A stretch of 64,000 bases of DNA. It comes from Candidatus Thermofontivivens primus. Its GTDB lineage: Bacteria; Sysuimicrobiota; Sysuimicrobiia; Sysuimicrobiales; Thermofontiviventaceae. Within the stretch, counting starts at the first letter, position 1. Each line of letters starts with the position of its first letter. The position numbers and the translations under genes were made by a program. Positions 1 to 64,000 of this stretch are shown here, one piece after another. Below the pieces are notes generated by a model. The model searched no databases. It worked only from the letters and a program-made list of their open reading frames with translations, and was not told where the DNA came from. The stretch is taken from contig JAVKJW010000007.1 in the NCBI GenBank assembly GCA_031458695.1, positions 28,219 through 92,218 of the forward strand, given 5' to 3'.

Positions 1-584
1 CCTCCCCCAGCGCCTCCACAGTGGCGTGATGGGACTCTATCAGCAGGTTCAGGTCTGGATAGAGGGATTGGAACTTGGCGCTGAGCGACCGGAGCTGGTC
101 CACGAGGTTCGACCACATCCCAAACAGGCGACGGGATCCCGACAGCCGCACCAAATACGCGTGGAACTCCAGATCGCGCTCCATGGCCGCTTCCACATTG
201 CCCACCCTCGCCGCGTCGCCCATGGCAGCTGTGAGCTCCTCCAGGTACACGAGATCTTTCGGCTGGATATGTGCCTGCGCCATGGAAAGGGCATGACCTT
301 CAAGCATTCGGCGTAAGCCAAAGATCTCCCGGATATCCTCGGGGGTAAGGCGGACCACAAACGTCCCCCGGTGCGCCCTGCTCACCACAAGCCCTCGTTG
401 CTCCAGCCTTGCCAAGGCCTCGCGCACCGGGGCCCTACTCACCCCAAGCTCGTGGGAGATCTTTGCCTCTACAAGACGCTCACCAGGTGCAAGCCGCCCG
501 CTGAGGATGGCGTCGCGGATTGCCCGTTCCACAGCGTCTGCGAGAGCTTCCCGGCCTATGGCAGCAAAGATATTCCCCCGCATT
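1..584 (-). CDS. GntR-family transcriptional regulator (FadR-like FCD domain), partial; 3' end runs off the window
   Basis: Reverse translation gives an N-terminal winged HTH (ELGVSRAPVREALARLEQRGLV) followed by an FCD-type ligand domain. The ATG is at 582-584 (MRGNIFAAIGREALADAVERAIRDAILSGRL). The ORF is open to base 1, so the ORF track does not list it. Confidence 0.7.
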
Positions 585-638
585 GGATTGAATTGCCGAT
601 TGTCGACAATATTTAGCCCCTCCTATTCGCCAGAGGTC

Positions 639-1559
639 TCATTTTTCCTGCCGGGCTGCCCAAGGTTTGAGGATGGCGTAAATGGCCTCACACATGGGAA
701 CTAAGATCCCGTGCTTGCGGGCTAGGCGGACCACCGTTCCATGGAGGGCCTCCAGCTCCATGCGTCTCCCGTGGGTGAGGTCGTGGTGGAGGGAAGAATA
801 CGCACCGGGATCCAGGGACCGGAACGTCGCGATGCAGCGGTCGACGAGGTCCTCAGAGAGAGGGATGCCCTCAGCCCTCCCTACACGCATCACCTCCTGG
901 ACGACCCTCCTGAACATCTCTAGGGTCTCTGGGATCTCTCGGATCTCCCCTGTCGGCAGGCGGGTCGTGGCGGTCACCCCGGCCTGGGCGCAGATGAAAG
1001 CGAACTTCTCCCACAGGACGACCTGGATGTCCTCCCGGATTTCCGCGGGGATCCCGGCCTCGCGGCAAAGCGCAAGGAACCTCTCCGCCCGCTCGCTGCG
1101 GGTCCCATCCATCTCCCCGAAGGCGATGCGTCCAGGTCCTGCGTTGTGCACGATCACGCCAGGCTCGGCGATGGTTGCGAAAATATAGGCTGCACCCCCC
1201 ATAACGTGACGCCAGCCAATGGCCTGGGCGATCTTCTCCTCGTTATCGATGCCATTTTGCAGGGAGAGCACAGCTGTGTTCTGATGGAGCAAGGGGTGGA
1301 GGTGGGCAGCGGCACTCTCGGTATCGTAGGACTTCACGCAGAAGAGCACGTAGTCGCAAGGCCCGATCGCGCGAGGATCATCCGTTGCCGGAAGACGGAT
1401 CTCGAAATCGCCTGCGATGCTGCGCACGCGGAGACCACCTTCCTGAAGGGCGGAAAGGTGGGCACCGCGTGCAATCAAGTGGACATCTGCTCCTGCCAAG
1501 GCAAGGCGCCCTCCAAAGTAGCCTCCTATACCCCCTGCCCCATACACGGCAATTTTCAT
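639..1559 (-). CDS. panE: 2-dehydropantoate 2-reductase (ketopantoate reductase, ApbA/PanE family)
   Basis: 306 aa. N-terminal Rossmann motif MKIAVYGAGGIGGYFGG and the C-terminal ApbA_C-like region are typical of PanE/ApbA. Confidence 0.8.
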   Translation of the reverse strand: MKIAVYGAGGIGGYFGGRLALAGADVHLIARGAHLSALQEGGLRVRSIAGDFEIRLPATDDPRAIGPCDYVLFCVKSYDTESAAAHLHPLLHQNTAVLSLQNGIDNEEKIAQAIGWRHVMGGAAYIFATIAEPGVIVHNAGPGRIAFGEMDGTRSERAERFLALCREAGIPAEIREDIQVVLWEKFAFICAQAGVTATTRLPTGEIREIPETLEMFRRVVQEVMRVGRAEGIPLSEDLVDRCIATFRSLDPGAYSSLHHDLTHGRRMELEALHGTVVRLARKHGILVPMCEAIYAILKPWAARQEK

Positions 1560-1616
1560 GGCCTACCTCCTGACCCAACAGGTTTGTGACCTCCCTAGCT
1601 TCTTCTCGCGATTCGC

Positions 1617-3875
1617 TTGATCCTTCTCATGGGGCCTGCTAAGGTGGGGATAGCGATGGGTGAGCGAAACCCGGCGGGAGAGCCCAAGGTGAGACCTAGC
1701 CCTGCAACCCTCCAGGGGACAGTGGAGCGGATCACCTACGTGAACGAAGAGACTGGCTACGTCGTGGCCCGCCTGGAGGTCCCAGGGCGGAAGGAGTTGG
1801 TGACGGTCGTGGGAAACCTGGCCTCCGTGAGCCCTGGGGAGACCCTCCGGCTCTACGGGCGATGGATCATCCACCCCCGGTACGGCGAGCAGTTCCAGGC
1901 CGAGCGCTATGAGTCGGTCGTCCCCGCCACCCTGACGGGGATCGAGAAGTATCTGGGCTCCGGCTTGATCAAAGGCATCGGCCCAATCTTCGCGAGGCGA
2001 CTTGTGGAGGCTTTCGGCCTCGACACATTCCGGGTCATCGAGGAAGAGCCGCACCAGCTCCTCAAGGTCGAAGGGATCGGCCCCATCCGCAAGGCCCGGA
2101 TCGTCCAAAGCTGGGCCGAGCAACGGGAGATCCGCGAGGTCATGGTCTTCCTCCAGAGCCACGGTGTTTCCACCGCCTACGCCGTGAAGATTTTCAAAGC
2201 CTATGGTTCTCGGGCCATCTCTATCGTCAAAGAGAACCCTTACCGCCTAGCCCAGGACATCCATGGGATCGGGTTTGTCACCGCCGATCGCATCGCCCAG
2301 GCCCTCGGCATCCCCAAGGACTCTCCCCTCCGCGTACAAGCGGGGATCCTCTATGTCCTCCACGAGCTGGCCGACGAAGGGCACGTCTACGCCCCTTATG
2401 GGGAGTTGATGAAACGGTGTCGTGTAGCGTTGGAGGTTGACGAGTCCCTCCTCGCCCAGGCTGTGGAGACCCTCCAACGGGAGGGTCGCATCATCGTGGA
2501 GGAACGGGAGGACGGGACAAAGGCCATCTATCTCGAACCGCTTCACGTCGCCGAGGTGAACGTCGCCCGCCGCCTCCTTGCCCTTGCCCAAACCCCCTTC
2601 CCCAAGATCTCCATCGATGTCGAGAGGGCCATCGCCTGGGCTGAGCAGCAACAAGGTTTCTCCTTTGCCGAGGCCCAGAAGGAGGCGATCCGAAAGGCCC
2701 TGACGACAAAGGTCCTGGTGATTACTGGAGGGCCTGGAACCGGCAAGACCACGATTCTCCGGGCGATCGTCGCCATCCTGGAAAAGAAGAAGCTCAACAT
2801 CGCCCTCGCTGCACCCACGGGGCGGGCAGCCAAGCGCATGAGCGAAGCTACTGGGAGGGAGGCCAAGACCCTCCACCGCCTCCTCGAATGGAGCCCGCAG
2901 GAGGGGCGGTTCCTCCGAAACCAAGAGCGTCCCCTCGAGGTAGATCTCGTTGCCGTGGATGAGTGTTCGATGATCGATATCCTCCTCATGAACAGCCTCC
3001 TTCGAGCCCTCCCGTTCCAGGCGATCTTGATTCTCGTTGGGGATGCCGATCAGCTCCCCTCCGTCGGCCCCGGAACCGTTTTCCGCGACATCATCGCCTC
3101 GGGCGCAATCCCTGTTGTGGCCCTCAGGGAGATTTTCCGGCAAGCCCGGGAGAGCCTCATCGTCGTCAATGCCCACAGGGTCAACAACGGCCTCATGCCC
3201 ATTCTTCCCGCGGAGGGCAAGAGTCCTTCGCGGGACTTCCTGTTCATTCCCAAGGAGACGCCCGAAGAGATTTTCCAGGAGATCCTCACCCTTGTCGGGC
3301 AAAGGCTTCCCAGGGAGTTTGGCCTGGATCCCCTGGAGGAGGTCCAGGTCCTTTCCCCCATGCACAAGGGGATCATTGGTGCTGCCCAGCTGAACCAGGC
3401 CCTGCAGAACCTCCTCAATCCCCATGGGCGGGATGTCCGCAAGGGAGCCTCACCTTTCCGCGTCGGCGATAAGGTGATGCAGATCCGCAACAACTACGAA
3501 AAGGAGGTGTTCAACGGGGACATCGGCCGGATCGTCGGGGTGGACTTGGAGGACCAGGAAGTGGTTGTCCGTTTTGAAGATCGCACCGTCTCTTACGACT
3601 TCACCGAGCTGGACGAGCTGGTCTTAGCCTATGCCATCAGCGTCCACAAGAGCCAGGGAAGCGAGTACCCCGCTGTCATCCTGCCCCTCCATCCTTCTCA
3701 CTACGTGATGCTCCAGCGGAACCTGCTTTACACCGCGATCACGCGGGGGAAGCGGCTGGTCGTCCTGGTGGGGACGAAGAAGGCGCTGGTCCTCGCCGTG
3801 AAGACCGTCAGGACCCAAAAGAGGTGGTCGCACCTGGAAGCCCGGCTCCGGAGCACATCCCTGTCCTTCCCATGA
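1617..3875 (+). CDS. recD2: RecD2-type ATP-dependent 5'-3' DNA helicase (RecD/TraA family)
   Basis: 752 aa. Walker A (VITGGPGTGKTT), DEAD-like VAVDECSMID, C-terminal SVHKSQGSEYPAVIL motif and an N-terminal HhH/OB region are typical of RecD2. The start may be the internal M at about 1656. Confidence 0.85.
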   Translation: MILLMGPAKVGIAMGERNPAGEPKVRPSPATLQGTVERITYVNEETGYVVARLEVPGRKELVTVVGNLASVSPGETLRLYGRWIIHPRYGEQFQAERYESVVPATLTGIEKYLGSGLIKGIGPIFARRLVEAFGLDTFRVIEEEPHQLLKVEGIGPIRKARIVQSWAEQREIREVMVFLQSHGVSTAYAVKIFKAYGSRAISIVKENPYRLAQDIHGIGFVTADRIAQALGIPKDSPLRVQAGILYVLHELADEGHVYAPYGELMKRCRVALEVDESLLAQAVETLQREGRIIVEEREDGTKAIYLEPLHVAEVNVARRLLALAQTPFPKISIDVERAIAWAEQQQGFSFAEAQKEAIRKALTTKVLVITGGPGTGKTTILRAIVAILEKKKLNIALAAPTGRAAKRMSEATGREAKTLHRLLEWSPQEGRFLRNQERPLEVDLVAVDECSMIDILLMNSLLRALPFQAILILVGDADQLPSVGPGTVFRDIIASGAIPVVALREIFRQARESLIVVNAHRVNNGLMPILPAEGKSPSRDFLFIPKETPEEIFQEILTLVGQRLPREFGLDPLEEVQVLSPMHKGIIGAAQLNQALQNLLNPHGRDVRKGASPFRVGDKVMQIRNNYEKEVFNGDIGRIVGVDLEDQEVVVRFEDRTVSYDFTELDELVLAYAISVHKSQGSEYPAVILPLHPSHYVMLQRNLLYTAITRGKRLVVLVGTKKALVLAVKTVRTQKRWSHLEARLRSTSLSFP

Positions 3876-3961
3876 ACACAGCGGTTTGGGAACACCTCGG
3901 AGATCACTAGCCAAACGTCCTTCGGATTGAGCCCGCGCCGAGGTGGAGTGGATGAAGATAT

Positions 3962-5047
3962 ATGGCGCGCAGTAAGTCGTCTTTAACCCAGGTCCTGCTC
4001 TCCTGGTATTCCCAGAATGGCCGCCAGCTTCCGTGGCGGAAAACAAAGGACCCATATGCCATCTGGATCTCTGAGATCATGCTCCAACAGACCCGGGCGG
4101 AGGTCGTGATCCCCTATTACGAGCGGTTCCTGCAGGCCTTCCCCACTGTCCAGGCGCTCGCCCAAGCGCCCCTGGATACCGTCCTGCGCTTGTGGGAGGG
4201 GCTGGGGTACTATTCCCGCGCGCGGAACCTCCACCGCGCGGCGAAACAGATCGTCCGCCACGGCGGGACGTTCCCCCGCGATGCGAAGGAGTGGAAGGAG
4301 CTGCCGGGCATCGGCCCCTACACAGCGGCTGCGTTGGCAGCTATCGTCAACGGCCAGGACGCCATTGCCCTCGACGCAAATCTGCTCCGGGTGGGAGCAA
4401 GGCTCTTTGGGGAACGAGGGATCGTGACCTCCCCAGTTGTGCGCAAGAGGATCGAGAGGCGATTCCTGGAACTCCTGCCGCCTGGCAAAGCCGGGACGTT
4501 CAACCAGGCCCTCATGGATTTGGGGGCAACGGTGTGCCTTCCTAGGAATCCCCGGTGCGAGGCCTGTCCACTCCGGAGGTTTTGTGTGGCGCAGGCAACA
4601 GGCCAGCAGGAGAAAATCCCCGTGCGCGCTCGACGCAGGGTCCGCCCGCACAAGCAGTTCATTGCTGCTGTGCTCCAGGATGAGCGCGGGCGGCTCCTCC
4701 TCGTTCGGCAAGCCGACCGCGGGATCTGGGGTGGCCTATGGACGCTTCCCTATGTGGAGGCAAGGTCGTGGAGGGAGGCCCGCCCCAAGCTTGAGGCAAT
4801 CACGGGAACCCGAATGAAGAGAACTGCCGGGAGGTCCCCCTATAGCATAACCCACACGTTTACCCACTTTACGGCAACCTACACGGCGATCCCAGCTATC
4901 CCTACGACCCGCGTCCGACACGGCCGCTGGGTCCGCCCTGAACAGCCCAACCTCGCTGTCCCGGTCCCTCACCGCAAGCTCCTGCAGGCCTTTTCCCGGG
5001 GAGGATTCGGAGCCATTCCTCATGCTCGAACGCCTTCAAATCCTTGA
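3962..5047 (+). CDS. mutY: A/G-specific adenine DNA glycosylase MutY (HhH-GPD plus 4Fe-4S Cys4, with C-terminal NUDIX-like domain)
   Basis: WYSQNGRQLPWR and ISEIMLQQTRAEVV motifs, the HhH-GPD loop (LPGIGPYTAAA) and the 4Fe-4S cluster loop C-x6-C-x2-C-x5-C (CLPRNPRCEACPLRRFC). Confidence 0.85.
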   Translation: MARSKSSLTQVLLSWYSQNGRQLPWRKTKDPYAIWISEIMLQQTRAEVVIPYYERFLQAFPTVQALAQAPLDTVLRLWEGLGYYSRARNLHRAAKQIVRHGGTFPRDAKEWKELPGIGPYTAAALAAIVNGQDAIALDANLLRVGARLFGERGIVTSPVVRKRIERRFLELLPPGKAGTFNQALMDLGATVCLPRNPRCEACPLRRFCVAQATGQQEKIPVRARRRVRPHKQFIAAVLQDERGRLLLVRQADRGIWGGLWTLPYVEARSWREARPKLEAITGTRMKRTAGRSPYSITHTFTHFTATYTAIPAIPTTRVRHGRWVRPEQPNLAVPVPHRKLLQAFSRGGFGAIPHARTPSNP

Positions 5048-5295
5048 AGAGACCATCAGCTTCTTCACGGAGTTCGAGTCCAGGTTTTCATTAGAGCAGG
5101 AACCTTTTGCGCCATGAGTACGCCCGCGTGGACTTGATAAAACTCTATGGGCTTCTGGACCACCTCGAGGATTTCCGGCATTTTGTGATGGCCGTGAAGG
5201 ACTTGCTATGATCCCCCCGGGCACCCACGAGGAACTTTGTCTCCTTGCATCGAATTCTAGAAAAACATTAAAAAAGTATCAAAGAGGGATCGGGT

Positions 5296-5973
5296 ATGGC
5301 TGAAGCAAAAGTGCATGGGTTCTTGTTCTTGCGCGTTCCCGCGGGATTGCGGAATCCCCAAGGGGCAAAGAGGACCAAAGAAGCCGTGGAAGCCGCAGAG
5401 CGAACGGAAGGCGTCTTGGCCATTTACCCGTATAGCCTCGTCGGCCTCCGCGCCGATGCTGATCTTGGCTTTTGGATCGCGGCCACAGATCTGGAAAAGT
5501 ACCAATCCGCTGCCAGGGAAATCCTGCATACAGGCCTGGAGGTGACCTGCACCCTGTGGGGATTCGTGCGGCCGTCGCAGTACACCGGTCGCTCTGGCAC
5601 AAGCGTCCAGGTCCCTGGAAAGCGCCTGCGCTACCTCATCGTCTACCCCTTCTCCAAGACCCACGCGTGGTACCAGCTCCCTGAAGAAGAACGGCGGAAT
5701 ATGATGAGGGAGCATGCCCGCGTAGGCCATGGCTTTAAGGGGATCGAGCAGCTCCTCCTGTACTCCACCGGGCTCGCCGACTGGGAGTTCGTGGTGGGCT
5801 ACGAGACCGACGACCCCGAGCGCTTCTCCGAACTCGTCATGGCCCTCCGGAGCACAGCGGCGCGGCCTTACACCCTCCGGGATACGCCCATCTTCACAGC
5901 ACGCTCGGGATCCCTAGAGGAGATCCTCGAAGAGGTCTTCGGCACAGGGATCAAAGCTGAAGTCGGGACCTAA
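5296..5973 (+). CDS. hemQ: Coproheme decarboxylase / chlorite-dismutase-family protein (HemQ/ChdC)
   Basis: 225 aa with chlorite-dismutase-like fold signatures (YSLVGLRADADLGFW, WYQLPEEERRNMMREHARVG, LLYSTGLADWEFVVGYETDD). The upstream AT-richer region carries TTGCAT and a TTAAAA -10-like element, with RBS AGAGGGA. Confidence 0.7.
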   Translation: MAEAKVHGFLFLRVPAGLRNPQGAKRTKEAVEAAERTEGVLAIYPYSLVGLRADADLGFWIAATDLEKYQSAAREILHTGLEVTCTLWGFVRPSQYTGRSGTSVQVPGKRLRYLIVYPFSKTHAWYQLPEEERRNMMREHARVGHGFKGIEQLLLYSTGLADWEFVVGYETDDPERFSELVMALRSTAARPYTLRDTPIFTARSGSLEEILEEVFGTGIKAEVGT

Positions 5974-5980
5974 ACCAAGG

Positions 5981-7039
5981 CTACCCCCTCCTTCGCGCAC
6001 GGAGAGTATTCCCCAGGAAGACCAAGAGGGCGAGCACGTTGAGCAATCCACCCCAACGCCTCCCGGGGATCCAAAGGAGGAGGTCCGAGGCGACCCGGAG
6101 GGCCAGCGAGAGGTGCAGGAGGATGAGGTGCGCGTAGAAGCTAGGCTGGAAGGAAAGGGGAAGGCCGAGGATGGCCGGGAAGATGATGGGGGCGTGCCCG
6201 AAGATCATGGCGAAGACGAAACCTAAGAAGAAGGTATGGAGAATGGCGTCGTAGCGCGGCCCTGCAGGCTCCCCAAAGAAGAAGAGGGTCGCAAGCCCGC
6301 TCAAGCCTAGCCAGGCATAGCCGGAGAGGAGGCAGATCGCCGTGAACCTCGGCAGACCCGGCTCCCGGACCGTACGGCGGGCGATGTCCTGCAGGAGGAA
6401 CCAGAGAGCAAGCGCCACCATAGCTACACCAGATATCCTGAGCCCTCCCATAAACCAGAAGGGGCTCACGACGATGCCGACCGAAAACAACCCTAAGGCG
6501 ATCACGAACGCGCTCCGGCTTCCCGCAGAGAGCCGGACGAGGCGCGAGAGCTCAAGCCTCTCCCCTGCAATGGTGAGGGTGAGGAAGGCGATCCACCACG
6601 GAACTGCCCGGAACAGGGGAGTGCCCGCCGCCCAGAGGAGGTTCCCGACAAACCAGGCCACCGCGCCACCGGCCATGGCGATGGTGAACACCGTTGTCTG
6701 GCGTCGCACGATGGCAAGGAAGACCGCCACAAACCCGAGGCTCCCGAGCACCATCAGCCACTGGCTGGGTAAACCCAGAATGAGGGCGACGGCGCCAAGC
6801 CCCGTGAGGAGCGGCGCGCTATAGGACCAGGCTTGCCCAAGCGCGACAGCCCTCTCTAGACCGATCAAGGTTCCCAGGAACCCGGAAACCATGAGAGGGC
6901 CGTGAGAAGCTGGAAATGCGCCCCTCAGGCGCGGGAGATCCCACCCGATCCTGAGGAGACCTGCCCACATCCCCAGAAGGAGCGCGAGGAACCCCAGCGC
7001 CAGGAGAGGGAAGCGAAGGCGTCGCAAACCCTGGTTCAT
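5981..7039 (-). CDS. Polytopic (about 12 TM) membrane protein, possibly NnrS-family (NO-response heme-copper membrane protein)
   Basis: Highly hydrophobic. His-containing motifs (SHGPLMVSGFLG, HTFFLGFVFAMIFGHAPIIFP) resemble the HAHEMLFGF-type NnrS signatures. It sits with hemerythrin/DUF2249/DUF1858/Crp genes. Start ATG 7037-7039 overlaps the DUF488 stop as ATGA. Confidence 0.35.
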   Translation of the reverse strand: MNQGLRRLRFPLLALGFLALLLGMWAGLLRIGWDLPRLRGAFPASHGPLMVSGFLGTLIGLERAVALGQAWSYSAPLLTGLGAVALILGLPSQWLMVLGSLGFVAVFLAIVRRQTTVFTIAMAGGAVAWFVGNLLWAAGTPLFRAVPWWIAFLTLTIAGERLELSRLVRLSAGSRSAFVIALGLFSVGIVVSPFWFMGGLRISGVAMVALALWFLLQDIARRTVREPGLPRFTAICLLSGYAWLGLSGLATLFFFGEPAGPRYDAILHTFFLGFVFAMIFGHAPIIFPAILGLPLSFQPSFYAHLILLHLSLALRVASDLLLWIPGRRWGGLLNVLALLVFLGNTLRARRRG

Positions 7040-7401
7040 CGCTTTGTCTTCATCCGCCGCTCGATGATCCTCTTGAGCACGCTGCGGTGGCAATATTCCT
7101 CGTCCTCGCAGGTACACAGGAGTGTGATGGTCTCGCTGCGGGCGCGGCGGGCGAGTTCTTCTACGCGAGCCTGTGCCTGTGGGTCAGCCTCAATCTGGGC
7201 TTCATACCGGCGTGCAAACTCCTCCCAGCGGAGCCGCTTCCCCTTCCATGCCTTAATCAGCTCAGGGGCTGTTCCGAGCTCCTTGTACCACGCGTGGAAA
7301 GCCTCCCGCTTGACCCCACGCGGGTACAGGCGCATGACGAGGATCCGTGTCCCGTCCTCGGGGGAAGGCGCGTCGTAGACGCGTTTGGTCTGCACCGGCA
7401 T
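7036..7401 (-). CDS. DUF488-family protein
   Basis: 121 aa. The N-terminal RVYDAPSPEDGTRILVMRLYPRGVKRE..HAWYKELGTAPEL pattern is characteristic of DUF488. Translationally coupled (ATGA) to the downstream membrane protein. Confidence 0.65.
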   Translation of the reverse strand: MPVQTKRVYDAPSPEDGTRILVMRLYPRGVKREAFHAWYKELGTAPELIKAWKGKRLRWEEFARRYEAQIEADPQAQARVEELARRARSETITLLCTCEDEEYCHRSVLKRIIERRMKTKR

Positions 7402-7417
7402 GGGATCCCCCTCCCCC

Positions 7418-7861
7418 CTACAGGACGCTGACGGACCTGCGCTCGGCCCACTGCGCTCCTAGCTGGGTCAGGGTTTCCTCTCCCAGGATCTGGCCCGCCA
7501 TGGGGAAGAGGACCTGTTCCTCCTTGGCGAAGTGCTGGCGCGCCACCTGGAGGGCGTGCACCAGGAGGCCGCGCGCCTCCACAAGGTCGTCCACGTTCGG
7601 GATCCTAGAAAGGGTCCCCTCGATCTCGTTGTGCTCCGCCCGCATCACGGCGAGCGGCCCCATGGGGCCCAGGTGAGGGTCTAAGGAGGGGAACAGGACA
7701 TCCTCCTCCAAGCGCGCATGCGTAGCGAGGGCCGCAGCGAGCAGCGCGGCCTGGGCATGGACCTCTCCCACCGTCTCTGTGTGGGGCAGGACCTGCTCCA
7801 GGTGAGTGAACTGAGCGTAGAACACGCCGTGCTCTCCAAGCAAGGCATCGGTGATCTTCAT
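7418..7861 (-). CDS. Hemerythrin HHE cation-binding domain protein
   Basis: HHE-type motifs (LLGEHG, ATHARLEEDVLFP, RAEHNEIEG, HFAKEEQVLFP). The likely start is MKITDALL, from the second in-frame M. Confidence 0.7.
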   Translation of the reverse strand: MKITDALLGEHGVFYAQFTHLEQVLPHTETVGEVHAQAALLAAALATHARLEEDVLFPSLDPHLGPMGPLAVMRAEHNEIEGTLSRIPNVDDLVEARGLLVHALQVARQHFAKEEQVLFPMAGQILGEETLTQLGAQWAERRSVSVL

Positions 7862-7960
7862 CCCTCTCCCCCCTTTGTTATCCATCCCTTTCCCACCAAG
7901 CAGGATGTTTTATCCGCACGGTTCCTCGTTTCCAGGCGAGCGGGGAACCCCCTTTCTGTA

Positions 7961-8176
7961 TCAGAACCTCTCCTGGCCGATAGCCTCTATGAGCTCGTCG
8001 AGGAAGCCCTCCAGGGGGAGCCCATAGATCCCGGCCACCTCGGCCACCGTCTCAAAGGGTGCCGCTGCGCAGCCTACGCAAGCCATCCGGTGTGAGAGGA
8101 AGACAGGGATGGCCTGAGGCCACCGGCCAAGCACCTCGGAAACCGTCAATCCCTCAAGATGGCGATCTTTTGCCAC
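7961..8176 (-). CDS. DUF1858 domain protein
   Basis: 71 aa: LTVSEVLGRWPQAIPVFLSHRMACVGCAAAPFETVAEVAGIYGL matches the DUF1858 pattern (CxGC). It is often co-encoded with hemerythrin/NO-stress genes. Confidence 0.6.
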   Translation of the reverse strand: MAKDRHLEGLTVSEVLGRWPQAIPVFLSHRMACVGCAAAPFETVAEVAGIYGLPLEGFLDELIEAIGQERF

Positions 8177-8195
8177 GGCAGCCTCCGCCTGGCGT

Positions 8196-8915
8196 TTATC
8201 TCCCTACCTTCCCAATGCGCACCCGCCACACCTCCGGCCCTTGCTCCATGTACTCCCAGGTGAACTCTCCTTCCCGCTCATACTTGAACTGGTAATACAA
8301 TGGCTTTGGATCGTGGTCGTTGATCAGGATGAACGCCTCCCCCGGCCTGAGCCCATCGAACGCCTGGAAGATGAGTGGGTGCCTCTGGGGCGGCGGGGTC
8401 CCCCGCACATCGAGGGCTTTGACCTCCCCTCCGGAGTTTCCGTGGAAGGCGGCGTGCATCCCCTTGAGGACTTGCTCCTGGTTCGCCTCGGAGAGGTAGC
8501 GCTCGAACAGCGGGAGGTAGACACGCTCCTCCTTCTCCAGGTGAACCCTCAAGAGGGCTTCTAGCTGGAGGGCTTGGTCGCGGAGCTTCCTTTCGAGAGC
8601 GGGTCGTACGCCCTCTCCCGCTTCCTGCAGGGCTTTTACCGTCTCCTCGATGCTATGGATGTAGCCTGCGATGAACTCGTGGTCGATACTCATCGTGGCC
8701 GTCGCCTGGCCATAGGACTTGACCAAAGGCTCCACTGCAGGATACAAGGAACGCTCCTCCCCCACGGCATGGGGAAGCAGATCCCCCTTCAGAAAGGCAA
8801 CGAGCCCTTCTGCATCCTCAAGCTCTCCACCGCGTTCGAGCGCGGAGAGCCTCTCTGTGAGCTCTTTCAGGAGCGCACGGTGGTGCGCGCGAATCGCCTC
8901 ACCAACCTTCCCCAT
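8196..8915 (-). CDS. Hemerythrin-like domain fused to DUF2249
   Basis: N-terminal HHE-type helix bundle (HHRALLKEL..HAVGEERSLYP..HEFIAGY..HLEKEERVYLPLFE). C-terminal DUF2249 signature (LDVRGTPPPQRHPLIFQAFDGLRPGEAFILINDHDPKPLYYQF). Strong RBS GGAGGGAG upstream. Confidence 0.7.
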   Translation of the reverse strand: MGKVGEAIRAHHRALLKELTERLSALERGGELEDAEGLVAFLKGDLLPHAVGEERSLYPAVEPLVKSYGQATATMSIDHEFIAGYIHSIEETVKALQEAGEGVRPALERKLRDQALQLEALLRVHLEKEERVYLPLFERYLSEANQEQVLKGMHAAFHGNSGGEVKALDVRGTPPPQRHPLIFQAFDGLRPGEAFILINDHDPKPLYYQFKYEREGEFTWEYMEQGPEVWRVRIGKVGR

Positions 8916-8987
8916 CGCTCTCCCTCCTCGTGGTGATCTCCCTTGGGTCGGACAGCATCGAGTATACTCAAGCGAGGCGGCAGGTCT

Positions 8988-9001
8988 TTGCGCTAGCGCA
9001 A
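8988..9001 (-). promoter_or_regulatory. FNR/Crp-family palindromic box TTGCG-N4-CGCAA (TTGCGCTAGCGCAA) in class-II position
   Basis: A perfect 14-bp palindrome lies 21 nt upstream of a TATACT -10-like hexamer on the minus strand. Its centre is about -41.5 relative to the predicted TSS of the hemerythrin-DUF2249 gene (start 8915). It overlaps the stop codon of the upstream crp/fnr-family gene. Confidence 0.5.
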
Positions 9002-9727
9002 ACGTTCACCGCCTCCCGAGGAGAGATCCTCTGCGATCGCCACAAGCCCGTGGGGGAACCGGATGAGGATGCGAGCTCGTCGGCTCTCGATCAGCCCTCG
9101 TTGCTCCCAGCGGGCAAGGATGCGGCTTGCGGTGTAGATGGTGGTTCCGGCCATCTCCGCGAGGTCCTGGCGGGAGAGGGGGAGGTCGATGAGAACTCCT
9201 CCTTCTACCTTCCGGCCGGACTGCCGAAGGAGGCGAAGGAGGGCGCGGGCGATCCTCTGCTCCACCCGTTCAGTGGCCATCTCCCTCAGCCGGTCCTGGA
9301 GCTCCTGGACGCGGTCTGCGAGGAGATGGAGGGCGTTTACCGCCAGACGGGGAAAGCTTTCCATGAGCCGGGACATCGTCTCCCCATCCCAGCACAGGGC
9401 CGTGCACTCCTCTACGGCCTGCGCCGAAACAGGGTAGGTCGCGTCCCCCAACGCCGCGATCCCCCCAAACATCTCTCCATCCCTGACAAAGCGCAGGAGC
9501 ACCTCCTGGCCCTCGGGCGTCGTCTGGGTCAATCGCACCCGGCCGCGGAGGAGGATGTAGAGGAACCTTGCTGGATCTCCTTGGTGGAAGAGGAACTCCC
9601 CTTTGGGGAAACGGCGGGTCCGCGCCCGATGGACGATCTCCTCGAGTTCCGGAAGGCTGAGGCCAGAGAACAGGGGAATCCCCTGGACAATGGAGAGATC
9701 GTGGGGAGGAATACCCGCAGTAGGCAT
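8993..9727 (-). CDS. Crp/Fnr-family transcriptional regulator (cNMP-binding fold plus C-terminal HTH)
   Basis: 244 aa: cNMP-binding-like domain (FHQGDPARFLYILLRGRVRL), then HTH (LSRQDLAEMAGTTIYTASRILARWEQRGLI). No N-terminal Cys cluster, so it is not an FNR-type Fe-S sensor; more like the Dnr/NnrR/CooA subgroup. Confidence 0.85.
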   Translation of the reverse strand: MPTAGIPPHDLSIVQGIPLFSGLSLPELEEIVHRARTRRFPKGEFLFHQGDPARFLYILLRGRVRLTQTTPEGQEVLLRFVRDGEMFGGIAALGDATYPVSAQAVEECTALCWDGETMSRLMESFPRLAVNALHLLADRVQELQDRLREMATERVEQRIARALLRLLRQSGRKVEGGVLIDLPLSRQDLAEMAGTTIYTASRILARWEQRGLIESRRARILIRFPHGLVAIAEDLSSGGGERLR

Positions 9728-9883
9728 GGGAACAGGCCTCTAGATTCCTTCTGTGCACATTATACCTAGCTGGGAGGAGGTTGCAAAGCAAGCCGGCAAG
9801 GAGAAATGCTCCACGGGCTCGTAATATAGGGTTATGTGCCCTGGCAAAAGCCTTTTTGCTGGGGTTACGGAGAGGTGAGGGGG

Positions 9884-10915
9884 ATGGAGGAGGTCGGTGA
9901 GGGGATCTTCCGCCTCCAGGTGGAGATGCCAGGCCCCCTTGGGTCTGTTAATTGCTTTCTTCTCGAGGGCGGAGGCGAAGTGGTGCTCGTGGACACAGGG
10001 CCGGATGTAGCCGTCTCCCGGCAAGCTCTCTTGCGGGAGCTGCGTGCCCTTGGGAAACGCCTCGAGGAGATCACCCGCATCCTCATCACCCATGGACACC
10101 CGGATCACTGCGGGTTCGCCAAGCGGGCCCGGCAGGACCACGGGATCCCCTTCTGGATCCACCCGCTGGATGCCGAGTATTACGCCAGGATGCACCGAGG
10201 AGAACTTACTCTCCAGGCCCAAACCTGGATCCGTCGCGAGGTACCTGAAGAAGCTGTCTCACAGATCGAGATGGGACTTTGGGGGATGATGGGGATCGTC
10301 CAAGAGGAGATCCCATGGGATTCCTGCGACATCCCAAGAGAGGTCCCCGATCAGAAACCCATGGTGTTCCATGTTGGCGAGATGGAGTGGAGAGTCTTCC
10401 ACACCCCCGGGCACTCCCCTGGGCACGTGTGCCTGTACGAGCCTCACCTTGGGATCCTCCTCAGCGGAGACCTTGTGCTCCCCCAGGAGACTCCCCACAT
10501 TGGGCTAGATGGGAGCAATTCAGGAGATCCCCTGGCCAACTACCTCGCCTCCCTTCACCTTCTGGAATCCCTCCCTGCGCGGCTCGTCCTGCCAGGCCAC
10601 GGGGAGCCTTTCCACGATTTGGGGGAGAGGATCCTCGAGCTCCGCGCCCATCATCAGGAGCGACTCCACCTGATCCTCGAGGCTGTGCGGGAAGGGGCTC
10701 AGGGGATCTACGAGGTAGCCCAGCGCATCCGCTGGACTCCAAAGAAAGTCTCCTTTGGAGAGTTGGATCCCATCAACCAGTTCCTGGCGCTCCAAGAGGC
10801 CGCAGCGCACCTGGAGCACCTCGTCGCAAGAAACTGCCTCCAGCGCATCCCCAGCGAGGGGCCCACGCGGTTCGTCTTCCTCACAGAGGAAGGTGTCCTG
10901 GGGAAAGGGCTGTGA
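9884..10915 (+). CDS. MBL-fold metallo-hydrolase
   Basis: HxHxDH motif (ITHGHPDHCGF), downstream His/Asp ligands (TPGHSPGHVC, LVLPGHGEPF) and a C-terminal helical domain. Start chosen at MEEVGEGIFRL. The 3' end overlaps convergent otsAB by about 35 nt. Confidence 0.75.
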   Translation: MEEVGEGIFRLQVEMPGPLGSVNCFLLEGGGEVVLVDTGPDVAVSRQALLRELRALGKRLEEITRILITHGHPDHCGFAKRARQDHGIPFWIHPLDAEYYARMHRGELTLQAQTWIRREVPEEAVSQIEMGLWGMMGIVQEEIPWDSCDIPREVPDQKPMVFHVGEMEWRVFHTPGHSPGHVCLYEPHLGILLSGDLVLPQETPHIGLDGSNSGDPLANYLASLHLLESLPARLVLPGHGEPFHDLGERILELRAHHQERLHLILEAVREGAQGIYEVAQRIRWTPKKVSFGELDPINQFLALQEAAAHLEHLVARNCLQRIPSEGPTRFVFLTEEGVLGKGL

Positions 10916-13106
10916 GGTGCGCAAGCAGATTCTGCGCTTCCGAGGGATCCCTCAAGGAGAATTTTGCCTGTGAAGGGGCAAGACCTACCCGGATCGTGAA
11001 GGCTTCCTGCGGGAGGCTAGCGAACAGGTCCTCGTCCGCCCGGTCATCCCCCATCGCCAGGATGAAATCGGACGGCGTCTTGTGGAGGAAGTACAGCGCA
11101 GCCCTCCCCTTGTCCACCCCAATGGGCCGGACCTCTACCACCTTGTTCCCGTGGAGTACCTGGACATCGACATGGGTGGTCGCACGGAGGAGGGTATCGA
11201 TCAACTCTTTCGCTCGCATCGAGGCCACCTCAGGATCCGCCAAGCGGTAGTGCCAGGCCAAAGCGTACTCTTTCTCCTCCACAAAGGCCCCGGGAACGTA
11301 TTCTGCGTAGCTGTGGAGGAGGGAGAGGAGGTGGGGTTTCCAATCGTTTGTCACGGGGCTCAGCAGGCGCCACCCCTCCCCGCGCTCTTTGATCCAAACC
11401 CCGTGCTCTGCAACGAGGGCGACATCGAGCGTGCCAAACCAGCGATCGAGGGTCTCCCTGTCCCGGCCGCTTGTCAGCACCACCTGATTGCGGGGATCTC
11501 TACTGAGCTCCTGGAGGAGCGCCAAAAGTTCTCCAGGAGGTCTCGCTTGAGAAGGATCGCCTGTGTAAGGGACGAGGGTGCCATCGTAATCCAGGAACAG
11601 GACCCTCCGCTGGGCACCATGGTAGGCCCGAACCACCTGCGCTTTCTCCTGGGGATCCAGGGAGCGAGCCTGGAATCGCGCTTGTTCTCTGTGGAAGGTG
11701 AGCAAGGAGTGCAGGAAGTCGCTGGCCCAGCGCACCACATCATACCGCTTCAGGCGCTCCTGCATCACCTGGATCCTCCGGATCTGCTCTTCTTCCGGCA
11801 TCTCCAGGGCTTCCCCGATAGCTGTAGCGATCTCCTCCACGTGGGTCGGGTTGATGAGGATCGCCTCGCGGAGCTCGTGGGCGGCGCCAGCTGTCTCACT
11901 GAGGATCAGCACCCCTCCCCCATCCCTCCTGCTCGCCACGTACTCCTTAGCGATGAGGTTCATCCCGTCCCTGAGTGGGGTCACCAGGGCGATGTCGCTG
12001 GCTGTATAAAGGGCAGCCAGGGAGTGGAAGGGCAGGTAGGTATACTGGTACATAATGGGTGCCCAGCCGATGGTCCCGAACCTGCCGTTGATTTTTCCCA
12101 CAAGCTCGTCGATCTGCCTCTTGGTCCGCCGGTAGTGCTCTACACCCACACGGGAGGGGACGACGACCATGAGCAACACAACCTTCCCATGCCACCTGGG
12201 GTTCCTCTCCAGGAACCGCTCGTAGCCCTGCAAGCGGTTGAGAACGCCCTTGGAGTAGTCCAGCCGATCCACGGAGAGGATCACCTTAAGACCACCAAGC
12301 CGCTCTTTGAGCTTCCCCCTCTCCATCTGGACCTCCGGGCGTTCCCCAGCTTCGAAGAACCTCTGGAAGTGGATCCCCATGGGGAAGGTGCCCGCCTGCA
12401 CAAGGCGGTCGCCCACAGCAATCCTACCCATGGTGTGCGTGTACCCCAAGAACCGGAGGACGCATCGGAGGAAGTCGTAGGTGTACTCGTGGGTGTGGAA
12501 TCCTATAAGGTCTGCACCGAGCAACCCTTCGAGGATCTCGCCCCGCCACCGGCTGGGGAGGAGGCGGAAGAGCTCGAAAGATGGGAAGGGGATGTGCAGG
12601 AAGAACCCAATGGGCACACCTGGCGCGCGCTCCCGCAAAAGCTTGGGAAGGAGCATGAGGTGATAGTCGTGGACCCACACCACGTCCTCTGGCCCGAGGA
12701 TCTCCACGACCGCCTCACAGAACTTCTCGTTGACGCGCTTGTAGTGGTTCCACAGCTCCTCTTCGTACACCGCATAGGAGGGGAAATAGTGGAAGAGCGG
12801 CCAGATGGTCCTGTTGCAAAAGCCCAGGTAAAACTTCTCCATCTCCTCCTCGGAGAGAAAGACGGGGTAGGCACGGGACCGCTCCAGGAGAGATGACCGC
12901 AACCACCCCCGGTCCCCCTCTGGAACAGCGATCCCCGGCCAGCCGACCCAGATGTACTCCTGCTGGGTAAATGGAGATTCCCTAAGTGAGTCCAGGTAGG
13001 CGCTCAGCCCGGAGACAAGGCCCCCAGCACTTGCCTGGAAACGGAGCTTCCCCTCCCTCTCGACGACGGTGACAGGGAGCCGGTTGGACACCACAAGGAG
13101 TCTCAT
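10881..13106 (-). CDS. otsAB: Bifunctional trehalose-6-phosphate synthase / trehalose-6-phosphate phosphatase (OtsA-OtsB fusion)
   Basis: N-terminal GT20 domain (MRLLVVSNRLPV, GGLVSGL, the HDYHLMLLP region). C-terminal HAD phosphatase (VLFLDYDGTLVP, AMGDDRADEDLF). The long 828-aa ORF is trimmed to the MRLLVVSNR start at 13106. Confidence 0.85.
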   Translation of the reverse strand: MRLLVVSNRLPVTVVEREGKLRFQASAGGLVSGLSAYLDSLRESPFTQQEYIWVGWPGIAVPEGDRGWLRSSLLERSRAYPVFLSEEEMEKFYLGFCNRTIWPLFHYFPSYAVYEEELWNHYKRVNEKFCEAVVEILGPEDVVWVHDYHLMLLPKLLRERAPGVPIGFFLHIPFPSFELFRLLPSRWRGEILEGLLGADLIGFHTHEYTYDFLRCVLRFLGYTHTMGRIAVGDRLVQAGTFPMGIHFQRFFEAGERPEVQMERGKLKERLGGLKVILSVDRLDYSKGVLNRLQGYERFLERNPRWHGKVVLLMVVVPSRVGVEHYRRTKRQIDELVGKINGRFGTIGWAPIMYQYTYLPFHSLAALYTASDIALVTPLRDGMNLIAKEYVASRRDGGGVLILSETAGAAHELREAILINPTHVEEIATAIGEALEMPEEEQIRRIQVMQERLKRYDVVRWASDFLHSLLTFHREQARFQARSLDPQEKAQVVRAYHGAQRRVLFLDYDGTLVPYTGDPSQARPPGELLALLQELSRDPRNQVVLTSGRDRETLDRWFGTLDVALVAEHGVWIKERGEGWRLLSPVTNDWKPHLLSLLHSYAEYVPGAFVEEKEYALAWHYRLADPEVASMRAKELIDTLLRATTHVDVQVLHGNKVVEVRPIGVDKGRAALYFLHKTPSDFILAMGDDRADEDLFASLPQEAFTIRVGLAPSQAKFSLRDPSEAQNLLAHLTALSPGHLPL

Positions 13107-13200
13107 CGTTCCCCTAAGATCTTCCCCGTTATGAGACCTTCTCCCTCTCCTCTCGCTAAGCCCCTCACCAAAGCCACTTCTGAGGATCTTGAACCCTCCT

Positions 13201-14334
13201 TCATACCGTGGCTGCCTCCTCGTCTGCGAAGATATTTCCCTCAAAGCGGCGGTTTTCGACAGAAGGAGGGCGGAGGAGCTCGATCCGGAAGAGGCTAGAG
13301 AAGTACCACGGCCTGTCCGGGCGCACGCGGATGGGGAGCCAGCTCCAGGCACGCATGGTCTCGACATAACCCCAAGTCACATAGCTGTTGAAGTCCTCGC
13401 GGATATCGGTGATCACCGCTCCGGATTCAAGGAGGAACCTTTGGATCTGCGCCCATTTCTCCAGACTGGATTCTGCGTGGGTGAGCCCGAAGTATCCTGC
13501 GCTCCCCACCCCCCGTACAGCCAGGAGCCCCCGCTCAATGAAGGCACAGAACCCGGCGAAGCTTTCCGTGGGATCGCAAAGGAAGGTATCAAACCTCCCC
13601 CGCCACTCGTGGGGGAGCGGGTCCCGGATGTCGTACCGGGTGGCCTCCAGCATATCAAGCCCTTCCACCCGCGCGACCTCCCGGATGAACCGGATCAGCC
13701 GGTCGTCGATGTCTACGACTAGCACCCTGGAAGGCGCGCCTGTCAGAGCGGCGGCCACGCTCACCAGATCATCGTCCCCGATGACCAGGATCTCCTTCCC
13801 AGAAAGGTCCCCCCGGGCCAACGCAAAGGCCACCCGGGCCAGCGTCGTCTCCTCAGTGACGTATCCCTGATCATAGACCTGAAGGGCTTCCGGGCGGCCG
13901 CGGCTGATCTCCCGGAACCGCTCGACGACCTCTCGGGGAAGCCTAGCGAAGTCCACCCCTCTTCCCTCACAGGAATCGCAAGAAGCCTCCCATGCTGGAG
14001 CAATGCAAAGGTTGGAGGCAAGCTCCCTCCCGGCCTCAGTGAGAGAGAGGCGACCGTCCTGGACCGCGAGGAGGTCTTTCTCCTCGAGACGAGACCAGAA
14101 GGCGCAGAGAAAGCGCATCGGGACGCGGCTGAGCCGGACAGCCTCCCACATTTCCTCCGTGCTCAGAAGAGCGGCAAGGGCCCTTTCGGCGTCCCTGTGG
14201 GTGAACGGGATGGGCGCATCGGATCTCACCGAATCCAGGATCTCTGCCAGCATCTCTCTCGCCTTTGGGGGAGTGAGAGGTTCTCCTTTTCCTACCCTCT
14301 GGAGAACAACCGTGCTCCTGCGCATTTCCCTCAC
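13201..14334 (-). CDS. bpsA: N4-bis(aminopropyl)spermidine synthase-like (branched-chain polyamine synthase, DUF43/BpsA family)
   Basis: 377 aa. Central methyltransferase-like fold (KEILVIGDDDLVSVAAAL, RVLVVDIDDRLI) and the overall length match the BpsA/DUF43 family known from Thermus/Thermococcus. Assignment by motif recall only. Confidence 0.55.
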   Translation of the reverse strand: MREMRRSTVVLQRVGKGEPLTPPKAREMLAEILDSVRSDAPIPFTHRDAERALAALLSTEEMWEAVRLSRVPMRFLCAFWSRLEEKDLLAVQDGRLSLTEAGRELASNLCIAPAWEASCDSCEGRGVDFARLPREVVERFREISRGRPEALQVYDQGYVTEETTLARVAFALARGDLSGKEILVIGDDDLVSVAAALTGAPSRVLVVDIDDRLIRFIREVARVEGLDMLEATRYDIRDPLPHEWRGRFDTFLCDPTESFAGFCAFIERGLLAVRGVGSAGYFGLTHAESSLEKWAQIQRFLLESGAVITDIREDFNSYVTWGYVETMRAWSWLPIRVRPDRPWYFSSLFRIELLRPPSVENRRFEGNIFADEEAATV

Positions 14335-14706
14335 CTCCTTGCTCCAACCTTTTTGCGGGCGAGCGCCTCAGAGAACCGCCCATAGAGGAACGGTTGAGGC
14401 CGGGACCAGGGAAGGTTTCTTCCGCCAAGCCTCCGGCCTAACCCTCCGGACCAATGTCGCCGGATTCCTCTCACATCAAGGGCCGATCCACGCTCGCCTA
14501 GGATGCCAAAGGGAGTAAGGGCCGCGCAGTGCGCGCCCCATAAATAGGCTAGGCGGATTCCCTCCCCAGGTCAAGGGTGAGCTCTGGGTGTTCACCGCAA
14601 GGCTTTTGGTGTCAAGATCCTCCTGACAACCTTTCTCGGGATCCAGGCCATAGGCCTCGAAGAGGAGACCTTTGCCTCTCCGGCTGGGTCCTGCCGTGCA
14701 CTCTCC

Positions 14707-16077
14707 TCAGGGGTCAACCCGCGCTCCTGTGTCCTGGAGGCGCAGCTGGATGAGACCGACGAGCTCCTTCCGCCGAATCAAGAAATGGGGTGTGAGCCGG
14801 TATTCCACTGCCACGGCCGCTGTCACACCGGCGGCCTCCCCCATCGCCATGGTCGTCGGCACGACCCGGGCGGAGCCAGCTGCCTGGTAGGTTGCAGAGA
14901 ACGCCCGGCTGGCCACAAGGAGGTTGTCGATCCCACGGACGATCAAGCTCCGCAGGGGGATGGTGTAGATCCTTCGCTTTGGGGCAAAGGGGGAACGTTC
15001 CCCCGGCTTATAAGGGTGCAAGTCGATGGGATAGGAGGCAACCGCGATCCTGTCCCAGAAGATCCTGTGGGTCAAGATGTCTCCCGCGCTGAGGACATAC
15101 AGCCCCTTGATGTGCCGCGTCTCCCGGATATACAACTCCGGCGCCACCTCGATGAGGTAGGCGCTCTCGAACCCCGGGGCATGGTCCCGCAGGTAGGAGA
15201 CGAAGGCTGGCACGAGGCGTTTGGCCCGGGTGTAGGCGTCCTTCCGGGAAGCGCGGCTCGTCCCGTCCACGCCAAAGAGTTGCAGGGAGTTCACCCAGAC
15301 GGTCCCGTCCGGCTGGCGGCCCAGGTTGAGGTCTACCGCCGCGATCTTGGGATCGGGCGAACGAAACCCCTTCACGACCTCGCGGTAGCCCCACGCGTAC
15401 CCGAAGCGGACCCCGCCGCGGCGGAACGGCTTGTCCTTCTTGCGGATGTAATCGGTCACCGCCGCCCAGTCCACGCCTCCAACGCGGAACACGAGCGTGG
15501 CGGCCTGCATCAACCGGTCAATCCCGGATTCCTCCCGTCCCAGGGTATATTCGGCCCCAGCGGCGGCCGCGAAGTCCCCATCGTCCGTTGCATCGATGGT
15601 CACAGGGGCCAGGATCATCCATCGCCTGCCCCGGTGTTGGACAATCGATCCCAGGACTGCATTCCCCTTCCGCACCGGATGGAGGAACTGGGTACTGAGG
15701 TAAACCCGGATCCTCCTTTCAGAAGCGACCTTGCGCGCAAAGAACTCTCGCGCGGCCCGGGGGTCGAAGGTCAACCCCAGCGCGCGGAACACTTCCGCGA
15801 AGATCCCCTCTACGAGGTTGCCTCCGTCGTCCCTGTGGTTGAGATCGAAGGTGTTGAGCATCGCACCTGTCAGGACCGTCCCGAGGAAAGGCCTGGGTTC
15901 GATGAGGACGACAGATCGCCCTTGCCGCGCTGCAGCGAGTGCAGCCGCGATCCCTCCCGGGCTCCCCCCAACGACCAGGACGTCTGCACGCTCCGGAACT
16001 TGGTAGACAGCGGGTTGGGCCAGGAGGGGGAGGGCGAGGGTGAATACCAGGATCAAGAGCAAAACCACCCTTCTCAT
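14707..16077 (-). CDS. Secreted FAD-dependent oxidoreductase (FAD_oxidored / GIDA-like fold)
   Basis: Signal-peptide-like N-terminus (MRRVVLLLILVFTLALPLLAQP) followed by an FAD Rossmann motif (VLVVGGSPGGIAAALAAARQG). Confidence 0.65.
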   Translation of the reverse strand: MRRVVLLLILVFTLALPLLAQPAVYQVPERADVLVVGGSPGGIAAALAAARQGRSVVLIEPRPFLGTVLTGAMLNTFDLNHRDDGGNLVEGIFAEVFRALGLTFDPRAAREFFARKVASERRIRVYLSTQFLHPVRKGNAVLGSIVQHRGRRWMILAPVTIDATDDGDFAAAAGAEYTLGREESGIDRLMQAATLVFRVGGVDWAAVTDYIRKKDKPFRRGGVRFGYAWGYREVVKGFRSPDPKIAAVDLNLGRQPDGTVWVNSLQLFGVDGTSRASRKDAYTRAKRLVPAFVSYLRDHAPGFESAYLIEVAPELYIRETRHIKGLYVLSAGDILTHRIFWDRIAVASYPIDLHPYKPGERSPFAPKRRIYTIPLRSLIVRGIDNLLVASRAFSATYQAAGSARVVPTTMAMGEAAGVTAAVAVEYRLTPHFLIRRKELVGLIQLRLQDTGARVDP

Positions 16078-16191
16078 CCTCGTTGCAAGTCCCCCCTGAG
16101 GTCTCTAGCGCCCATCTTGCTCGGGAGGTTCCAACCGCACTCCATCAGCCCACGGGTTCCCTGCCATCCAAGAAAGCGAGAGAACGCGATA

Positions 16192-16689
16192 TCAGATCTT
16201 CGGCGTGGGAAGTTCCCAGGTAGGCGCGTGCTCCCGCTTGTACACCATGATCGTGCGCTTGAACTCGATCACCACCACCCCATCCTGGTTGAACCCAATG
16301 GTCCTCACCTTTACGATGCCCATGTGTGGGCGAGATCTCGACTCCCGTTTTTCCAGTACCTCGCTCTGAGCATAAATGGTATCCCCCTCGAAGACAGGAT
16401 GCGGCAGGCGGACCTCCTCCCAACCCAGGTTGATGGCGTTTTGGGAGATATCGGCAACTGTAAGCCCCGTCACAATCGCAAGGGTGAGCGTAGAGTCCAC
16501 AAGCGGCCTTCCGAACTCCGTTCTGGAGGCGTACACTTGGTCGAAGTGGATGGGGTTGGTGTTCACCGTGAGCAGGGTGAACCAAATGTTGTCCGTCTGG
16601 GTGATGGTACGTCCAATGGGGTGGCGGTACACCTCGCCAACGACGAAGTCCTCGTAGAACCTTCCCTGCCTCATCTTCTGGCCCTGCAT
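16192..16689 (-). CDS. MaoC-like (R)-specific enoyl-CoA hydratase/dehydratase (hot-dog fold)
   Basis: About 165 aa. The hot-dog fold motifs (FTLLTVNTNPIHFD, PVFEGDTIYAQSEVLEKRES, GIVKVRT) are typical of MaoC dehydratases (mesaconyl-/itaconyl-CoA hydratase class). Confidence 0.75.
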   Translation of the reverse strand: MQGQKMRQGRFYEDFVVGEVYRHPIGRTITQTDNIWFTLLTVNTNPIHFDQVYASRTEFGRPLVDSTLTLAIVTGLTVADISQNAINLGWEEVRLPHPVFEGDTIYAQSEVLEKRESRSRPHMGIVKVRTIGFNQDGVVVIEFKRTIMVYKREHAPTWELPTPKI

Positions 16690-16853
16690 GCCCAGATCCC
16701 TTCCCTTCCAGGAGATCATGGATTTCCCGGGTGAACAGCTTGCCTCGCGTGCATTCTACAAAGCACCTCTTTTGAGGAAAGCATCTTTCGAGGGATTCAC
16801 GACCCTTTCCTGTCAGCACCGCGGAAATCCCACGGAGATCTTTGTGCGGTCCC

Positions 16854-18080
16854 TCAGGTGGATGCGCGTGCCTGCTCGCAAGATGCGCTCCCGAGAACAA
16901 TCCCTACCCCGACCAGCGCGACGAGGCCCAGGGAGCTGAACGCCCACCCCCACCCCCCGAAGGCATCCAGAAGGAAGCCAAAGAGGGCTGGGGAGATGGC
17001 GCTTGCGGCGAAACCCAGCGAGGATTGGATGGCTAGGGTGGTTCCAAGTGCCTCCGGGTCCGCGGATTCGGCGACGGCAGTAGAGAGGGTGCTAGACTCT
17101 GCAGTGACGAGGAGGCCGTAAAGGGTAGCGAGGGGCAAGATGACGCGCAGACCATACGGCAGGAGCCAACCGACGCTCAACGAACAGGCCGCTGAGGCGG
17201 TCAGGAAAAGGACGATAGTAGGCCGTCGCCCGAGGTGATCCGAAAGCCATCCTCCCGTGGCGTTGGAGATCGCGCTGGCCACGAGCACCAATCCGCCAAA
17301 GGCGGAGGCGCGTGCCGTCGCCTGGCCAAGAGGAACGTGGGCGGCCACCCAGCCCGCGGTGAGGAAACTGGGGAGCCAAGCCCGCATCCCAAAGAGCTCC
17401 CAGTTGTGCGCGGCGTAGGCAAGGGAGAAGCGGAGGGCGCGCGCGTTCTGGAGAGCCTGGCGGAAGGGAATCCGGCGGGCACGGAGGGGTCGGATATCGA
17501 ACACCACGGACCAAGCGATCACTGAGGCCGCCAAGGGCCCTAGACCACTTATCATGAACGCCATGCGCCATCCCCGTCGGAGCAACAGGGATGTCGCAAA
17601 CAGCGACGCCGCAGCTCCGAGGCTGAAAGCGCTGATATACATCCCCATGGCAGCTCCTCTCCGTCCTGGGGGAGCTCGCTCGACAACAAGGCGCATGCCA
17701 GGTACGTATGTCCCCGCTAACCCAATGCCGCACAGGATGCGAAAGAATGCAGCGGATCGAAAGTCGTTCGCCAGGAGTGCGAAAAGTAGACTCGCCAATC
17801 CGTTCAACACCGAGGAGAAGAGATAGATCCTCCGCACGCCGACGAGGTCTGTCAGGGAACTCAGGACGAGGACGGCCACCGTGTAACCGATCTGCTGCAT
17901 GGCGAAGACCCCTCCTGCCTGTGCACCCGTCATACGCCATTCCACGCGCAGGAGCGGGAGGGTCCCGGAGTACGTACCGAAGGTGAGCATCGTTCCTAGT
18001 TCCGCCAAGGAAAGCCACAAAAGCCAGGGAGTGAACCGCACCGTCTTGGAACCAGTACAGCCCGCCGTTCTCATGGCCAA
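16854..18080 (-). CDS. MFS transporter
   Basis: 408 aa with about 12 TM segments and an MFS motif (the GIGLAGTYVPGMRLVVERAPPGRRGAAMG region). Confidence 0.75.
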   Translation of the reverse strand: MAMRTAGCTGSKTVRFTPWLLWLSLAELGTMLTFGTYSGTLPLLRVEWRMTGAQAGGVFAMQQIGYTVAVLVLSSLTDLVGVRRIYLFSSVLNGLASLLFALLANDFRSAAFFRILCGIGLAGTYVPGMRLVVERAPPGRRGAAMGMYISAFSLGAAASLFATSLLLRRGWRMAFMISGLGPLAASVIAWSVVFDIRPLRARRIPFRQALQNARALRFSLAYAAHNWELFGMRAWLPSFLTAGWVAAHVPLGQATARASAFGGLVLVASAISNATGGWLSDHLGRRPTIVLFLTASAACSLSVGWLLPYGLRVILPLATLYGLLVTAESSTLSTAVAESADPEALGTTLAIQSSLGFAASAISPALFGFLLDAFGGWGWAFSSLGLVALVGVGIVLGSASCEQARAST

Positions 18081-18246
18081 ACCCTTATGCCTTCCTAGTC
18101 CCTGGGACCAATCCCAAGCGCCACGTACGCAGAGGATTACGACATGAAAAGACTTCTCTCCTGTGCCATTACCTCAAAGGCAAACGTTCCTGGTCAGCGA
18201 GCCGCCAGAAGCGCGCATTGTAACGGGTAGGAGCTCTTTCCTTGAG

Positions 18247-18293
18247 GCTATTAACAGGTGCTATTGACAGGTGCAGAGGTAGTGTTTTAGAAT
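18247..18293 (+). promoter_or_regulatory. Sigma70-like promoter (TTGACA-N18-TAGAAT) overlapped by a 13-bp tandem direct repeat GCTATT(A/G)ACAGGT x2
   Basis: -35 TTGACA at 18264-18269 and -10 TAGAAT at 18288-18293, with an 18-nt spacer. The direct repeats at 18247-18259 and 18260-18272 are a candidate operator for the adjacent IclR regulator. The region is divergent from the MFS gene. Confidence 0.5.
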
Positions 18294-18321
18294 GTTTCAC
18301 AAAGAAGACTACTATGCCACA

Positions 18322-19140
18322 ATGTGGAACGCCAGCCTCGGGGTATCTTCTAGAGTAACCCAGAAGGGTCCGAAGGAACACAAGGTCGTTTCCGCGGTTA
18401 CCCGTGCTGCGCGTATCCTCGTTGCGCTTGCAGAAAGCTCCTCTGCCCTCACCCTCTCGGATCTCACCAAGCGTGTCGGGATCCCCAAAAGTACTGTGCT
18501 TCGCATCTGCCTCACCTTATGCAAATCTGGGCTCCTCGTCCGGCTCCATGATGGGAGGTTCCGGCTTGGGCCGCTGTGTCTACGACTAGGGACCGCTTAC
18601 CAGAATACGTTCCGGCTATCCGATCATGTGATTCCCGTCCTGCAGACCCTCGTCCAGAAGACTGGTGAGAGCGCCTCGTTCTTCATTCGCGAGGGAGACA
18701 AACGCATCTGCCTGTTCCGGGTCGACTCACCAAAGATGGTTCGGGTGTTCTCCCAGGTTGGCGACCATTTCCCCCTGGACCGGGGGGCCGCTGGAAAGGT
18801 CTTGCTCGCGTTCTCTAACGCACAAACCGCGGATTCGCCTAGTTTCCAAGAGATCCGGGAGTCCCTGTACGCAGTCTCCTATGGAGAGCGCGACCCTGAG
18901 GTAGCGGCGGTAGCGTGCCCTGTGTTTGGCCGAGATCAGGTCCTTGTGGGCGCAATCAGCGTCGCAGGTCCGAAGGCAAGGTTTTCCCACGCAGAGATCC
19001 AAAGGGCCTCCAACCTCGTTCGGGCGGAGGCTGCTCGGCTCACGGCTGTGTTAGGGGGCGATCCCACGGTATTCGAGCGTGCAACGAAAAAACTGCGGGA
19101 TTCAAGAACAACCTCACAAGGGGGTGAGCATAATGGCTAA
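18322..19140 (+). CDS. IclR-family transcriptional regulator
   Basis: N-terminal HTH (VTRAARILVALAESSSALTLSDLTKRVGIPKSTVLRICLTLCKSGLL) and a C-terminal IclR effector domain. Start moved to 18322 because the ATG at 18292 overlaps the predicted -10. Confidence 0.7.
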   Translation: MWNASLGVSSRVTQKGPKEHKVVSAVTRAARILVALAESSSALTLSDLTKRVGIPKSTVLRICLTLCKSGLLVRLHDGRFRLGPLCLRLGTAYQNTFRLSDHVIPVLQTLVQKTGESASFFIREGDKRICLFRVDSPKMVRVFSQVGDHFPLDRGAAGKVLLAFSNAQTADSPSFQEIRESLYAVSYGERDPEVAAVACPVFGRDQVLVGAISVAGPKARFSHAEIQRASNLVRAEAARLTAVLGGDPTVFERATKKLRDSRTTSQGGEHNG

Positions 19141-20245
19141 TTGGGTTCGCATGAGTGTTGCAATCCTCGCCTTGGTGGCTCTTGTGCTGCCAGCGGGTGC
19201 GGCTCCAGCGACACCAGGACTTCCTGCATACTATCCTGCCGACTACAGCCGGATCATCGAAGCTTCCAAGGCCGAGGGCAAGCTGCTCATCTACTCGATC
19301 ATGTCCGCCCGGAACTGGGCGCCGGTGCTTGCAGAGTTCAAGAAGCTCTATCCCTGGCTAGAGGTGGAAACACTCGACCTCGGTTCGTATGAGGTGTTTG
19401 AGCGGTACTACGCGGAGTCGGCAAGCGGTGCACGGACCGCAGACATGATGATCTCCATCGCCCCGGACGCTTGGCAAGAGTTTGTCCAGAAAGGACAGGC
19501 CGTTGCCTACGAATCCCCGGAATCCCGCTTCATCCCCACCTGGGCCAAGTTTGGGAAAGAAATCTACATGGTCTCTGCGGACCCAATGGTGTTCATCTGG
19601 AACAAGCGCGCCCTGCGCCCCGAGCTGTGGCCAAAGGGAATGGCACAGCTTGCGGAACTCGTCCAGCAGAACCCACAAACCTTCCGCAACCGCCTGACCA
19701 CATACGATGCGGAGCGTGTGGCAACGGGGTTCGCCATCAACTGGTTCTGGATCAAACGCCATGGTGAGCGGGGGTGGCGCATTCTGGAGACGCTTGCGCG
19801 TGCGGGAGTGAGAGCCCAGAGCAGCGCAGGCCGCATGATCGATAGCGTGCTCGCTGGAGAGAGTGTGGTGGGCTATTTCGTTTCCACCATCTCTGTCTTC
19901 CCAAGGTTCCCCGCTGCCGAACCTGTGCTAGGGTGGGGGATGATCGAGGACGGCACTCCTGTGGCGAACCGCGGGATGGCCATCACCCGCGCGGCGCGGA
20001 GCCCGAATGCCGCCCGTCTCATGCTGGATTTCATCCTTTCCCAGGCCGGCCAGATCGCGTTTGCGGAGGGGGGCCTGACGGCATACCGTCCTGATGTGGC
20101 TGGAAAGGCCAAGTACCATTTGACCGATCTCGCCAAGGCCATCGGGGAGAAGAACCTGATCATCTTCTCCTATGACAAGGACCTGATGGACAAGGCCAAG
20201 CGGGAGGCCTTCCTGGCCCGCTGGAAGAAGATCTACCAGCGCTAG
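19133..20245 (+). CDS. ABC transporter substrate-binding protein (SBP family 1, FbpA/iron(III)-like)
   Basis: Signal peptide (MANWVRMSVAILALVALVLPAGAAP) then a type-II periplasmic binding fold. Operon with a fused two-domain FbpB-type permease and a TOBE-containing ATPase. Confidence 0.75.
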   Translation: MANWVRMSVAILALVALVLPAGAAPATPGLPAYYPADYSRIIEASKAEGKLLIYSIMSARNWAPVLAEFKKLYPWLEVETLDLGSYEVFERYYAESASGARTADMMISIAPDAWQEFVQKGQAVAYESPESRFIPTWAKFGKEIYMVSADPMVFIWNKRALRPELWPKGMAQLAELVQQNPQTFRNRLTTYDAERVATGFAINWFWIKRHGERGWRILETLARAGVRAQSSAGRMIDSVLAGESVVGYFVSTISVFPRFPAAEPVLGWGMIEDGTPVANRGMAITRAARSPNAARLMLDFILSQAGQIAFAEGGLTAYRPDVAGKAKYHLTDLAKAIGEKNLIIFSYDKDLMDKAKREAFLARWKKIYQR

Positions 20246-20248
20246 TAC

Positions 20249-21964
20249 ATGGAAGTTGCGGCGATCATCCACAGGGCTGAGCGAGCGGGAGTGGTGGACC
20301 GGCTCGTGCAGGGGCTCGTCGCCCTCGTAACCATCTTCCTCGTGGCGTTGCCCCTTGTGCCCATCCTCTACCAGAGCTTCCTCTCCAGTCCATTGTACGA
20401 GCCGAGCCGGGCCCTAACGCTCTCCAACTACATCCGGCTCCTAGAGAATCCGGAGTTCCGGAAGGTCCTCTCCAACACTCTGGTGTTCGCTATCGCTACA
20501 ACTGCCCTTGGCGTGGTATTGGGCACCATCCTGGCTATCCTCATTATGCGCACAGACATGCCAGGACGGACTTACCTATCGGGGTTGGTCATCTCTCCTC
20601 TGTTCCTGAGCCCACTCGTCATCGCCTTTGCCTGGACGGTGATCTTTGGGCCGCAGGGATACCTGACCCAGCTCTTCCGAAGCCTCGCTGGTAGGGACCC
20701 GTGGAACCTGTACTCTCTTGGAGGGATGGCTATCCTGGGCGGGGTCTACTACGCGCCCTATACCTACCTCTATGCCTCGGGAAGCCTCGCGCTCTCGGAT
20801 CCTTCGGTGGAAGATGCGGCACGTATCGCTGGTGCTGGACCCCTGCGGACGTTATGGCGGGTAACGCTCCCTCTCCTCCGGCCGGCACTCCTGTATAGTG
20901 GCCTGTTGACGTTCATCGCTGCCGCAGAGGTTCTCAGCATCCCCCTTGTCCTGGGGACGCCTGTAGGGATTGAGCTTTTCTCCTCCTTCCTCTATAAGCT
21001 TGGGATCGTAGGCGGAACGACAGAATACGGGATGATCGCCGCAGCTTCAGTGCTGGTGCTCGTTTTCCTGACACTCCTCATCGCGCTCCAGGAGCGGCTG
21101 CTCGGAGGGCGGCGTCGGTTCGTCACGGTGACAGGGCGGGCGACACGTGCGCGCCTCCTTTCGCTGGGTCGGATCCGGTGGGCTGCGGCCGCATGGTGCT
21201 GGCTTTACGTCTTCCTGGCGATCATCCTCCCGCTTGTCGGGATCGTCGCCCAGTCCTTCACGGCCTTCCTAAGCCCCTTCATGAACCCTTTGGAGGTCAT
21301 GACCCTGGATCATTACCGGTTGATCTTTGGCCATAGCGCCTACGCACGGTCCATCCTCAACAGCTTCCTCATCGCCTTCGCAGGAGGTGCTGTAGGGATC
21401 CTGTTCATGGCCCTTGTGACCCTTGTGGCGTTCCGTTCCGACTTCCCGCTTCGGAGACTTTTGATTTACGTTGCCCTTTACCCCCGGGCAATCCCTGGGA
21501 TCATCGTGGGCATCGGGTTCCTGTGGACATTCCTCCTCCTCCCAGGGCTGGGGGCGTTGCGCAACACGATCCTTGGTCTCACCCTTGCGTTCATCACACG
21601 ATACATCCCCTATGGCTTCGGTGCGGTGAGCCCTGCGGTCTTCCGAGTTAGCGAGGAGATGGACCGAGCCGCTCGCGTTGTGGGTGCGAGCTGGATCACA
21701 ACCATCCGCAAGGTCCTCCTGCCACTTCTCCGGGAGGCTCTCTTCGGAGGATACGCCCTCTTGTTCATCACGTTCCTGAAGGAGTACGCCTCAGCGGTCT
21801 TTCTCTTCGCCCGCGGGAGTGAAGTCATGGGGACAACCATGATCGAGCTGTGGCGCCAGGGAGACAGCGGCCCCGTGTCGGCCCTGGCTGTCGTGCAGGT
21901 TGTGCTCACGCTTCTCTGGCTTGGGATCGCCCGGGGGGTGCTTGGGGTGAAGGTCTATGGCTGA
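20249..21964 (+). CDS. ABC transporter permease, fused two-domain FbpB-type
   Basis: 571 aa with two tandem BPD_transp_1 domains and two EAA-like loops (EDAARIAGAGPLRTLWRVTLP and DRAARVVGASWITTIRKVLLP). Confidence 0.8.
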   Translation: MEVAAIIHRAERAGVVDRLVQGLVALVTIFLVALPLVPILYQSFLSSPLYEPSRALTLSNYIRLLENPEFRKVLSNTLVFAIATTALGVVLGTILAILIMRTDMPGRTYLSGLVISPLFLSPLVIAFAWTVIFGPQGYLTQLFRSLAGRDPWNLYSLGGMAILGGVYYAPYTYLYASGSLALSDPSVEDAARIAGAGPLRTLWRVTLPLLRPALLYSGLLTFIAAAEVLSIPLVLGTPVGIELFSSFLYKLGIVGGTTEYGMIAAASVLVLVFLTLLIALQERLLGGRRRFVTVTGRATRARLLSLGRIRWAAAAWCWLYVFLAIILPLVGIVAQSFTAFLSPFMNPLEVMTLDHYRLIFGHSAYARSILNSFLIAFAGGAVGILFMALVTLVAFRSDFPLRRLLIYVALYPRAIPGIIVGIGFLWTFLLLPGLGALRNTILGLTLAFITRYIPYGFGAVSPAVFRVSEEMDRAARVVGASWITTIRKVLLPLLREALFGGYALLFITFLKEYASAVFLFARGSEVMGTTMIELWRQGDSGPVSALAVVQVVLTLLWLGIARGVLGVKVYG

Positions 21965-23072
21965 GCTGGTGGTGGAGGGGCTTCGCAAGCGCTTCGATGG
22001 CGTCCTGGCTGTGGACGGGGTGAGCTTTACCGTCCGCGACGGGGAGATGGTGACTCTCTTAGGGCCATCAGGGTGCGGGAAATCCACGACCCTCAATTGT
22101 ATCGCCGGGTTGGAGGTTCCAGACGAAGGAGTCATCAAGTTTGGGGACCGCATCCTCACCGACACACGGCGGGGGATCTTCCTGCGTCCCGAGGCGCGCA
22201 ACGTCGGCATGGTATTTCAGTCCTATGCGCTCTGGCCCCACATGACGGTGTTCGAAAACTTAGCCTTCGGGCTCCGCATGCGCAGGGTCCCCCAGGCGGA
22301 GATCCGGCGGCGCATCGAATGGATCCTGTCCTTGTTACAGCTTGAAGGCTTTGAGCATCGATACCCACACCAGCTGTCCGGTGGGCAACAGCAGCGCATT
22401 GCTCTTGCGAGGGCCCTCGTCTATGAACCGAGTATCCTGTTGCTCGATGAACCGTTGTCCAACTTGGATGCCAAGCTCCGGGAGCAGGCACGGTTCTGGT
22501 TGCGGGAGTTGCAGCAGCGGCTCCGCATCACAGCGATCTATGTGACCCACGACCAAGCAGAGGCCCTGGCGCTTTCAGACCGCGTGGTGGTGATGAACCG
22601 TGGTCGCATTATGGCCATCGGAACCCCACGGGAGATCTATGAGCTCCCTCCAAACCCCTTCGTGGCCGATTTTATCGGCTCCTGTAACTTCCTCCATGGT
22701 CATATCGAGACCATCGGGGAAGCGAACCGGATTACTGTGAAGTTGGAGAAGGGAATTCCGTTGCAGGCCTCCGCCCTGTACCGGTTTTCCCCTGGGCAGC
22801 CGGTGATCGTGGCAGTGCGGCCACAACGAATCCGCATCCATACTGATGGTCCTAAGGAGACGAACACCCTCCCCGGGAAGGTAGAGTCAGGCTTATACTT
22901 GGGAGCGTCGTTCCAGTATGTCCTCGAAACCCCCGTGGGAACGCTGCGTGTAGAAGCAACAGAGCCTGTGCAGGGGGAGGTCACCCTCTACCTGCCGCCG
23001 GAGTGGTGCATTGTGCTTCCCGCATCGGATTCTGGAGACGAGGGAGGGAGCCCTGCGGATGCTGCCACTTGA
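21957..23072 (+). CDS. ABC transporter ATP-binding protein with C-terminal TOBE domain (FbpC/PotA class)
   Basis: Walker A GPSGCGKST, signature LSGGQQQRIALARAL, Walker B LLLDEPLSNLD. Confidence 0.85.
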   Translation: MAELVVEGLRKRFDGVLAVDGVSFTVRDGEMVTLLGPSGCGKSTTLNCIAGLEVPDEGVIKFGDRILTDTRRGIFLRPEARNVGMVFQSYALWPHMTVFENLAFGLRMRRVPQAEIRRRIEWILSLLQLEGFEHRYPHQLSGGQQQRIALARALVYEPSILLLDEPLSNLDAKLREQARFWLRELQQRLRITAIYVTHDQAEALALSDRVVVMNRGRIMAIGTPREIYELPPNPFVADFIGSCNFLHGHIETIGEANRITVKLEKGIPLQASALYRFSPGQPVIVAVRPQRIRIHTDGPKETNTLPGKVESGLYLGASFQYVLETPVGTLRVEATEPVQGEVTLYLPPEWCIVLPASDSGDEGGSPADAAT

Positions 23073-24240
23073 GGATCTCCGTGTGCTGGATCTGTCCCGC
23101 CTTGTGGCAGGGAACATGCTGACCCTTGTCCTTGCGGATTTCGGCGCAGATGTGGTCAAAGTGGAGCAGCCCGGAGTCGGGGACCCGCTACGAACCTGGA
23201 AGACGAACAACCTGGACCTGTGGTGGAAGGTCTATGCGCGGAACAAACGGAGCATCACACTGAACCTGGCGCACCCGCAAGGACGCTCCCTCCTGTTGCA
23301 GATGGTCGACCACTTCGATGTGCTCGTGGAGAATTTCGTCCCTGGCACGCTCGAGCGATGGGGGATCGCCCCGGATGTCTTGCTCGCCCGGAATCCACGG
23401 CTCGTCGTGGTCCGGATCTCCGGATGGGGGCAGACAGGGCCATACCGGGAGAGGCCAGGGCTTGGAACGTTGATCGAGGCCATGAGCGGGTTTGCGGCCA
23501 TGACAGGATTTCCTGATCGACCGCCGACCCTGCCGCCATTTCCCCTCGCCGATATGGTTGCAGCTCTGTGGGGCGTTGCGGCAACGGTCATCGCCGTCTC
23601 CCATGCGCGGCGGTCGGGAAACGGGCAGGTCATCGACCTCGCCATTCTTGAACCGCTTTTTGCCATCCTGGGACCTGTCGCTGCCGAGTATCGGTTGGCA
23701 GGGAAAGTGCGGGAACGGATCGGCAACCGATCGTACAATGCCGCGCCCCGAAATACCTACAAGACCGCGGACGGCCAGTGGGTGGCCATCTCTGCATCCA
23801 CTCCCCATACTGCCGCCCGCCTGTTCGAGGCCCTTGGGCTGTCTGAGCTTCTTTCTGACCCTCGGTTTGCGACAAACGAGGCCCGGGTCCAGCACGCAGA
23901 AGCGCTCGACGAGATCCTCGGGGAAGCGATCGGGAGGTATACGCTCCAGGAATTGATGGAACTGTTCACACGCCACGAAGTAACTGCCGCACCGGTGTAT
24001 AATGTTGCACAACTCCTCGCAGATCCGCACGTCCAAGCGCGTGCGCTGGTGATCGAGGTAGAGGACCCCCAGTTGGGAAGAATTCCCATGCATCTCCCCC
24101 TCCCCCGTCTTACGGGCACACCGGGTGCAATCCGTTGGCCCGGCCCTCCCCTTGGGGCCCACAACGAGGAGTTCTATCGAGGGGAACTTGGACTTACGAC
24201 TGCAGAACTAGAACGATTGAAGGCAGAAGGTGTGATTTAG
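23059..24240 (+). CDS. Family III CoA-transferase (CaiB/BaiF family)
   Basis: N-terminal LRVLDLSRLVAGNMLTLVLADFGADVVKVE and interlocked-dimer family motifs (GWGQTGPYRERPGLGTLIEAMSGF). Start at MLPLEDLRV. Confidence 0.8.
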   Translation: MLPLEDLRVLDLSRLVAGNMLTLVLADFGADVVKVEQPGVGDPLRTWKTNNLDLWWKVYARNKRSITLNLAHPQGRSLLLQMVDHFDVLVENFVPGTLERWGIAPDVLLARNPRLVVVRISGWGQTGPYRERPGLGTLIEAMSGFAAMTGFPDRPPTLPPFPLADMVAALWGVAATVIAVSHARRSGNGQVIDLAILEPLFAILGPVAAEYRLAGKVRERIGNRSYNAAPRNTYKTADGQWVAISASTPHTAARLFEALGLSELLSDPRFATNEARVQHAEALDEILGEAIGRYTLQELMELFTRHEVTAAPVYNVAQLLADPHVQARALVIEVEDPQLGRIPMHLPLPRLTGTPGAIRWPGPPLGAHNEEFYRGELGLTTAELERLKAEGVI

Positions 24241-24315
24241 GTAGCTCAGTGTTCAGAAGGAGACTGAGCAAAACTCCTGGGCCTCTTGCGAGGTGCCTGG
24301 AAGAGGAGGATGCCT

Positions 24316-25077
24316 ATGGAAGCGTGGAGGACGTCGATTTCTACCTATGATCGCGACCGCATCATCCTGCGGGGATACCGCGTGGAGGATCTCATGCATC
24401 GCGGGAACTTTGGGGATGTGGCATTCTTGCTTCTCCGCGGCCGCATGCCCTCCCCTGCCGAGTCCAGACTGTGGAATGCGATCCTCATCGCCTCCTCAGA
24501 CCATGGACCCACTCCCCCTTCCACCATGGCCGCGCGTGTCATCGCCAGCGGAAACCGGAAGGCGGTGGAGGCTGCTGTTGCAGGAGGCTTGCTCGCAATA
24601 GGGGATGCGCATGGCGGGGCGGGAGAGGAAGCGATGCGGATGTTGCAGGAAGGGATCGAGTTGATCTCTCGCGAGGGGATCTCTGTGGAGGAAGCTGGAA
24701 GACAGCTCGTGCAGCGATACCGGATGGAGGGCAAGAGGATCCCAGGTGTGGGACACAGGGTGCACGAGCGAGATCCGAGAACCGTGGCCCTGTGGGCGAT
24801 GGCCAAGGAGGAAGGAATTGCCGAACTTCCCATTGCCCTGATGCAAGCCATTGCCGATGCCCTCTCCATGCAGGTCGGTCGAACGCTCCCGGTGAACGTG
24901 GACGGAGCGCTTGCGGCCGTCTTGCTGGGCCTGGAATTCCCTCCTGAAGTCGGGAAACTCGTGTTCATCCTCGGCCGGTGCGCAGGCATCGCGGCACATG
25001 TGGTGGAGGAACTGACGCGGGAGGCGCCTATGAGGATCCACGTGCCGTTCACTTACGATGGCCCACAACCGGAATAG
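24316..25077 (+). CDS. Short citrate-synthase-fold protein (citryl-CoA lyase-like / citrate synthase small-domain homolog)
   Basis: About 253 aa, carrying the citrate-synthase catalytic signature GHRVHERDPR, the DHG/HGGA region (SSDHGPTPPSTMAARV, GDAHGGAGEEA) and the C-terminal D-x-containing helix. Length and motifs resemble Ccl-type citryl-CoA lyase rather than full-length citrate synthase. Confidence 0.55.
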   Translation: MEAWRTSISTYDRDRIILRGYRVEDLMHRGNFGDVAFLLLRGRMPSPAESRLWNAILIASSDHGPTPPSTMAARVIASGNRKAVEAAVAGGLLAIGDAHGGAGEEAMRMLQEGIELISREGISVEEAGRQLVQRYRMEGKRIPGVGHRVHERDPRTVALWAMAKEEGIAELPIALMQAIADALSMQVGRTLPVNVDGALAAVLLGLEFPPEVGKLVFILGRCAGIAAHVVEELTREAPMRIHVPFTYDGPQPE

Positions 25078-25106
25078 GTTGCGAGCAAGCGCACAGGATT
25101 TCGAAG

Positions 25107-26483
25107 ATGCGTGACCCGTACCTCGAAGTGTTCGCAGCATATGCACGGAGCATCCAGTGGAAGGATCTCCCGCAGGAAACGGTCCATGAAGTGAAACGCC
25201 GTATCCTCGACTCCCTCGGAGTGGCACTGCTAGCTTTAGGAGCAGAGGCCGTTGCTGCAGCACGGAACCTTGCCTATGAAGTTGCTTCCCCACGAGGCGC
25301 GAGCATCTGGGGAACGCGAGTCAGGGCATCTCCAGACCTCGCTGCCTTTGTCAATGGGATCATGGTCCGCACGCTCGACTACAACGATACTTACCTGTCT
25401 CGGGAGCCACTCCACCCAAGCGATATGATCGCCCCCCTGATGGCAGTCGCAGAATATCGGGACTGCCCGACCACGGAGCTGGTCACCGCAATCGCGGTGG
25501 CATACGAGATTGGTGTCTCCCTGTGCGATGCCGGGAGTCTACGCAAACACGGGTGGGACCATGTCAATTATCTGGGAGTTGCGACTGCCTCCGCAGCAGG
25601 GCGTCTTTTCGGCTTAGAACCGGAGGCCTTGGAGCATGCGATCTCCCTGACAGTTGTGCCGCACGCCGCCATGCGCCAGACGCGTTCGGGGGAGCTCTCC
25701 ATGTGGAAGGGAGCTGCGGCTGCCAATGCCTGTCGCAACGCCATTTTCTCCTGTCTTTTAGCGGCAAAGGGGATGAGGGGCCCATTCCAACCATTTGTGG
25801 GGGAGATGGGGTTTATCCGCCAGCTCCTCAAGGGTGAGGAGTTCGATCAGGAGGCCTTCAGGTCTCTCCAGGAACGGCGGCCGCCGCGGAGGATCCTGGA
25901 CACATCCCTAAAGTATTGGCCGGTAGAATACCATGCCCAGACTGCGGTAGACGCGGCTCTTCAGGTGCGCGGAGAGATTGAAGATCCGAGTCGTATCTCC
26001 CACATCGAGATCCATACTTTCAAGGCCGCCTATGAGATCATTGCCAAAGACCCCGAGAAATGGGCGCCTCAGACACGGGAGACGGCGGATCATTCCCTGC
26101 CCTATACCGTGGTCGTTGCCCTTCTCGATGGGGAGCTCACATGGCGATCGTTCGACCCAGAGCGCTTCTCGGATCCTCTGATCCGGAAGATGCTTGCAGA
26201 GCATACCACACTGTGGGAGGACCCTGCACTCACAGCGGCTTACCCGCAGGCGGTCCCTAACCGCATTGTCGTGCGGACCAGGGATGGGTCCGAGGTCGTA
26301 CGGGAGGTATGGTATCCGCGCGGCCACGTGCGCAATCCCATGACCGACGAGGAGGTCGTGGAGAAGTTCCGGAAAAACGTCAGCGGGGTGCTCCCAACAG
26401 CCAAGGCTGAGCGACTTGTAGAGTGCGTGATGGGGATCGAGCGATCTTCGATCCATGAGATTGTGGACCTCATGGTGGTTTGA
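25107..26483 (+). CDS. MmgE/PrpD-family protein (2-methylcitrate dehydratase / cis-aconitate decarboxylase family)
   Basis: 459 aa with family-wide motifs (TLDYNDTYLSREPLHPSDMIAPLMAVAE and the KHGWDHVNYLGVATASAAGRL region). Confidence 0.8.
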   Translation: MRDPYLEVFAAYARSIQWKDLPQETVHEVKRRILDSLGVALLALGAEAVAAARNLAYEVASPRGASIWGTRVRASPDLAAFVNGIMVRTLDYNDTYLSREPLHPSDMIAPLMAVAEYRDCPTTELVTAIAVAYEIGVSLCDAGSLRKHGWDHVNYLGVATASAAGRLFGLEPEALEHAISLTVVPHAAMRQTRSGELSMWKGAAAANACRNAIFSCLLAAKGMRGPFQPFVGEMGFIRQLLKGEEFDQEAFRSLQERRPPRRILDTSLKYWPVEYHAQTAVDAALQVRGEIEDPSRISHIEIHTFKAAYEIIAKDPEKWAPQTRETADHSLPYTVVVALLDGELTWRSFDPERFSDPLIRKMLAEHTTLWEDPALTAAYPQAVPNRIVVRTRDGSEVVREVWYPRGHVRNPMTDEEVVEKFRKNVSGVLPTAKAERLVECVMGIERSSIHEIVDLMVV

Positions 26484-26641
26484 GTGGAAGCTCACCCAGC
26501 AACGCCTCCGTCCGTCGGCACTCAACCGTACTCTCCTGTATTCCTGTCAAACCATCTTCTCGGTTCCAAGACCTTGTCTTGGGGTAGCAGCCCTGCTATA
26601 CTGGTTGTAACGTTTGTATACTCTGTAAACAAAAGAGACAG

Positions 26642-27064
26642 GTGATCGGTGTGTCCCGGGTCGTCAGTATGCGGTTGAAGGATGCGGAAGCGGAAAAGCT
26701 GAAGCGTCTCGCACAGCGCCTTCGGAGATCCGTTTCTGAGACGGCCTCTCTCCTTCTCTCAGAAAAGCTGCGTGAGGAAGAGTTTCCTCTCATCGAGTTC
26801 CGCGCCTCCGGCCTCGGGAGACAACCTTATATCAAGGGTACCGGCCTGGCGGTATGGGAGGTCGCCCTCGTAGCAAAGCAGCTGGGCATGGACGCGCGAA
26901 AGGTTGCGGAACATCTCGGCTGGCCGGAGGAGCGCGTCCAGGCCGCCCTCAGATATGCGGAGGTCTACCCGGACGAAGTCTGGCCGCTTGTGGAAGAGGC
27001 CGAATCCACAACTCTCCAGCAGCTCCGGCGGAAGCTTCCCTGGCTTGAAGAGGTTGCACCGTAG
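26642..27064 (+). CDS. DUF433-domain antitoxin-like protein with N-terminal ribbon-helix-helix
   Basis: RHH-like N-terminus (SRVVSMRLKDAEAEKLKRLAQRL) and a DUF433 core (GRQPYIKGTGLAVWEVALVAKQLGMDARKVAEHLGWPEERVQAALRYA). GTG start. The upstream AT-richer region has TATACT elements. Confidence 0.6.
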   Translation: MIGVSRVVSMRLKDAEAEKLKRLAQRLRRSVSETASLLLSEKLREEEFPLIEFRASGLGRQPYIKGTGLAVWEVALVAKQLGMDARKVAEHLGWPEERVQAALRYAEVYPDEVWPLVEEAESTTLQQLRRKLPWLEEVAP

Positions 27065-27427
27065 GTGAGCTACCTCCTCGACGAGCACTTCTCCCCTGCA
27101 GTGGCACATGGGTTGCGCGCGCGGGACATACAGGCAAGCACCTTGAGGGAATTTGCCGGAGGCCGATATGTGGCGGCGGACGATGCCGAGATCCTGATCG
27201 CCGCTCGCGACGCTGGCCTGGTCTTTGTTACCTTCGACGTCCACACCATCCCCGAAGTCCTGCGGTCCTTTGCAGAAGCGGGGACAGAGCACGGTGGGGT
27301 GGTGCTCGTGAGTACCCGGTCGTTCAGACAGGACGACATCGGGGGATTGATTGCCAGCCTGGAGCGTCTGCACCACAAGCTCCAACGGGAAGGAAGCCGC
27401 AACCGCGTCCTCTACCTGGTGGGTTGA
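27065..27427 (+). CDS. DUF5615-family PIN-like protein (putative toxin partner of DUF433)
   Basis: 120 aa. Its start abuts the DUF433 stop. The acidic PIN-like pattern (LLDEHFSP, the FVTFDVHTIPE region) and the conserved DUF433-DUF5615 gene order support the call. Confidence 0.5.
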   Translation: MSYLLDEHFSPAVAHGLRARDIQASTLREFAGGRYVAADDAEILIAARDAGLVFVTFDVHTIPEVLRSFAEAGTEHGGVVLVSTRSFRQDDIGGLIASLERLHHKLQREGSRNRVLYLVG

Positions 27428-27663
27428 ACAGCAACCTCTCGGTCTCAGCGCAAGCGAGAGGCTCAGGCTCTCTGCCCACCTCTCCACAGTGTCCTCCGAA
27501 AAATCGGCGCGCCGTGGAACAGGCAGAGGAGACTGTAAGCGATCCGGCAACCGGTGTCGAGAAGGCTTGACAAACGTAGTCCCTCCACATCGATGCTTTC
27601 TGCCAATTGGATGGAGGTGCGCTAGGGGTCAACCGCCAAAGTCGCGTCTGAGCGATCTTCGAA

Positions 27664-28035
27664 TCATCGCAGCACTTCAATGCGTTGTGCCTCGATCTCG
27701 TTGTAGAACGTGTACTGCCCCACCCGCTTCATCTTGTCGAACCGGCCTACCACACGCACGCGCAGGCCATTCCGGAGGCCCTGGTGACGCCAAGCGAAAA
27801 CTGCCACAGATGCTCCGCCCTCTTCCAGCCGGAAGGTCGTATAAGGGTTGCCACGAGCGGAGATGCGTTCGCGGTAGGCAGCAATGGTTCCCGTCACGCT
27901 GACGATCTGACCGTCGTATCGGTCGGGGTTCTGGACAATATCTCGGACAGTAACCGTTAGTTGGGCGAGAGCTGAGGGAAGCAGTAGGGTGACAAGGAGG
28001 AAGACAAGAAAAACTTTCACACGAAGGGGCTTCAT
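27664..28035 (-). CDS. Secreted small protein, OB-fold-like, function unknown
   Basis: Signal peptide (MKPLRVKVFLVFLLVTLLLPSALAQ) then a beta-rich about 95-aa domain. Downstream of a 100-aa hypothetical in the same orientation. Confidence 0.45.
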   Translation of the reverse strand: MKPLRVKVFLVFLLVTLLLPSALAQLTVTVRDIVQNPDRYDGQIVSVTGTIAAYRERISARGNPYTTFRLEEGGASVAVFAWRHQGLRNGLRVRVVGRFDKMKRVGQYTFYNEIEAQRIEVLR

Positions 28036-28041
28036 CTTCTC

Positions 28042-28344
28042 TCACCCCTTGGTCTTTTTTCGCTCTTCCGGTACAACCAGGGTGAAGCGTTCCCGGCTAG
28101 GTACTGCACCCGTATTCCTTGCCACAGGCTCATTATACGGCACCTCTCGTCGGATGCGAAGGGTACACATGCGGATTCCAGGTTCCTTCCGGTCCGAAGC
28201 AGCATAATCACAACGATTGGTTTCCCCTTCGGTGAGCACTACTTCCCCTCCGCCCCGTACGACCTTCGTATTCTTCGAAAAGGGGTGGTTTGCTTCGCGC
28301 AAACCAAGTTTCATAGCGTCCTTCGAGATTGTCGTATCTGTCAC
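28042..28344 (-). CDS. Hypothetical protein
   Basis: 100-aa ORF with no recognisable motif. Coding status uncertain. Placed at the left edge of the lower-GC island. Confidence 0.25.
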   Translation of the reverse strand: MTDTTISKDAMKLGLREANHPFSKNTKVVRGGGEVVLTEGETNRCDYAASDRKEPGIRMCTLRIRREVPYNEPVARNTGAVPSRERFTLVVPEERKKTKG

Positions 28345-28430
28345 TACGTTCTACCCCCTGAGAGATGAAGGGGCAAGTCATCCAAGAGCTCTTGACAAGG
28401 CTAAGGTCTTGAGGTACCATATTCCACAAA

Positions 28431-29252
28431 ATGGAATTAATTTCCAGAAATAACAGACGCCGGGGGAATCCCCAGAATAAGGCAAAAGCAGCAGGGACTC
28501 TCGAGAAGGGTCTTGCTCTCCTCGAGTGGCTATCTCGGGGGAAAGGCGAGTTCACCCTTATGCATCTCGCAAACGCTGTGAGTCTTCCTCCTAGCACCAC
28601 ACATCGTATTCTTGCTGCGCTCGGCAGATTGGGTTACGTTGAGCAGGATCAAGAGACAAGGCACTATCGGTTGGGACACAAGGCAGTAGGATTCGCCGCC
28701 TCCATCCTTCAGCAAATAGACATGCTCCGGGAGGCTCGCTCTCTACTGCAGAACTTCGTATCAAAAACAGGGGAAAGTATTACATTGGCGACTTTGGAGG
28801 ATAAAGAAGTCCTCGTCATTGAGAAGGTCGAAGTATTTGACCGTCCGCGGCTGTTCCTGCACATCGGGAGACGCGCACCTGTGCATTCTACAGCCCTTGG
28901 GAAAGTTCTCCTTGCAGGTCTCCCAGACCGTGAGGTTCTCAACATTCTCAGGCGTACAGGAATGCCACGCCTGACGCCAAATACCATAGTTTCCCCCAAG
29001 CAGTTCCTTCATCACCTCCGCCGAGTCCGCCAGTTAGGATATGCCATAGACGACGAGGAGACTGTCTTAGGCGCAAGGTGCCTCGCTGTCCCGGTTTATA
29101 ACCATCTTGGTCGTGTAATTGGCGCACTGAGCTCATCTGGCCCGACGAGCATATGGACTGATAGATATATGAAAACGGTTCTTAGGCCCCTTCGAAATGT
29201 AGCTCATGAATTGTCGGTTCGCCTTGGATATTCGCCGTGGGTCAATCAATAA
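28431..29252 (+). CDS. IclR-family transcriptional regulator
   Basis: HTH (LEKGLALLEWLSRGKGEFTLMHLANAVSLPPSTTHRILAALGRLGYV) plus an IclR effector domain. The coding sequence has clearly lower GC than the flanks. Confidence 0.8.
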   Translation: MELISRNNRRRGNPQNKAKAAGTLEKGLALLEWLSRGKGEFTLMHLANAVSLPPSTTHRILAALGRLGYVEQDQETRHYRLGHKAVGFAASILQQIDMLREARSLLQNFVSKTGESITLATLEDKEVLVIEKVEVFDRPRLFLHIGRRAPVHSTALGKVLLAGLPDREVLNILRRTGMPRLTPNTIVSPKQFLHHLRRVRQLGYAIDDEETVLGARCLAVPVYNHLGRVIGALSSSGPTSIWTDRYMKTVLRPLRNVAHELSVRLGYSPWVNQ

Positions 29253-29285
29253 AGCGTGTGGCCTATAGAAAGGAGGGAAAAAACA

Positions 29286-30338
29286 ATGCGTGGGAAAAGA
29301 CGAATGAGTTACGTTCTGACCGTTCTGATGCTCGGCCTCTTTGTGCTCCCTGTGTTTTCCGCGCCACCAAAGGTGAAGCTCACAATGTTCATTTGGGCAG
29401 GCGCAAACCAAGGGGTAGTTCCACGGGAGGTTGTTCGACAGTATTTGCGCACCCATCCAAACGTAGAAATTGAATTCTGGGAATCTAACAATACCATTAC
29501 TTATCCCAAGATGGTAGCGGCTAAACAAGCGAATCCGAACAATCCCCTCATCCATTTTGGGTTCTTCAACATCGATGCAAGCAACCGTGGTGACGTAGAC
29601 GACATGTGGCTTCCTCTCGACGAGAAGAAGATCCCGAATATGCGTTTTGTACATCCGAGTCTACGTCGTCCCGGGAATCATGGAATAGGCTATGGTATCA
29701 GCGCCATGGGTTTAATGTATAATAAGAACTTAGTGCAAGAGCCACCAAACTCCTGGAGTGCACTTTGGGATCCGAAGTGGCGAGGAAAAGTTACCTTCTT
29801 CGATAACAACTTCATCCCTCTTGTCCTGGCGGCTCGCTTAAATGGAGGGAGCGAAAAGAACATCGATCCAGGATTTAAGGTCTGGTCAGAGAATGCCAAG
29901 AACATTCGGGCCCTTGTGACGAGCAACGATCAACTTAAGAACCTTCTCGTGAGTGGAGAGGCACTCATAGCGCCTTGGTTTACGAGTATATGGAAGTTCT
30001 GGGAGCTGGAGGGAGCACCGCTTGGCTTCATCAATCCTAAAGAAGGTGTAGTCGCGTTTCCTATCTACCTCCAAATCGTGAAAGGTAGCACTCCAGAGCA
30101 GATCCGGATCGCAGAGGAGATTATCAACGAACTGCTGGCTCCCGAGAATAACGCGCGATACGCTCGCCTGACATTCGGAATTCCTTCTGTGAAAGGAGCG
30201 CAAATTGCAGAAAGTGTCCGGCAGATTCTTAACCCAAAGCTTCTGGATACTGCCATATGGCTGGATTGGGCAACGATGGCCCAAAGGGCCAGCGAGTGGC
30301 GCCAACGGTGGGAGCGCGAAGTAAAATCCAGAATGTAG
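29286..30338 (+). CDS. ABC transporter substrate-binding protein, PotD/PotF (spermidine/putrescine)-type
   Basis: Signal peptide (MSYVLTVLMLGLFVLPVFSA) and a PotD-like fold. RBS GGAGGG lies 9 nt before the ATG at 29286. Confidence 0.7.
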   Translation: MRGKRRMSYVLTVLMLGLFVLPVFSAPPKVKLTMFIWAGANQGVVPREVVRQYLRTHPNVEIEFWESNNTITYPKMVAAKQANPNNPLIHFGFFNIDASNRGDVDDMWLPLDEKKIPNMRFVHPSLRRPGNHGIGYGISAMGLMYNKNLVQEPPNSWSALWDPKWRGKVTFFDNNFIPLVLAARLNGGSEKNIDPGFKVWSENAKNIRALVTSNDQLKNLLVSGEALIAPWFTSIWKFWELEGAPLGFINPKEGVVAFPIYLQIVKGSTPEQIRIAEEIINELLAPENNARYARLTFGIPSVKGAQIAESVRQILNPKLLDTAIWLDWATMAQRASEWRQRWEREVKSRM

Positions 30339-30357
30339 AGGAGCTTCTGAGGGATTC

Positions 30358-31521
30358 ATGCTGGCCACATCAAACCAAGAAGTCGAAGTCCAACTCGTCG
30401 AGGTTACAAAACGCTTCGGAGATGTGACAGCGGTAGAATCTGTCTCATTCACGGTACACAAGGGAGAATTCTTCTCTCTTCTGGGGCCGTCAGGATGCGG
30501 AAAGACCACTACTCTCCGACTCATCGGAGGATTTGAGTTTCCCGATACGGGAGAAGTATACTTGAACGGCCGCCCGATGGGGAGGATTCCTCCAAACCGG
30601 CGTGAGACAAATATGGTGTTCCAGCGTCTTGCGCTTTTTCCTCACTACTCTGTGTTCGAGAATGTCGCGTTCGGGCTACGAATGAAAAGAGTCCCTGAGG
30701 CAGAGATACGCCGTCGGGTCACAACTGTATTAGAGATGGTCCAGATGAGCGGTTTCGAAACCCGACGAATTACAGAGCTCTCGGGTGGCCAACAACAGCG
30801 CGTTGCGCTTGCGCGCGCGCTGGTGAATAATCCCCGGGTTCTCCTCCTGGATGAGCCCCTTAGCTCGTTGGACCTCAAGCTCCGGCTTCAGATGCAAGAG
30901 GAATTAAAACGCTTGCAGCGGGATCTCGGAACCACCTTTATCTACGTCACGCACGACCAGGGGGAAGCTCTTGCCATGAGTGACCGAATCGGCATCATGA
31001 ATAACGGCCGGCTCCTCCAGGTTGGCAGTCCTATGGAGATTTACGAGCATCCAAGTACCCCGTTTGTTGCAAGTTTCATCGGAGACACAAATCTGATTCA
31101 AGGATCCGTCGATTTTGTAGATGAAGAGGTGACAGCCATCACCGCTTCGGGATTACACCTCCTGGTCAAGCGTGCTGGCTGGGAGACCCCAGGGGATCAA
31201 GTTTATGTGTGCATACGTCCAGAGAGGATCCTGATGAACAGCGACCGTGAAACCGGCAATGTCCTCCACGGAAAAATCCAGGAACGTCTTTTTAAAGGGC
31301 ACTTCGTGCAGTACCGCATTCACGTGGGGCCTTTCACCCTACAAACCACAATTCCCTATGGAGGCAGTAACCGCATCTTCGGAATGGGCGAAGAAGTTAC
31401 AATCTCTTGGGATCCGCACCAAGCAGTTCTCCTTCAAGCTGATGAAGAGGGGAGGAACTTTGATGGATACTCTCCAAGTCGCAGGGATGAGCGTGCCGAG
31501 AGGACAGCGAGCACTCGGTGA
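30358..31521 (+). CDS. ABC transporter ATP-binding protein, PotA-like with C-terminal TOBE
   Basis: Walker A GPSGCGKTT, signature LSGGQQQRVALARAL, Walker B LLLDEPLSSLD. Confidence 0.85.
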   Translation: MLATSNQEVEVQLVEVTKRFGDVTAVESVSFTVHKGEFFSLLGPSGCGKTTTLRLIGGFEFPDTGEVYLNGRPMGRIPPNRRETNMVFQRLALFPHYSVFENVAFGLRMKRVPEAEIRRRVTTVLEMVQMSGFETRRITELSGGQQQRVALARALVNNPRVLLLDEPLSSLDLKLRLQMQEELKRLQRDLGTTFIYVTHDQGEALAMSDRIGIMNNGRLLQVGSPMEIYEHPSTPFVASFIGDTNLIQGSVDFVDEEVTAITASGLHLLVKRAGWETPGDQVYVCIRPERILMNSDRETGNVLHGKIQERLFKGHFVQYRIHVGPFTLQTTIPYGGSNRIFGMGEEVTISWDPHQAVLLQADEEGRNFDGYSPSRRDERAERTASTR

Positions 31522-32449
31522 GGTTCTCGCCGGAGAGCTCCCGGATGGAAGTCCCATTAAGATTCCGCTCATCGTGCTCAATGGCAGGCAGGAGGGACCA
31601 GTCCTCTGGCTGGGGGCTGGTCTCCATGGTACAGAAATTCCAGGTATGGAGGTTATCCGGCGAGTCTGCCGAGAGATTGTTGACCCACAAAGCCTCCGAG
31701 GGTCCATCATTGCCTCACCCCTCCTGAATCCTTTTAGTTTCCACCAACACCATATGCTGACTCCCCAGGATGGCTATAATCTGAACCGAGTCTTTCCAGG
31801 CGATCCTACTATGCTTCTGAGTCACCGGCTGGCATCCCTCATAACTCGACTGGCCGAATCATGCGACGTTTACATCGATTTTCACGCCAATCCTTCACCT
31901 GCCCTTCAATTCACGATCATCAAGCACCCAGGGGATGATGATCTCTGGAGGAAGTGCCAGTTGCTTGCGGAAGCTTTCGGGATCACGACAATCGAAATGA
32001 AACAAATGCATGAGCGCCACAGGACAGGGACCTTCACGGATTACGTCCAACTAGACCGTCGTAAACCATGTCTCGTGGTAGAACTCATCGCATGGAGGCG
32101 GTTCGATCCTCTCTCGATCCGCACAGGGATACGAGGAACTCTCAACGTTCTTAAGCACTTAGGGATGATCGATGGGGAAATTGAACCTCAGGAGGATGTC
32201 CCTATCATCCCCGGGAGGCTCTCCAGGATTGAGCTCACTGCTAACCGGGGTGGACTTGTCCATCCTCTACGGCTTCCAGGAGATCCGGTGCGGAAAGGGG
32301 AGACGATAGCGTTGATCCGCAATCCATGGGGCGACGTGGTAGAGGAAGTTCTCGCACCCATCCATGGATGGATCCTTGCTTGGCCGCTCCTTGGTAACCA
32401 AGCTGTCGCCACTGGGGACATTCTTGTGTTCATAGCCTTCCCTCAATGA
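31463..32449 (+). CDS. Succinylglutamate desuccinylase / aspartoacylase family (AstE/AspA; M14-like zinc deacylase, DoeB-like)
   Basis: Zn-ligand-like motifs (GLHGTEIPG, YNLNRVFPG, DFHAN) characteristic of the AstE_AspA family. Embedded between the ATPase and permease genes of the Pot-like operon. GGAGG lies 8 nt upstream of the ATG at 31463. The start overlaps the ATPase 3' end by about 59 nt. Confidence 0.7.
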   Translation: MDTLQVAGMSVPRGQRALGEVLAGELPDGSPIKIPLIVLNGRQEGPVLWLGAGLHGTEIPGMEVIRRVCREIVDPQSLRGSIIASPLLNPFSFHQHHMLTPQDGYNLNRVFPGDPTMLLSHRLASLITRLAESCDVYIDFHANPSPALQFTIIKHPGDDDLWRKCQLLAEAFGITTIEMKQMHERHRTGTFTDYVQLDRRKPCLVVELIAWRRFDPLSIRTGIRGTLNVLKHLGMIDGEIEPQEDVPIIPGRLSRIELTANRGGLVHPLRLPGDPVRKGETIALIRNPWGDVVEEVLAPIHGWILAWPLLGNQAVATGDILVFIAFPQ

Positions 32450-33294
32450 GAATCCAAGGTCTTCTCGCAGTTTGGTTTCTAGCCCCCGCATTGGGAATTA
32501 TGACGATCTTTTACTTGATCCCCCTGGGTGTTTATCTTCTGAATGGTTTCCATTTGTTTCAGAGCGGGAAAATCGTCCCAATATGGACTCTCCGTACGTT
32601 TGGTTCCTTCTTTCAAGATCCCTTTTCCTACCGCGTGATTGGCACATCCCTCAGCCTCTCCACCGTCGTTACGCTCCTGGATGTTGCTTTGGGTTACCCA
32701 ATTGCATACGCGCTACATACGAGGGTCAAGTCTCCCGGTATACGTGCGTTGATCGGGTTGCTGCTCTTCTCTCCCCTTCTGGTTAGCGTCGTAGTCCGGA
32801 CTTATGGATGGTTCATCCTCCTTGCCAACCAAGGTCTCATTAACGCGTTACTTAAAAATGCCGGGATTATATCACAACCTCTCCCCCTTCTGTTCAATAC
32901 GTGGGGAGTCATCATCAGTTTGGCCCATATTCTCCTACCGTTTTCTATTTTCCCGATTTACAGCATCATGACACGCATGGACCCTACCCTCAAAGAGGCG
33001 GCGAGAGATCTTGGGGCTAACTGGTGGAAAGCTTTCACCCAAATTACCCTCCCCTTAACTATGCCAGGAGTTATAACTGCAATACTCATTTGCTTTACGT
33101 TAGCCTTAAGTGCTTTCGTGACTCCACAACTCCTGGGGGGAGGCCGCATTCAAGTCCTCCCATTGACTGTCTATAACAACACAGTAGAAATTAATTGGCC
33201 GACAGGTGCCGTAGCCGGATTTACACTCCTTCTCCTTTCGATCACGGCTATCTGGATCATTAACGCGATCCTTCGGCGATTACCTAGCATATGA
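32446..33294 (+). CDS. ABC transporter permease (PotB-like)
   Basis: 6 TM with BPD_transp_1 EAA loop (EAARDLGANWWKAFTQITLP). Confidence 0.8.
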   Translation: MRIQGLLAVWFLAPALGIMTIFYLIPLGVYLLNGFHLFQSGKIVPIWTLRTFGSFFQDPFSYRVIGTSLSLSTVVTLLDVALGYPIAYALHTRVKSPGIRALIGLLLFSPLLVSVVVRTYGWFILLANQGLINALLKNAGIISQPLPLLFNTWGVIISLAHILLPFSIFPIYSIMTRMDPTLKEAARDLGANWWKAFTQITLPLTMPGVITAILICFTLALSAFVTPQLLGGGRIQVLPLTVYNNTVEINWPTGAVAGFTLLLLSITAIWIINAILRRLPSI

Positions 33295-34163
33295 ATACCA
33301 TACGACGTGAAAGATACCTGGAGAGCTACGAAGAAAGGAGCGAGATTTTTAGAACCGCGCTCCTCAGAGCAACTCTTGCATTTGGAACAGGGTTCATCCT
33401 TCTTCCTTTGATGATCGTCGCTATCTACTCCTTCAGCGAAGTAGCATATGGGATCTTTCCCCCTCCGGGGTTCTCGACGAAATGGTACGCTCACCTTTTC
33501 GCTCAGGCGACATTCCGAGGAGCGTTTTTCCGGAGTGTGGGCATTGGAATTTCGGCCACGACGATCGCGTTGTTGGTAGGTTTCCCCACATCCCTCGCAC
33601 TTGCTCGCACTCGCCTCGCAGCTGGGAATTTTCTCCGGGCCTTCATTCTCTCACCAATCGTGATTCCAAAAATTGTTCTCGGGGTGGGATGGTTTATTTT
33701 CTTTGCTCGGATCAGCCTCATTGGAGGGTGGATTCCGCTCATTCTTGCTCATACGGTCATCGTGCTCCCATTCGTTGTAGCCATTCTTACTGCTAATCTC
33801 TCCGGCCTTGACCCTACGATCGAAGAAGCAGCCCAGGACCTCGGAGCAGGCTTCGTAAAGGTTCTTTGGTACGTTATCCTCCCCCAGATCAAATCTGGAG
33901 TGATAATCAGTGCTCTCCTGGCTTTCATCGTCTCCTTCGACCAGGTCGAGAGTTCGATTTTCCTCGTTCGTGGTGAAAACAACACCCTTCCGATTGAGAT
34001 GTTCCTGTATATGGAAAAATGGCAAGATCCTACGATCGCAGCCCTGTCGACACTCCTCATAGGATTTGCAGCGGTTATAACATGCGCTACCGTTGCAATC
34101 AGCCGTGGGATTGACCTTTCAAATCTTCTCCCGACGTTGGGAGGGAAGAAATCCACCAGGTAA
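33291..34163 (+). CDS. ABC transporter permease (PotC-like)
   Basis: EAA loop EEAAQDLGAGFVKVLWYVILP and 6 TM. Confidence 0.8.
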   Translation: MNTIRRERYLESYEERSEIFRTALLRATLAFGTGFILLPLMIVAIYSFSEVAYGIFPPPGFSTKWYAHLFAQATFRGAFFRSVGIGISATTIALLVGFPTSLALARTRLAAGNFLRAFILSPIVIPKIVLGVGWFIFFARISLIGGWIPLILAHTVIVLPFVVAILTANLSGLDPTIEEAAQDLGAGFVKVLWYVILPQIKSGVIISALLAFIVSFDQVESSIFLVRGENNTLPIEMFLYMEKWQDPTIAALSTLLIGFAAVITCATVAISRGIDLSNLLPTLGGKKSTR

Positions 34164-34277
34164 CAGAAGGTACGCACGATCGAGAATGGCAGATGACACT
34201 TGCTAGCTTGACAAGGAATAAGCCTAACATATACGATTGACATCGGGTATATACTTCCTCTCCAGGAGGTGCCGCCA

Positions 34278-35861
34278 ATGGCCCGTTGGTTCGTTGTGGT
34301 GGTCGTCCTTCTTCTGTTGTCCACCCTGATCCCAGCTTCAGTGATGCATGCTCAACCCAAGCCAGGTGGCGAGCTCGTATTCGCGGCGACAGAAGAACCC
34401 GATACGCTAGATCCACAGAAGACCGGAACCGCGATTACGGGTCTTCTGATGCGCTACCTGGGTGATACCCTAGTCACCAAAGACCTCAAAGGGAACTACA
34501 TCCCGCACCTTGCGAAGTCGTGGACTATCTCCGGCGATGGACTTACGTGGACCTTCCAACTACGAAGCGGGGTAAAGTTCCATGACGGAACGCCTTTTAA
34601 TGCACGCGCTGTGAAATTCACCATCGAGCGCGCTCTTGCTCCAGAGACCAAGTCTCCGATCGCGGGAGCGTTGTTCGGCCCAGTGGCTAGTGTGGAGGCA
34701 GTTGGTGATCTGACGGTTGTGATCAAGCTGAAAGAGCCCTTTTCACCTTTCCTGGATAACTTAACCGATCCCCGGGCTATGATCATCAGCCCTCAAGCTG
34801 TACAGAGGCTCGGAGATCAGTTCGGAAGGGCACCTGTGGGGACAGGTCCTTTCAAGTTCCAGGAGTGGCGCAGCGCAGATCGTATCATATTCGTTCGCAA
34901 CCCTGATTACCAATGGGCACCTAGTTATGCCCACCAGGGCCCACCGTTCGTCGATCGCATCGTGGTTAGGATTATGCCGGAATCTGCGGCGCAGGTCGCG
35001 GCGTTCGAGCGTGGTGAACTTTCCGTCTTGCTTGCCGTACCCCCTACCGACGTACGTCGCCTCCAAGCGACGCAGAAGTATACTTTCTTCTCGTTCCTCC
35101 GCAAAGGCGTAGGATTATTTATGGAGTTCAATATAACAAAGGAACCCTTCTCTGATCTGAGAGTTCGCCGTGCTTTCAACTATGCCGTTGAGAAGAAACT
35201 TGTTCTGAACATCGCACTCGAAGGCCTTGGTGAGGTTGCGTACGGCCCGCTTCCACCCTCGATCTGGGGTTACTGGGACGGAGTCAAAGACTATGCACCT
35301 CGTTTCGACCCCGGAGAGGCAAGGCGGTTGCTTGCTGAAGCAGGCTGGCAGAGGGGTCAGAGCGGTTTCCTGGAAAAAGATGGCAAACCCTTCAAGTTTG
35401 TCCTTTACATAGCTCCTATCGACACCTGGCGGCGTTCGGCTCAAGTAGTCCAGGCCCAACTCAAGACATACGGCATCCAAATGGAGATCCAAACGTTTGA
35501 GTTCGGTACCCTGCTCAGCAAGCTCAGGGCCGGTGAGCATCAGGCCGAGTTCATGGGATATACATACACGTCCCCAGACATCTTCTACCTCTGGTTCCAC
35601 TCCTCCAATATTGGGAAGGGCCTCAACTTCAGCCATTTCAAAGACACAAAACTGGATGAGTTGATCGAGGCATCGCGCAAGGAAATGAACCAAACCCGCC
35701 GTCTGCGGATCTACAGGGATATCCAAAAGTACATCATAGACAAAGCGCTTTGGGTACCTCTGTGGATTAACCATTTCTATATTGCCGTTCAACCCAACGT
35801 GAAGGGAGCGAAGATACATCCTGATGGTTTTCTCGCCCTGAACGATGTCTATATCCAGTAG
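34278..35861 (+). CDS. ABC transporter substrate-binding protein, family 5 (DppA/OppA peptide/nickel type)
   Basis: Signal peptide (MARWFVVVVVLLLLSTLIPASVMHA) and an SBP_bac_5 fold. GGAGG lies 8 nt before the ATG. Confidence 0.8.
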   Translation: MARWFVVVVVLLLLSTLIPASVMHAQPKPGGELVFAATEEPDTLDPQKTGTAITGLLMRYLGDTLVTKDLKGNYIPHLAKSWTISGDGLTWTFQLRSGVKFHDGTPFNARAVKFTIERALAPETKSPIAGALFGPVASVEAVGDLTVVIKLKEPFSPFLDNLTDPRAMIISPQAVQRLGDQFGRAPVGTGPFKFQEWRSADRIIFVRNPDYQWAPSYAHQGPPFVDRIVVRIMPESAAQVAAFERGELSVLLAVPPTDVRRLQATQKYTFFSFLRKGVGLFMEFNITKEPFSDLRVRRAFNYAVEKKLVLNIALEGLGEVAYGPLPPSIWGYWDGVKDYAPRFDPGEARRLLAEAGWQRGQSGFLEKDGKPFKFVLYIAPIDTWRRSAQVVQAQLKTYGIQMEIQTFEFGTLLSKLRAGEHQAEFMGYTYTSPDIFYLWFHSSNIGKGLNFSHFKDTKLDELIEASRKEMNQTRRLRIYRDIQKYIIDKALWVPLWINHFYIAVQPNVKGAKIHPDGFLALNDVYIQ

Positions 35862-35864
35862 GCG

Positions 35865-36794
35865 GTGCTCGGCATGACTGTCTTTATCATCCGACGGCTA
35901 GTCATGCTCGTCCCGACCCTAGCCGGAGTTACCCTTGCTGTGTTCCTCATGCTTCATTTGACGCCCGGTGATCCTATCACGCTGATGCTCGGGGAGTTCG
36001 CCTCGGCCACGGAGGTCGCTCGCCTACGGAACGAGCTCGGACTGGATCGGCCACTGCTCGTCCAGTACCTGAAGTACATGGAGCGGACGTTCCATGGGGA
36101 TCTCGGTACTTCGATCCGGAGCCAGCGAGCTGTTCTTGACGAAATTGCTGATCGGCTTCCCTGGACTCTCCAGCTTGCCTTTGCAGCCATGACACTTGCG
36201 ATCTTCGTTGGCATCCCCATGGGAGTGATCGCCGCGACGACGAGAAACCCCGCGATTGATTCAGTCGTCACGGTGTTCTCACTACTGGGTCTCTCGATGC
36301 CCACGTTTTGGTCCGGTTTGCTGCTCATCCTGCTCTTCTCCCTCACTCTAGGGTGGTTTCCCATCACCGAATCGCATGGGCTCCGGGCGCTGGTCCTACC
36401 CGCAGTAACCCTCGCTGCGCCTGCCGCTGCGGTTCTTGCCAGGATGACTCGATCCAGCGTGCTGGAGGTGCTGCGCCAGGAATATATTCGGACAGCGAGG
36501 GCAAAGGGACTACTCGAGCGCGTGGTAGTATATAAACATGCGCTGCGGAACGCGATGATCCCCATCCTGACAGTCGCGGGGCTCCAATTTGGTGGCCTTC
36601 TGGCTGGTGCGGTGATTGTGGAATCGGTGTTCGCGCGTCCTGGGCTTGGTCGCCTTACCGTTAATGCTGTCCTGTCCCGTGATTTCCCTCTTGCCCAAGG
36701 TGTCGTCCTGGTAATCGCTGCTATGTATGTCTTCGTTAACTTAGCAGTCGATGTCCTATACGGATTATTGGATCCACGCATCCGTTACCACTGA
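35865..36794 (+). CDS. Peptide ABC transporter permease (DppB-like)
   Basis: N-terminal IIRRLVMLVPTLAGVTLAVFLMLHLTPGDP is typical of DppB/OppB. Confidence 0.85.
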   Translation: MLGMTVFIIRRLVMLVPTLAGVTLAVFLMLHLTPGDPITLMLGEFASATEVARLRNELGLDRPLLVQYLKYMERTFHGDLGTSIRSQRAVLDEIADRLPWTLQLAFAAMTLAIFVGIPMGVIAATTRNPAIDSVVTVFSLLGLSMPTFWSGLLLILLFSLTLGWFPITESHGLRALVLPAVTLAAPAAAVLARMTRSSVLEVLRQEYIRTARAKGLLERVVVYKHALRNAMIPILTVAGLQFGGLLAGAVIVESVFARPGLGRLTVNAVLSRDFPLAQGVVLVIAAMYVFVNLAVDVLYGLLDPRIRYH

Positions 36795-37651
36795 TGGCGA
36801 TAGCTCTCCCTGTACGAAGACAAAATCGCGTATTGCAACGATTAAAACAGCGGCCTGTGGTTCTAGCGGCCTTCGCGGTGCTTGGACTCTTCGTCATTCT
36901 GGCGGTGGCTGGACCTCTGTTCTCACCTTACGATCCGTATACTCTTATCCCTGGGGCGGTAATGCAGCCACCCTCATGGGAGTTCCCCTTTGGAACGGAT
37001 GAACTGGGACGCGATGTCTTCAGCAGGGTGATCCACGGTTCCCGAATTTCCATACGGATCGCTCTCGTCACAGTCTCGATCCCACTGGTACTGGGAGGTA
37101 CCGTGGGACTAGTAGCTGGCTTCTATGGAGGTCTCCTGGATGTTGTCCTCATGGCGGTCATGGAGGTTATGCTTGCGTTCCCGCAGATCCTGCTTGCGAT
37201 TGCAATCCTGGCCATGCTTGGCCCTAGCCTCGTCAACGCGATGATTGCGGTCGGTCTCTCTGCGGTGCCAGTATATGCCAGAACCGCGCGAGGTACCACA
37301 CTCAGTGTGAAAAGCATGGGCTATGTAGAGGCAGCGAAAGCTCTGGGGGCTGGAGATATCCGGATTCTCCTGAAGCATATCCTACCCAATATATTCCCCC
37401 CCTTGATAGTCCTCGCCACTGCGGGAGTAGGGATCTCCCTACTCATCGCCGCAGGCTTGAGTTACCTAGGCCTAGGTGCGCAACCTCCGACACCGGAGTG
37501 GGGAGCAATGCTCAGTGAAGCGAGAGCCTATCTCCGAAATGCGTGGTGGATGGCAACATTCCCGGGGCTGGCGATCACTCTGGTTGTGCTCAGCCTCAAC
37601 GTGTGTGGGGATTGGCTACGGGACTTCCTAGACCCAAGACTCCGTGTATGA
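36794..37651 (+). CDS. Peptide ABC transporter permease (DppC-like)
   Basis: DppC/OppC-type N-terminus and EAA loop (EAAKALGAGDIRILLKHILPN). Confidence 0.85.
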   Translation: MAIALPVRRQNRVLQRLKQRPVVLAAFAVLGLFVILAVAGPLFSPYDPYTLIPGAVMQPPSWEFPFGTDELGRDVFSRVIHGSRISIRIALVTVSIPLVLGGTVGLVAGFYGGLLDVVLMAVMEVMLAFPQILLAIAILAMLGPSLVNAMIAVGLSAVPVYARTARGTTLSVKSMGYVEAAKALGAGDIRILLKHILPNIFPPLIVLATAGVGISLLIAAGLSYLGLGAQPPTPEWGAMLSEARAYLRNAWWMATFPGLAITLVVLSLNVCGDWLRDFLDPRLRV

Positions 37652-38496
37652 CCGAGCAAAGGTCTTTGGTATCCATGATTCGGCGATTGGCCGCGAGGTT
37701 CAGCGGTGAATTGGGAGTGTGGGCACATTGCCTCGATACCGGTGAAAGCGTGGAGTGGAATGCCTACGAGATTTTCCCTGCGGCCTCAGCAATCAAGCTC
37801 GGGATTCTCTATGAGGTTTACCACCAAGTCTTTCAAGGCCTGGTCAGACTTGATGACATGCTCACCGTTCAGGCAGAGGATCTCGTCCCAGGATCAGGGA
37901 TCCTGAAGGACCTCACTCCAGGGATGAGGCTTTCCGTCAAGGATCTTGCGACCCTCATGATCGTGGTCAGCGACAACACAGCAGCGAACCTCCTCATCGA
38001 TCTACTCGGACGCGAAGCTATCAATCAGAGCTTCGCGGAGCTCGGTCTCAACAGCACGCGCTTGGAGCACAAGTTCTTCCGGGCTCCCAAGGAATCTCCG
38101 CCGAACCGATCCACCCCGGCTGATCTTGGGAAACTGATGCTTAGGATCGCAACCCATACTGTACTCACCCCGCAACTATGCACGGAAATGTTGGATATCC
38201 TGGGAAGACAGCATCTGACCGATAACCTGACCCGGTACATCCCCGACTTTGACGGCTTTATCGAGCCAGGACGAGAACCTGTTGTTCGGGTAGCCTCAAA
38301 GAGCGGTGCCATACGAGGCACCAGGAACGAGGTTGGTTTGGTGTCCACAAGGAGCTGCAGTTACGTCATTGCCGTGATGAGCAAGGGTTGTAAGGATACA
38401 CGTTTTTACCCCGATAATGAGGCTTCCCGTTTCGTTGCGAAGATCTCTGCGATGTTTTACGAATATTTTCAGACGAGGGCGATCCAAGGCGGATGA
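37648..38496 (+). CDS. Class A beta-lactamase-related serine hydrolase
   Basis: S-x-x-K motif (AASAIKLGILYEV), SDN (VVSDNTAANLL) and KSG (SKSGA) triads in the class A order. ATGA overlap with dppC. Confidence 0.65.
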   Translation: MTEQRSLVSMIRRLAARFSGELGVWAHCLDTGESVEWNAYEIFPAASAIKLGILYEVYHQVFQGLVRLDDMLTVQAEDLVPGSGILKDLTPGMRLSVKDLATLMIVVSDNTAANLLIDLLGREAINQSFAELGLNSTRLEHKFFRAPKESPPNRSTPADLGKLMLRIATHTVLTPQLCTEMLDILGRQHLTDNLTRYIPDFDGFIEPGREPVVRVASKSGAIRGTRNEVGLVSTRSCSYVIAVMSKGCKDTRFYPDNEASRFVAKISAMFYEYFQTRAIQGG

Positions 38497-38547
38497 TAAC
38501 AGCTGGGCGATCCCGTCGACAGGAATCTGAACCACAGGAGGCGAGGA

Positions 38548-39387
38548 ATGCGCGTCTATATTTCTGTCGATATGGAAGGGATTTCTGGCGTTGTCGCAGG
38601 GAAGCAAGTTCAGAGTGGTGAGAAGGACTATGAGCGATTCCGACGGCTCATGACCTTGGAGGCGAATGCAGCGGTTGAAGGTGCGCTGGATGCAGGTGCT
38701 TCCGAAGTCGTTGTGAGCGACGGTCATGGCCCGATGACCAATCTCCTAGTAGAAGAGTTGGACCCTGCGGCTCGTTTAATCAGTGGGAGCAATAGGTTGC
38801 TCGGCCAGATGGAGGGAATCGATAGAGGTTTCGATGTCGCCTTCTTCGTGGGGTACCACCAGAGGGAGGGAGGAAATGACGGCGTTCTTAATCATACGCT
38901 TTTGGGGAAGATCGTATATGAGGTTCGTGTGAATGGAGAACCCGCGGATGAAGCGATGATCAATGCGGGTTTGGCGGGAGCTTTCGGCGTGCCTATTGGT
39001 CTCGTCACGGGCGATCGAGGTGTGTGTGAAGAGGCACAGAAACGTTTTAGGGGTGTGGTTATTGCACCGGTCAAAGAAGGGCTCGATCGCTTCACGGGAA
39101 TAACGTTGACCCCGGAGAAAGCACGTGTGCTGATCCGTGAGAAAGCAGTTCAGGCTATTCACGCTACCCGTGCTGGCTTATTGTCGCCATACCGGGTTGA
39201 GGAGCCTGTAACGTTCGAGGTAGATTTCAAGCGGACATCTCCAGCACACATGTGTACCCTGTTTCCGGGAGTCGAACGCGTAAGCCCCAGGACAATCCGG
39301 ATCATCGAACACGACTATGTCCGCGGCTTTAAACTGTTTTGGGGTTGCCTCATTGTCGGTGCGGCGTCTTTTGAAGGCATTTTGTAG
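38548..39387 (+). CDS. M55-family D-aminopeptidase (DppA-type)
   Basis: MRVYISVDMEGISGV...VVSDGHG...FFVGYH are hallmark Peptidase_M55 motifs. Confidence 0.8.
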   Translation: MRVYISVDMEGISGVVAGKQVQSGEKDYERFRRLMTLEANAAVEGALDAGASEVVVSDGHGPMTNLLVEELDPAARLISGSNRLLGQMEGIDRGFDVAFFVGYHQREGGNDGVLNHTLLGKIVYEVRVNGEPADEAMINAGLAGAFGVPIGLVTGDRGVCEEAQKRFRGVVIAPVKEGLDRFTGITLTPEKARVLIREKAVQAIHATRAGLLSPYRVEEPVTFEVDFKRTSPAHMCTLFPGVERVSPRTIRIIEHDYVRGFKLFWGCLIVGAASFEGIL

Positions 39388-39978
39388 CGGTTCAACAGGA
39401 CTTCTGCAGCGACCATAAGTTCATCTCTTAGAGCTGTAGCGATGGAAGACATAGGTGACGGAGATCCTCCATTGATCGCTTTCGAGCTGCAGGCAGCTTT
39501 TCCCCTCACCCGCCGTTTTTCATAGATCATCGCTCGTCCTGAGCACAGCAAAGGATGTAGCCCAAACCTCCCGCCCGTTTTTGGCCATGACGAGGCGGAC
39601 AGTCCTGAGGCGCGGGAGGGGCACGATGCCTACCCAGGCCCAGGTGCGGCTCGCGATACGGCGGGGGAGCCATCTAGCCAATACGCCTACTGGCTGGGCG
39701 TGCCCCCTATAGGAGACCAGGACACAGCTCTTCTCCACCACATCGTCCAGGCACAGATAGCCAAGCTTCCCCAGGCGCTCCATGACCTGGACAAGGCTTG
39801 GCAGAACTTCTCTAAGGGAGCGGCTTCTTCATCCTCGAAGATTGGTGGCACGAGTGCCGCAGAGGAGCTTCATAATCTTTCCATCTCACCTTCAAACGTT
39901 CTTCATGCACTTCGGGTACTGTTTGGGCGTGGAGGGTTCAAACTCCGAGACAAAAATCTTCGAGAGGAGCGTGAGGTC

Positions 39979-40713
39979 ATGAGCAAAAAGGTTGCATGGA
40001 TCTTAGCCATCGCCGGTGTGCTGGCCATCGCCATTCCCGTGCTGGCACAGCCCTACTGGTTCGGACCCGGTATGATGGGGGGATATGGACCAGGAAGCCG
40101 TCCTGGTTACGGGTATGGGCCGGCGGTCCCTCCGACCGCCCAGCCTATCAGCATGGACCGTGCCATAGGGATCGCGAGATCGGCTGTCATCGCATACGGC
40201 AATCCGGACCTGGTACTCGATGAGATTATGGAGTTCACCCGCAACTTCTACGTTGTCGTCAAGGAGAAGAGCACCGGCATTGGGGCGTTTGAGCTTCTCG
40301 TCGACCGCTTCACTGGCGCAGTCTATCCTGAACCCGGTCCCAACATGATGTGGAATACCAAGTACGGCCACATGGGTGCATGGCACGGTGGATACGGCAT
40401 GATGGGCGGATACGGCATGATGGGTGGATACGGCTGGGGGCCCCGGTGGGGCTACCAGGCTCCCGCGCAGACGACACCCCAAACAGCTTTGCCCGTGACC
40501 AAGGAGCAGGCCATGCAGATCGCCAATCGCTACCTTGCAACAGTCATGCCCGGGGCCAAGGCTGAGGACGTCCATACATTCTACGGCTACTACACCGTCC
40601 ACGTTGCCCGCGGGGGCAAGATCGTGGGGATGCTGAGTGTCAACGGCTACACCGGTCAGGTTTGGTACCACAACTGGCACGGAGACTTCATCCGGGAGAA
40701 GGAACTCTCATGA
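39979..40713 (+). CDS. Secreted tandem PepSY-domain protein with Gly/Tyr/Met-rich linker
   Basis: Signal peptide (MSKKVAWILAIAGVLAIAIPVLAQP). Two PepSY-like modules (ISMDRAIGIARSAVIAYGNPD..FYVVVKEKSTG and VTKEQAMQIANRYL..YTVHVARGGKIVGMLSVNGYTGQVWY). They are separated by GYGMMGGYGMMGGYGWG repeats. RBS GAGGAG upstream. Confidence 0.55.
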   Translation: MSKKVAWILAIAGVLAIAIPVLAQPYWFGPGMMGGYGPGSRPGYGYGPAVPPTAQPISMDRAIGIARSAVIAYGNPDLVLDEIMEFTRNFYVVVKEKSTGIGAFELLVDRFTGAVYPEPGPNMMWNTKYGHMGAWHGGYGMMGGYGMMGGYGWGPRWGYQAPAQTTPQTALPVTKEQAMQIANRYLATVMPGAKAEDVHTFYGYYTVHVARGGKIVGMLSVNGYTGQVWYHNWHGDFIREKELS

Positions 40714-41072
40714 ACGAGCAGACGCTCCTGTGGATTGTGGTTGCAATCCTCGCCCTCTTCCTCCTCGGCCCGATCTTGAGTGGGCTTGGTTGGATGGGGG
40801 GATGGGGGCATGGATGGATGATGGGCCCCTGGATGATGGGGAGATGGTGTGGATGGGGCGGGCAGGCTCCTTGGGGTGCTCCATGGATCTTCTGGCTGCC
40901 CCCCTTAATTCAGCTCCTGCTCCTCATCGGCCTCGGGGTGGTCGTGATCGTGCTTTTGGCAAGATCACGACCCGCAGAAGGATCCCCCCTGGAGATCCTG
41001 CGGAAACGCTACGCAGCGGGCGAGATTTCCAAGGAGGAGTTCGAGGAAGCTCGTCGCATCCTGGGGGTATAG
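40710..41072 (+). CDS. SHOCT-domain membrane protein with Trp/Met/Gly-rich periplasmic-side tract
   Basis: ATGA-coupled to the PepSY gene. One or two TM segments, a GWMGGWGHGWMMGPWMMGRWCGWGG tract, and the C-terminal SHOCT signature ILRKRYAAGEISKEEFEEARRIL. Confidence 0.6.
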   Translation: MNEQTLLWIVVAILALFLLGPILSGLGWMGGWGHGWMMGPWMMGRWCGWGGQAPWGAPWIFWLPPLIQLLLLIGLGVVVIVLLARSRPAEGSPLEILRKRYAAGEISKEEFEEARRILGV

Positions 41073-41080
41073 CGGTATAG

Positions 41081-41116
41081 CCGTGTAGGGGCGACCCATG
41101 GGCCGCCCCTACACGG
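41081..41116 (+). terminator. Perfect 13-bp stem hairpin (CCGTGTAGGGGCG...CGCCCCTACACGG) after the SHOCT gene
   Basis: Seen directly in sequence 9 nt after the stop codon. No U-tract, as is common in GC-rich genomes. Confidence 0.4.
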
Positions 41117-41472
41117 CTGGCGCCTGTTCTCCAGGTTCGAGGAAGATCGCCTCGCCAGGACATCCCCTGACCACCGCCTCCTTCGACGCCAAGATTTTGT
41201 GCAAGGCGAATTGACTCTTGGAGTAGGGTCAGGCAGGGTATCCTCTCCCCGGGCAGGAGTTTGATGGTGTATAGTGAATCACCTCATAGAGGGGCTCCCT
41301 GCTGGTCTGGGCGGTCGTGTCTGTCCGAACCAGCAGCTCAGCTCGTCAGAGGAGGGAGAACTCCTGTTATTTTGCCGGCGGACGGAGGACACGATCTTGA
41401 ATTGGATCCCATTTGCTGTCCTATTTTTCACCAATATTGCCATAAGTCAGAAGGCAGGAAGGAGGGAGTGTG

Positions 41473-42690
41473 ATGGGAACGATGAGGCAGCGAATTCTGT
41501 TCCTGCTTCTGCCAGTTGTGATACTTCCCCTTCTCAGCATGGGACCCGTCTTCGCGCAAAACCCTATCGTGATCGGATCGTTCGGCCCATTCTCTCCTCC
41601 CGGGTCTATTGCCCAGTGGAGCGAGGCTGTGGATGGGATCAAGCTGGCCGTGGAGATGATCAACGAACGAGGAGGAGTTCTTGGCCGGCCTATTCGAGTC
41701 CAGTTTGAGGATAGTGCAGGGATTCCTGAGAGGGGGAGGGCTGCCGTTGAGAGATTGATCACCCAGCATAAAGTCCCGGCCATCGTGGGCGGGAACCACA
41801 GTTCGGTTTGCCTGGCCGTGACCGAGATCGTTCATGCGCGTCGCATCCCCTTCATCAATGTGAACTGCTGGGCAAACGCTATTCGGGAAAAGGGATACCC
41901 GGAGGTTTTTAACACAGCCGTCGTAAATGCCAGGATCGCTGTTGCTGGAGCCTACTTCATCAGGCATCTGGGGAGCAAGACCGTGGTCGCCTTTGCAGAG
42001 AATACGGACTTCGGGATAGGCTTAGCACAGGCGCTTGGTAGCCGGCTGAAGGCGATCGCCCCCGATGTACGATACACTTATACCGTATTGGATCGCGAAG
42101 CGAAAGATTTTGCCCCTGCCATCCTTGGTTTTGCCCAGAGGCCCCCAGATGTTGTCGTGACGATTATGGACCCGCCTGCGGGCTACATTATTATTAACCA
42201 ACTCAAGGAGTTCGGTGTGGCACCGACTCCACGAACATGGCTGCTTGATTTGGATGCCCTAGCAGAACTTCCAGACTTTTGGGACAACGTTGAGGAAGCA
42301 GGCAAATTCCTGACAGGAATCGCTCTTTTCCACCCCGCGATGAAGCTCACGGACCTTGGGCAAAGCGTTCGAGAGCGTCATAAGAAACGGACAGGTCGCG
42401 AGGCTAGCAGGCTGGTTTTCCAAGGATTTGATGCGATGTGGGTTATGGCCGATGCAATCAAGCGCGCAGGCTCGCTGGAGGCGGGAGCAATAATCAAAGC
42501 ACTAAGGGCAACAAACCTTGTGGGCACACGAGGGCGTATCTCGTTCAGCCTTGAACGGGGTCCCTTCTTCCAGCAATGGGTTGAGGTTCCCTTCGCAATC
42601 ATCCAGTTTACGGAGGTCAAACAGCCGCTTGAGCGATCAACAATCGTCTTCCCATTAGCTCAGGCGACCGGTACCCTCCGAAGACCTTAA
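41473..42690 (+). CDS. Branched-chain amino acid ABC transporter substrate-binding protein (LivK/Peripla_BP_6)
   Basis: Signal peptide and a type I periplasmic binding fold. GGAGGG lies 6 nt upstream of the ATG. Confidence 0.8.
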   Translation: MGTMRQRILFLLLPVVILPLLSMGPVFAQNPIVIGSFGPFSPPGSIAQWSEAVDGIKLAVEMINERGGVLGRPIRVQFEDSAGIPERGRAAVERLITQHKVPAIVGGNHSSVCLAVTEIVHARRIPFINVNCWANAIREKGYPEVFNTAVVNARIAVAGAYFIRHLGSKTVVAFAENTDFGIGLAQALGSRLKAIAPDVRYTYTVLDREAKDFAPAILGFAQRPPDVVVTIMDPPAGYIIINQLKEFGVAPTPRTWLLDLDALAELPDFWDNVEEAGKFLTGIALFHPAMKLTDLGQSVRERHKKRTGREASRLVFQGFDAMWVMADAIKRAGSLEAGAIIKALRATNLVGTRGRISFSLERGPFFQQWVEVPFAIIQFTEVKQPLERSTIVFPLAQATGTLRRP

Positions 42691-42727
42691 AAAGTTTTCA
42701 TCGCGGGAGGAATCAAAGGTTTGAACG

Positions 42728-43615
42728 ATGATGGAGATCCTTGTTACAGGGGCCATCATGGGAACTTTTTATGCCATGCTGGCCCTCGGTCTTTCCCTGA
42801 TTTTTGGAATTCTCAAGGTTGTCAATTTCGCTCATGGCGAATTCTTTATGATCGGTGCGTACACGTACGCTATTCTCACTCGTACTTTCGGAGTGACCTC
42901 TTTCTTGGCAGTCCTCCCTGCAGCGCTCATGGGAATCGCTGCAGGCCTGATCGTTGAGCGCCTGCTCATGCGACCGCTCTATCAAAGATACATGGAGTGG
43001 GCAACGCTACGCGATGAGTATGCCGTGATTGTCACATTCGGGCTTTCTCTCTTCCTGATCAACCTTGCAAACCAAGTCTTTGGCCCCTACCAGATCAGTG
43101 GTGCGGGGTTGGTCCCGTTGCGGGAGAGAATGCAGGTAGGAGGAGTAACCCTTAGTACCCATCGCGTGCTCGCTTCGATCCTTGGCGCAAGCATCCTCCT
43201 TGCTGCCTATCTCCTCATCAAATACACCTACTGGGGAAAGGCAGTCCAGGCTGTTGCACAAAACCGCTTTGGCGCAGCTATCGCTGGGATTGATTCCACT
43301 CGAGTCAGCCTCATTGTGTTCGGGATTTCCGGAGGCTTGGCTGCTGTCGCAGGAGCGTTGCTCTCTCCCATATTTCCTGCAGAACCCTTCGCGGGAGCGT
43401 TCCCTGCTGTGAAGTCCTTCGTTGTAGTAGTGCTGGGGGGAATGGGCTCTCTTCCTGGAAGCATTATAGGAGCCTATCTCCTTGGCATTCTTGAGCAGGT
43501 GGGTGCAGTGTATGTTTCCTATACATACCGAGATACCTTCGCATTTCTCGTTCTCATCCTTACACTGCTCTTGAGGCCACAGGGGATCCTGGGAGAGCGT
43601 GTTCGCGAGGTCTAA
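42728..43615 (+). CDS. Branched-chain amino acid ABC permease LivH-like
   Basis: LivH-type N-terminus (MMEILVTGAIMGTFYAMLALGLSLIFGILKVVNFAHGEF). Confidence 0.85.
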   Translation: MMEILVTGAIMGTFYAMLALGLSLIFGILKVVNFAHGEFFMIGAYTYAILTRTFGVTSFLAVLPAALMGIAAGLIVERLLMRPLYQRYMEWATLRDEYAVIVTFGLSLFLINLANQVFGPYQISGAGLVPLRERMQVGGVTLSTHRVLASILGASILLAAYLLIKYTYWGKAVQAVAQNRFGAAIAGIDSTRVSLIVFGISGGLAAVAGALLSPIFPAEPFAGAFPAVKSFVVVVLGGMGSLPGSIIGAYLLGILEQVGAVYVSYTYRDTFAFLVLILTLLLRPQGILGERVREV

Positions 43616-43617
43616 GT

Positions 43618-44658
43618 ATGCGAGCGGATTGGCGTATCTTCAACGCAAGAGACATTGGAATGGTCTTGCGGATATCCTTCGGTGCATGGCGGAGGCAGTG
43701 GTTGGACCTCGCCCTCACGTTTGGGATGCTCATACTTGCAGCAATCCTCCCTTTGGGTATTCCATCGATCTACTGGCAAGGCGTGCTCACCGTTACTCTT
43801 GTATACGCCCTTGCCTCCACTGGCTGGAACATCCTGGGAGGTTTTACAGGCCAATTCTCCCTTGCGCCGGCGACTTTCCTGATGCTCGGAATGTATACTT
43901 CTGCCCTGCTCGTACACTACCGTGGGTGGCCTCCGGTGGCAGGAATCCTGGCAACGCTTCCAGTCACGAGCGTGATCGGTATGGTTCTCGGTCTCCTTTG
44001 CCTTCGCCTTAGGGGACCGTACCTGGCGCTTACCACTGTCGCATTCTCAGAGATCACAAGAAACCTCATCAGGTTTTCCTACAACTTTACTCGGGGAGAT
44101 CTTGGGCTCAGTGTTCCTACACTCTATGGGATGGAAGGTAATCGCCTTTACTATTACTACACCATCTACCTCCTGAACATCGCTGTGATCCTGGCCGTCC
44201 ATCTCTTGATGAGCTCTAGGGTGGGCCTTTACCTGCGGAGCATCCGTGATGATGAAGTAGCCGCTGCGGGACGAGGGGTAAACACAGTTCTTTGGAAGAC
44301 CATGGCATTTACCATCAGCAGCTCTATCTGTGGACTGGCTGGTGGCTATTATGTGCACTTCATCGGTCTCGCGAGCCCGGAAATGGGACTGTTGCTTCAA
44401 GCTGGGTTCATCATCAGTATGGCCGTGATCGGAGGGATGGGTACGTTAGGGGGGCCACTCGCAGGCGCCATGCTGCTCTACCCGCTTTCCGAGTACGTTC
44501 GGAGGTTTGGGATCCAGTATATGGTCATCTTCAGTTTTCTCATGATTCTCATGATCAGATTCTGGAAGGCAGGGATTTATGGAACGATCTTGAACATCAT
44601 GGATCGCTGGGTGACTTCAAGTGGAAGTGCCCCTGCTTTGGGTTCAAAATATCTCTAA
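43618..44658 (+). CDS. Branched-chain amino acid ABC permease LivM-like
   Basis: BPD_transp_2-type TM pattern; position in the liv operon. Confidence 0.8.
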   Translation: MRADWRIFNARDIGMVLRISFGAWRRQWLDLALTFGMLILAAILPLGIPSIYWQGVLTVTLVYALASTGWNILGGFTGQFSLAPATFLMLGMYTSALLVHYRGWPPVAGILATLPVTSVIGMVLGLLCLRLRGPYLALTTVAFSEITRNLIRFSYNFTRGDLGLSVPTLYGMEGNRLYYYYTIYLLNIAVILAVHLLMSSRVGLYLRSIRDDEVAAAGRGVNTVLWKTMAFTISSSICGLAGGYYVHFIGLASPEMGLLLQAGFIISMAVIGGMGTLGGPLAGAMLLYPLSEYVRRFGIQYMVIFSFLMILMIRFWKAGIYGTILNIMDRWVTSSGSAPALGSKYL

Positions 44659-45358
44659 ACGCTTCGGAGGCCTCCAAGCGCTCTCGGGCGTCTCTTTTAA
44701 GCTTGAAGAGGGAGAATTGGTAGGACTCATTGGTCCGAATGCTTCAGGTAAGACGACGCTCTTGAATGTGATCAACGGTTACCACACGCCTGACTCCGGG
44801 TGGATCCGATTGCGAGGGGAACGTATCAATGGACTGAGCCCCTTCCAAATTGCCAGGAAAGGTGTTGCCAGGATGTTTCAAATCACCCATATTTTCCCCC
44901 GCATGTCGGTCCTTGAGAACATGCTCACCGTGGGTTATGCGATCGGTCGCATCCCCGCCAAAAGTCTTGTACATCGTGCCCACGAGATTTTAGATCAGCT
45001 CTCTCTCCGGGATTGGATCTATGAACCGGCAGCAAGCCTCTCCGGAGGTCAACGGAAACTCCTGGAATTTGGAGCTTGTTTTATGGCAGCCCCTAGGTTG
45101 GCCTTATTGGATGAGCCCTTTGCGGGTGTCCATCCCGAGCTGAAGGCGGTCATGGAAAGGTTCATTCAATCGTACCATGCAGAGGGAGGGACGGTCTTCA
45201 TTGTGAGCCATGATATACCTGCCCTCGTTTCCATCTGCCCCCGCTTGATTGCCCTGCATGCAGGTGTCCTTCTCGCAGATGGACCTACAGAGCAAGTCAT
45301 CCGAGATGAAGCTGTGCTTGAATCCTACCTCGGGAGTTATACCCCCTCAGAGGTGTAA
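44621..45358 (+). CDS. Branched-chain amino acid ABC ATPase LivG-like
   Basis: Walker A GPNASGKTT, signature LSGGQRKLLEF, Walker B LLDEP. GTG start. Confidence 0.85.
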   Translation: MEVPLLWVQNISKRFGGLQALSGVSFKLEEGELVGLIGPNASGKTTLLNVINGYHTPDSGWIRLRGERINGLSPFQIARKGVARMFQITHIFPRMSVLENMLTVGYAIGRIPAKSLVHRAHEILDQLSLRDWIYEPAASLSGGQRKLLEFGACFMAAPRLALLDEPFAGVHPELKAVMERFIQSYHAEGGTVFIVSHDIPALVSICPRLIALHAGVLLADGPTEQVIRDEAVLESYLGSYTPSEV

Positions 45359-45362
45359 CGCC

Positions 45363-46085
45363 ATGGAGTACCTCCTGGAGGCGGAGCATATAACTGCAGG
45401 CTATATTGAGGACGTCGATGTATTGCAAGAAGTTTCTGTCCGTGTGATACAAGGTTCTATTACAGGAATGATTGGGCTCAATGGGGCAGGGAAGAGTACG
45501 TTCGTGAAAACGGTCTTCGGATTTCTTAAACCCAAAAAAGGGCGGATCCTTCTTGAAAAGGATGATATCACAGGAATAGAACCGCATATATTGATCCGAA
45601 AAGGCCTATGGTACCTCCCCCAGGAATCGAGTCTGTTTCCCCACCTTACCATTGAGGACAACCTCCTTATCCCAACCCGGGTGATAGGCCTGAGTTCGTA
45701 CGAGATCAGAGATCGATTGGAGCACGTCTACACGAGGTTCCCTGAGCTAAAGGCAAATCGAAAGAGGCATGCTGGAGATCTTAGCGGGGGGCAGCAAAAG
45801 ATACTGGAGTTCGCCAAGGTCCTTATGGTGAAACCTCGTTTGCTCTTTATCGATGAACCAACCGTTGGCATCTCCCCGAAGATCGCAGCAGAAATCTATA
45901 CCATGATCCAACAATTTTTAGGCGAGGGAACATCGGTATTTCTCATCGACCATAACCTCCGCAAACTTGTAGATTTGACGGATTATGTGTATGTGATGAG
46001 CCTAGGGCGGATCGTCGCCGAGGGGCCATCTTCCCAGTTTCAAGACAGTCTCAAAGAACAAGTCCAACGATGGTTAGGCCTCTGA
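45363..46085 (+). CDS. Branched-chain amino acid ABC ATPase LivF-like
   Basis: Walker A GLNGAGKST, signature LSGGQQKILEF, Walker B LFIDEP. Confidence 0.85.
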   Translation: MEYLLEAEHITAGYIEDVDVLQEVSVRVIQGSITGMIGLNGAGKSTFVKTVFGFLKPKKGRILLEKDDITGIEPHILIRKGLWYLPQESSLFPHLTIEDNLLIPTRVIGLSSYEIRDRLEHVYTRFPELKANRKRHAGDLSGGQQKILEFAKVLMVKPRLLFIDEPTVGISPKIAAEIYTMIQQFLGEGTSVFLIDHNLRKLVDLTDYVYVMSLGRIVAEGPSSQFQDSLKEQVQRWLGL

Positions 46086-46251
46086 GACTCACCGACATTT
46101 CCACGGTTCGGCACCCTTCCCTACGACTCTTCCGAGACTTTGACATCGTATTTCCGGGAAACCGCTAATTACAAGTATTTTAGGCATGGAAGGCCGAAAC
46201 AGGGGTCGATGGTTATGTATGCGTGGGGAAGAATTAAGGGATTCGCCAGTT

Positions 46252-46794
46252 TCAAGGGCTGGACCGAATCCGAACGAGATGCCAGATCACATACCCGTAG
46301 ATCGCCCAGATTGTGCCAAGGACCAAACCGAGGACGAGCGGCAAGACCGAATCAGGGTAAGGGCTGATGAACCCTGGCTGGGGACTTAGATGGCGAAGGA
46401 TGGCACGGCCGGGCCGGACGGCAGGCTCGAAAACATGGGCTTCCCTTAGCTTGATCGCAGCCTGGACCGTTCCTGTCTCCCCGGAGGCCTCGGCGACGAC
46501 CTCTTGGGGGCGCAGGGAGGATGGCAGAGAGATCCTCGCCCTGCCCTCTTCATCGGTCGAAGCCTCGGAAAGCTGCAGCCAGCCAAAGGTCATCCGGGCT
46601 TTGAAATTGATCATCACCTCCGGAATGGGATTCCCCAGATCGTCTACAACCTTCGCCACCACCTGGGTTGCCCCATCTGGAGCGGTCTGCACTTCCAGGA
46701 TCACCTTGGCAGGCTCCGCTGCAGATGCAGCGAGGACGTATCCCATCAACGCGACCAATACCCCAAAGGCTACGATGTTACGCCCCAGGCGCAT
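46252..46794 (-). CDS. Exported protein with C-terminal TM anchor, unknown function (last gene of the NrfCD-like operon)
   Basis: Signal peptide (MRLGRNIVAFGVLVALMGYVLAASAA), a beta-rich about 110-aa domain and a C-terminal hydrophobic helix (LPLVLGLVLGTIWAIYGYVIW). Overlaps the NrfD-like gene end by 17 nt. Confidence 0.4.
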   Translation of the reverse strand: MRLGRNIVAFGVLVALMGYVLAASAAEPAKVILEVQTAPDGATQVVAKVVDDLGNPIPEVMINFKARMTFGWLQLSEASTDEEGRARISLPSSLRPQEVVAEASGETGTVQAAIKLREAHVFEPAVRPGRAILRHLSPQPGFISPYPDSVLPLVLGLVLGTIWAIYGYVIWHLVRIRSSP

Positions 46795-48352
46795 CGGATA
46801 CCTCCTTTCGGATCACCGTATGAGGCTCCATGACCGCCTCCCGCGTCTCCCAGATGGAGACGATGGGGAAGAGCTTGCTGAAGAGGAGGTAGATCAACAC
46901 GAACCCCGCAAGCGCCGCTGCGGTGATGGACCACTCCACCCAGGTGGGCTTGTAAATCGCCCAGATCACCGGGACGTTCTGGATGGGGAGGAAGGGGTTC
47001 TCTAGCGTCGGTACAATGATCACAAAGCGCTTCATCCACGCCCCAATGTTGACGAGGAGGGACGCCACGACCGCAGCGGTGATGGGCCAGGTGTGGAAGA
47101 TCGGGAGCAGCCCCAAAAACGACCACCCACCCAGGGCGAAAACGACCCACAACGCTACAGTACGGATGGTATCCACGTTCTCAACCGCAGCGACCGGCGA
47201 TCTGGAGATCAACAGGAAGAAGGAGATCCCTGTCGCCGTGGCAAGCGCAGCCAGGATTGGCCGGGGCTGGAACAGCGGGAGATCTCCGAGCCGCCGGACC
47301 CAGGAGATGCGCGGCAGGGTCAGCAACAGCACGGGAAGGAGCACCCCAACGATTTGAGTGAACCAGAACAGTCGGGCGTATGGCCCGCTGAACACGGCAG
47401 TGAGGTACCCCCGCTCGTGTGTGGCCATCTTGTAGGCTGGGGTGAGGTATTCGGCGAAAGTGAAGTAGGCGTAGATCAGCCCGAGCGCGATCACGAGATA
47501 CCCCATGCGCCGAAAGTGGGACTCGGTGATGTAATCCTCCAGGTGGTACGCCCAGCGAAAGGCCGCCATCGCCGTCACCACCGCCGCTGCCCCGCTGAAC
47601 AGCGCCCCGGAGACGAAGTACGGACCGAAAATCGTGCTGTTCCACCCCGCGCGCAGGGTCATACCGAAGATCCAAGAGACCACAGTGTGTACCGAGACGG
47701 CGATGGGAATGATCAGGACCGCCATCACCGCCATGATCGTCTCCAGGCGATGACGCTGCTCTTCGGTCCCCTTCCACCCTAGCGCCAGGACGGTGTAGAG
47801 GCGTCTCCGCCAGGCCGGGCCTTGGGCGAACCGGTCCCGTAGCAAGGCGATGTCGGGGATCATGGGCACGTACAGGAAGAGCGTGCTGCCCGTCAAGTAC
47901 GTGGTGATGGAGAGGATGTCCCAAAGGATAGGAGACGGGAGGCGCCCGTGGAGCAGCACGTTGAGAATCCGATCTGGGCGGCCCATGTCCACGACGGGCA
48001 TCAGCGCACCCATGAGGAGCGAGGCGAACGTGATCGCCTCGGCCATGCGGGTAATCGGCCGCCGCCACTCGGCCCCTGTGATCCGGAGGATCGCCGACAT
48101 AAGGGCACCCACATGGCTCACCCCGATGAAGAAGACGAAGTTGGTGATATACACGCCCCACATAACATAGTCGCGAAGACCGGTCACACCCAGCCCGTAT
48201 CGGAGTTGTATGGAATAGGCGATGATGCCCCAGGCGATGACCGCGAGCAGGAAGCCCACCAAGCCATAGAAGCCTGGCCCGCTCTCCGTCAGGGAGGAGA
48301 GGAGCTGTACCTCGCGATCCGAGAACTGTTCGCGTAACTGAGGCGATCTCAT
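46778..48352 (-). CDS. NrfD/PsrC-family polytopic membrane subunit (quinone/quinol-interacting)
   Basis: 524 aa, about 10-12 TM, with NrfD-family features (the HGRLPSPILWDILSITTYL region). ATGA-coupled to the upstream Fe-S subunit gene. Confidence 0.75.
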   Translation of the reverse strand: MRSPQLREQFSDREVQLLSSLTESGPGFYGLVGFLLAVIAWGIIAYSIQLRYGLGVTGLRDYVMWGVYITNFVFFIGVSHVGALMSAILRITGAEWRRPITRMAEAITFASLLMGALMPVVDMGRPDRILNVLLHGRLPSPILWDILSITTYLTGSTLFLYVPMIPDIALLRDRFAQGPAWRRRLYTVLALGWKGTEEQRHRLETIMAVMAVLIIPIAVSVHTVVSWIFGMTLRAGWNSTIFGPYFVSGALFSGAAAVVTAMAAFRWAYHLEDYITESHFRRMGYLVIALGLIYAYFTFAEYLTPAYKMATHERGYLTAVFSGPYARLFWFTQIVGVLLPVLLLTLPRISWVRRLGDLPLFQPRPILAALATATGISFFLLISRSPVAAVENVDTIRTVALWVVFALGGWSFLGLLPIFHTWPITAAVVASLLVNIGAWMKRFVIIVPTLENPFLPIQNVPVIWAIYKPTWVEWSITAAALAGFVLIYLLFSKLFPIVSIWETREAVMEPHTVIRKEVSDAPGA

Positions 48353-49272
48353 GGGTGGTTCCCTCCTGTGGCTGCAGGTTCAGACTCGGCAGGCGGAGCG
48401 GGGTAAATGCGCTTTCTCGGTGGGAGGTAGTAGACGCGCGGCTCCGTGCCCAACTCCTCCATGAACCGGTAGCCAGCGTTGTTGCTGACCAGCTCAGAGA
48501 AACGCACCGTCTCTCCCTGGGAGTTGGTCACGGCGTCCTCAACCTGATCCCCAAAATAGATCGCCCCCATGGGGCAAGCCTGGACACAAGCGGGGAGCTT
48601 GCCCTCCTTGACGAGCCCCGGGCAGAAGATGCACTTCTCGGTAACCCCCTTGACGTGCGGGTAATTCCAATCGGTGGAGTACGGGCGGCTCAGCTCCTCA
48701 GGGGTATGCGGCGGCTCCACCCAGTTGAAGTACCGTGCCGAGTACGGGCAGGCAGCTATGCAAAAGCGGCAGCCGATGCAGCGGGAGGTATCCTGGATCA
48801 CGATCCCGTCCTCGCGCTTCCAGGTGGCGCTCACCGGGCAGACCTTGACGCACGGGGGATTGTCGCACTGCATGCACGGCCTGGGGAACCAGTAGGGTGC
48901 CGCCGCCGGGTTGTCCTGCATCTTGTAGACCTTGATCCATTCCTGCCCGGGCGGAACGAAGTGCATCGCAGTGCAGGCCTCGGTGCAAGCCCGGCATCCA
49001 TCGCACCGGCTTAGATCGATGACCATCACCCAGCGGCGCTGGGAGGTCTCCAAGGCAGGCTGGGCCGGCAGAGGAGCTGCGGAGGCTAGGGCGACGCCAT
49101 CCGGCCCATCGGGCAGGTGATCAAGATGGATAAGACGCCCTGGAGAGGAGGCGTCTGCCACCAGCGCAGGAACCCCCTTCCGGCGGATCAGGCGATTGAG
49201 GCCCGCGGGGAGGCTCGCTGTCCCGCCGAGCACGGCAATCCACTTGAGGAAAGCTCTCCGCGAGAGTCTCAT
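48349..49272 (-). CDS. Tat-exported 4x[4Fe-4S] ferredoxin-type subunit (NrfC/HybA/PsrB-like)
   Basis: Twin-arginine signal (MRLSRRAFLKWIAVLGG) and four Cys4 clusters (CDGCRACTEAC, CMQCDNPPCVKVCP, CIGCRFCIAACP, CIFCPG..CVQACP). Confidence 0.8.
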   Translation of the reverse strand: MRLSRRAFLKWIAVLGGTASLPAGLNRLIRRKGVPALVADASSPGRLIHLDHLPDGPDGVALASAAPLPAQPALETSQRRWVMVIDLSRCDGCRACTEACTAMHFVPPGQEWIKVYKMQDNPAAAPYWFPRPCMQCDNPPCVKVCPVSATWKREDGIVIQDTSRCIGCRFCIAACPYSARYFNWVEPPHTPEELSRPYSTDWNYPHVKGVTEKCIFCPGLVKEGKLPACVQACPMGAIYFGDQVEDAVTNSQGETVRFSELVSNNAGYRFMEELGTEPRVYYLPPRKRIYPAPPAESEPAATGGNHP

Positions 49273-49282
49273 CGTGGCCCCC

Positions 49283-49726
49283 TCAAGGAGTCCCCAGCAC
49301 AATGAGTTGACCCTTCTGGCCGGCGTGATCCGGGGCACATCCAACTTTGGTACACGCGAACATGTAAATCCCCGGCCTTCTTGCCACGAACCGCACCGTT
49401 ACGGTCTGGCCTGGCGGGATCTCCTGGATCGAGACGTTGGCCTCGGGGAGGACAAACCCATGAGCACCCTCGGGGTCGGCGTTGGTAATCTTAAGGATCA
49501 CTGTGTCGCCAGCGTTGGCCACAATGGTCCCAGGGACCCACTTGCGGAGCTGCACCGCCTCCTCTGCCCCGAGCGGAACGAGAACCACGTTGAACTCCCT
49601 TTCCTGGGGGACTACAGGCCGGGAGGCGGACAGCGGGAGGGTATACGCCTGCCAGACTAAGTACCCCACGGTCAGGCTTCCCAGTACCACGAAGAAAACG
49701 ATCAACAGCCACCCACGCCCATTCAT
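49283..49726 (-). CDS. Membrane-anchored cupredoxin-like protein, CuA-motif variant (C-x4-C-x3-H-x2-Q)
   Basis: N-terminal TM anchor (GWLLIVFFVVLGSLTVGYLV) and a cupredoxin fold, with upstream His (GAHGF) and FACTKVGCAPDHAGQ. GGAGGG lies 7 nt before the ATG at 49726. Confidence 0.55.
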   Translation of the reverse strand: MNGRGWLLIVFFVVLGSLTVGYLVWQAYTLPLSASRPVVPQEREFNVVLVPLGAEEAVQLRKWVPGTIVANAGDTVILKITNADPEGAHGFVLPEANVSIQEIPPGQTVTVRFVARRPGIYMFACTKVGCAPDHAGQKGQLIVLGTP

Positions 49727-49759
49727 CTGTGCACCCTCCAATGGATGTTCATCCCCTGT

Positions 49760-50302
49760 TCATGGGGTCATCGCCCTCGATTGTTCTTCCCGGATGGCCT
49801 GAAGGAGAAGGTTCACCAGAAGGCCGTCTCGAACGGCATACTCCCTGGCGATCCTCACCAACCGACGGTCCAACGAAGAAGTCGTCTCATCCTTGCGCTC
49901 AAGGAGGGATCGGAGGTATCCCAGGGTTTTGTGCTGTTCCCATAACCATGCCTCCACGCCCTCCATCTCCGCGGTCTTCCATGCCAGGGCTTCCTGGTGA
50001 CACAAGAAGGCCATCCTTTCCACTACCCGGATGAGATCGCGTTTATCGCGTTTATTGCGTTCATTGCGTTTGTTGCGTTCATTGGGTTCATCGGGTTGAT
50101 CGAGTTTGAGCTGGAGCTGCCGGAGATCTTCTGTGAGATCTGTCAACTCCAGCCACTCCAAAACGTCCCGTAACGCTTGAAATCCGTATTTTTTGAAGTG
50201 CTCTAAGACCATCTCCCGGGTAGGATCTCCAATCAGCTCGGCCAGAACCGTATACGCCTGTGCACGTCGAAATGCCACGGTTCGGGTGTATGGGACGCTC
50301 AT
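49760..50302 (-). CDS. Hypothetical all-helical protein with in-frame (NERNKR)n charged repeat; possibly a TorD-like redox-enzyme chaperone
   Basis: About 180 aa, no Cys/His metal motifs. ATGA-coupled to the upstream cupredoxin gene. Chaperone assignment is speculative. Confidence 0.3.
   Translation of the reverse strand: MSVPYTRTVAFRRAQAYTVLAELIGDPTREMVLEHFKKYGFQALRDVLEWLELTDLTEDLRQLQLKLDQPDEPNERNKRNERNKRDKRDLIRVVERMAFLCHQEALAWKTAEMEGVEAWLWEQHKTLGYLRSLLERKDETTSSLDRRLVRIAREYAVRDGLLVNLLLQAIREEQSRAMTP
50037..50095 (-). repeat. Tandem 18-nt/9-nt in-frame repeat (AATGAACGCAA(C/T)AAACGC x2 plus GATAAACGC) encoding NERNKR-NERNKR-DKR
   Basis: Directly visible as CGTTTATTGCGTTCATTGCGTTTGTTGCGTTCATT on the plus strand. 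Confidence 0.6.
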
Positions 50303-50757
50303 GGTCGGTCCACAGAACCCCGGGGAGCGACGACCAACCATCCCGCCATCTTGCGTGCCGAGGGGGTCGAACGATCATGATCGCAAGGGATTGGGCAATA
50401 AAAAGGGAAACGTCCGGCACGCGTGGCCAGGAACTCTGTGGTCCTTTCTTCTCCCTCTGGGACGATCAGCGTGATCCCATAGTCAGGGATAGTGAACCCG
50501 TGGGTTCCTTCGACTGCCTGAAGACGCAGGCGAACCCGCTGCCCCACGACCGCATGGATCACCTCAGGCCTCCACTTCCCATCTCCGGCGATCAAGGAAA
50601 TGCCAGAAGCAGGGGAGATTTCCCCCCACCCGAGGAACCTCGCCAAAACGACCAGCGCCGGAAGGCCGACGACCACGGCCAGGACAAGGATCCACGCCAC
50701 CGCTTCACTGCGCCGCCGGTCCCGCCAGGTCTCCATTAGACTGTAGAAAGCGGCCAT
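50299..50757 (-). CDS. Membrane-anchored cupredoxin-like protein, degenerate CuA-like motif (C-x3-C-x-H ... M)
   Basis: TM anchor (AVAWILVLAVVVGLPALVVLARF), upstream His (GTHGF) and FYCPIPCDHD...KMAG. RBS GGAGGAGGG. Confidence 0.5.
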   Translation of the reverse strand: MAAFYSLMETWRDRRRSEAVAWILVLAVVVGLPALVVLARFLGWGEISPASGISLIAGDGKWRPEVIHAVVGQRVRLRLQAVEGTHGFTIPDYGITLIVPEGEERTTEFLATRAGRFPFYCPIPCDHDRSTPSARKMAGWLVVAPRGSVDRP

Positions 50758-51048
50758 CCCTCCTCCCCCTCCAGCCTTATCCCTTCAGTCGCTCCGGCAT
50801 GGCGAATATGCCTCATCGTTTCTGGCTTGCTCTTTCCTCCACGATCGTGGCACATTCTCCCTAACGAGGGAATTCGTAAAAGGGGGGATTTTGCGGTACC
50901 GCGAGATGCGGAGAAGGGAGTTACCGGATCCCGACATGAAGACTACTGAGAGACACGGAGGGGATGTGGAGGGGTACGAAGGCGCGCTACGATACGATGT
51001 GGGGGGGCACGGCGGCGCCGTGCCCCCCCACAGGCGGGGACGCTGATG

Positions 51049-51708
51049 TTATGGCTTGATGAGGCCCTTGCGGATGGCGTACCGGACGAGGTCAGCAGAG
51101 GTGTGGAGGCCGAGCTTCTCCATAATGTTTTTGCGGTGGGTCTCCACGGTGCGCACGCTCAAATACAACCGCTGGGCGATCTCCTGGTTGGTCAACCCTT
51201 CGGCGATGAGCCGCAATACCTCCTGTTCACGTTCCGTTAGCCCATCCTCCTCTCCTGCAGGCACCCGCCGCCGGTATTCCTCGAGAAGGGCTTTGGCCAC
51301 CGAGGGATAGAGGTAGGATTCATCTTTATAGACCGAGCGGATCGCCTGCACCAGCTCGCTGGCCGCTGCTCGCTTCACCACGTATCCCGAGGCCCCAAAA
51401 CCCAGCATGGGAAGGACATATTCCTTGTGGTCGTGCATGGTCAGGGCTAAGATGCGCACCTCGGGATGCGCGGCCTTGATCCTCCGTGTTGCTTCCAGAC
51501 CGCCAATGCCGGGCATGGCGATATCCATGATCACGACATCCGGACGTACCTCCTCCACCAGGGCAAGGGCCTGTTCCCCGTCTTCCGCCTCCCCGACCAC
51601 TTCGATGTCCGGTTGCGCCTCCAGGATCATCCTGATCCCTTCTCGGAACAGCGCATGGTCGTCCACGATGAGGATACGGATTGCGCGCTCAGACTGCGAC
51701 GCGAGCAT
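51049..51708 (-). CDS. Response regulator, NarL/FixJ (LuxR-type HTH) family
   Basis: REC domain (ILIVDDHALFREG...DVVIMDIAMPG) plus a LuxR HTH (LTEREQEVLRLIAEGLTNQEIAQRLYLSVRTVETHRKNIMEKLG). Confidence 0.85.
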   Translation of the reverse strand: MLASQSERAIRILIVDDHALFREGIRMILEAQPDIEVVGEAEDGEQALALVEEVRPDVVIMDIAMPGIGGLEATRRIKAAHPEVRILALTMHDHKEYVLPMLGFGASGYVVKRAAASELVQAIRSVYKDESYLYPSVAKALLEEYRRRVPAGEEDGLTEREQEVLRLIAEGLTNQEIAQRLYLSVRTVETHRKNIMEKLGLHTSADLVRYAIRKGLIKP

Positions 51709-53200
51709 CGGTCTCGACCTCCGCAGGAACAGGAATCTCCACGTACAGCCTGGTCCCACCCCCCGGCCTGGAGTGGATGTTGAACGTGCCACCCAGGAGG
51801 GTTGCCCGTTCCCTGATCCCAACAAGGCCCATCCCCCTCCGGGAGGCCCCTGGCCCTAGAACCTCAGCCAGCTCAAACCCTCTTCCATTGTCCTCGACGA
51901 AGATCACCAGGAGGGTCCCATCGAAGTCCAGGAGCACCCGGACGTGGCTGGCCTGGGCATGTTTGATCACATTGGTGATGGCCTCCTGGACGATCCGAAA
52001 CGTCGCCGTCTCCACCGTGCTGGGGAGCCTGCGTTCTAGGCCGTGCGCATGCAAGTCGTAGGTGATGCCGAGGGGGACGAGGTGGCTCTCCAGATATCCG
52101 GATACCGCTGGCACGAGCCCTAGGTCGTCGAGGACCCTGGGGCGGAGGTCGAAGATGATCTTGTGGATCTCCTCGAGGGTTTGGGTGGCGATCTCCCTGA
52201 GCCTCCGGAGCCGCTCGGCCACCTGGACCTCCTTCTTGGGGAGGGTATTCTCCAGGAACTCCAGGTTGACCACCAAGGTGGCGATGGCCTGGCTGGCTTC
52301 ATCGTGCAGTTCCCGGGCGATGCGCCGGCGCTCCTCCTCCTGAGCGGAGATGACCTTCGCGAGCAGCTCCTGCCGTTCCCGGTGATGCAATTCCAGCTCG
52401 CGGTTGGCCCGGGCCAGATCCCTCGTTCGCTCCGCAACCCTCTGCTCCAGGGTAGCGTAGGAATCCTGCAGGCGTTCGGCCATGCGGTTAAATGCCTCTG
52501 CGAGGCGTCCAACTTCGTCATTGGTGGCCACCTGCAACCGGACACCCAGGTTTCCGGAACCAATCGCCTCGGCCCCCTGTTGTAATTGCGCAATCGGCCT
52601 GGTGATCGCGCGGGTGAGGAGCAGCGCAAAGATCAAGCCCAGCAAAGCTGCAGAAGCGGCGGAAAGGAGGAGTTCGCGCTTAGCCTGGGCTTTGCTCTTC
52701 CTGGCGAGCTCCAACACACCGGCGGCCCGCTCGGCATGGAGCTGGTGGAACTGGTCCATCTGGGAGAAGATGGCATGGGTAGCCAGGGTCGTCTCCTCGC
52801 TCCTCCTTCCCCCCAGGACCCCGAGGTCAGAGGGACGATCCGCCCGCCCCTGAACCGCCTTATTCCAGGAGGCGAGAGCCTCCAGAAGGTCTGTCTCCCT
52901 GGAGTCGAGGCCATCGCGTTGAAGGGAACGTGCCAGGGCTCCGCTCAGGCTGTGGATCTCCCCCATCACAGCGTCCTGGTGCTTTCTCGCAGGTCCCCCC
53001 GAGAGCGAGGGCTCAAGGGCCCGGCTCATGGCCAGTTGGAGTTCCAGGAACAAGTCGTGTTCCTCGAAGATCCTGGCGACCGCATCTACCTGTCTCGCGA
53101 CGGCCTCCAGGCTGCGGATGGAGATGACCGCCACTGAGACCAGCAACCCTACCAGGACCAGGAACGCCGCGATGAGCTTGGTGCCTAAGGAAAGCCTCAT
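51689..53200 (-). CDS. Sensor histidine kinase, NarX-like topology (TM, periplasmic helical sensor, TM, HAMP, HisKA_3, HATPase)
   Basis: Two TM segments flank an about 150-aa helical domain. HAMP (AEAIGSGNLGVRLQVATNDEVGRLAEAFNRMAERL), H-box (ELHDEASQAIATL) and the HATPase G-boxes are present. Confidence 0.85.
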   Translation of the reverse strand: MRLSLGTKLIAAFLVLVGLLVSVAVISIRSLEAVARQVDAVARIFEEHDLFLELQLAMSRALEPSLSGGPARKHQDAVMGEIHSLSGALARSLQRDGLDSRETDLLEALASWNKAVQGRADRPSDLGVLGGRRSEETTLATHAIFSQMDQFHQLHAERAAGVLELARKSKAQAKRELLLSAASAALLGLIFALLLTRAITRPIAQLQQGAEAIGSGNLGVRLQVATNDEVGRLAEAFNRMAERLQDSYATLEQRVAERTRDLARANRELELHHRERQELLAKVISAQEEERRRIARELHDEASQAIATLVVNLEFLENTLPKKEVQVAERLRRLREIATQTLEEIHKIIFDLRPRVLDDLGLVPAVSGYLESHLVPLGITYDLHAHGLERRLPSTVETATFRIVQEAITNVIKHAQASHVRVLLDFDGTLLVIFVEDNGRGFELAEVLGPGASRRGMGLVGIRERATLLGGTFNIHSRPGGGTRLYVEIPVPAEVETDARVAV

Positions 53201-53206
53201 CCCCTT

Positions 53207-53671
53207 CTACTTCACCACCAGGGTCCCCTTCATCCCTCGCTCGTAGTGGTCCGGCAGGAGGCAACCGATCTCAAAGGTCCCCTTCTTCCGGGGGGTGAAC
53301 TTCACCTCCGCCTTCTTCCCCGCTTTTACCTCCACTTCAAAAATCCCCATGCCCTCTACCTCGGCTTCAGAGGTTTCTACCTTCACTTCCAGATCCTTGA
53401 AGTAAGACTGCTCCTCTGCCCACTCGTGGAGCTCGTCCATGTCGATACCCGGCTTTGGAAGCGCGTACACCATGAACTCGTGGGTGACCTTCCCTTTGTT
53501 GACCAGGACGATCTCGGCAGGAACCCCTGCGGTCAATGTGACCTGCTTCGGGCGGAAGTAATACTCACCCATCTCCAGGGTCACTTTCTGGGCCTTCGGT
53601 GCAGCCGACCCTCCTTGCATCAGAGCAAGGGCGATCACCATAGCGATAGCTAGGATGGTTACTTTTCGCAT
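53207..53671 (-). CDS. Secreted type-1 (blue) copper cupredoxin, plastocyanin/auracyanin-like
   Basis: Signal peptide (MRKVTILAIAMVIALALMQGGSAA). T1 Cu ligands H (THEF), C-x4-H-x4-M (GCLLPDHYERGM). Confidence 0.7.
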   Translation of the reverse strand: MRKVTILAIAMVIALALMQGGSAAPKAQKVTLEMGEYYFRPKQVTLTAGVPAEIVLVNKGKVTHEFMVYALPKPGIDMDELHEWAEEQSYFKDLEVKVETSEAEVEGMGIFEVEVKAGKKAEVKFTPRKKGTFEIGCLLPDHYERGMKGTLVVK

Positions 53672-53732
53672 CTCCCTTCCCTCCTTTTTGTTTGGATTTC
53701 TTGCGCAGGCACCGCAGATGCTTTGTCCTCCC

Positions 53733-54140
53733 TTAGGGTTCCACGATCACCTCCCCTTGCATCTCCGTATGCTCTGGGCTGCATATCACTGTGCAATAGA
53801 AAGGAAAGGTCCCGGTCTTTTGAGGGACAAATTCGATGATCTGGTAGCTCCCGGGGGTGATCGGCCCGCTCTTTACCTTTAACCCCCGGATACGCAGCCC
53901 GTGGGTAACGTCGGCGCTTGTCACCTTCAACCGGACCTTCTCCCCCCTCCTCACCACGATCTCTGAGGGGAGCCATCCCCCTGCCTCATGGGTCCTAGCG
54001 ATGATGGTGATCTCTCCAGAGGCAGAAGCCACGGCCGGATAATAGATGAACTGATAGGCCAGGATGACCACAGGTATCCCCACTACCGTGAGGAGGACAA
54101 GAAGGAACGCAGTCCACTCAAGACGCCGCATCCTCATCAC
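53733..54140 (-). CDS. Membrane-anchored CuA-motif cupredoxin (C-x3-C-S-x2-H-x2-M)
   Basis: TM anchor (WTAFLLVLLTVVGIPVVILAY), upstream His (VTHGL) and YCTVICSPEHTEM, a canonical binuclear CuA ligand spacing as in COX II/NosZ. Confidence 0.65.
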   Translation of the reverse strand: MMRMRRLEWTAFLLVLLTVVGIPVVILAYQFIYYPAVASASGEITIIARTHEAGGWLPSEIVVRRGEKVRLKVTSADVTHGLRIRGLKVKSGPITPGSYQIIEFVPQKTGTFPFYCTVICSPEHTEMQGEVIVEP

Positions 54141-54141
54141 C

Positions 54142-55599
54142 TCACCCGAGATAGAGCCACAGGAAGAGCACCGTCACACCTGCCAGGTATGCAGAGAGGG
54201 GGACGAGCGCCCGCCTGGCCTTGGTGGATGGGGAGAAGTTTTGCCTGGCAATGGTATCCCCCACCTTGATGGAGAGAACAAGGCCCAGAAGGAGCGTGGG
54301 AACCTGGATGTAGGGCAACAGGTGCGGTGCATAAGGCGTCCAGGGATACCCTTTAGTCCCGAAGAGGTCCCATCCCCAGCCGAATGGATCAGAGAGGACC
54401 GAGAGCGCATAGGAGATGTTGGGGAGCACGAACGAGAAGCTGAAGGCGATCCATCCCGCGAGCCCTAGGGGAACCAGGGTGTAGGCGTAGTCCACGAACA
54501 GCTTCTTCAGGTCAGGGCGGCTTCCACCGGCGAAGACGCGGGAGAGCCAGGTAAATACAAGGTGAAGGGCTGGGGCCGCGACTAGGATGGATCCCAGGAA
54601 GATCGCAGCATACAGGAGAAGGCCAGAGAACGAGGTGAAGTTGGCCCAATCCTTGATCCTTCCCCAAGGCCCCAGCATGACGATGGAGTACATGATCGCC
54701 GCCCCTAACATGATGAAGGCCTTGTAGGCCTCATCCAGCTTGCGTCCCTTCTCCACTTGGAGGTCCTGAAAGAAGGGACGAGTGCGGATGGTGATGTTCT
54801 CGTAAGGACAGGCCTTGATGCACTCGGTGCACAAGAGACAATAGGTGTTCCGCTCCATGGGCGCTCCGGGGAACTCGAAGTTGGGGCAACCGTACCCTCC
54901 CACGCCCCCGACCCGAAGGCTTGCCTCGGTGCTCCCCCGGAAGCAGGCCTTGAACTGGCACTGCCGGCAGACCTCTGCATCCACCCGCCGCACCTCCACG
55001 GGAGCCGCCATGGAGTAAAGCCCCAGGAACCCTCCCACCGGGCAGAGGTAGCGGCAGAAGGTCCTTCGCTCAAACACCAGGTGGGTGACCGCGGCGATGA
55101 TTACGAGCCCCAGGAGAACGGCTCCAGTGACGATGGGACGGGTGGTGAGGACAGCGCTGGTGAGAGCGATGGATGCGAATCCGAAATTGGCTACCCACAG
55201 GTTCCGCAGCCCCTTGGGCCACTTTCGTGCCAGGCCAAAGGTTTTCGGCTTCCAGAGGATGAACGCCCGGCGCTGCATCCACTCCCCGACGGCGGGGATC
55301 GGACACATGGCACACCAGATCCTCGCCCCGAAGGGCACGAGGACCAGGATCAGCAGGGCCCACCAGACGATCCAGACGAAGATGATGGCGAAGTTCTTGG
55401 CCCCAATCGGGGTCCCCAAGAACCCAGCCATGATCACGATGGTGAAGACGAACAGGTTGGGGAGGATCAGGGCGAACTGCAGCCACCGCTGGCGAACGAG
55501 CCATCGCACAGGACGATATCCCAGGAGGTCTTTGCGCCAGGCAACCTCCTGGGGCGGACGCAGGATAGGACGCGCAATCGCAGTGCTACGCTGTGCCAT
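54142..55599 (-). CDS. NapH/MauN-type membrane polyferredoxin (2 x CxxCP plus 2 x [4Fe-4S] ferredoxin motifs) with extra C-terminal TM domain
   Basis: WCAMCP and FCRYLCP motifs on TM-flanking loops. Ferredoxin clusters CRQCQFKAC and CLLCTECIKACP. About 5 additional C-terminal TM helices. Confidence 0.65.
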   Translation of the reverse strand: MAQRSTAIARPILRPPQEVAWRKDLLGYRPVRWLVRQRWLQFALILPNLFVFTIVIMAGFLGTPIGAKNFAIIFVWIVWWALLILVLVPFGARIWCAMCPIPAVGEWMQRRAFILWKPKTFGLARKWPKGLRNLWVANFGFASIALTSAVLTTRPIVTGAVLLGLVIIAAVTHLVFERRTFCRYLCPVGGFLGLYSMAAPVEVRRVDAEVCRQCQFKACFRGSTEASLRVGGVGGYGCPNFEFPGAPMERNTYCLLCTECIKACPYENITIRTRPFFQDLQVEKGRKLDEAYKAFIMLGAAIMYSIVMLGPWGRIKDWANFTSFSGLLLYAAIFLGSILVAAPALHLVFTWLSRVFAGGSRPDLKKLFVDYAYTLVPLGLAGWIAFSFSFVLPNISYALSVLSDPFGWGWDLFGTKGYPWTPYAPHLLPYIQVPTLLLGLVLSIKVGDTIARQNFSPSTKARRALVPLSAYLAGVTVLFLWLYLG

Positions 55600-56146
55600 C
55601 GGTAGCCTCCTCGCTTCGATCTCGGATTTCCTCTCCACGGCGCCACAGCATCAAGACCGTCCCACCCGCCGCGAGCACGGTCAGGGCGAGCGCTCCCCAC
55701 AGGGTGTAGTTGGGGCCTACAACCACCTCGCCGATCATGAACGGGTGCAGGTTCCCGCAGATCACCGAGCAACGGTACCGGATCTTTCCAGGGCGATTGG
55801 CCACAAAGGAGACCACCGTCTCCTGCCCCGGGTAGACCTTCGCGTTGATGCCGTACCCATCGATGTAGAGACCGTGGACGACATCCTCGCTCGTGACCCG
55901 CAGCGTCACGCGGTCACCCAGCCTTACCCGGATGCGCGGGGGGCTGTAGGCAAACTGCCTGGCGGTGATGGTGAATTCTCGCTCCCGCCCGCCCGCCGGT
56001 CCGGCCGCTTGCGACACATTGCTGACCACAAGGATGTCGAGAAGCAACAGAAAGAAGACAAAGGAGAGAACCAGCGAGAGGCCCGTCAAGAACCTTGCCC
56101 TCCCACCGTGAGATCTTAACCCCATACGCCGTGTGTGTCGGAACAC
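55586..56146 (-). CDS. Membrane-anchored CuA-motif cupredoxin (C-x3-C-G-x2-H-x2-M, identical spacing to COX II)
   Basis: TM anchor (FLTGLSLVLSFVFFLLLLDILVV), upstream His (VVHGL) and RCSVICGNLHPFM. A second hydrophobic helix at the C-terminus. Confidence 0.65.
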   Translation of the reverse strand: MFRHTRRMGLRSHGGRARFLTGLSLVLSFVFFLLLLDILVVSNVSQAAGPAGGREREFTITARQFAYSPPRIRVRLGDRVTLRVTSEDVVHGLYIDGYGINAKVYPGQETVVSFVANRPGKIRYRCSVICGNLHPFMIGEVVVGPNYTLWGALALTVLAAGGTVLMLWRRGEEIRDRSEEATDGTA

Positions 56147-56329
56147 TTCCTCGCCTCCTCACGTTGTGTCGTGAGAGTCGGGCTCAGCCTTGCCCTACGC
56201 TCACGCTACCATGAGGTTCTGGAAGGGCACAACACACGATGGGGTAGGCGTTTTCACAAGTTTGCCCTCTTCCGTTGAGCGGGGGAATGTATAGGGGAAA
56301 ACCGCATCGGGAATCGGGTGGGGACTGTA

Positions 56330-56983
56330 TCAGGAATCAGGTGGACGCAGGAGGCCTTTGCGGGCGGCGTAGGCGACCGCCTCCGCCCTGTTGCGCAGGT
56401 GGAGCTTATCGAGGATGTTCTTCATATGGAACTTGACGGTGTTCTCGCTGATCCCAAGGGAGGTGGCGATCTCCCTGTTCGTTGCACCCCCGGCAACGAG
56501 CTGTAGCACTTCCTTCTCCCGCTCGGTCAGTTCCTCTTCCAGGACCTCTCGGGGCCGCTGACCCCCGTGCGTCCTGGCGAACTCCTCCAAGATCTTGCCG
56601 GCCAGCTCCCGGGAGATGACCGCTTCCCCCCGGGCGGCGCTCGTGAGGAGATCGAAGAACTCCTCGGCCTTCAGGTTCTTCAGGAGGTAACCCTGGGCTC
56701 CGCTTTTGATGGCGTCAAAAAGGTCGCGGTCGTCGTCGGAGACAGTAAGAATCACGATCTTCACCTGGGGGAATTCGGCCTTGATGAGGCGGGTTGCCTC
56801 CAGGCCGCTGCATCGAGGCATCCGGATGTCCATGAGAACGACATCCGGTTGGAGCTGGCGCGTCTTCTCCAGGGCCTCCAGGCCGTCGTTGGCCTCCCCG
56901 ACCACCTCCATCCCCCTCGCCTGGAGGAGGCTTTTGATCCCGTCCCTGAACAAGGGATGGTCGTCGGCAAGCAGGATCCTCAT
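56330..56983 (-). CDS. Response regulator, NarL/FixJ (LuxR-type HTH) family
   Basis: REC (ILLADDHPLFRDG...DVVLMDIRMP) plus LuxR HTH (LTEREKEVLQLVAGGATNREIATSLGISENTVKFHMKNILDKL). ATGA-coupled to the kinase. Confidence 0.85.
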   Translation of the reverse strand: MRILLADDHPLFRDGIKSLLQARGMEVVGEANDGLEALEKTRQLQPDVVLMDIRMPRCSGLEATRLIKAEFPQVKIVILTVSDDDRDLFDAIKSGAQGYLLKNLKAEEFFDLLTSAARGEAVISRELAGKILEEFARTHGGQRPREVLEEELTEREKEVLQLVAGGATNREIATSLGISENTVKFHMKNILDKLHLRNRAEAVAYAARKGLLRPPDS

Positions 56984-58356
56984 ACTTCGGCACCCTCCCT
57001 CCTTGCCGTCCTTACAGGGACAGAGACGATCACCTTGGTCCCCCGAAATGGAGCCGTTTCGAGACGGAACGTGCCACCCACAGCTTCGGCACGCTCCCGC
57101 ATGCTCTGGAGGCCAAACCTTGGCCAGGGGCTCGGAGGAAGGTGCTGGGGGTCAAAGCCTCTTCCGTTATCCTCGATGATGATCTGGACCTCCTCTGCTC
57201 CCTCGAGAAAGCGTACCTTGACGGCGGTGGCCTGGGCGTGCTTGCGGACGTTGGTTAGGGCCTCCTGCACAATGCGCAGGAGCTGCACCTCCACCTCCGG
57301 GGGAAACGGAAGAGACCCCGGCTCGCCCTCTATCTCCACGGCGATCCCATAAAGCTGTCTGTAGTGATAGAAGTACTCCTTGAGGACAGACATCAGGGTC
57401 CGATCCGGGCTCAGGGAGGTCCGCAACCCGAGGATTGCCTCCCGGATGTCGGCATACACCTCACGGGCCATGGACTCAAGCTGGGCGAGCTGGGATGAAG
57501 CTTCTTCTATCCGCCCCGCGTTGAGAAGCTCGCGGACCGCCTGGGCCTTGGTGTTCACGTACCCGAGAACCTGTGCCAGTCCATCGTGCATCTCCCTGGC
57601 GATGCGCTCACGTTCTTCCAGAATCGCCAGGCTCTGCACCTGGGCGTGGAGCCGGGCGTTCTCAATGGCGATCGCTGCCTGGTTGGCCAAGCTGCTCAGG
57701 ACTGTCTCCGCCTCCCGGTCAAAGCCATTCGGGCGGCGGCTCCCTGCCATGAGGATCCCTATCACCTTGGATCCAGTACACAGGGGGATGGCGAAAATCT
57801 CCTTCATCTCAGGAGCGGGAAACATTTTCCAAACGTCCGCATGGGGATCGGTGAACCTCAGAACCTGGCCGTCCCCCCCAAAGCAGGGGATCCATGAAGG
57901 TTCTATGGGAAGACGGACGTACGAAAGATTACGGGAATTGTCGACCAGAAGTCGCCAGGTGATCTCTTGGTGCTCATCAAGAAGCCCGAGAGCAGTGACG
58001 TCGCTGTTGAGAAGCCGGTGCGTGCTGACCACCACGGTCCGGATCACGTGATCCAGGTCCAGCTTGGCGGAAATCTCCGTGCCAATCTGGTAGAGGGCCT
58101 GGGTGAGCGCATTTCGAGCTGCCAGCTCCTTGTTGCGGGCAACGAGCTCTTCCTCCATGCGATCGATGATCCCAAAGACAAGGGAAGAAAATATGTGGGC
58201 CCCCACAAGCATGGCAAACAGGACCATCAGGCTAGAAGCCCAGACAGGAAGGTAGTGATCCACTGGAGAGCTGTGCCGGATATATTCAAAGATAGCAATG
58301 AACAGCGCCGGCCCCCAGGTTGTCAGGAGACGCAGGTTTCGCTTGTTCGTAAACAT
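56980..58356 (-). CDS. GAF-domain sensor histidine kinase (TM x2, GAF, HisKA_3, HATPase)
   Basis: N-terminal TM helices, a GAF-like region (the VTALGLLDE..AIPLCTGSKVIGILMAG region), H-box (REMHDGLAQVLG) and HATPase (EDNGRGF). The start is uncertain (58356 or 58395). Confidence 0.8.
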   Translation of the reverse strand: MFTNKRNLRLLTTWGPALFIAIFEYIRHSSPVDHYLPVWASSLMVLFAMLVGAHIFSSLVFGIIDRMEEELVARNKELAARNALTQALYQIGTEISAKLDLDHVIRTVVVSTHRLLNSDVTALGLLDEHQEITWRLLVDNSRNLSYVRLPIEPSWIPCFGGDGQVLRFTDPHADVWKMFPAPEMKEIFAIPLCTGSKVIGILMAGSRRPNGFDREAETVLSSLANQAAIAIENARLHAQVQSLAILEERERIAREMHDGLAQVLGYVNTKAQAVRELLNAGRIEEASSQLAQLESMAREVYADIREAILGLRTSLSPDRTLMSVLKEYFYHYRQLYGIAVEIEGEPGSLPFPPEVEVQLLRIVQEALTNVRKHAQATAVKVRFLEGAEEVQIIIEDNGRGFDPQHLPPSPWPRFGLQSMRERAEAVGGTFRLETAPFRGTKVIVSVPVRTARREGAEV

Positions 58357-58486
58357 ACACGGACAGAGGGTTCGGTTCTGCCTATATTGTGGCATGGATT
58401 CGCCCACCCGTCCATCCGCCCTTCGCCGGATGGGGCATCCGCTGGAGATCTGATGGTTTAACGAACCCCGGTATTTCAAGAGGGAC

Positions 58487-58517
58487 CCCCGGCAAAAGTC
58501 CAAGACTTTTGCCGGGG
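58487..58517. other. Near-perfect 13-bp stem hairpin (CCCGGCAAAAGTC-CAA-GACTTTTGCCGGG)
   Basis: Seen in sequence between the permease remnant and the kinase gene. Possible terminator or insulator. Confidence 0.35.
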
Positions 58518-58622
58518 TGCATAGGTCTCAGGGATCAGGCCTCGGTTGGCTACTCCCTGGGACCTGTGACCTTTCCCCTGGAACCCGTGTATGGCGTCTG
58601 CGGGCAAGGAGATCCCTGAGAC

Positions 58623-59101
58623 TCACGGGTTCCTTTTGGTGCTGTGCGGGTTTCCACCGGAAGATCCGCCGCTCCAGGCGTTCGAACGCCGCAAAGATCC
58701 CCAGCATGACCGCGACACGAGGACGATCAGGGCGATGGTCAGGGCAGCGTTGTAGGTGCTGTGGGCAAAGGAGAGCAGGTAACCCAACCCGCGGCTCGAC
58801 GCCACGAACTCACCCACGATGGCTCCGGTAAAAGCAAAGCCGGTAGCCCCCTTGAGACCTCCCAGTAGCCAGGCGGCCAAGGAGGGAATGGAAACCTCGC
58901 GGAGAAGATCAACCCTCCCTCCACCAAGTGCGCGAACCCGATCTATCAGCCGGGATCGATCTCCCGGATCCCGGAGTACACAGCAAAGAATATAAACCAC
59001 CGTCACCAGGAGGAAGCTGAGGGCGATCTTGGAAGCGATGCCGATCCCGAACCAGATTACGAACAGGGGTGCGAGGATGATCCTGGGCCCGGCGTTAAGT
59101 G
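58623..59101 (-). pseudogene. C-terminal remnant of an SsuC/TauC/NrtB-type ABC transporter permease, truncated by IS insertion
   Basis: The minus-strand translation (LNAGPRIILAPLFVIWFGIGIASKIALSFLLV...REVSIPSLAAWLLGGLKGATGFAFTGAIVGEF) is a BPD_transp_1 C-terminal half. The reading frame continues into the IS inverted repeat. No N-terminal half is present on either side. Confidence 0.6.
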
Positions 59102-60779
59102 GTTCTCGGTGAAAAATGGAGCCGGAAACCGGCATCAATTCATGATCGCATCTCCAATTCGCCGGCAAAATAGCAGGAGTTCCCATTCCCGTGGCGAATC
59201 GAACTGGTGTGTGCACAAGCACATCTATCCGAACCGCCAGGGAGGGAACTCCGATGCAAGTGATTCGCCATACACATTCAAACTCCTGCGGAGGGGTGAG
59301 AGGATGCTCCGCCTGAGGGATCCGCAGGAGTCGTTGTGGTACGAGATCCTTCCCCCTGAGGTGCGCACCCTCCCTGAGGACCTGGCCACTGTCGATTCCC
59401 TGTTGGATGATGAGCGGTTCTTTGCCCCCTTTCGGGAGCAGTTCTCTACATCGGTGGGCCGCCCAACGATTCCTGTGCAGACCTATATCCGGATGATGTA
59501 TTTGAAGCACAGCCGCAAGCTGAGCTACGAGACCCTGGTCAAGGAGGTCTCTAGTAGCATCGCCTGGCGTATCTTCTGCCGCATCCCCCTGGACAGGGAA
59601 GTGCCAGATCGATCGACCCTGATCAAGCTGACGCGCAGATTTGGACCTGAGGTCATAAAAGCATTGCTTGACCTGTTGGTTCAAAAGGGCATAGAGGAGA
59701 AGCTGATCCGGGGTCGCAAGGTACGGGTAGATGCCACCGTGGTCCAATCCCCCATCAAACATCCCACGGACATCGGGCTGCTTGCAGATGGCGTACGCAT
59801 GGTCACGCGGATTACAAAGCGCCTGCAGGAAGTAGGGGTGGCTGCGCAAACGAAGTTCCGGGATCGGACACGTACAATCAAGAAGGTGGTGCGGGCAGTA
59901 GGGTATGCGCTGCGAGGGAAGGCCAGGGAGGCTCGGGAAGCCCTCCGACAGCAGACTATGCGCGCACTGGACATCACCAAGCAGGTCGTCTACCAGGCCG
60001 AGCGCATCCTTCTGGAGAGCAGGGCCAGGGTAGAAAAGATACGGGGATGTGCTGCGGATGCGGGGAAGCAACTGTGGCAGGAACTGCACCATACTTTGAA
60101 CTTGGTCACCCGCGTCATGGCCCAGACGGTGCTCAGCCTGAAGGGGGTCCGGTCGATCCCTGACAGGATCGTTAGCCTGTTTGATCCCCAGAGCGAGGCC
60201 CATCTGCCGGGGCAAGGCCAACCGGAAGACAGAATTTGGCTACAAAGCGGTGCTCACCGAGACCGAGGAGCGGATCATCACCTATTTCGAGGTCTATCAA
60301 GGCAACCCCGCCGATAGCACCCTGCTCATTCCGGCATTTGAAGAGCATGTGCGGGTGATTGGGAAGGTCCCCTGGGCAGTGGCTACCGATCGCGGATTGA
60401 CCAGCAAGGCCAACGAGGCCTACCTGGAGGAACGGGCAGTCCAAAGGATCAGCCTTCCCTATCGAGGTCGTCGCAGCCCTCCCCGCAGGGACTACGAGTA
60501 CCAAAGGTGGTTCAGGAGGCTGCAGCGCTGGAGGGCAGGACAGGAAGCTACCATCAGCCTGGGAAGCCGCAAGTACGCGTGGCTGCACAGCCAGATGAGG
60601 GGACATGATGGTGCACGCATCCACTTCGGGTGGGGGATCTTCGCCTACGACATCAACCGGCTGGCTGCCCTCAGTAGGTCCGCAGCATAAAGGAAGGTGA
60701 TGGAGAGATCCCCTGCTCATCATAGAACCTGACCTGCCCACATACGGATTGTAAAAAATCGGACTTTTTCACCGAGAAC
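59102..60779 (+). mobile_element. IS5/IS1182-like insertion sequence (about 1.68 kb) with 15-bp terminal inverted repeats GTTCTCGGTGAAAAA
   Basis: Left inverted repeat at 59102-59116, right inverted repeat (reverse complement) at 60765-60779. Encodes a DDE transposase. No clean target-site duplication is visible. Confidence 0.7.
59304..60690 (+). CDS. IS5/IS1182-family DDE transposase, split by a +1/-1 frameshift near 60200-60230
   Basis: N-terminal part in frame 0 (DDE_Tnp_1-like: PTIPVQTYIRMMYLKH...VDATVVQSPIKHPTD) continues in another frame (GKANRKTEFGYKAVLTETEERIITYFEVYQGNPADS...ATDRGLTS), matching the conserved RKGKAxKxTEFGYK transposase motif. RBS GGAGGGG before the ATG at 59304. Confidence 0.7.
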
Positions 60780-60924
60780 TACTTTACCAAAACCTCCCTA
60801 CTGGTCCTCGACCCCTGAGGACTAAGCAGGGTCGAATTTTGTGCGCCAGCATGGGCGCTGGCTTGGAGGTGCAAGTCCTCTCTGGGGGTGGTCGCCCCTT
60901 CAGTAGCCTAAGGCAAGGGCGCCG

Positions 60925-60959
<35 letters not shown>

Positions 60960-61219
60960 AGGGGGAGGAGGGGTGAACCCTCCTCCCTACCCGATCCCTC
61001 GATTCAGTGTCAAACTACAGCCATACCTGGCGCTCTTCGGCAGGTAGGAGCTGCGACGGGCGGGTATGGGGCTGGAGTTCGCCAGGCCCGCCGAGTACCT
61101 GCTCGTGGCATCTGATGTCAGGATGATGATCCCCTCCCGGCGGGCCAGTAACTTGACACCCAGCAGGTGGCGGATTACGATGAAGTAGGTCAAAATAAAC
61201 GGACCAAGATGGAGGGGCC

Positions 61220-61450
61220 ATGACTAAGGTCATCAACGTCCATGAGGCAAAGGCGCACCTTTCAGAGATCCTCGAGCGGGTGCGCCGCGGAGAAGAGATC
61301 ATCCTGGGGAAGTACGGCAAACCGTATGCCAGGCTCATCCCCGTCCAGCGCGAACGCGTACCGCTGGGCTTTTTGAACATCAGGGTGCCGGAGAGCTTTT
61401 TTGAGCCGCTGCCGGAGGAAGAGCTGAAGGCATGGGAGGGAAGCCCGTGA
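61220..61450 (+). CDS. Phd/YefM-family type II antitoxin
   Basis: MTKVINVHEAKAHLSEILERVRRGEEIILGKYGKPYARLIP is the classic Phd/YefM N-terminus. Confidence 0.75.
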   Translation: MTKVINVHEAKAHLSEILERVRRGEEIILGKYGKPYARLIPVQRERVPLGFLNIRVPESFFEPLPEEELKAWEGSP

Positions 61451-61836
61451 CGAAACTCCTCCTGGACACCCATGCCCTGCTGTGGGCCCTCGGCGAGCCC
61501 GAGAAGCTGAGCGCACGCGCACGGGAGGCCGTCGAGGATCCTGCAAGTCTGCGTCTTGTCTCCAGCGCGTCGGCGTGGGAGATTGCGACCAAATACCGCT
61601 TGGGGCGACTTCCAGGGGCCGAGGTACTTCTCAGCGCGTATTCCCGGCACCTGCGAACTCTGCATGCGGTGGAACTGACCATCACCTCTGAACACGCCAT
61701 CCTTGCTGGGATGATTCGCCACGTGCATCGGGATCCGTTCGACCGTGTGCTGGCAGCCCAGGCCAGGATCGAAGGAGCCTATATCGTTTCGAGGGACGAA
61801 GTATTTGACGCCTTAGGGGCCCCGCGCCTGTGGTGA
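61447..61836 (+). CDS. PIN-domain VapC-type toxin
   Basis: LLLDTHALLWAL ... DPFDRVLAAQA: PIN acidic residues. GTG start overlaps the antitoxin stop. Confidence 0.75.
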   Translation: MTKLLLDTHALLWALGEPEKLSARAREAVEDPASLRLVSSASAWEIATKYRLGRLPGAEVLLSAYSRHLRTLHAVELTITSEHAILAGMIRHVHRDPFDRVLAAQARIEGAYIVSRDEVFDALGAPRLW

Positions 61837-61991
61837 GTCTCCGGCTTGCGACGGACAGGGGGTCTGAGCCTCCCCAGGGTTAGAGCGGGGGGTTGCAGGG
61901 GGAATCGTCGACTGCGCCCCGGCCGGGAGTTCTGCTAGTTCACCTGTCTGTCCCAGGCAAGGAAGGGCTGCCTGCCGCGTCGAGGAAACGC

Positions 61992-63001
61992 TCAGGTTGG
62001 CTGATCCTTCACCTTCGACCATTCCAGTCGGCGGCCACCCGCGCTTACCACCGCGATGGCAAAGCCGTCCTCGTCTCTGGTGACGAACCCCTCCTGCGGC
62101 TCCCTCTCTCGGCTCACTGGTGCCTTGAGCGCGACCGACTGAAGCACCTCCGGCCCCAGTTGCGCCAGCGACTCCACCGGCGCCCTGGCTTGGCCTAAGC
62201 GCCGGGCCAGGTCGAGCACGTCATCCGGCGATGGGAGCACGAGGGAGAAGTGCAGCAGTTGAACTGTGTTGGAGGGCGGCGGAGGCACGTCCTGACCGAT
62301 CCAAGTTCCGCATGTTGGCCCCATGTGATGGTGGTAGCCGCCCGCGGAAAAGAAAAGCGCGCCAGAGCCGAAGCGAAGCACCAGATCCAACCCCAAGGCC
62401 TCCCGGTAGAAGCGCTCGGCCCGTTCCAGGCGGGAGACGTGCAGGTGGATGTGACCGAGCCGCTAGGCATGCCGTTCAGCTTGGAGTCAGACCCAGCGTG
62501 ATCGTCGTGTATCCCCGGGCCTCGCTCTCCGGGCGGGAGTTCAGTCATGAGGCCATCCCAGTCGAGGGGCTCGGTGGTCATCAAGATCCTCTCGCCGCGC
62601 CGCGGCCACTGATCTCTCGGTCGGTCCGCGTACAGCTCGATGCCGTGGCCGTTGGGATCCGAAAGGTATATCGCCTCACTCACCCAGTGGTTGGCGGCGC
62701 CATCGATGGACCACCCCCTCCGGACAAGCCTTATAGCGGCGCGTGCTAGGTCTCTCCGTGTGGGAAGGCGTAGGGCCAAGTGGTACAACCCCCGGCAGTG
62801 CGCGGGTTTGGGGTGCGCCCCAGGCCAGTGGGTGAGTAGGACGAGCGGCACTGGCTGCGAACCTGCCGCACCGTCCTCCTGCACGCCCATGACGATGAAC
62901 CTTGGGGAGCGCCTCAGCATCCGCAGTCCCACGGCACTCTCGTAGAAAGCCGCTGAACGCTCCACGTCTGCCACGCTGAGGTGCACCCAGCCGAGTTCCA
63001 T
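61992..63001 (-). pseudogene. Two-domain VOC-family (extradiol dioxygenase/glyoxalase-like) gene interrupted by a frameshift
   Basis: Domain 1 is in the 62195-63085 frame (MELGWVHLSVADVERSAAFYESAVGL...HLALRL...SEAIYLSDPNGHGIELYADRP, with a typical inter-domain linker). Domain 2 is in a different frame (LGHIHLHVSRLERAERFYREALGLDLVLRFGSGALFFSAGGYHHHMG...). There is an in-frame TAG at 62463-62465. Confidence 0.55.
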
Positions 63002-63089
63002 GTCTGGATATATACAACGAGCCTCCTCTCCTCGTTGACGTTTCGTGAACACGCTGACGTTCACTATTATACTGTACTTTGGCAAAATT

Positions 63090-64000
63090 TCACGCTGCTT
63101 CGGCTAGGAAGCGCGTAAACATTGGTGGAACAGACTTATGGCGCAATGCTTGACGGATCACCTCCTTGAAGAACTGGTGCAGATGCCATTGGCGATGAGC
63201 AGCCAAGGCATCGCTGAGGGTACGATAGCCTCCTTTTTCCTTTCGAACCTGCAGGAAGGCCAGGGCCAGGAAGACCACTGCCCAGTATTTGGTGATGGCC
63301 TCCACCGAGCGGAGGCGGAAGTCCTCCAAGCCCAACCGGGTCTTCAAGTACAGGTAATCCACTTCACAGCCCCAGCGCAGCGCATAATAGGTCAGAATCT
63401 CCCGTGGACTGAGCGTGGGGTCTGTGCACAGGAGATACTTCGGGCGGCGATCCGCAGGTGACCGACGCGACTGGAGCACGGTGGCAAGCATAGGTACCCC
63501 ATTCAGATATCCTTGGAGGCACCGGGTGTAATAGGTTCGCTTGCCATCCGTAGCGCTGATCGTGACACGATCATAGTGCTGGTGCCGCAGGGTCTGCGCA
63601 AGGGCATGGAGGGGTTTCCCGTCAAGGCGACGGTTAGGCTTGAGATCGCAGATCACGTGCCAGCCCTGGTGCAGGCAAAACCGGATCAGCTTCTTAGAGG
63701 CATACCAACTATCGAAGACGATATAAATGCGGCAATCTGGGGGAAGCAAGGGTGCGATCTCAGCGAGCATCTCCCGTGCCAGGGAGAACTTGCTCCGGAA
63801 GTGCAACCGGGCATGAGGGGGGCGCTTGCGGTTCAGCCTGCGCACGGTGCGCTCCCGCAGGTAAGGACGCCAGTTGACCGTGTAGGCCTGGCCGGCGACG
63901 TGCACACGACAGGTGACGACAGGCAGTCCATAGGCGTAGCGCTGTCCTGTGGTTCCGACCCCGGCTGTGTGCTCCGTATGGTCCGCATGCCAGTCGACTG
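63090..64000 (-). CDS. IS701/IS4-like DDE transposase, partial (5' end beyond the window)
   Basis: The C-terminal transposase region (IYIVFDSWYASKKLIRF...YLLCTDPTLSPREILTYYALRWGCEVDY) is typical of IS701/IS4-type DDE transposases. Reverse translation stays open up to base 64000. Confidence 0.65.
   Translation of the reverse strand, partial: VDWHADHTEHTAGVGTTGQRYAYGLPVVTCRVHVAGQAYTVNWRPYLRERTVRRLNRKRPPHARLHFRSKFSLAREMLAEIAPLLPPDCRIYIVFDSWYASKKLIRFCLHQGWHVICDLKPNRRLDGKPLHALAQTLRHQHYDRVTISATDGKRTYYTRCLQGYLNGVPMLATVLQSRRSPADRRPKYLLCTDPTLSPREILTYYALRWGCEVDYLYLKTRLGLEDFRLRSVEAITKYWAVVFLALAFLQVRKEKGGYRTLSDALAAHRQWHLHQFFKEVIRQALRHKSVPPMFTRFLAEAA

Follow-up and report, generated by a model that had tools for sequence, protein, structure and literature searches.

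A conserved gene pair encoding a double PepSY-like protein and a SHOCT membrane protein: a candidate extracytoplasmic soft-metal module of bacteria and archaea

Two overlapping genes of Candidatus Thermofontivivens primus encode a putatively exported protein with two PepSY-like domains and a small membrane protein with a C-terminal SHOCT domain, and both products carry Met- and Gly-rich tracts on what is predicted to be the outer side of the cytoplasmic membrane. They were found in a stretch of 64,000 nucleotides (contig JAVKJW010000007.1, positions 28,219 to 92,218), hereafter called the window. The PepSY-like protein belongs to a bacterial and archaeal family of more than 7,600 homologues (1,662 clusters at 50% identity), which has no Pfam or NCBIfam model and on which we found no literature. 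Judging from sequence and genome comparison, we estimate a probability of about 0.5 that the pair is an extracytoplasmic module for binding, buffering or sensing a metal of the Cu(I)/Ag(I) type. The features of the locus are listed in Table 1.

Table 1. Features of the gene pair and its 3′ flank (window coordinates)
Feature	Position	Strand	Description and source
Gene for putatively secreted two-domain PepSY-like protein	39979..40713	+	ATG 39979 to TGA 40713, 244 aa, stop included
Putative Sec-type signal peptide, aa 1-24, MSKKVAWILAIAGVLAIAIPVLA	39979..40050	+	By reading of the sequence
N-terminal Gly/Tyr/Pro/Met-rich disordered tract, aa 25-54, with GPGMMGG	40051..40140	+	pLDDT <50 for residues 17-43
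PepSY-like domain 1 and conserved tail PEPGPNMMWNTKYGHM, aa 55-137	40141..40389	+	AlphaFold, pLDDT >90
Met-rich linker with (GGYGMM) tandem repeat, aa 138-165	40390..40473	+	Tandem Repeats Finder; pLDDT <50 for 138-164
PepSY-like domain 2 with C-terminal WYHNWHG, aa 166-244	40474..40710	+	AlphaFold, pLDDT >90
ATGA start/stop overlap	40710..40713	+	Sequence; joins the PepSY-like ORF to the 120-aa ORF
Gene for 2-TM SHOCT membrane protein	40710..41072	+	120 aa, stop included; Pfam SHOCT
TM1 of SHOCT protein	40716-40778	+	AlphaFold helix 3-23
Predicted extracytoplasmic Gly/Trp/Met-rich loop between TM1 and TM2	40779..40886	+	AlphaFold loop, pLDDT <50
TM2 of SHOCT protein	40887-40964	+	AlphaFold helix 60-85
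SHOCT domain, aa 93-118, predicted cytoplasmic helix hairpin	40986..41063	+	Pfam; helices 93-102 and 108-117
GC-rich hairpin, 6 nt past the stop codon	41078..41119	+	Centroid -36.1, MFE -40.9 kcal/mol

The first ORF is preceded by a Shine-Dalgarno-like GAGGAG..GAGGT, and a sister MAG encodes an identical product (100%), the gene there likewise being called as 244 aa. Its N-terminus reads as KK, a hydrophobic core of 16 residues and then VLA/QP, with an AlphaFold helix at 4-14, so that the protein would reach an extracytoplasmic location by putative Sec-type export. An antisense ORF of 225 aa (40003-40680) was rejected as a gene; it matches other loci only as the complementary strand of the family gene.

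A preliminary description of the locus, made from the sequence, had named the product a secreted PepSY-PepSY protein. Two homologous PepSY-like domains are upheld by structure prediction and profile comparison, but the window sequence falls under the Pfam cut-off for PepSY. The AlphaFold model shows twice a helix on a four-stranded antiparallel sheet, formed by helix 59-73 with four strands (78-117) and helix 175-189 with four to five strands (193-242), and hhalign aligned the two domains as homologous (95%, E 3e-8). The best PDB match in Foldseek was the C-terminal PepSY repeats of YpeB (probability 0.99, E 2.6e-3; TM-scores low, about 0.2), followed by FoxB and then YpmB, and a profile search of PDB sequences gave chance hits only (scFv, ATP-citrate lyase). 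In Pfam, PepSY (PF03413) reached 15.6 bits against a cut-off of 24 (E 0.02), covering residues 172-227 only, and the Pfam and NCBIfam searches assigned the protein to no family. Among 110 homologues, 38 match Pfam PepSY at E ≤0.01 (best 5e-8) and 18 match YPEB_PepSY1-2. Therefore, we regard the family as a divergent relative of PepSY, the window sequence alone having no qualifying score; the label of a double PepSY-like protein rests on the predicted model, Foldseek, hhalign and these matches in homologues. Matches of the two window proteins to DUF5320 and Chorion_2 in the same libraries were low-complexity matches and were treated as composition artefacts, and the SilE/PcoE, CusF and CopC/PcoC families gave no Pfam or NCBIfam match at E ≤1.

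The GYGMM repeats that had been noticed between the two domains correspond to a DNA repeat at 40390-40434 with a period of 18 nt, 2.5 copies and 96% matches, which encodes GGYGMM GGYGMM GGYG; paralogue P0001 has exactly one GYGMMG unit fewer. In alignments of homologues, G146, M147, M148 and G149 of the linker and M32 and G34 of the N-terminal tract are at least 90% conserved. The same holds for N122, M123, M124, K128, Y129, G130 and M132 in the tail of domain 1, where E118, G120, P121, W125 and N126 are invariant (as is H131, but in an alignment of 31 sequences only), and for W229, Y230, H234 and G235 around the invariant H231 and W233 of domain 2. Across the family, PNMMWN, GMMG and WYHxWHG are near-invariant and the Met-rich tracts vary in copy number; the linkers contain 17% Met on average and at least one MM in 84-96% of members, with up to 12. 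The preliminary description was to be given up if the repeats were absent or poorly conserved in orthologues and expression did not respond to metal. Absence or poor conservation is not what we find: conserved Met-rich tracts characterise the family. Its statement that they contain MxxM motifs typical of Cu(I)/Ag(I) sites had to be dropped: the mature window PepSY-like protein has no MxM, MxxM, HxxM or MxxH motif, and instead has four MM dipeptides in Gly-rich context and one HM. It has no Cys, and its pI is 8.3 (15 D+E versus 16 K+R). When the longest family members were scanned for known metal-binding domains, one rhodanese fusion (P0209) and one inserted helical region were found.

The membrane protein is a SHOCT protein, as had been proposed: it scores 38.2 bits with Pfam SHOCT (PF09851; cut-off 27) over residues 93-118 of 120, which lie within 50 residues of the C-terminus and are predicted to form two short helices. 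NCBI names an equally long cluster member "SHOCT domain-containing protein [Armatimonadota bacterium]", and I96, L97, R100, Y101, A102, A103, G104, E105, I106, S107, E109 and F111 of the domain are invariant in alignment A6. The tract GWMGGWGHGWMMGPWMMGRWCGWGG is present in this protein, but it is flanked by two predicted TM helices and not placed beside a single one as first described. The loop that contains it (36 aa: 12 G, 8 W, 5 M, 1 H and 1 C) probably faces outward according to the positive-inside rule, RSR following TM2, and partner loops at other loci carry MMGP(G/W)MMG-type tracts. The ATGA overlap seen in the preliminary description suggests translational coupling of the two genes; a 4-nt overlap is also found at 8 related loci, with the gene order reversed there (gap -3).

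The hairpin behind the second gene is as strong as had been stated, with z = -4.3 and none of 200 shuffles equally stable. It has no T-run and was not reported by a terminator consensus scan; without a T-run it is not a canonical intrinsic terminator, and it likely marks the transcript end or stabilises the mRNA. It occurs once within the window, and a repeat element was rejected for this reason. Rfam gave nothing above any cut-off for 39000-41700, a sigma-70 promoter scan gave no promoter, and an inverted-repeat search found no operator-like dyad in the 590-bp upstream gap.

We then consider the neighbourhoods of the family, using 81 loci with fetched flanks, from which SHOCT partners were gathered by home-made HMMs, and family-profile counts on 447 neighbour ORFs of 79 of the loci. 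At 24 of the 81 loci (about 2 expected), in bacteria as well as archaea, the family gene directly adjoins a gene for a SHOCT membrane protein whose loop is rich in Met. Expressed per gene, SHOCT proteins with two or one TM helices and Met/Gly-rich outward segments occupy 24 of the 161 positions directly beside a family gene, versus 15 among 1,154 other genes (binomial P 2e-18, shared ancestry ignored; the paired loci are mostly archaeal and may represent few independent events). Pfam confirmed 23 SHOCT proteins among the neighbours within three genes on either side. The N-terminal tract of the PepSY-like protein differs with this pairing. Where a SHOCT gene is adjacent the tract is short, with a median of 32 aa and MM in 22%, and where none is adjacent it is about 100 aa long with MM in 88% (Mann-Whitney P 3e-6, shared ancestry again ignored). 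The Met tract is in this way complementary in cis and trans, being carried mostly by the protein's own N-terminus or by the SHOCT partner.

Similar tracts occur in other neighbours. Of 14 membrane histidine kinases encoded beside family genes, nine contain MM tracts in the loop that joins TM1 and TM2, as in GMMMPGMTGQPGGMMGPGMMSDMM; L016:9375-10823 encodes one kinase with a Met-bearing loop. At locus L047, the ORF at L047:2234-2872, 29 bp after two family genes, encodes a TM helix, a GPGMMGSGMMGQMMQG tract and a cupredoxin domain (C-E-P-H-P-Y-M). At locus L058, the ORF at L058:10722-11366 joins a TM helix, a SHOCT-like segment (weak, 20 bits under the Pfam cut-off of 27), a second TM helix, GWGMHGRWGMPGMSMPHMGSW and a cupredoxin domain (Cupredoxin_1 48 bits, Copper-bind 26 bits); its cluster contains a family gene with a downstream SHOCT gene in window-like order, a response regulator/histidine kinase pair, two further cupredoxins and an HMA protein.

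The fetched flanks of 17 of the 81 loci encode copper-type P1B ATPases, cupredoxins, CopZ or CopG. Fragments included, ATPase ORFs lie within the fetched flanks of 13 loci, the phyla of which include Chloroflexota, Fraserbacteria, Acetothermia, Bathyarchaeia and Methanophagales, and of ten full-length P1B ATPases that were typed, eight are best classified as copper-translocating (TIGR01511) and two as Zn/Cd type. In the sister genome, an 81%-identical paralogue adjoins a CopG-like DUF411 gene and FeoB; the CopG-like gene of this genome (locus L081) contains a TGA codon that may stand for selenocysteine. These comparative data favour the envelope metal-buffering or signalling module that the preliminary description had suggested, although about 64 of the 81 loci, about three quarters, have no copper gene in the fetched flanks. 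Apart from SHOCT, the genes found most often beside the family are of generic kinds: two-component systems (HATPase_c in 14 and Response_reg in at least 12 of the 447 ORFs), regulators of the ArsR type that lack the classical CVC site, a UbiE-like methyltransferase and thioredoxins.

The window pair itself is flanked by Dpp-type and Liv-type ABC operons, and there is no regulator, exporter or chaperone gene adjacent to it. The copper-protein cluster that had been described as nearby lies 8-15 kb away on the opposite strand, which makes a weak link within the window; its cupredoxin/Fer4_5/cupredoxin cassette (53733-56146), however, is syntenic with L036:9767-12659, where the cassette lies 1.25 kb from a family gene. 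Two window kinases (51689-53200 and 56980-58503) were rejected as cognate sensors, having no Met tracts.

The reading that we favour is as follows. Both genes would act as one bicistronic unit, which would place Met/Trp/Gly-rich disordered segments and a double PepSY-like scaffold bearing Met, His and Trp on the outer face of the cytoplasmic membrane. The ligand of the pair would be a thiophilic, soft metal ion; Cu(I) is the likeliest candidate, and Ag(I) its chemical analogue. The secreted protein would capture the ion in the periplasm via its thioether-rich tracts and possibly via a site of PNMMWN..GHM and WYHxWHG, and the similar tract in the TM1-TM2 loop of the membrane partner would allow the ion to be shared or handed over at the membrane surface. 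On the cytoplasmic side, the helix hairpin of SHOCT may hold the partner in an oligomer or report occupancy inward. Operons elsewhere, which include OmpR-type systems with tract-bearing kinases, copper exporters and cupredoxins, are the reason to suppose that the module would serve in buffering, delivery or sensing of envelope copper. Binding of a metal and its identity, contact between the two proteins and signalling through SHOCT are what we infer, beyond the gene structure, conservation and neighbourhoods described above.

The kinases also suit another explanation, in which the pair is a general accessory module of envelope stress or two-component signalling with no metal ligand. Here the tracts would be flexible protein-protein or membrane-interface "velcro", and the PepSY-like and SHOCT proteins co-sensors or modulators of membrane kinases. 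OmpR-type response regulator/kinase pairs are among the commonest neighbours and the kinases bear the same tracts, the enrichment of Trp and Gly fits an interfacial segment, and a role of SHOCT-like domains as membrane-proximal anchors has been put forward for envelope signalling systems of the PSP type (PMC11237479). However, this does not explain the fusion of the tract to cupredoxins, the recurrent copper ATPases, CopZ and CopG nearby, or the conservation of Met together with the His and Trp fixed in the folded part, and the window pair has no kinase beside it. We judge this explanation rather unlikely.

With an average of 17% Met in exposed tracts, an oxidant buffer or sensor may be considered as well, in which Met residues are sacrificial or signalling targets of ROS or reactive chlorine (Met to Met-sulfoxide) and so shield or alert the envelope in hosts that are mostly anaerobic. 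Periplasmic Met oxidation is a signal for HprSR of E. coli, and the neighbours include thioredoxin-fold proteins (about 6) and pyridine-nucleotide disulfide oxidoreductases (about 6), to which the rhodanese fusion P0209 can be added. No methionine sulfoxide reductase family is among the 25 most frequent neighbour families in any of three sets, a weak point against it, and the conserved His and Trp positions, the copper-protein fusions and the ATPases are left unaccounted for; the explanation is an improbable one.

Still less probable is the binding of a harder metal (Fe2+, Zn2+, lanthanide or uranyl) by conserved glutamates of the PepSY-like domains, with the Met tracts incidental, for which LanP and UipA are precedents (PMC9988556). 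E105 and E118 are indeed invariant and E82, E85 and E96 at least 90% conserved in the family alignments, FeoB adjoins the paralogue and two of the neighbouring ATPases are of the Zn/Cd type. Against this, the mature protein is not acidic (pI 8.3 versus 4.6 for LanP), the conserved low-complexity feature is Met and not Asp/Glu, and copper-type neighbours outnumber the others. Finally, the classical PepSY role as inhibitor or chaperone of a secreted peptidase, which would recall the first definition of PepSY in M4 peptidase propeptides and might concern the beta-lactamase2/Peptidase_M55 operon 590 bp upstream of the pair, is largely refuted by the neighbourhood data and very improbable. Among the 447 neighbour ORFs (79 loci) no peptidase family is recurrent; the two units stand 590 bp apart in the window, no such context surrounds the paralogue of the sister genome or the family genes at 80 other loci, and M55 is a cytoplasmic D-aminopeptidase family.

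Extending the Cu(I)/Ag(I) reading beyond the window leads to a more tentative proposal, which we consider possible but doubtful: a widespread and previously unrecognised extracytoplasmic soft-metal system common to bacteria and archaea. In it, the Gly-flanked poly-Met tract would be the shared ligand-binding element of double PepSY-like proteins, small SHOCT membrane proteins and the sensor loops of histidine kinases, and would also be fused to cupredoxins, with SHOCT as the cytoplasmic end of a transmembrane device for capturing or reporting Cu(I)/Ag(I). If true, this would give the SHOCT domain its first functional context and the abundant, functionless SHOCT membrane proteins a role, and Gly-flanked MM tracts would be a simple signature from which the ligand of a group of orphan sensor kinases could be predicted. 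Should the copper reading be true, the family would be a new class of envelope copper-handling proteins in organisms whose copper homeostasis is barely known. The hosts include lineages that matter in the anaerobic cycling of carbon and methane (Bathyarchaeia, ANME-1/Methanophagales, Methanoperedens, Chloroflexota and Armatimonadota); locus L010 represents Methanoperedens, and locus L031 is assigned to Ktedonobacter racemifer. The material for testing is small, namely short synthetic peptides and one soluble 22-kDa protein.

Among the closest known systems are the PepSY proteins LanP (lanpepsy, Mfla_0908), which is periplasmic, has two PepSY domains and binds lanthanides, and UipA, which binds U and Fe. 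These are small exported proteins with two PepSY domains and no enzymatic motif, used for extracytoplasmic metal binding (PMC9988556); the window protein, with its putative signal peptide and two PepSY-like domains, resembles them in build and may do so in use. Both are strongly acidic and bind hard cations via Asp/Glu, whereas the window protein (pI 8.3) has no such acidic Asp/Glu-lined surface and offers Met, His and Trp and Met-rich tracts instead; a SHOCT partner is absent there, and no similarity in sequence between the window protein and solved PepSY proteins was detected.

SilE, a disordered Met/His-rich protein, is a periplasmic Ag+ sponge, and SilE/PcoE are encoded together with metal exporters and two-component systems (PMC5008109). 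The likeness lies in putative export and in disordered Met(/His)-rich segments as the proposed metal-binding element. SilE/PcoE are wholly disordered and use HxxM/MxxH, in contrast to the Gly-flanked MM on a folded scaffold of the window protein, which lacks such motifs and any sequence relationship to them. In CusF-type Cu(I) sites, Met thioethers act with His, and in CusF with a capping Trp. The near-invariant M123, M124, W125, M132, H231, W233 and H234 of the window protein resemble these Met/His(/Trp) sites of the periplasmic Cu(I) chaperones CusF, CopC and PcoC, although those proteins have OB or Ig-like folds, the predicted window fold is PepSY-like alpha+beta, and no homology was detected.

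The PepSY_TM reductases FoxB, PiuB and CrpH have periplasmic PepSY domains tied to metal traffic, copper included (PMC13038864), and FoxB was the second Foldseek match. They are polytopic haem-binding membrane enzymes, unlike the window protein, which would be soluble or tethered and has no TM bundle and no haem-binding motifs.

SHOCT, formerly DUF2078 (Eberhardt et al. 2013), has no assigned function, and experiments did not support its oligomerisation (PMC3581485); a role as membrane-proximal anchor has been predicted (PMC11237479). The window partner resembles other small SHOCT membrane proteins in its bona fide C-terminal SHOCT domain, its two-helix hairpin and the TM region upstream. In the SHOCT literature we found no description of a conserved pairing with a PepSY-like protein or of a Met-rich outward loop. 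A connection of SHOCT genes with soft metals has two precedents: a SHOCT membrane protein of Haloferax is induced by silver (PMC10694973), and in Cuniculiplasma and Mia14 copper islands have SHOCT and DUF302 genes next to them (PMC5498576).

The two genes form the arrangement given in the preliminary description, a predicted secreted PepSY-like protein ATGA-coupled to a SHOCT membrane protein and closed by a strong hairpin (coordinates are listed in the table). The hairpin was very stable (centroid -36.1 and MFE -40.9 kcal/mol, z = -4.3, 0 of 200 shuffles equally stable) and occurred once within the window; it lacks a T-run, and the terminator scan did not list it. A gap of 590 bp separates the pair from the upstream Dpp-type ABC/beta-lactamase-family/Peptidase_M55 operon and one of about 400 bp from the downstream Liv-type ABC operon, and therefore the pair looks like a bicistronic unit of its own. 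A promoter-like site, an operator-like dyad and an Rfam element were looked for around the pair, and none was found. The source genome is an Armatimonadota MAG, and in the sister assembly GCA_030550015.1 the synteny is preserved and the 244-aa protein is identical. The PepSY-like frame stays open for 93 codons further upstream, to GTG 39700 (39700-39978), and an antisense ORF of 225 aa (40003-40680, - strand) overlies the gene. The latter matched other loci solely as the reverse strand of the family gene, and both frames appear to result simply from the GC- and repeat-rich sequence.

Features of the pair and of the copper-protein cluster in the window
Feature	Position	Strand	Remarks
PepSY-like ORF	ATG 39979 to TGA 40713	+	244 codons; Shine-Dalgarno-like GAGGAG..GAGGT upstream
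Putative Sec-type signal sequence	N-terminus of PepSY-like protein		MSKKVAWILAIAGVLAIAIPVLA, then QP; read from sequence
Tandem repeat in linker	40390-40434		18-nt unit, 2.5 copies, 96% matches; encodes GGYGMM
ATGA overlap	40710-40713	+	PepSY-like stop shared with start of SHOCT ORF
SHOCT ORF	40710-41072	+	120 codons
GC-rich hairpin	41078-41119		6 bases past SHOCT ORF end
Three further cupredoxin-like ORFs	49283-49741, 50299-50757, 53207-53671	-	near cassette 53733-56146
COX2-like cupredoxin	53733-54140	-	
Fer4_5 polytopic Fe-S membrane protein	54142-55638	-	resembles NapH/NosR/CcoG group
CuA-like cupredoxin	55586-56146	-	CSVICGNLHPFM

The first protein matched Pfam PepSY in its C-terminal half only, below threshold (15.6 bits against a cut-off of 24), and had no match in an NCBIfam scan. 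An AlphaFold model from an alignment of 110 homologues (pLDDT 78, pTM 0.73) has two domains of one helix and four strands (about 55-125 and 172-244), where pLDDT exceeds 90, whereas the N-terminal tract (17-43) and the linker (138-164) are disordered. By hhalign the domains are homologues of each other (95%, E 3e-8). Among solved structures, Foldseek ranked the C-terminus of YpeB with its PepSY repeats first (prob 0.99, E 2.6e-3) and FoxB and YpmB next, and 38 of the 110 homologues matched PepSY when scanned one by one. Therefore, the label 'PepSY-PepSY' is right for fold and superfamily, the window protein being a divergent member with a sequence below the Pfam cut-off. The (GYGMM)n repeats do lie between the two modules, in the linker. 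The mature protein contains 14 Met, 6 His, 7 Trp and no Cys (pI 8.3). As to the MxxM/GMM tracts read earlier, the GMM type is present, with MM dipeptides flanked by glycines as the signature, and MxxM, like MxM and HxxM, is absent from the mature protein.

The partner is a SHOCT member (38.2 bits against a cut-off of 27, residues 93-118). Its model, built on a shallow alignment, places helices at 3-23 and 60-85 on either side of a disordered 36-residue loop, and two short helices near the C-terminus (93-102 and 108-117). The low-complexity tract had been placed next to a single TM helix; it exists, and it forms the loop between two (SGLGWMGGWGHGWMMGPWMMGRWCGWGGQAPWGAPW; 12 Gly, 8 Trp, 5 Met). 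From the RSR after the second helix and the positive-inside rule, we infer that the termini are inside and the loop outside, in the same compartment as the PepSY-like protein.

More than 7,600 homologues of the PepSY-like protein were found by a word-indexed search, and an exhaustive profile search gave 1,662 clusters at 50% identity (E <= 1e-3), 654 of them with E <= 1e-30. Hosts include Chloroflexota, Armatimonadota, Fraserbacteria, Acetothermia, Bathyarchaeia, Methanophagales (ANME-1) and Methanoperedens, and database entries call the protein either 'hypothetical protein' or 'PepSY domain-containing protein'. In the 110-sequence alignment E105, E118, G120, P121, W125, N126, F201, T206, M218, H231 and W233 are invariant, and N122, M123, M124, K128, Y129, G130, M132, G146, M147, M148, G149, W229, Y230, H234 and G235 are at least 90% conserved, forming the motifs PEPGPNMMWN-KYG-M, GMMG and WYHxWHG; for H131 (the His in KYGHM) invariance was confined to a 31-sequence alignment. 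The repeats are neither absent nor poorly conserved in orthologues: 84-96% of linkers have at least one MM (maximum 12; mean Met content 17%), and the N-terminal tract has MM in about 81% of members. Met-rich tracts are a family hallmark of variable copy number; the sister-genome paralogue P0001 (81% identical) differs by exactly one GYGMMG unit. One member, P0209 (377 aa), has a C-terminal rhodanese domain, and in another, P0183 (409 aa), a helical region of about 170 aa is inserted between the PepSY-like domains.

The pairing was examined in 80 loci from species-representative genomes and in the sister-genome loci, with SHOCT ORFs detected by a small iterated HMM. A SHOCT membrane protein was the immediate same-strand neighbour in 24 of 81 non-redundant loci, filling 24 of 161 neighbour slots versus 15 of 1,154 other genes of the same loci (binomial P 2e-18, shared ancestry ignored). 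Paired loci are mostly archaeal, so independent events are fewer than the loci counted. SHOCT was also the most frequent Pfam family among +-3 neighbours (7 + 7 + 9 of 447 ORFs). The SHOCT gene is mostly upstream, with the same 4-nt overlap in eight loci; only L058 shares the window's order, family gene then SHOCT. In all partners a Met/Gly(/Trp)-rich segment precedes the TM helices or lies between them, as in LMGPSMMGPGMMGPGMMG and GWGWMMGPGMMGRWGGWGWG. Where SHOCT is adjacent, the N-terminal tract of the family protein is short (median 32 aa, MM in 22%), whereas without it the tract is about 100 aa long (MM in 88%; Mann-Whitney P 3e-6). Thus, the Met tract seems to be supplied either in cis, by the protein's own N-terminus, or in trans, by the partner. 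No paper on the pair was found in the literature. Chloroflexota loci (L001:7094-7623, L002:29-445, L036:4015-4644, L074:12996-13948) have tandem arrays of two or three short SHOCT genes, whose products have a single TM helix and an N-terminal MMGFG... segment; the arrays follow an RR/HK pair and precede the family gene or lie near it.

The pair had been described as just upstream, across the Liv operon, of a copper-protein cluster. The cluster exists, but its distance of 8-15 kb and its location on the opposite strand make it a weak argument by itself. Its cassette 53733-56146 of CuA-like cupredoxin, Fer4_5 membrane protein and COX2-like cupredoxin is syntenic with L036:9767-12659 (53%, 49% and 41% identity), 1.25 kb from a family gene; the same cupredoxin lies 0.9 kb from one in L077, and ORF 53207-53671 matches L058:11452-11946 at 42%. 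CcoG, in the group that the Fer4_5 protein resembles, has been described as a putative copper reductase (PMC13038864).

Within the fetched flanks, 17 of the 81 loci have a copper-type ATPase, cupredoxin, multicopper-oxidase-like, HMA or CopG gene, and two more a Zn/Cd-type ATPase. By the rough yardstick that a genome carries a few such genes in several thousand, these loci are clearly enriched. P-type ATPase ORFs occur in 13 loci. Among ten full-length ones, from at least five phyla, copper-translocating TIGR01511 was the best NCBIfam model for eight (signatures CPC..MxxSS or CPH) and a Zn/Cd type for the other two. Ten non-window loci have cupredoxin-like ORFs, in seven cases within about 1.3 kb. 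L047:2234-2872 begins 29 bp downstream of two family genes in tandem, precedes a Met-loop kinase, and encodes a TM helix, GRGMMSGQSYGPGMMGSGMMGQMMQG...GMGMMHGAMMG and a cupredoxin with the site C-E-P-H-P-Y-M. L058:10722-11366 encodes TM, a SHOCT-like segment (20 bits, below cut-off), TM, GWGMHGRWGMPGMSMPHMGSW and a cupredoxin (Cupredoxin_1 48 bits, Copper-bind 26 bits), in a cluster with RR/HK, two more cupredoxins and an HMA protein. These architectures of TM, poly-Met/Gly tract and type-1-like cupredoxin appear undescribed. P0001 adjoins FeoB and a CopG-like DUF411 gene. Downstream of P0001, genes of 51 aa and 90 aa (DUF411/CopG; L081:10956-11441) are one reading frame broken only by TGA (...DIYFSPT*GCCRSYADYL...), at the position of the first Cys of C-x-C-C in CopG-type proteins; a stable hairpin follows about 16 nt later (70-nt fold -33.7 kcal/mol, z -3.1). 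The frame may encode a CopG-like protein with selenocysteine or else be a pseudogene.

OmpR-type response regulators and HAMP/HisKA kinases recur as neighbours, and 9 of 14 neighbouring membrane kinases have MM tracts in the TM1-TM2 loop (Met fractions 4-17%; APMGMMMPGMTGQPGGMMGPGMMSDMM, PSGMMGPGMMGPDMGPGMMWNW, TGMGMGMMGDMDMMGMMG). The window's own kinases have none, and no paper on these tracts was found. Another recurrent neighbour of the family gene, and of ArsR-type regulators and P1B ATPases, is a class I SAM methyltransferase of UbiE-like type (about 210 aa, motif ARYDRIAPVYDLME; Pfam count 11 among +-3 neighbours, within 4 kb in 17 loci) (L007:8923-9690, L016:6961-7599, L060:8472-9101, L071:4673-5305 and others). 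In Bathyarchaeia and Methanoperedens (L010, L014, L020, L023, L030, L037, L041, L043, L076) the family gene is followed by a conserved string of an ArsR-type regulator that lacks the CVC metal site, a TM protein of 59 aa, a secreted protein (about 240 aa, no Pfam match; VTYNPGVTxGQYVKYGNFVG) and sometimes a membrane-anchored DUF7343/MarR-like protein.

Conservation, pairing, kinase tracts, cupredoxin fusions and copper neighbours partly support the envelope metal-buffering or signalling module suggested before. The best-supported reading, to which we give a probability of about one half, is an extracytoplasmic module that would bind a soft metal, most likely Cu(I), for buffering, hand-over or sensing. 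Thioether-rich disordered tracts, from the PepSY-like protein itself or from the SHOCT partner, would act together with the conserved Met/His/Trp-bearing double PepSY-like scaffold; contact between the two proteins and signalling through SHOCT may be part of this. The recurrent kinases also suit an envelope-signalling accessory working independently of metal, a distinctly less probable alternative. The Met-rich tracts might instead buffer or sense oxidants through Met oxidation, which we consider unlikely, and hard-metal binding by the conserved glutamates is more doubtful still. Classical peptidase inhibition is highly improbable.

Neither protein belongs to a known copper-binding family; the soft-metal module would only work like one. 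SHOCT has no function established in the literature: experiments did not support oligomerisation (PMC3581485), and a membrane-proximal anchoring role is predicted (PMC11237479). A SHOCT membrane protein of Haloferax is induced by silver (PMC10694973). The PepSY proteins LanP and UipA bind metals outside the cell (PMC9988556), and SilE is a disordered Met/His periplasmic sponge (PMC5008109). In Cuniculiplasma and Mia14, copper islands are flanked by SHOCT and DUF302 genes (PMC5498576), and locus L007 resembles them in that DUF302 adjoins a CPH-type ATPase.

Follow-up and report, generated by a model that had tools for sequence, protein, structure and literature searches.

Gene content and borders of the cluster

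The stretch of DNA analysed here (the window, 64 kb) comes from a hot-spring-type bacterium. ORF calls placed 14 genes on the minus strand at 46252-58503, with the positions and strand given in the original prediction. Upstream is a GAF sensor histidine kinase of the NarL class (56980-58503; Pfam GAF/GAF_2, HisKA_3, HATPase_c), whose gene overlaps by 4 nt that of a LuxR/NarL-type response regulator (56330-56983; Response_reg 1.6e-30, GerE 6.7e-22). The true start of this kinase is probably ~40 codons into the ORF; the annotation of a sister MAG gives it 467 aa. A HAMP sensor histidine kinase (51689-53200; HAMP 2e-18, HisKA_3, HATPase_c), with two membrane helices (10-28 and 177-195) and a periplasmic domain of ~150 aa, is likewise followed by a Response_reg-GerE regulator of the LuxR/NarL type (51049-51708; Response_reg 8.5e-32, GerE 1.3e-21). 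Domain architecture agrees with the two NarL-type two-component systems predicted, but the NarX sensor domain implied by calling one of them "NarX-like" was not found.

Searches with Pfam and NCBIfam models bore out the cupredoxin, Fer4_11, NrfD, Fer4_5/NapH and two-component assignments, and neither module described below reached a curated NCBIfam equivalog cut-off. No ORF of the cluster contains a CxxCH motif. Pfam scans detected no molybdo- or haem catalytic subunit within the 64-kb window, and among its other large ORFs no molybdopterin enzyme, COX1 or NosZ. As far as the window extends, quinone-interacting membrane modules are tied to copper proteins only, as had been proposed.

One ORF (49760-50341, 193 aa) matches no Pfam or NCBIfam model and has no homologue in any locus retrieved. 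It contains a 9-bp tandem repeat in eight copies (50036-50107) and is split into two ORFs in the sister MAG annotation; it is doubtful as a gene and lies outside the conserved system. The other 13 genes are conserved; their ORFs are intact and strongly GC-biased at third positions.

Transposase genes lie directly past the GAF kinase (59109-60690 and 63090-63905), and synteny with the near-identical contig of the sister MAG ends at 60781. These insertions would fit an orphaned remnant, in which a catalytic partner such as nosZ was lost at the upstream edge and the cluster is decaying or non-functional, as would the repeat-bearing orphan ORF, an atypical cupredoxin (CupC) and the disruption of the HAMP kinase in the sister MAG copy. 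Against this stand the 13 intact genes and the closest syntenic relative, L091, which keeps the gene order at ~79% nucleotide identity, indicating that the arrangement is not due to chance. L091 has no IS element, no catalytic molybdo- or haem subunit was found there, and the upstream gene encodes an alcohol dehydrogenase; the arrangement thus predates the insertion and has been maintained. We consider a remnant very improbable.

Metal sites of the five cupredoxins

All five cupredoxins predicted for 46252-58503 were recovered, four by Cupredoxin_1/COX2 and one (53207-53671) by Cupredoxin_1 and Copper-bind. Four had been described as CuA-motif membrane proteins; all four are membrane-anchored, but canonical CuA ligands (H-x34/35-C-x3-C-x3-H-x2-M) are present only in CupA (55586-56146; COX2 4e-10) and CupB (53733-54140; COX2 3.8e-7, NosZ C-terminal domain 8.6e-17). 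CupA has N- and C-terminal membrane helices (hydrophobic segments 23-41 and 149-167) and matches the Thermus ba3 CuA domain (6ptt) at 4e-19, the alignment pairing each of the ligands H, C, C, H and M; its homologues are often joined to the N-terminus of the polyferredoxin as one protein. Many homologues of CupB (motif C-TVI-C-SPE-H-TE-M) end in a monohaem cytochrome c domain; CupB of the window lacks it. Both proteins share the full ligand set of CuA in haem-copper oxidase subunit II and the NosZ C-terminus, and align best with the Thermus ba3 CuA domain and the NosZ C-terminus. Unlike subunit II and NosZ, they are free-standing, single-domain, membrane-anchored proteins lacking subunit I or the NosZ propeller.

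CupD (49283-49741; Cupredoxin_1 1.1e-7) has a CuA-like variant site, C-x4-C-x3-H-x2-Q, with a Cys loop one residue longer than in subunit II or NosZ and Gln for the axial Met, as seen in the alignment with the Thermus CuA domain. The motif is kept in orthologues adjoining NrfC (L002, L009-L012, L016, L019, L090, L091). The cupD gene is directly upstream of that for the FeS subunit, and CupD is the probable first acceptor. CupC (50299-50757; Cupredoxin_1 1.6e-6) has an atypical Cys pair (C-x3-C-x-H...M; YCPIPCDH...M) and its metal site is uncertain; it has no counterpart in L091, and a similar motif, YCVIPCD, occurs in the N-terminal domain of a fusion protein (L075). The fifth, CupT1 (53207-53671; Cupredoxin_1 2.6e-14, Copper-bind 5.4e-6), is a secreted type-1 (blue) cupredoxin with a signal peptide and H...C-x4-H-x4-M ligands; in the PDB it weakly matched the 4hcf cupredoxin, AcoP and auracyanin B. 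Its gene occupies the position of nosZ in related nos operons, and CupT1 is a probable mobile carrier.

Two membrane modules and related systems

The Tat-exported 4x[4Fe-4S] subunit (48349-49344; Fer4_11 1.6e-22, TAT_signal) has its Tat start at 49272 and carries the signal SRRAFLK, and the ATGA overlap of its gene with that of the NrfD-family membrane subunit (46778-48352, 524 aa; PF03916 1.9e-28) was read directly in the DNA, as originally described. Its 16 Cys form four 4-Cys groups, and the NrfC/ActB2/DsrO-like protein matched PsrB and the C-terminal domain of ActB in the PDB. For the NrfD-like subunit, the PDB matches were ActC chains of ACIII only (9.5e-62 to 3.5e-57), almost full-length with an insertion of ~85 aa, so the claim that the cluster matches no described NrfD-type complex holds only in part. 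In an alignment over the ActC quinol pocket (positions from PMC5928083), seven of nine positions are conserved or conservatively replaced; Asp169 and the hydrophobic residues are kept and two polar residues are changed (His139 to Asp, Asp253 to Ile).

The gene at 46252-46794, missing from the original gene list, encodes an Ig-like (Big_1/transthyretin-like) membrane protein, denoted Big1 (Big_1 2.4e-7, below the gathering score), whose Ig-like periplasmic domain lies between a signal/anchor helix and a membrane helix at the C-terminus. Most related loci have a homologous gene downstream of that for NrfD, and Big1 belongs to the NrfCD unit as its conserved third subunit. Fusion proteins join it to NrfD in P0031 and P0055, to cytochrome c in L003, L015 and L018, and to two cupredoxin domains in L075; NrfD-cytochrome c fusions occur among the homologues as well.

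ACIII oxidizes quinol and reduces either the cupredoxin auracyanin or cytochrome c (PMC10873879, PMC5928083); for Chloroflexi, this role of auracyanin as electron acceptor is accepted. The window shares with ACIII (ActABCDEF; 6F0K, 6BTM, 6LOD) the ActC-like subunit (E 1e-61) with its hydrophobic quinol pocket and Asp169, a Tat-exported, periplasmic FeS subunit resembling the B2 domain of ActB, and a small two-helix membrane partner beside the quinol subunit. In contrast to ACIII, it has no pentahaem ActA, monohaem ActE, molybdopterin-like B1 domain or second NrfD-like subunit (ActF). The FeS subunit has four 4-Cys groups where ACIII has three [4Fe-4S] and one [3Fe-4S]; the membrane subunit differs from ActC in the two pocket replacements and the insertion; the Ig-like third subunit has no sequence similarity to ActD; and the operon encodes dedicated membrane-anchored cupredoxins. 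The best NCBIfam matches, DsrO for the FeS subunit (184.5 bits) and DsrP for the membrane subunit (101.8 bits), point to the two-protein quinone modules DsrO/DsrP and QrcC/QrcD, but fall short of the scores that define these equivalogs (200 and 350, respectively). Unlike DsrMKJOP and QrcABCD, the cluster has no DsrMKJ or QrcAB genes, and its partners are high-potential copper proteins rather than the low-potential cytochromes c3/DsrC chemistry of Dsr/Qrc.

The NrfC-NrfD-Big1 trio is distributed over many bacterial and archaeal phyla. A cupredoxin is its partner in ~22 loci and a monohaem cytochrome c in ~20, suggesting that the carriers are interchangeable. A census of the neighbours of the 22 cupredoxin-type NrfCD loci revealed no recurrent catalytic subunit, as expected for a complex-III-like device. 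The clade of D/D/I-type NrfD proteins also adjoins molybdoenzyme-sized subunits and multihaem cytochromes, indicating that the NrfD-like subunit is not specific to copper partners.

The NapH/NosH-like polyferredoxin (54142-55638; Fer4_5 3.5e-8) lies between CupA and CupB and probably starts near 55578. Its NapH-like nature was predicted correctly, with a match to TIGR02163 NapH/MauN of 42.8 bits, below the cut-off of 213. It spans the membrane with ~9 helices and contains CxxCP and CxxxCP motifs; two [4Fe-4S] motifs are found in positively charged loops predicted to be cytoplasmic, and there are no haem ligands for carrying electrons across the membrane. The Cys residues are invariant in an alignment of homologues and a Trp-rich outer loop, SDPFGWGWDLFGT, is conserved; an AF2 model (pTM 0.75) gave no PDB fold match.

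A CuA cupredoxin is fused or adjacent to the polyferredoxin in 72 of 78 loci, and in all 30 loci with full context. In five independent contigs (L088, L092, L093, P0126, P0130) the trio of polyferredoxin and two CuA cupredoxins is followed immediately by nosZ-nosDFY(L). These are all five of the closest polyferredoxin homologues outside the lineage that have context (62-66% identity); P0126 and P0130 were looked up afterwards as a prospective check, and both showed nosZ-nosDFY(L) downstream. These homologues 5' of nosZ-nosB-like-nosDFY(L) speak against the lack of a match to known systems, and homology to an ACIII or Nos operon, which the original prediction named as grounds for rejecting it, is found in part. 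Likewise nosZ is next to the trio in L124 and L147. In L087, L089, L097 and L117 the trio is beside GltD-like NAD(P)H flavoproteins, which point to a cytoplasmic donor rather than quinol for the polyferredoxin. Instead of the single electron-transfer chain first proposed, there are two separately regulated modules, each also found alone in other loci.

With NosGH-NosC1C2 (clade II nos), NapGH and NosR, module 2 shares a NapH-type polyferredoxin that has two Cys-x(2-3)-Cys-Pro motifs and, on the cytoplasmic side, two [4Fe-4S] motifs; as with NosGH, small periplasmic one-electron carriers accompany it, and its closest homologues are directly upstream of nosZ-nosB-like-nosDFY(L). It differs in having as carriers a pair of CuA cupredoxins, which often form one protein with the polyferredoxin, rather than c-type cytochromes; its operon has no periplasmic FeS partner (NosG/NapG), the polyferredoxin has a C-terminal extension of five extra helices bearing the conserved Trp-rich loop and scores far below the NapH family cut-offs, and no nos gene is found in the 64-kb window.

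A polyferredoxin of the same broad class, CcoG, is a cupric reductase. The cluster might accordingly handle copper ions rather than respiratory electrons, with a CcoG-like polyferredoxin or an NrfCD unit driving periplasmic Cu(I)/Cu(II) redox, and CopI-like copper-binding resistance proteins as the cupredoxins. CupT1 does match the CopI equivalog in part (56.5 bits), but far below the cut-off of 280 and over N-terminal strands only, and the CcoG model TIGR02745 did not match the polyferredoxin, whereas NapH did. NrfCD-Big1 units are found near CopA, CopZ and YHS (L005), CueP (L002), YHS and Zip (L090) and multicopper oxidases (L003), and the most recurrent neighbours in the 22-locus census were P-type ATPases and TlpA-like redoxins (3/22 each); such copper-trafficking neighbours are equally explained by the loading of five copper proteins. 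In CupA and CupB the CuA sites for electron transfer are complete, and the regulators, NarL-type with GAF/HAMP sensors, are not CopRS, CusRS or CueR. About half of the related NrfCD-Big1 loci have cytochrome c in place of the cupredoxins, which argues for electron carriers rather than copper sinks. A role in copper homeostasis seems quite unlikely.

Proposed electron flow from menaquinol to copper carriers

The explanation we favour, at a probability of about 0.55, is that the locus encodes two haem-free modules that would pass electrons from the menaquinol pool to copper proteins on the outer side of the membrane and from these to copper-dependent terminal enzymes whose genes lie elsewhere (NosZ, NirK or an aa3-type oxidase). 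It rests on the domains, ligand motifs and homology of the proteins, on synteny and on gene fusions; from these we infer in which direction electrons move, how the subunits make contact, which enzyme is the terminal acceptor and whether the polyferredoxin takes electrons from quinol or from a cytoplasmic donor. Module 1 (46252-50757), presumably controlled by the HAMP kinase and its regulator, would be a pared-down relative of ACIII: quinol would be oxidized in an outer-side pocket of the ActC-like subunit, and electrons would pass along the Tat-exported subunit's four [4Fe-4S] clusters to CupD, possibly also CupC, and on to the soluble blue copper protein, with Big1 as a structural third subunit and docking site for the carrier. 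In module 2 (53733-56146), putatively controlled by the GAF kinase and its regulator, the NosH/NapH-like polyferredoxin would serve the two CuA cupredoxins that flank it. By analogy with its closest relatives, where nosZ operons open with the trio, module 2 most likely delivers electrons to N2O reductase; in the window it may work via the blue copper protein at the nosZ position.

Cupredoxins and CuA centres have potentials of about +200 to +350 mV and menaquinone about -75 mV, so that quinol-to-copper transfer is downhill. Two aa3-type oxidase operons lie 3.7 kb from the cluster in L091, which also counts for this explanation. Counting against it are the lack of a terminal enzyme in the 64-kb window, the His139 and Asp253 replacements in the quinol pocket, the molybdoenzyme-sized and multihaem partners of the D/D/I-type clade, the predicted cytoplasmic position of the FeS clusters of the polyferredoxin together with its lack of haem ligands, the GltD-like flavoproteins, and the copper-handling genes near some homologues.

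Electrons could also run the other way. Periplasmic oxidation of, for example, sulfite or sulfide would then reduce the cupredoxin pool, and the ActC-like module, driven by pmf, would use some of these electrons to reduce menaquinone, in support of NAD(P)H formation and CO2 fixation, like bc1 with rusticyanin in Acidithiobacillus. CSP1-3/Sysuimicrobiota are described as facultative chemoautotrophs using H2 or sulfide (PMC11604079) and ACIII-type subunits are proposed proton translocators (PMC5928083), both of which fit reverse operation, as does the sister MAG contig, where a few kb past the IS element there are a molybdoenzyme of the sulfite oxidase family, accompanied by a cupredoxin of its own, and a DsrE gene. 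However, such genes do not adjoin the cluster in the window, because synteny breaks at 60781; uphill flow requires ~300-400 mV of driving force, with no evidence of it in this family; and both the link of module 2 to nos genes and the aa3 oxidases close by fit forward flow. We regard reverse operation as unlikely.

Forward flow to copper carriers is also favoured by the presence of nirK and nosZ in CSP1-3/Sysuimicrobiota (PMC11604079), the phylum to which the closest named relatives belong. The component parts are of known kinds, and no description of either haem-free variant was found in the literature. ACIII with auracyanin, and NosGH, provide precedents for the two haem-free routes.

Gene content of the cluster and its copper sites

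The 12.25-kb stretch holds 14 ORFs, all on the minus strand. In transcription order it opens with a GAF/HisKA_3 kinase (56980-58503) and, 3' of it, a LuxR-type regulator (56330-56983), followed by the CuA cupredoxin CupA (55586-56146), a polyferredoxin (54142-55638), a second CuA cupredoxin, CupB (53733-54140), and the secreted type-1 cupredoxin CupT1 (53207-53671). A HAMP/HisKA_3 kinase (51689-53200) and its paired regulator (51049-51708) precede the atypical cupredoxin CupC (50299-50757), an orphan ORF (49760-50341), CupD, a cupredoxin with a variant CuA-like motif (49283-49741), an iron-sulfur (FeS) protein carrying SRRAFLK and four four-Cys groups (48349-49344), an NrfD-family protein (PF03916; 46778-48352) and, last, a small Ig-like membrane protein (46252-46794). 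Pfam and NCBIfam family scans recovered every domain named in the original prediction, and the FeS-gene stop was confirmed to overlap the NrfD start as ATGA. The cluster had also been said to lack cytochromes and a catalytic subunit. Indeed, the CxxCH motif is absent from every cluster ORF, and Pfam scans of the window's large ORFs found no molybdopterin enzyme, COX1 or NosZ; the remaining large ORFs encode ABC transporters and transposases as well as proteins for DNA repair and for making trehalose and polyamines.

The proposal that the stretch forms a single 12-kb electron-transfer chain did not survive. It divides into module 1 (the FeS, NrfD-like and Ig-like genes with CupC and CupD) and module 2 (the CupA-polyferredoxin-CupB trio). 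Since each module has its own two-component system, is set off by an intergenic gap and occurs alone elsewhere, we rejected the one-chain reading. A promoter and terminator scan gave counts not above those in shuffled sequence.

Four CuA-motif cupredoxins had been predicted, and two of them stand. A CuA site was defined by the ligands H-x(34-35)-C-x3-C-x3-H-x2-M together with a PF00116 match above gathering score. CupA (40.1 bits) and CupB (30.5 bits) have the exact ligand set, and all five ligands of CupA align with those of the Thermus ba3 CuA domain. CupD carries the variant C-x4-C-x3-H-x2-Q, kept in every orthologue adjoining the FeS gene, its Gln aligning with the axial Met of CuA and predicted to lower the redox potential of CupD; CupC has an atypical site, YCPIPCDH...M, outside the CuA definition. 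CupT1 is a type-1 (blue) cupredoxin by its pattern (His...Cys-x(n)-His-x(n)-Met, secreted, single domain), with a PF00127 score of 27.2 bits against a threshold of 21.2, THEF...C-x4-H-x4-M and a signal peptide. A clade III (lactonase-type) NosZ was considered and rejected, as the weak NCBIfam domain matches span only the shared cupredoxin domain.

The orphan ORF was considered as a TorD/NarJ-type Tat chaperone and rejected, having no Pfam or NCBIfam match and no homologue in any locus retrieved; it is unlike even the unnamed gene holding the same position in a homologous locus, L090. A 9-bp unit repeated eight times within it (50036-50107) encodes NERNKRNERNKRDKRD, and the MAG annotation divides it into two ORFs.

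An 'Armatimonadota' MAG, GCA_030550015.1, encodes a protein identical to the window's NrfD protein, whose closest named relatives, among the best 80 of 587, are CSP1-3 and 'Ca. Geohabitans', of the phylum Sysuimicrobiota. Members of this phylum carry nirK and nosZ (PMC11604079). One syntenic relative, L091, keeps the gene order at ~79% nucleotide identity, minus CupC and the orphan ORF; upstream it has a gene for an alcohol dehydrogenase, and 3.7 kb downstream lie two operons for aa3-type oxidases. Because of this arrangement, we regard the missing adjacent catalytic gene as ancestral rather than as a product of the IS elements at 59-64 kb; that the cluster is a remnant orphaned by such elements is very unlikely.

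Several features were observed at the cluster edges. DDE transposase genes lie just past the GAF kinase (59109-60690, plus strand; 63090-63905, minus strand). A sister MAG contig, L172, matches the window at 99% over 49349-60781 and is unrelated beyond; past this break its positions 1-4779 encode a MerR regulator, a sulfite-oxidase-family molybdoenzyme, its own small cupredoxin and DsrE. The break reflects rearrangement by an IS element or, alternatively, a mis-join in the MAG. L172 has additional tandem copies in both kinase genes, of ~39 bp (window 57089-57127) and ~59 bp (52178-52236), and the latter breaks the HAMP kinase frame in the MAG; this kinase is intact in the window. Positions 28000-46000 have a GC of 0.50-0.57, compared with ~0.60-0.63 on both flanks, and carry ABC transporters for peptides and branched-chain amino acids, along with one beta-lactamase-family and one peptidase M55 gene; they may be a horizontally acquired block adjoining the cluster. 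The window also encodes, on the minus strand, a hemerythrin-DUF2249 protein (8196-8915), a fused trehalose-6-phosphate synthase/phosphatase (10881-13367) and a branched-chain polyamine synthase, BpsA (13201-14334), the presence of which fits a thermophilic host.

Module 1 and alternative complex III

The PDB matches of the NrfD-like protein were ActC chains only (6btm_C, 6lod_C, 6f0k_C, 8k9e_C; E 9.5e-62 to 3.5e-57), aligned almost full length with an ~85-residue insertion. Mapping of the R. marinus quinol-pocket residues of alternative complex III (ACIII; PMC5928083) demonstrated that W82, I86, F89, P136, L166, V250 and D169 are either kept or exchanged for similar residues. The charged triad His139/Asp169/Asp253 (R. 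marinus numbering) is incomplete: D169 is kept as D145, H139 is replaced by D122 and D253 by I228. This D/D/I triad is invariant in our NrfD alignment and in 80 of 90 related proteins, the others having V or L in last place.

The cluster resembles ACIII in possessing an ActC-type NrfD-family quinol subunit, but differs from it as follows. Whereas ActB is a protein of ~1000 aa in which a molybdopterin-like domain, B1, is joined to the FeS domain B2, the FeS protein of module 1 has 307-331 aa, is similar to PsrB/NrfC and to the B2 portion of ActB, and aligns only to ActB residues ~780-1020, with no B1 domain. The pentahaem ActA and the monohaem ActE are absent, as is the second NrfD-like subunit ActF, the cluster having one PF03916 protein. 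Without ActA, ActE, ActF or a B1 domain, module 1 is not ACIII proper. The Ig-like protein has two hydrophobic segments, an Ig-like periplasmic part and no sequence similarity to any ACIII chain, and sequence comparison gave no support for its assignment as the two-helix subunit ActD. ACIII with auracyanin provides a precedent for a cupredoxin as acceptor.

Module 1 also resembles the NrfCD/PsrBC modules of complex iron-sulfur molybdoenzymes in its Tat-exported four-cluster ferredoxin (Fer4_11, TAT_signal, four 4-Cys groups) and cofactor-less NrfD membrane anchor (PF03916); in contrast to these systems, the catalytic subunit (bis-PGD molybdoenzyme, NrfA or hydrogenase) is absent from both the window and L091. 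A Psr/Nrf/Ttr/Dms-type anchor was rejected, PsrC being unmatched at E 1e-3 and the catalytic subunit lacking. DsrOP was rejected as well (184.5 bits for DsrO, cut-off 200; 101.8 for DsrP, cut-off 350), and no DsrMKJ-like genes were found.

A genome-wide scan gave 587 relatives, of which the best 80 loci were examined. Among these, the FeS-NrfD-Ig-like trio occurs in Armatimonadota, Chloroflexota, Bacillota, Bacteroidota, Planctomycetota, Omnitrophota, Thermoplasmatota, Bathyarchaeia and Thaumarchaeota, with cupredoxins near it at ~22 of these loci and monohaem cytochrome c at ~20. Components are also found fused, as NrfD-Ig (P0031, P0055), NrfD-cytochrome c (P0091) and Ig-cytochrome c (L003, L015, L018). 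In a Bathyarchaeia MAG (L075, 11394-12863) the NrfD gene is followed by a single 489-aa fusion of a CupC-like cupredoxin, an Ig-like domain, a membrane helix and a CupD-like cupredoxin (C-x4-C-x3-H-x2-M). At 22 cupredoxin-type loci, 112 neighbouring ORFs surveyed with Pfam included no recurrent catalytic partner; P-type ATPases were present at 3 of the 22, and TlpA-like redoxins likewise at 3. The pattern is that expected of a complex-III-like quinol:carrier oxidoreductase. A role of the cluster in copper homeostasis, for which the copper-handling neighbours at some homologues speak, is quite unlikely, given that CuA sites are present, that cytochrome c interchanges with the cupredoxins and that the regulators are of NarL type.

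Diderm loci add a porin-like gene. In L026, L050 and L072 (Planctomycetota, Bacteroidota, Omnitrophota) the genes 3' of the trio encode a monohaem cytochrome c and a Porin_O_P-like outer-membrane protein, suggesting a link to a substrate or partner crossing the outer membrane. In two distant relatives a YHS-domain protein of 57-58 aa lies 3' of the Ig-like gene (L090, 12234-12407; L005, 13773-13949), and L005 has a CopA-type ATPase and an HMA protein upstream.

Module 2 and its linkage to nos genes

The polyferredoxin carries C109xxC112P, C195xxxC199P, C224...C232...C251P and C267xxCxxCxxxC277P, the Cys being invariant in our alignment. It resembles NapH, NosH and NosR as a polytopic membrane protein with two Cys-x(2-3)-Cys-Pro and two [4Fe-4S] motifs in predicted cytoplasmic loops; the loops beside its [4Fe-4S] motifs are Arg/Lys-rich. 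It falls short of the NapH family scores (TIGR02163, 42.8 bits against 213; NF007013, 35.4 against 234) and has five extra C-terminal helices and a conserved Trp-rich outer loop. A fold search of the PDB with its AF2 model (pTM 0.75) gave no match (best E 0.79).

At least 2299 homologues of the polyferredoxin exist, many with an N-terminal CuA cupredoxin fusion. A CuA cupredoxin is fused or adjacent to it in 72 of 78 loci, including 30/30 with full context, and in homologous loci the downstream cupredoxin often has a monohaem cytochrome c domain. We counted nosZ near module 2 at a strict threshold, since cupredoxin-domain cross-matches inflate a looser count. A nosZ-nosB-like-nosDFY(L) set directly adjoins the trio in L088 (Limnochordaceae), L092, L093, L124 and L147. 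The two remaining close homologues on long contigs, P0126 (65%) and P0130 (62%), were examined as a prospective check, and both (2/2) showed the order cupredoxin-polyferredoxin-cupredoxin-nosZ. The closest non-lineage homologues (L088, L092, L093, L173, L174) have their polyferredoxin in a nos cluster. By Pfam scans the polyferredoxin does not lie in a nap/nos gene cluster in the window, nor were nos_propeller, NosD or NosL found there. In known clade II nos clusters nosZ is preceded by genes for an FeS protein and for cytochromes; module 2 is a copper version of this arrangement.

More distant members of module 2 have a GltD-like NAD(P)H flavoprotein (Fer4_20 and Pyr_redox_2, ~600 aa) directly 3' of the polyferredoxin (L087, L089, L097, L117), hinting that NAD(P)H can be an electron source for the cytoplasmic FeS clusters in some lineages. 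On metagenome contigs L115, L121, L133, L134, L137, L139, L140, L158 and L162 a PCYCGC lipoprotein (PF13798) precedes CupA; these versions also have one or two DUF1573-like Ig proteins ending ...EGC. The accessory genes, seen in Chloroflexi versions of the module, may encode metal chaperones. The PCYCGC gene was rejected as part of the present cluster, the CYCGC motif being absent from the window.

Proposed electron routes and their significance

The most likely mechanism, with a probability of roughly 0.55, is a pair of parallel menaquinol/polyferredoxin to copper-carrier routes feeding copper terminal enzymes. Menaquinol would be oxidised by the ActC-like subunit, and the four FeS clusters would conduct its electrons to CupD, perhaps to CupC as well, and on to CupT1. 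In parallel, the NosH-like polyferredoxin would reduce CupA and CupB, and the copper carriers would deliver to NosZ, NirK or aa3 oxidase encoded elsewhere. Subunit contacts are inferred, as are the terminal acceptor and the electron donor to module 2. The direction of flow follows from standard potentials; a pmf-driven reverse flow in lithotrophy is unlikely.

The claim that the cluster matches no known complex holds only in part: both modules fail defining features of ACIII and of NosGH/NapGH/NosR, but these are the closest known systems. No curated NCBIfam family was found for either module and no description of them in the literature, and a 2021 review of the NrfD family does not mention copper partners. 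A joint reading, which we offer tentatively, is that the modules are two widespread unrecognised respiratory devices, a haem-free mini-ACIII and a polyferredoxin/CuA entry point for N2O reductase. If so, the FeS protein, ActC-like subunit and Ig-like anchor would form a quinol:cupredoxin or quinol:cytochrome c oxidoreductase that takes the place of bc1 or ACIII across many phyla of bacteria and archaea, a minimal haem-free addition to the short list of complexes linking the quinone pool to periplasmic carriers (bc1/b6f, ACIII).

Both gene sets are easily recognised and could join metabolic annotation pipelines, which at present label them 'NrfD/PsrC family molybdoenzyme membrane anchor', '4Fe-4S binding protein' and 'cupredoxin domain-containing protein'. 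Their interest, as far as sequence comparison can indicate, rests mainly on the wide spread of both modules and on the bearing of module 2 on N2O reductase electron supply. Under the joint reading, free-standing CuA proteins would carry electrons in a setting other than oxidase subunit II and NosZ, and the NosH-like polyferredoxin with two CuA cupredoxins would be the missing N2O reductase entry in lineages without NosR or NosGH-C1C2. This would explain the electron supply of this climate-relevant enzyme in clade II organisms that have neither NosR nor NosGH-cytochrome modules and, with copper-only terminal enzymes, would provide an all-copper, all-iron-sulfur path from the quinone pool to N2O.

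Follow-up and report, generated by a model that had tools for sequence, protein, structure and literature searches.

A candidate quinol:cupredoxin oxidoreductase composed of a ferredoxin, an ActC-like membrane subunit and an Ig-like protein in Candidatus Thermofontivivens primus

Modules in which an Fe-S protein and an NrfD-family membrane protein work without a molybdoenzyme are already known (NrfCD, DsrOP, HybAB). The alternative complex III (ACIII) of Chloroflexus also reduces a cupredoxin, auracyanin. What is new in the module described here is its partners and its composition, and no description of it was found in the literature searched, most of which lay outside subscription journals. 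The module lies in a window of 64,000 nucleotides (64 kb), the whole stretch of DNA that was analysed, and its genes and those around it are the following:

46252-46794 (-): Ig-like third subunit, 180 aa, with a signal peptide, an Ig-like (Big_1) domain and a C-terminal transmembrane helix
46778-48352 (-): ActC-like integral membrane subunit of the NrfD family, 524 aa, some 12 transmembrane helices, Pfam NrfD
48349-49272 (-): Tat-exported ferredoxin subunit, 307 aa, Fer4_11 1.6e-22 (Pfam)
49283-49726 (-) (also given as 49283-49741): Cup5-type cupredoxin, anchored in the membrane, its gene directly 5' of that for the Fe-S protein, Cupredoxin_1 1.1e-07
49760-50302 (-): all-helical 180-aa protein, ATGA-coupled to the preceding cupredoxin gene (50299-50757)
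50299-50757 (-): second membrane-anchored cupredoxin, aberrant loop C-PIP-C-DHD, Cupredoxin_1 1.6e-06
51049-53200 (-): two-component system, HAMP/HisKA_3 kinase (51689-53200) and NarL/GerE-type regulator (51049-51825)
53207-53671 (-): type-1 cupredoxin (C..H..M), exported, insert rich in Met/His/Glu, Cupredoxin_1 2.6e-14, Copper-bind 5.4e-06
53733-56146 (-): second redox block, with COX2, Cupredoxin_1 and Fer4_5 matches
55586-56146 (-): CuA-motif cupredoxin of the second block, full H..CxxxCxxxHxxM motif
54142-55638 (-): NapH/MauN-like polyferredoxin of the second block, NapH/MauN 4.4e-11 (NCBIfam), Fer4_5
53733-54140 (-): CuA-motif cupredoxin of the second block, full H..CxxxCxxxHxxM motif

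Composition and family placement of the module

The Fe-S open reading frame spans 48349-49344 on the minus strand, and its actual start is the ATG at 49272 (MRLSRRAFLKW), with GGGGG just 5' of it. Position 49272 is also the end coordinate in the original prediction, whose coordinates for the Fe-S/NrfD-like pair were exact. It had also described the two genes as ATGA-coupled, which was confirmed: because the junction reads ...cacccATGAgatcg..., the TGA stop of the Fe-S gene and the ATG start of the NrfD-like gene share four bases. The module was found to be a trio, not the pair first proposed, because the 180-aa Ig-like protein encoded downstream is conserved as a subunit and, in some genomes, fused to NrfD. 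Its start overlaps the NrfD-like stop by 17 nt, with GGAGG 7 nt 5' of the start. Its own Big_1 match (2.4e-07) is under the Pfam cutoff; in related loci, Big_1 was found in 21 of 40 downstream ORFs, and the Ig-like part is fused to NrfD in P0031 and L031. A SPQPGxISPYP motif and a GGIWxTYxY helix are conserved, whereas no conserved metal ligands were found.

In the ferredoxin, SRRAFLK is an exact fit to the Tat consensus S/T-R-R-x-F-L-K, in agreement with the predicted export signal of its own; the Pfam TAT_signal match is weak (17.4 bits, below the cutoff of 22.7). Its 16 cysteines form four Cys4 motifs, at residues 90, 133, 165 and 214, and four [4Fe-4S] clusters are predicted from the sequence. 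Group III (CIGCRFCIAAC) has all four cysteines where ActB has C-x2-T, so that the proximal cluster would be a [4Fe-4S] one, versus the [3Fe-4S] of ActB. In QrcC, a tyrosine beside the proximal cluster is essential (PMC13059093); the position of this residue (Tyr113) is occupied by Phe.

By its Pfam match (PF03916, E 1.9e-28, 100.4 bits versus a cutoff of 25.8), the membrane protein is a member of the NrfD/PsrC superfamily. A phmmer search of the PDB matched only ActC (four chains, 1e-58 to 1e-62; 6btm_C, 9.5e-62), with 36-37% identity, and an AF2 model (pTM 0.77) gave ActC as the top four Foldseek matches (TMt 0.78-0.84). PsrC of Thermus (2vpz) gave no phmmer match at E<=1 and was absent among the Foldseek matches, and identity to E. 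coli NrfD was 20%. A firm placement inside PsrC/TtrC, together with a psrA/ttrA gene elsewhere under matching regulation, had been set beforehand as the outcome that would speak against the prediction, and these searches pointed away from such a placement. The superfamily was correctly predicted, but the subunit is of the ActC/DsrP type (10-helix class plus two helices) and not of the NrfD/PsrC type. NCBI labels these proteins "molybdoenzyme membrane anchor subunit", a name that is probably misleading for this family.

The subunit presumably holds the quinol site and the proton pathway. Of the ActC proton-channel residues, 12 of 13 are kept on the N side and 4 of 6 on the P side. In the suggested check of conserved quinone-site residues, made against ActC, two of four were in place: Ser164 and Asp169 of ActC are kept, as is the gate residue Arg395, whereas Asp122 stands where ActC has His139 and Ile228 where it has Asp253. 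An Asp at the first of these positions is the QrcD/DsrP state, and S140, D145 and R442 are invariant across the family. An insertion of about 80 aa (residues 346-426) adds two helices relative to ActC. In a neighbour-joining tree ActC formed a clade apart from this family with a bootstrap of only 44%, and a clean split was dropped, the family being either sister to ActC or nested with it; the tree was built without DsrP, QrcD, HmcC, TtrC and PsrC1 sequences, for which NCBIfam scores were used as a substitute.

The absence of a catalytic partner, central to the original prediction, was upheld over the window. A tblastn search of the 64 kb with 13 MopB proteins revealed no molybdopterin subunit (best E 0.13), and a Pfam scan of the cluster proteins and ten other long ORFs revealed neither a molybdopterin domain nor a terminal oxidase or reductase. 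The proposed link between an own Tat signal and the lack of such a partner was also seen among 76 related loci: an adjacent MopB occurred in none of 41 loci with Tat-bearing ferredoxins versus 12 of 14 with Tat-less ones, counting loci with at least 2.5 kb of sequence upstream of the ferredoxin gene. This rule is a practical annotation aid.

Cupredoxins and neighbouring genes

The Cup5 loop is CuA-like, with two cysteines (H89..C125-x4-C130-x3-H134-x2-Q137), and its putative ligand set is invariant in 24 homologues. Compared with the CuA cupredoxins (COX2/NosZ C-terminal domain), Cup1 and Cup2 carry the full motif H..C-x3-C-x3-H-x2-M, whereas Cup5 deviates by C-x4-C and Q. The AF2 model of Cup5 (pLDDT 87) has a cupredoxin fold, with the NosZ CuA domain as the best local fit (rmsd 1.6 A, 32% identity). 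Typing Cup5 as CuA by Foldseek was abandoned, as it was not separable from type-1/red-copper proteins, nitrosocyanin, NirK, NosZ and ba3 subunit II being mixed among the top matches.

A Cup5-type gene lies directly upstream of the Fe-S/NrfD genes in all contexts examined, and CuA-motif cupredoxins occupy this position in Acidobacteriota. Synteny thus backs the predicted role of cupredoxins as redox partners, and we propose Cup5 as the immediate one. In other phyla the equivalent position is taken by cytochrome c, CuA cupredoxins, EB_dh or MtrAB, and in L068 an MtrA/MtrB(PioB)-type conduit precedes the module; such a change of partners at one position is the pattern expected for exchangeable electron carriers. 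Copper genes beside the module include a Cu P-type ATPase with HMA (L004, L052), CueP (L001), CopD with SHOCT (L088), YHS (L090) and MCO/NirK-like with SoxE (L002). The homologous operon of L052 is that of Symbiobacterium thermophilum.

The predicted operon content of cupredoxins, a helical protein and an exported 180-aa protein was correct as far as it went, but the same-strand upstream genes (51049-56146) had been missed. The cupredoxin at 50299-50757 is absent from the closest syntenic loci (L089, L001) and is accessory. The helical protein (49760-50302) has no Pfam or NCBIfam match, no homologue in 85 loci and only two distant ones among 1.84 billion representatives; this near-orphan is outside the conserved core, and for the same reasons a TorD-like chaperone role for the Tat ferredoxin was rejected. 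The two-component system, whose domains were assigned from the translation and from Pfam matches of the equivalent genes in L001, L002, L088-L090 and L052, recurs beside the module in related loci. The type-1 cupredoxin is weakly CopI-like (56 bits versus an NCBIfam cutoff of 280), and in L001, L088 and L090 its homologue immediately precedes the Cup5-type gene. The second redox block, likewise present in L089, is a candidate associate of the module. Further away, at 39700-41072, Gly/Met-rich exported proteins are encoded. The cluster has a single NrfD-family ORF, and no protein in it contains a CxxCH motif for haem c. In a scan of 45900-56500 no promoter-like site was found, and terminator-like ones were about as frequent as in the background.

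Proposed function and rival explanations

We lean, with modest confidence, towards reading the trio as a quinol:cupredoxin oxidoreductase that resembles ACIII in its working. Gene structure, family placement, the Tat rule, synteny with fusions and conserved residues were observed directly; complex formation, copper and cluster content, the direction of electron flow, energy coupling, the terminal acceptor and the physiological role are inferred. The three genes (46252-49272) would encode a membrane complex with neither a molybdopterin subunit nor haem c. Its ActC-like 12-helix subunit would bind menaquinol at a site on the outer side of the membrane and pass electrons to the four [4Fe-4S] clusters of the ferredoxin docked on it. 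From there, electrons would move on the same side to the membrane-anchored cupredoxins, to the Cup5-type protein first and then probably to the type-1 cupredoxin. Since menaquinone has a potential of about -74 mV and cupredoxin/CuA sites lie above +150 mV, flow from quinol to copper is favoured. Because the ActC half-channel residues are kept, the oxidation of quinol may release or translocate protons, a coupling proposed, though unproven, for ACIII as well. The Ig-like single-pass protein would be a structural subunit. The cupredoxins would deliver electrons to copper-accepting terminal enzymes whose genes lie elsewhere, for instance an aa3-type oxidase, NirK or NosZ, all of which have been reported from this lineage; relatives of the source lineage carry coxABC, nirK and nosZ (PMC11604079). 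Against this reading stand the replacement of ActC His139 and Asp253, the Phe at the QrcC Tyr position, the predicted [4Fe-4S] proximal cluster and the lack of a terminal oxidase or reductase in the window, and the nearby copper-handling genes suit copper homeostasis equally well.

A rival explanation that we consider rather unlikely is a copper-stress or cuproprotein-maturation system. Governed by the adjacent two-component system, and in concert with the CopI-like cupredoxin and a NapH/CcoG-like polyferredoxin, the module would use quinol electrons for redox control of copper sites or of copper in the periplasm. This would account for the copper genes adjoining the module in the loci named above, the weak CopI-like match, the Gly/Met-rich exported proteins and the NapH/MauN-family polyferredoxin of the second block, whose wider group includes the cupric reductase CcoG. 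However, in other phyla the partners of the Fe-S/NrfD/Ig-like core are cytochromes c, EB_dh proteins and an MtrAB conduit, the strongly conserved ActC-type proton-channel residues point to an energy-transducing respiratory role, copper exporters beside cupredoxin genes can merely serve metallation, and Cu(I) oxidation with menaquinone as acceptor is uphill. The same complex could also run in reverse, as a Qrc-like cupredoxin:quinone oxidoreductase in which a donor in the periplasm or outside the cell would reduce quinone by way of the copper proteins, with proton uptake via the N-side channel driving it or making it electrogenic. Asp122, the N-side half-channel being better conserved than the P-side one, DsrP and DsrO as best NCBIfam models and the conduit of L068, of a type used by iron oxidisers, are in its favour. 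It is nevertheless quite improbable in our estimate: with cupredoxin/CuA potentials far above that of menaquinone, much proton-motive force would be needed, the cluster has no donor-oxidising enzyme, and Phe occupies the equivalent of QrcC Tyr113.

A split operon of a Psr/Ttr-like molybdoenzyme, with its catalytic subunit elsewhere in the genome, is highly improbable. The two-helix insertion is common to a group of relatives with an adjacent MopB, and in L010 the module is followed directly by an operon of this MopB/Fe-S/NrfD type, but that MopB comes with a Tat-less ferredoxin and an NrfD of its own. The Tat signal of the ferredoxin with the counts given above, and the lack of MopB within 64 kb, argue against it, and it explains neither the conserved third, Ig-like subunit nor the synteny with cupredoxins.

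The quinol:cupredoxin reading can be extended, tentatively and with less than even confidence, to a widespread, unrecognised "copper complex III", free of haem and molybdopterin, in which stand-alone CuA-type cupredoxins would take their electrons from a proton-translocating ActC-like subunit together with a four-cluster ferredoxin. If so, these cupredoxins would be the first CuA centres to act as mobile or tethered carriers instead of forming the entry site of an oxidase or NosZ, and, where its partner is cytochrome c, EB_dh or MtrAB, the core would be a general coupling site between quinol and periplasmic carriers in Chloroflexota, Acidobacteriota, Bacteroidota and several archaeal phyla. 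In many lineages represented only by MAGs, the link between terminal oxidases, NirK or NosZ and the quinone pool is often unclear; the compact trio, which is sister to ActC or mixed with it and whose interchangeable partners are copper proteins, cytochrome c or outer-membrane conduits, would be a candidate for it. For testing proton translocation by ActC-type subunits it would also be simpler than the six-subunit ACIII.

Comparison with known systems

PsrABC/TtrABC resembles the module in its ferredoxin, the nearest solved chain by sequence being Thermus PsrB (3.7e-34), with four [4Fe-4S] clusters predicted. The module differs in having no catalytic subunit, in a ferredoxin that does not hitch-hike and in a membrane subunit with which PsrC was detected neither by sequence nor by fold search. 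Identity with this type was rejected, with no MopB in the window, the ferredoxin's own SRRAFLK, PsrC unmatched and an NCBIfam TtrB score of 145 bits (below 416). E. coli NrfCD is alike in joining a Tat-exported four-cluster ferredoxin to NrfD, with no molybdoenzyme, in the service of small periplasmic redox proteins. In contrast, E. coli NrfD has 318 aa, 8 helices and the low identity given above, the nrfC model scored 136 bits versus a cutoff of 378, and its partners are the cytochromes NrfB and NrfA, whereas the cluster has no cytochromes; this identity was likewise dismissed.

DsrOP of DsrMKJOP (also HmcBC and QrcCD) shares the Tat-exported ferredoxin, a membrane subunit of the 10-helix class and the Asp at the quinone-site position, and DsrO (184.5 bits) and DsrP (101.8 bits) are the best NCBIfam models. 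Both scores are under the cutoffs (200 and, by far, 350), the module has no DsrJ, DsrM, DsrK or haem c, and its partners are cupredoxins, so that identity with DsrMKJOP was set aside.

The module is outside ACIII (ActABCDEF), as it lacks the cofactor-less MopB-like B1 domain of ActB, the pentahaem ActA, the monohaem ActE, ActD and the second NrfD-like subunit, ActF. It is also unlike ACIII in having four full Cys4 motifs in place of a [3Fe-4S] site, Asp for His139, Ile for Asp253, two extra helices and an Ig-like subunit with no counterpart there. In common they have a periplasmic Fe-S subunit with a Tat signal, no need of an active molybdenum site, most of the proposed ActC proton-channel residues together with Ser164, Asp169 and Arg395, and a membrane subunit whose sole solved relative is ActC (TM 0.78-0.84). 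The trio is most likely a haem-free relative of alternative complex III.

Gene layout and subunits of the module

A run of co-oriented genes occupies the minus strand from 46252 to 56146, with the following features.

46252-46794, minus strand: third-subunit ORF, 180 aa, starting 17 nt before the NrfD stop codon, with GGAGG 7 nt upstream
46778-48352, minus strand: NrfD-family ORF, 524 aa (Pfam NrfD, 1.9e-28)
48349-49272, minus strand: ferredoxin ORF, open to 49344, with the ATG at 49272 as its credible start
49283-49726, minus strand: membrane-anchored cupredoxin (Cup5), directly upstream of the ferredoxin gene
49760-50757, minus strand: cupredoxin with an aberrant loop (C-PIP-C-DHD) and helical protein, ATGA-coupled
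53207-56146, minus strand: second redox block of four genes

The original prediction of an NrfC/NrfD-like pair at 46778-49272, translationally coupled and with a Tat signal of its own on the Fe-S subunit, was borne out. From the ATG at 49272, which is preceded by a G-rich ribosome-binding site and is the predicted end of the pair, the ferredoxin reads MRLSRRAFLKW, an exact Tat consensus, and its stop overlaps the NrfD start in an ATGA.

The ferredoxin has exactly 16 Cys in four motifs (CDGCRACTEAC, CMQCDNPPCVKVC, CIGCRFCIAAC and CIFC-x11-CVQAC), and four [4Fe-4S] clusters are therefore predicted from its sequence. Its top NCBIfam model was DsrO (184.5 bits, slightly below the cutoff of 200); QrcC, TtrB and NrfC came next, each falling far short of its cutoff. 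The closest solved relatives were PsrB, ArrB and the C-terminal half of ActB. Whereas the group-III motif of ActB, C-x2-T-x2-C-x3-C, gives a [3Fe-4S] cluster beside the quinol site, the window ferredoxin keeps all four Cys. The Tyr preceding the third Cys, essential in QrcC (PMC13059093), is Phe here, and F, Y, M or others across the family.

The 180-aa protein combines a signal peptide with an Ig-like domain of the Big_1 type (Pfam score sub-threshold) and a C-terminal helix. Of 40 ORFs that come next after related NrfD genes on the downstream side, 21 encode Big_1 and 11 cytochrome c domains. The Big_1-type subunit is fused to NrfD in the related protein P0031, and in an Acidobacteriota locus (L031) the two form one 711-aa protein. 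The subunit conserves an SPQPGxISPYP segment and a GGIWxTYxY helix but not a single Cys, His or Met; it is read as structural.

The membrane subunit and the missing molybdoenzyme

When solved structures were searched with the NrfD-like protein, the only matches were four ActC subunits of alternative complex III (ACIII; 9.5e-62 to 3.5e-57), with ActF at noise level and Thermus PsrC absent at E<=1. Its AlphaFold model (pLDDT 73.9, pTM 0.77) retrieved the same four ActC chains first (TM to target 0.78-0.84), then ActF. The protein is 36-37% identical to ActC, against 19-20% for E. coli NrfD and HybB. Calisto and Pereira (PMC8076601) list positions with conservation above 95% in a set of 521 ActC sequences, and these were mapped onto the protein. 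The N-side half-channel retained 12 of 13 residues, the P-side half-channel four of six, including the proposed gate Arg (R442), and the quinol site two of four (S140, D145). At the latter, ActC His139 is replaced by Asp122, the state of QrcD, DsrP and Wolinella PsrC, and Asp253 by Ile228. Nearly all mapped ActC-type positions were invariant across the family (alignment of 13 sequences). Compared with ActC, the protein has about 80 extra residues (346-426), which form two additional helices and bring the total to about 12. It scored 102 bits on the NCBIfam DsrP model (cutoff 350), on which canonical ActC cores reach about 62. These results place the protein in the 10-helix class, which comprises ActC, DsrP, QrcD, HmcC and HybB (Duarte et al. 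2018, PMC6303296); it is closest to ActC, but is a canonical member of no named family.

With each species represented by a single genome, a homologue scan found 80 loci, in Armatimonadota, Chloroflexota, Acidobacteriota, Bacteroidota, Actinomycetota, Symbiobacterium, Planctomycetota, Gemmatimonadota and other bacteria, and in archaea. Adjacent molybdopterin oxidoreductase catalytic subunits (MopB) were counted with our own ORF calls and an HMM built from the MopB proteins at these loci, and the count was restricted to loci whose upstream sequence spans at least 2.5 kb. None of 41 loci with a Tat-motif ferredoxin had an adjacent MopB, whereas 12 of 14 with a Tat-less ferredoxin did (Fisher p = 2e-10, only indicative as the loci are related). 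All 13 large upstream ORFs scanned in the Tat-less class were molybdopterin oxidoreductases, and no molybdopterin protein was found within the window. The argument that a Tat signal on the Fe-S subunit marks a pair without catalytic partner thus holds as an empirical rule inside this protein's own family, with the caveat that the two-helix insertion also occurs in the MopB-associated subgroup. In locus L010, a complete operon of MopB (859 aa, Tat), Tat-less ferredoxin and NrfD (482 aa) lies at 10467-15251, directly downstream of a module 73% identical to that of the window. Because the NrfD of this operon carries the same insertion, a recent common ancestry of the two module types is hinted at.

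The module also occurs in archaeal MAGs (L020, L040, L033, L039, L042, L050, L075) of Thaumarchaeota/Nitrosopumilales, Methanomassiliicoccales, Thermoplasmatota and Bathyarchaeia. Five of these seven loci have a ferredoxin called as Tat-bearing; the module is followed by a Big_1 protein in L020 and L040, and L039 has a Big1 BLAST match too.

Cupredoxins and surrounding genes

The cupredoxins had been proposed as likely redox partners, and gene context supports them as candidates. The Cup5 gene lies directly upstream of the ferredoxin, NrfD and Ig-like genes in all contexts looked up (L001, L088, L089, L090), usually with a type-1 cupredoxin and a HisKA_3/GerE two-component system ahead of it; in six Acidobacteriota loci, an ORF of 135-149 aa with a full CuA motif takes its position. 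All 24 Cup5 homologues keep H89, C125, C130, H134 and Q137. The two-Cys loop is CuA-like, but one residue longer than in COX2/NosZ and with Gln for Met. The Cup5 model (pLDDT 87) adopts a cupredoxin fold; local superposition was tightest on the CuA domain of NosZ (rmsd 1.6 A, 32% identity), with nitrosocyanin and NirK ranked just as high. No CxxCH motif was found in the cluster proteins. Elsewhere the module neighbours monohaem cytochromes c (L004, L012, Dehalococcoidia) or an EB_dh haem-b protein (L023). Small redox proteins swapped about a constant core are the pattern expected of electron carriers. In a Gemmatimonadaceae MAG (L068, 1895-9944), a cytochrome b/c fusion, an MtrA-like decahaem protein and an MtrB/PioB porin directly precede an NrfD-Big_1-fused module, an arrangement that would tie the quinone module to an outer-membrane electron conduit.

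In the second redox block, a 186-aa CuA-motif cupredoxin with helices at its N- and C-terminus is followed by a 498-aa NapH/MauN-like polyferredoxin (Fer4_5), a 135-aa CuA-motif cupredoxin and a 154-aa type-1 cupredoxin that is CopI-like; L089 has all four genes in this order. To our knowledge, stand-alone proteins with complete CuA motifs flanking a NapH-like protein appear to be undescribed. The pair at 49760-50757 is missing from the closest syntenic loci; for its helical protein (180 aa, charged NERNKR repeat), a search of 1.84 billion representatives yielded just two homologues, both distant.

On the plus strand, 39700-41072 encodes two proteins, exported or membrane-bound, with a high content of Gly, Met, Tyr and Trp (MMGGYGMMGGYG..., GWGHGWMMGPWMMGRW), the second ending in a SHOCT-like motif; both may bind copper; in L088, a SHOCT protein, a cupredoxin and CopD adjoin the module. 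Over the plus-strand ABC-transporter block abutting the cluster (28000-46000), G+C falls from about 0.61 to 0.50-0.54, and this block may be foreign DNA. Within 58600-63905, transposase-like ORFs (59109-60690, 63090-63905) and a PIN-domain toxin-like ORF (61432-61836) lie just past a second two-component system (56330-58503). Three consecutive minus-strand genes at 7418-8915 encode a hemerythrin, a small protein with Cys that resembles DUF1858 by eye, and a protein combining hemerythrin with DUF2249; such a gene set is commonly associated with NO or O2 sensing or repair.

Proposed function and comparison with known systems

The module is most likely a menaquinol:cupredoxin oxidoreductase working in an ACIII-like manner. 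The ActC-like subunit would oxidise quinol at its P-side site, electrons would pass via the four clusters to copper carriers, and protons would be released or translocated through the conserved half-channels. The genes coxABC, nirK and nosZ occur in close relatives (73% identity; Ca. Geohabitans, phylum CSP1-3/Sysuimicrobiota; PMC11604079), and their products are plausible acceptors. Direction of electron flow, coupling and acceptor are what we infer here.

A role in copper homeostasis is a rival reading, favoured by copper-handling genes that turn up repeatedly, across unrelated phyla, no more than a few kb from the module (L004, L052, L001, L088, L090, L002): Cu P-type ATPase with HMA/YHS, CueP, CopD and YHS, with two NirK/multicopper-oxidase-like proteins and a SoxE-type cupredoxin also nearby. 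The module might instead run in reverse, as Qrc does, to which the Asp122 state and the MtrAB context point. A split molybdoenzyme with its catalytic subunit elsewhere is now unlikely.

No description of this module was found in the searchable literature, and NCBI names its NrfD-like protein 'molybdoenzyme membrane anchor subunit'. The module departs from ACIII (ActABCDEF) in having no MopB-like domain, [3Fe-4S] site, ActA, ActE or ActF, and the features that define Psr/Ttr, DsrMKJOP and E. coli NrfCD do not fit it either. What it has in common with all of them is the principle of a quinone module built from a ferredoxin and an NrfD protein.
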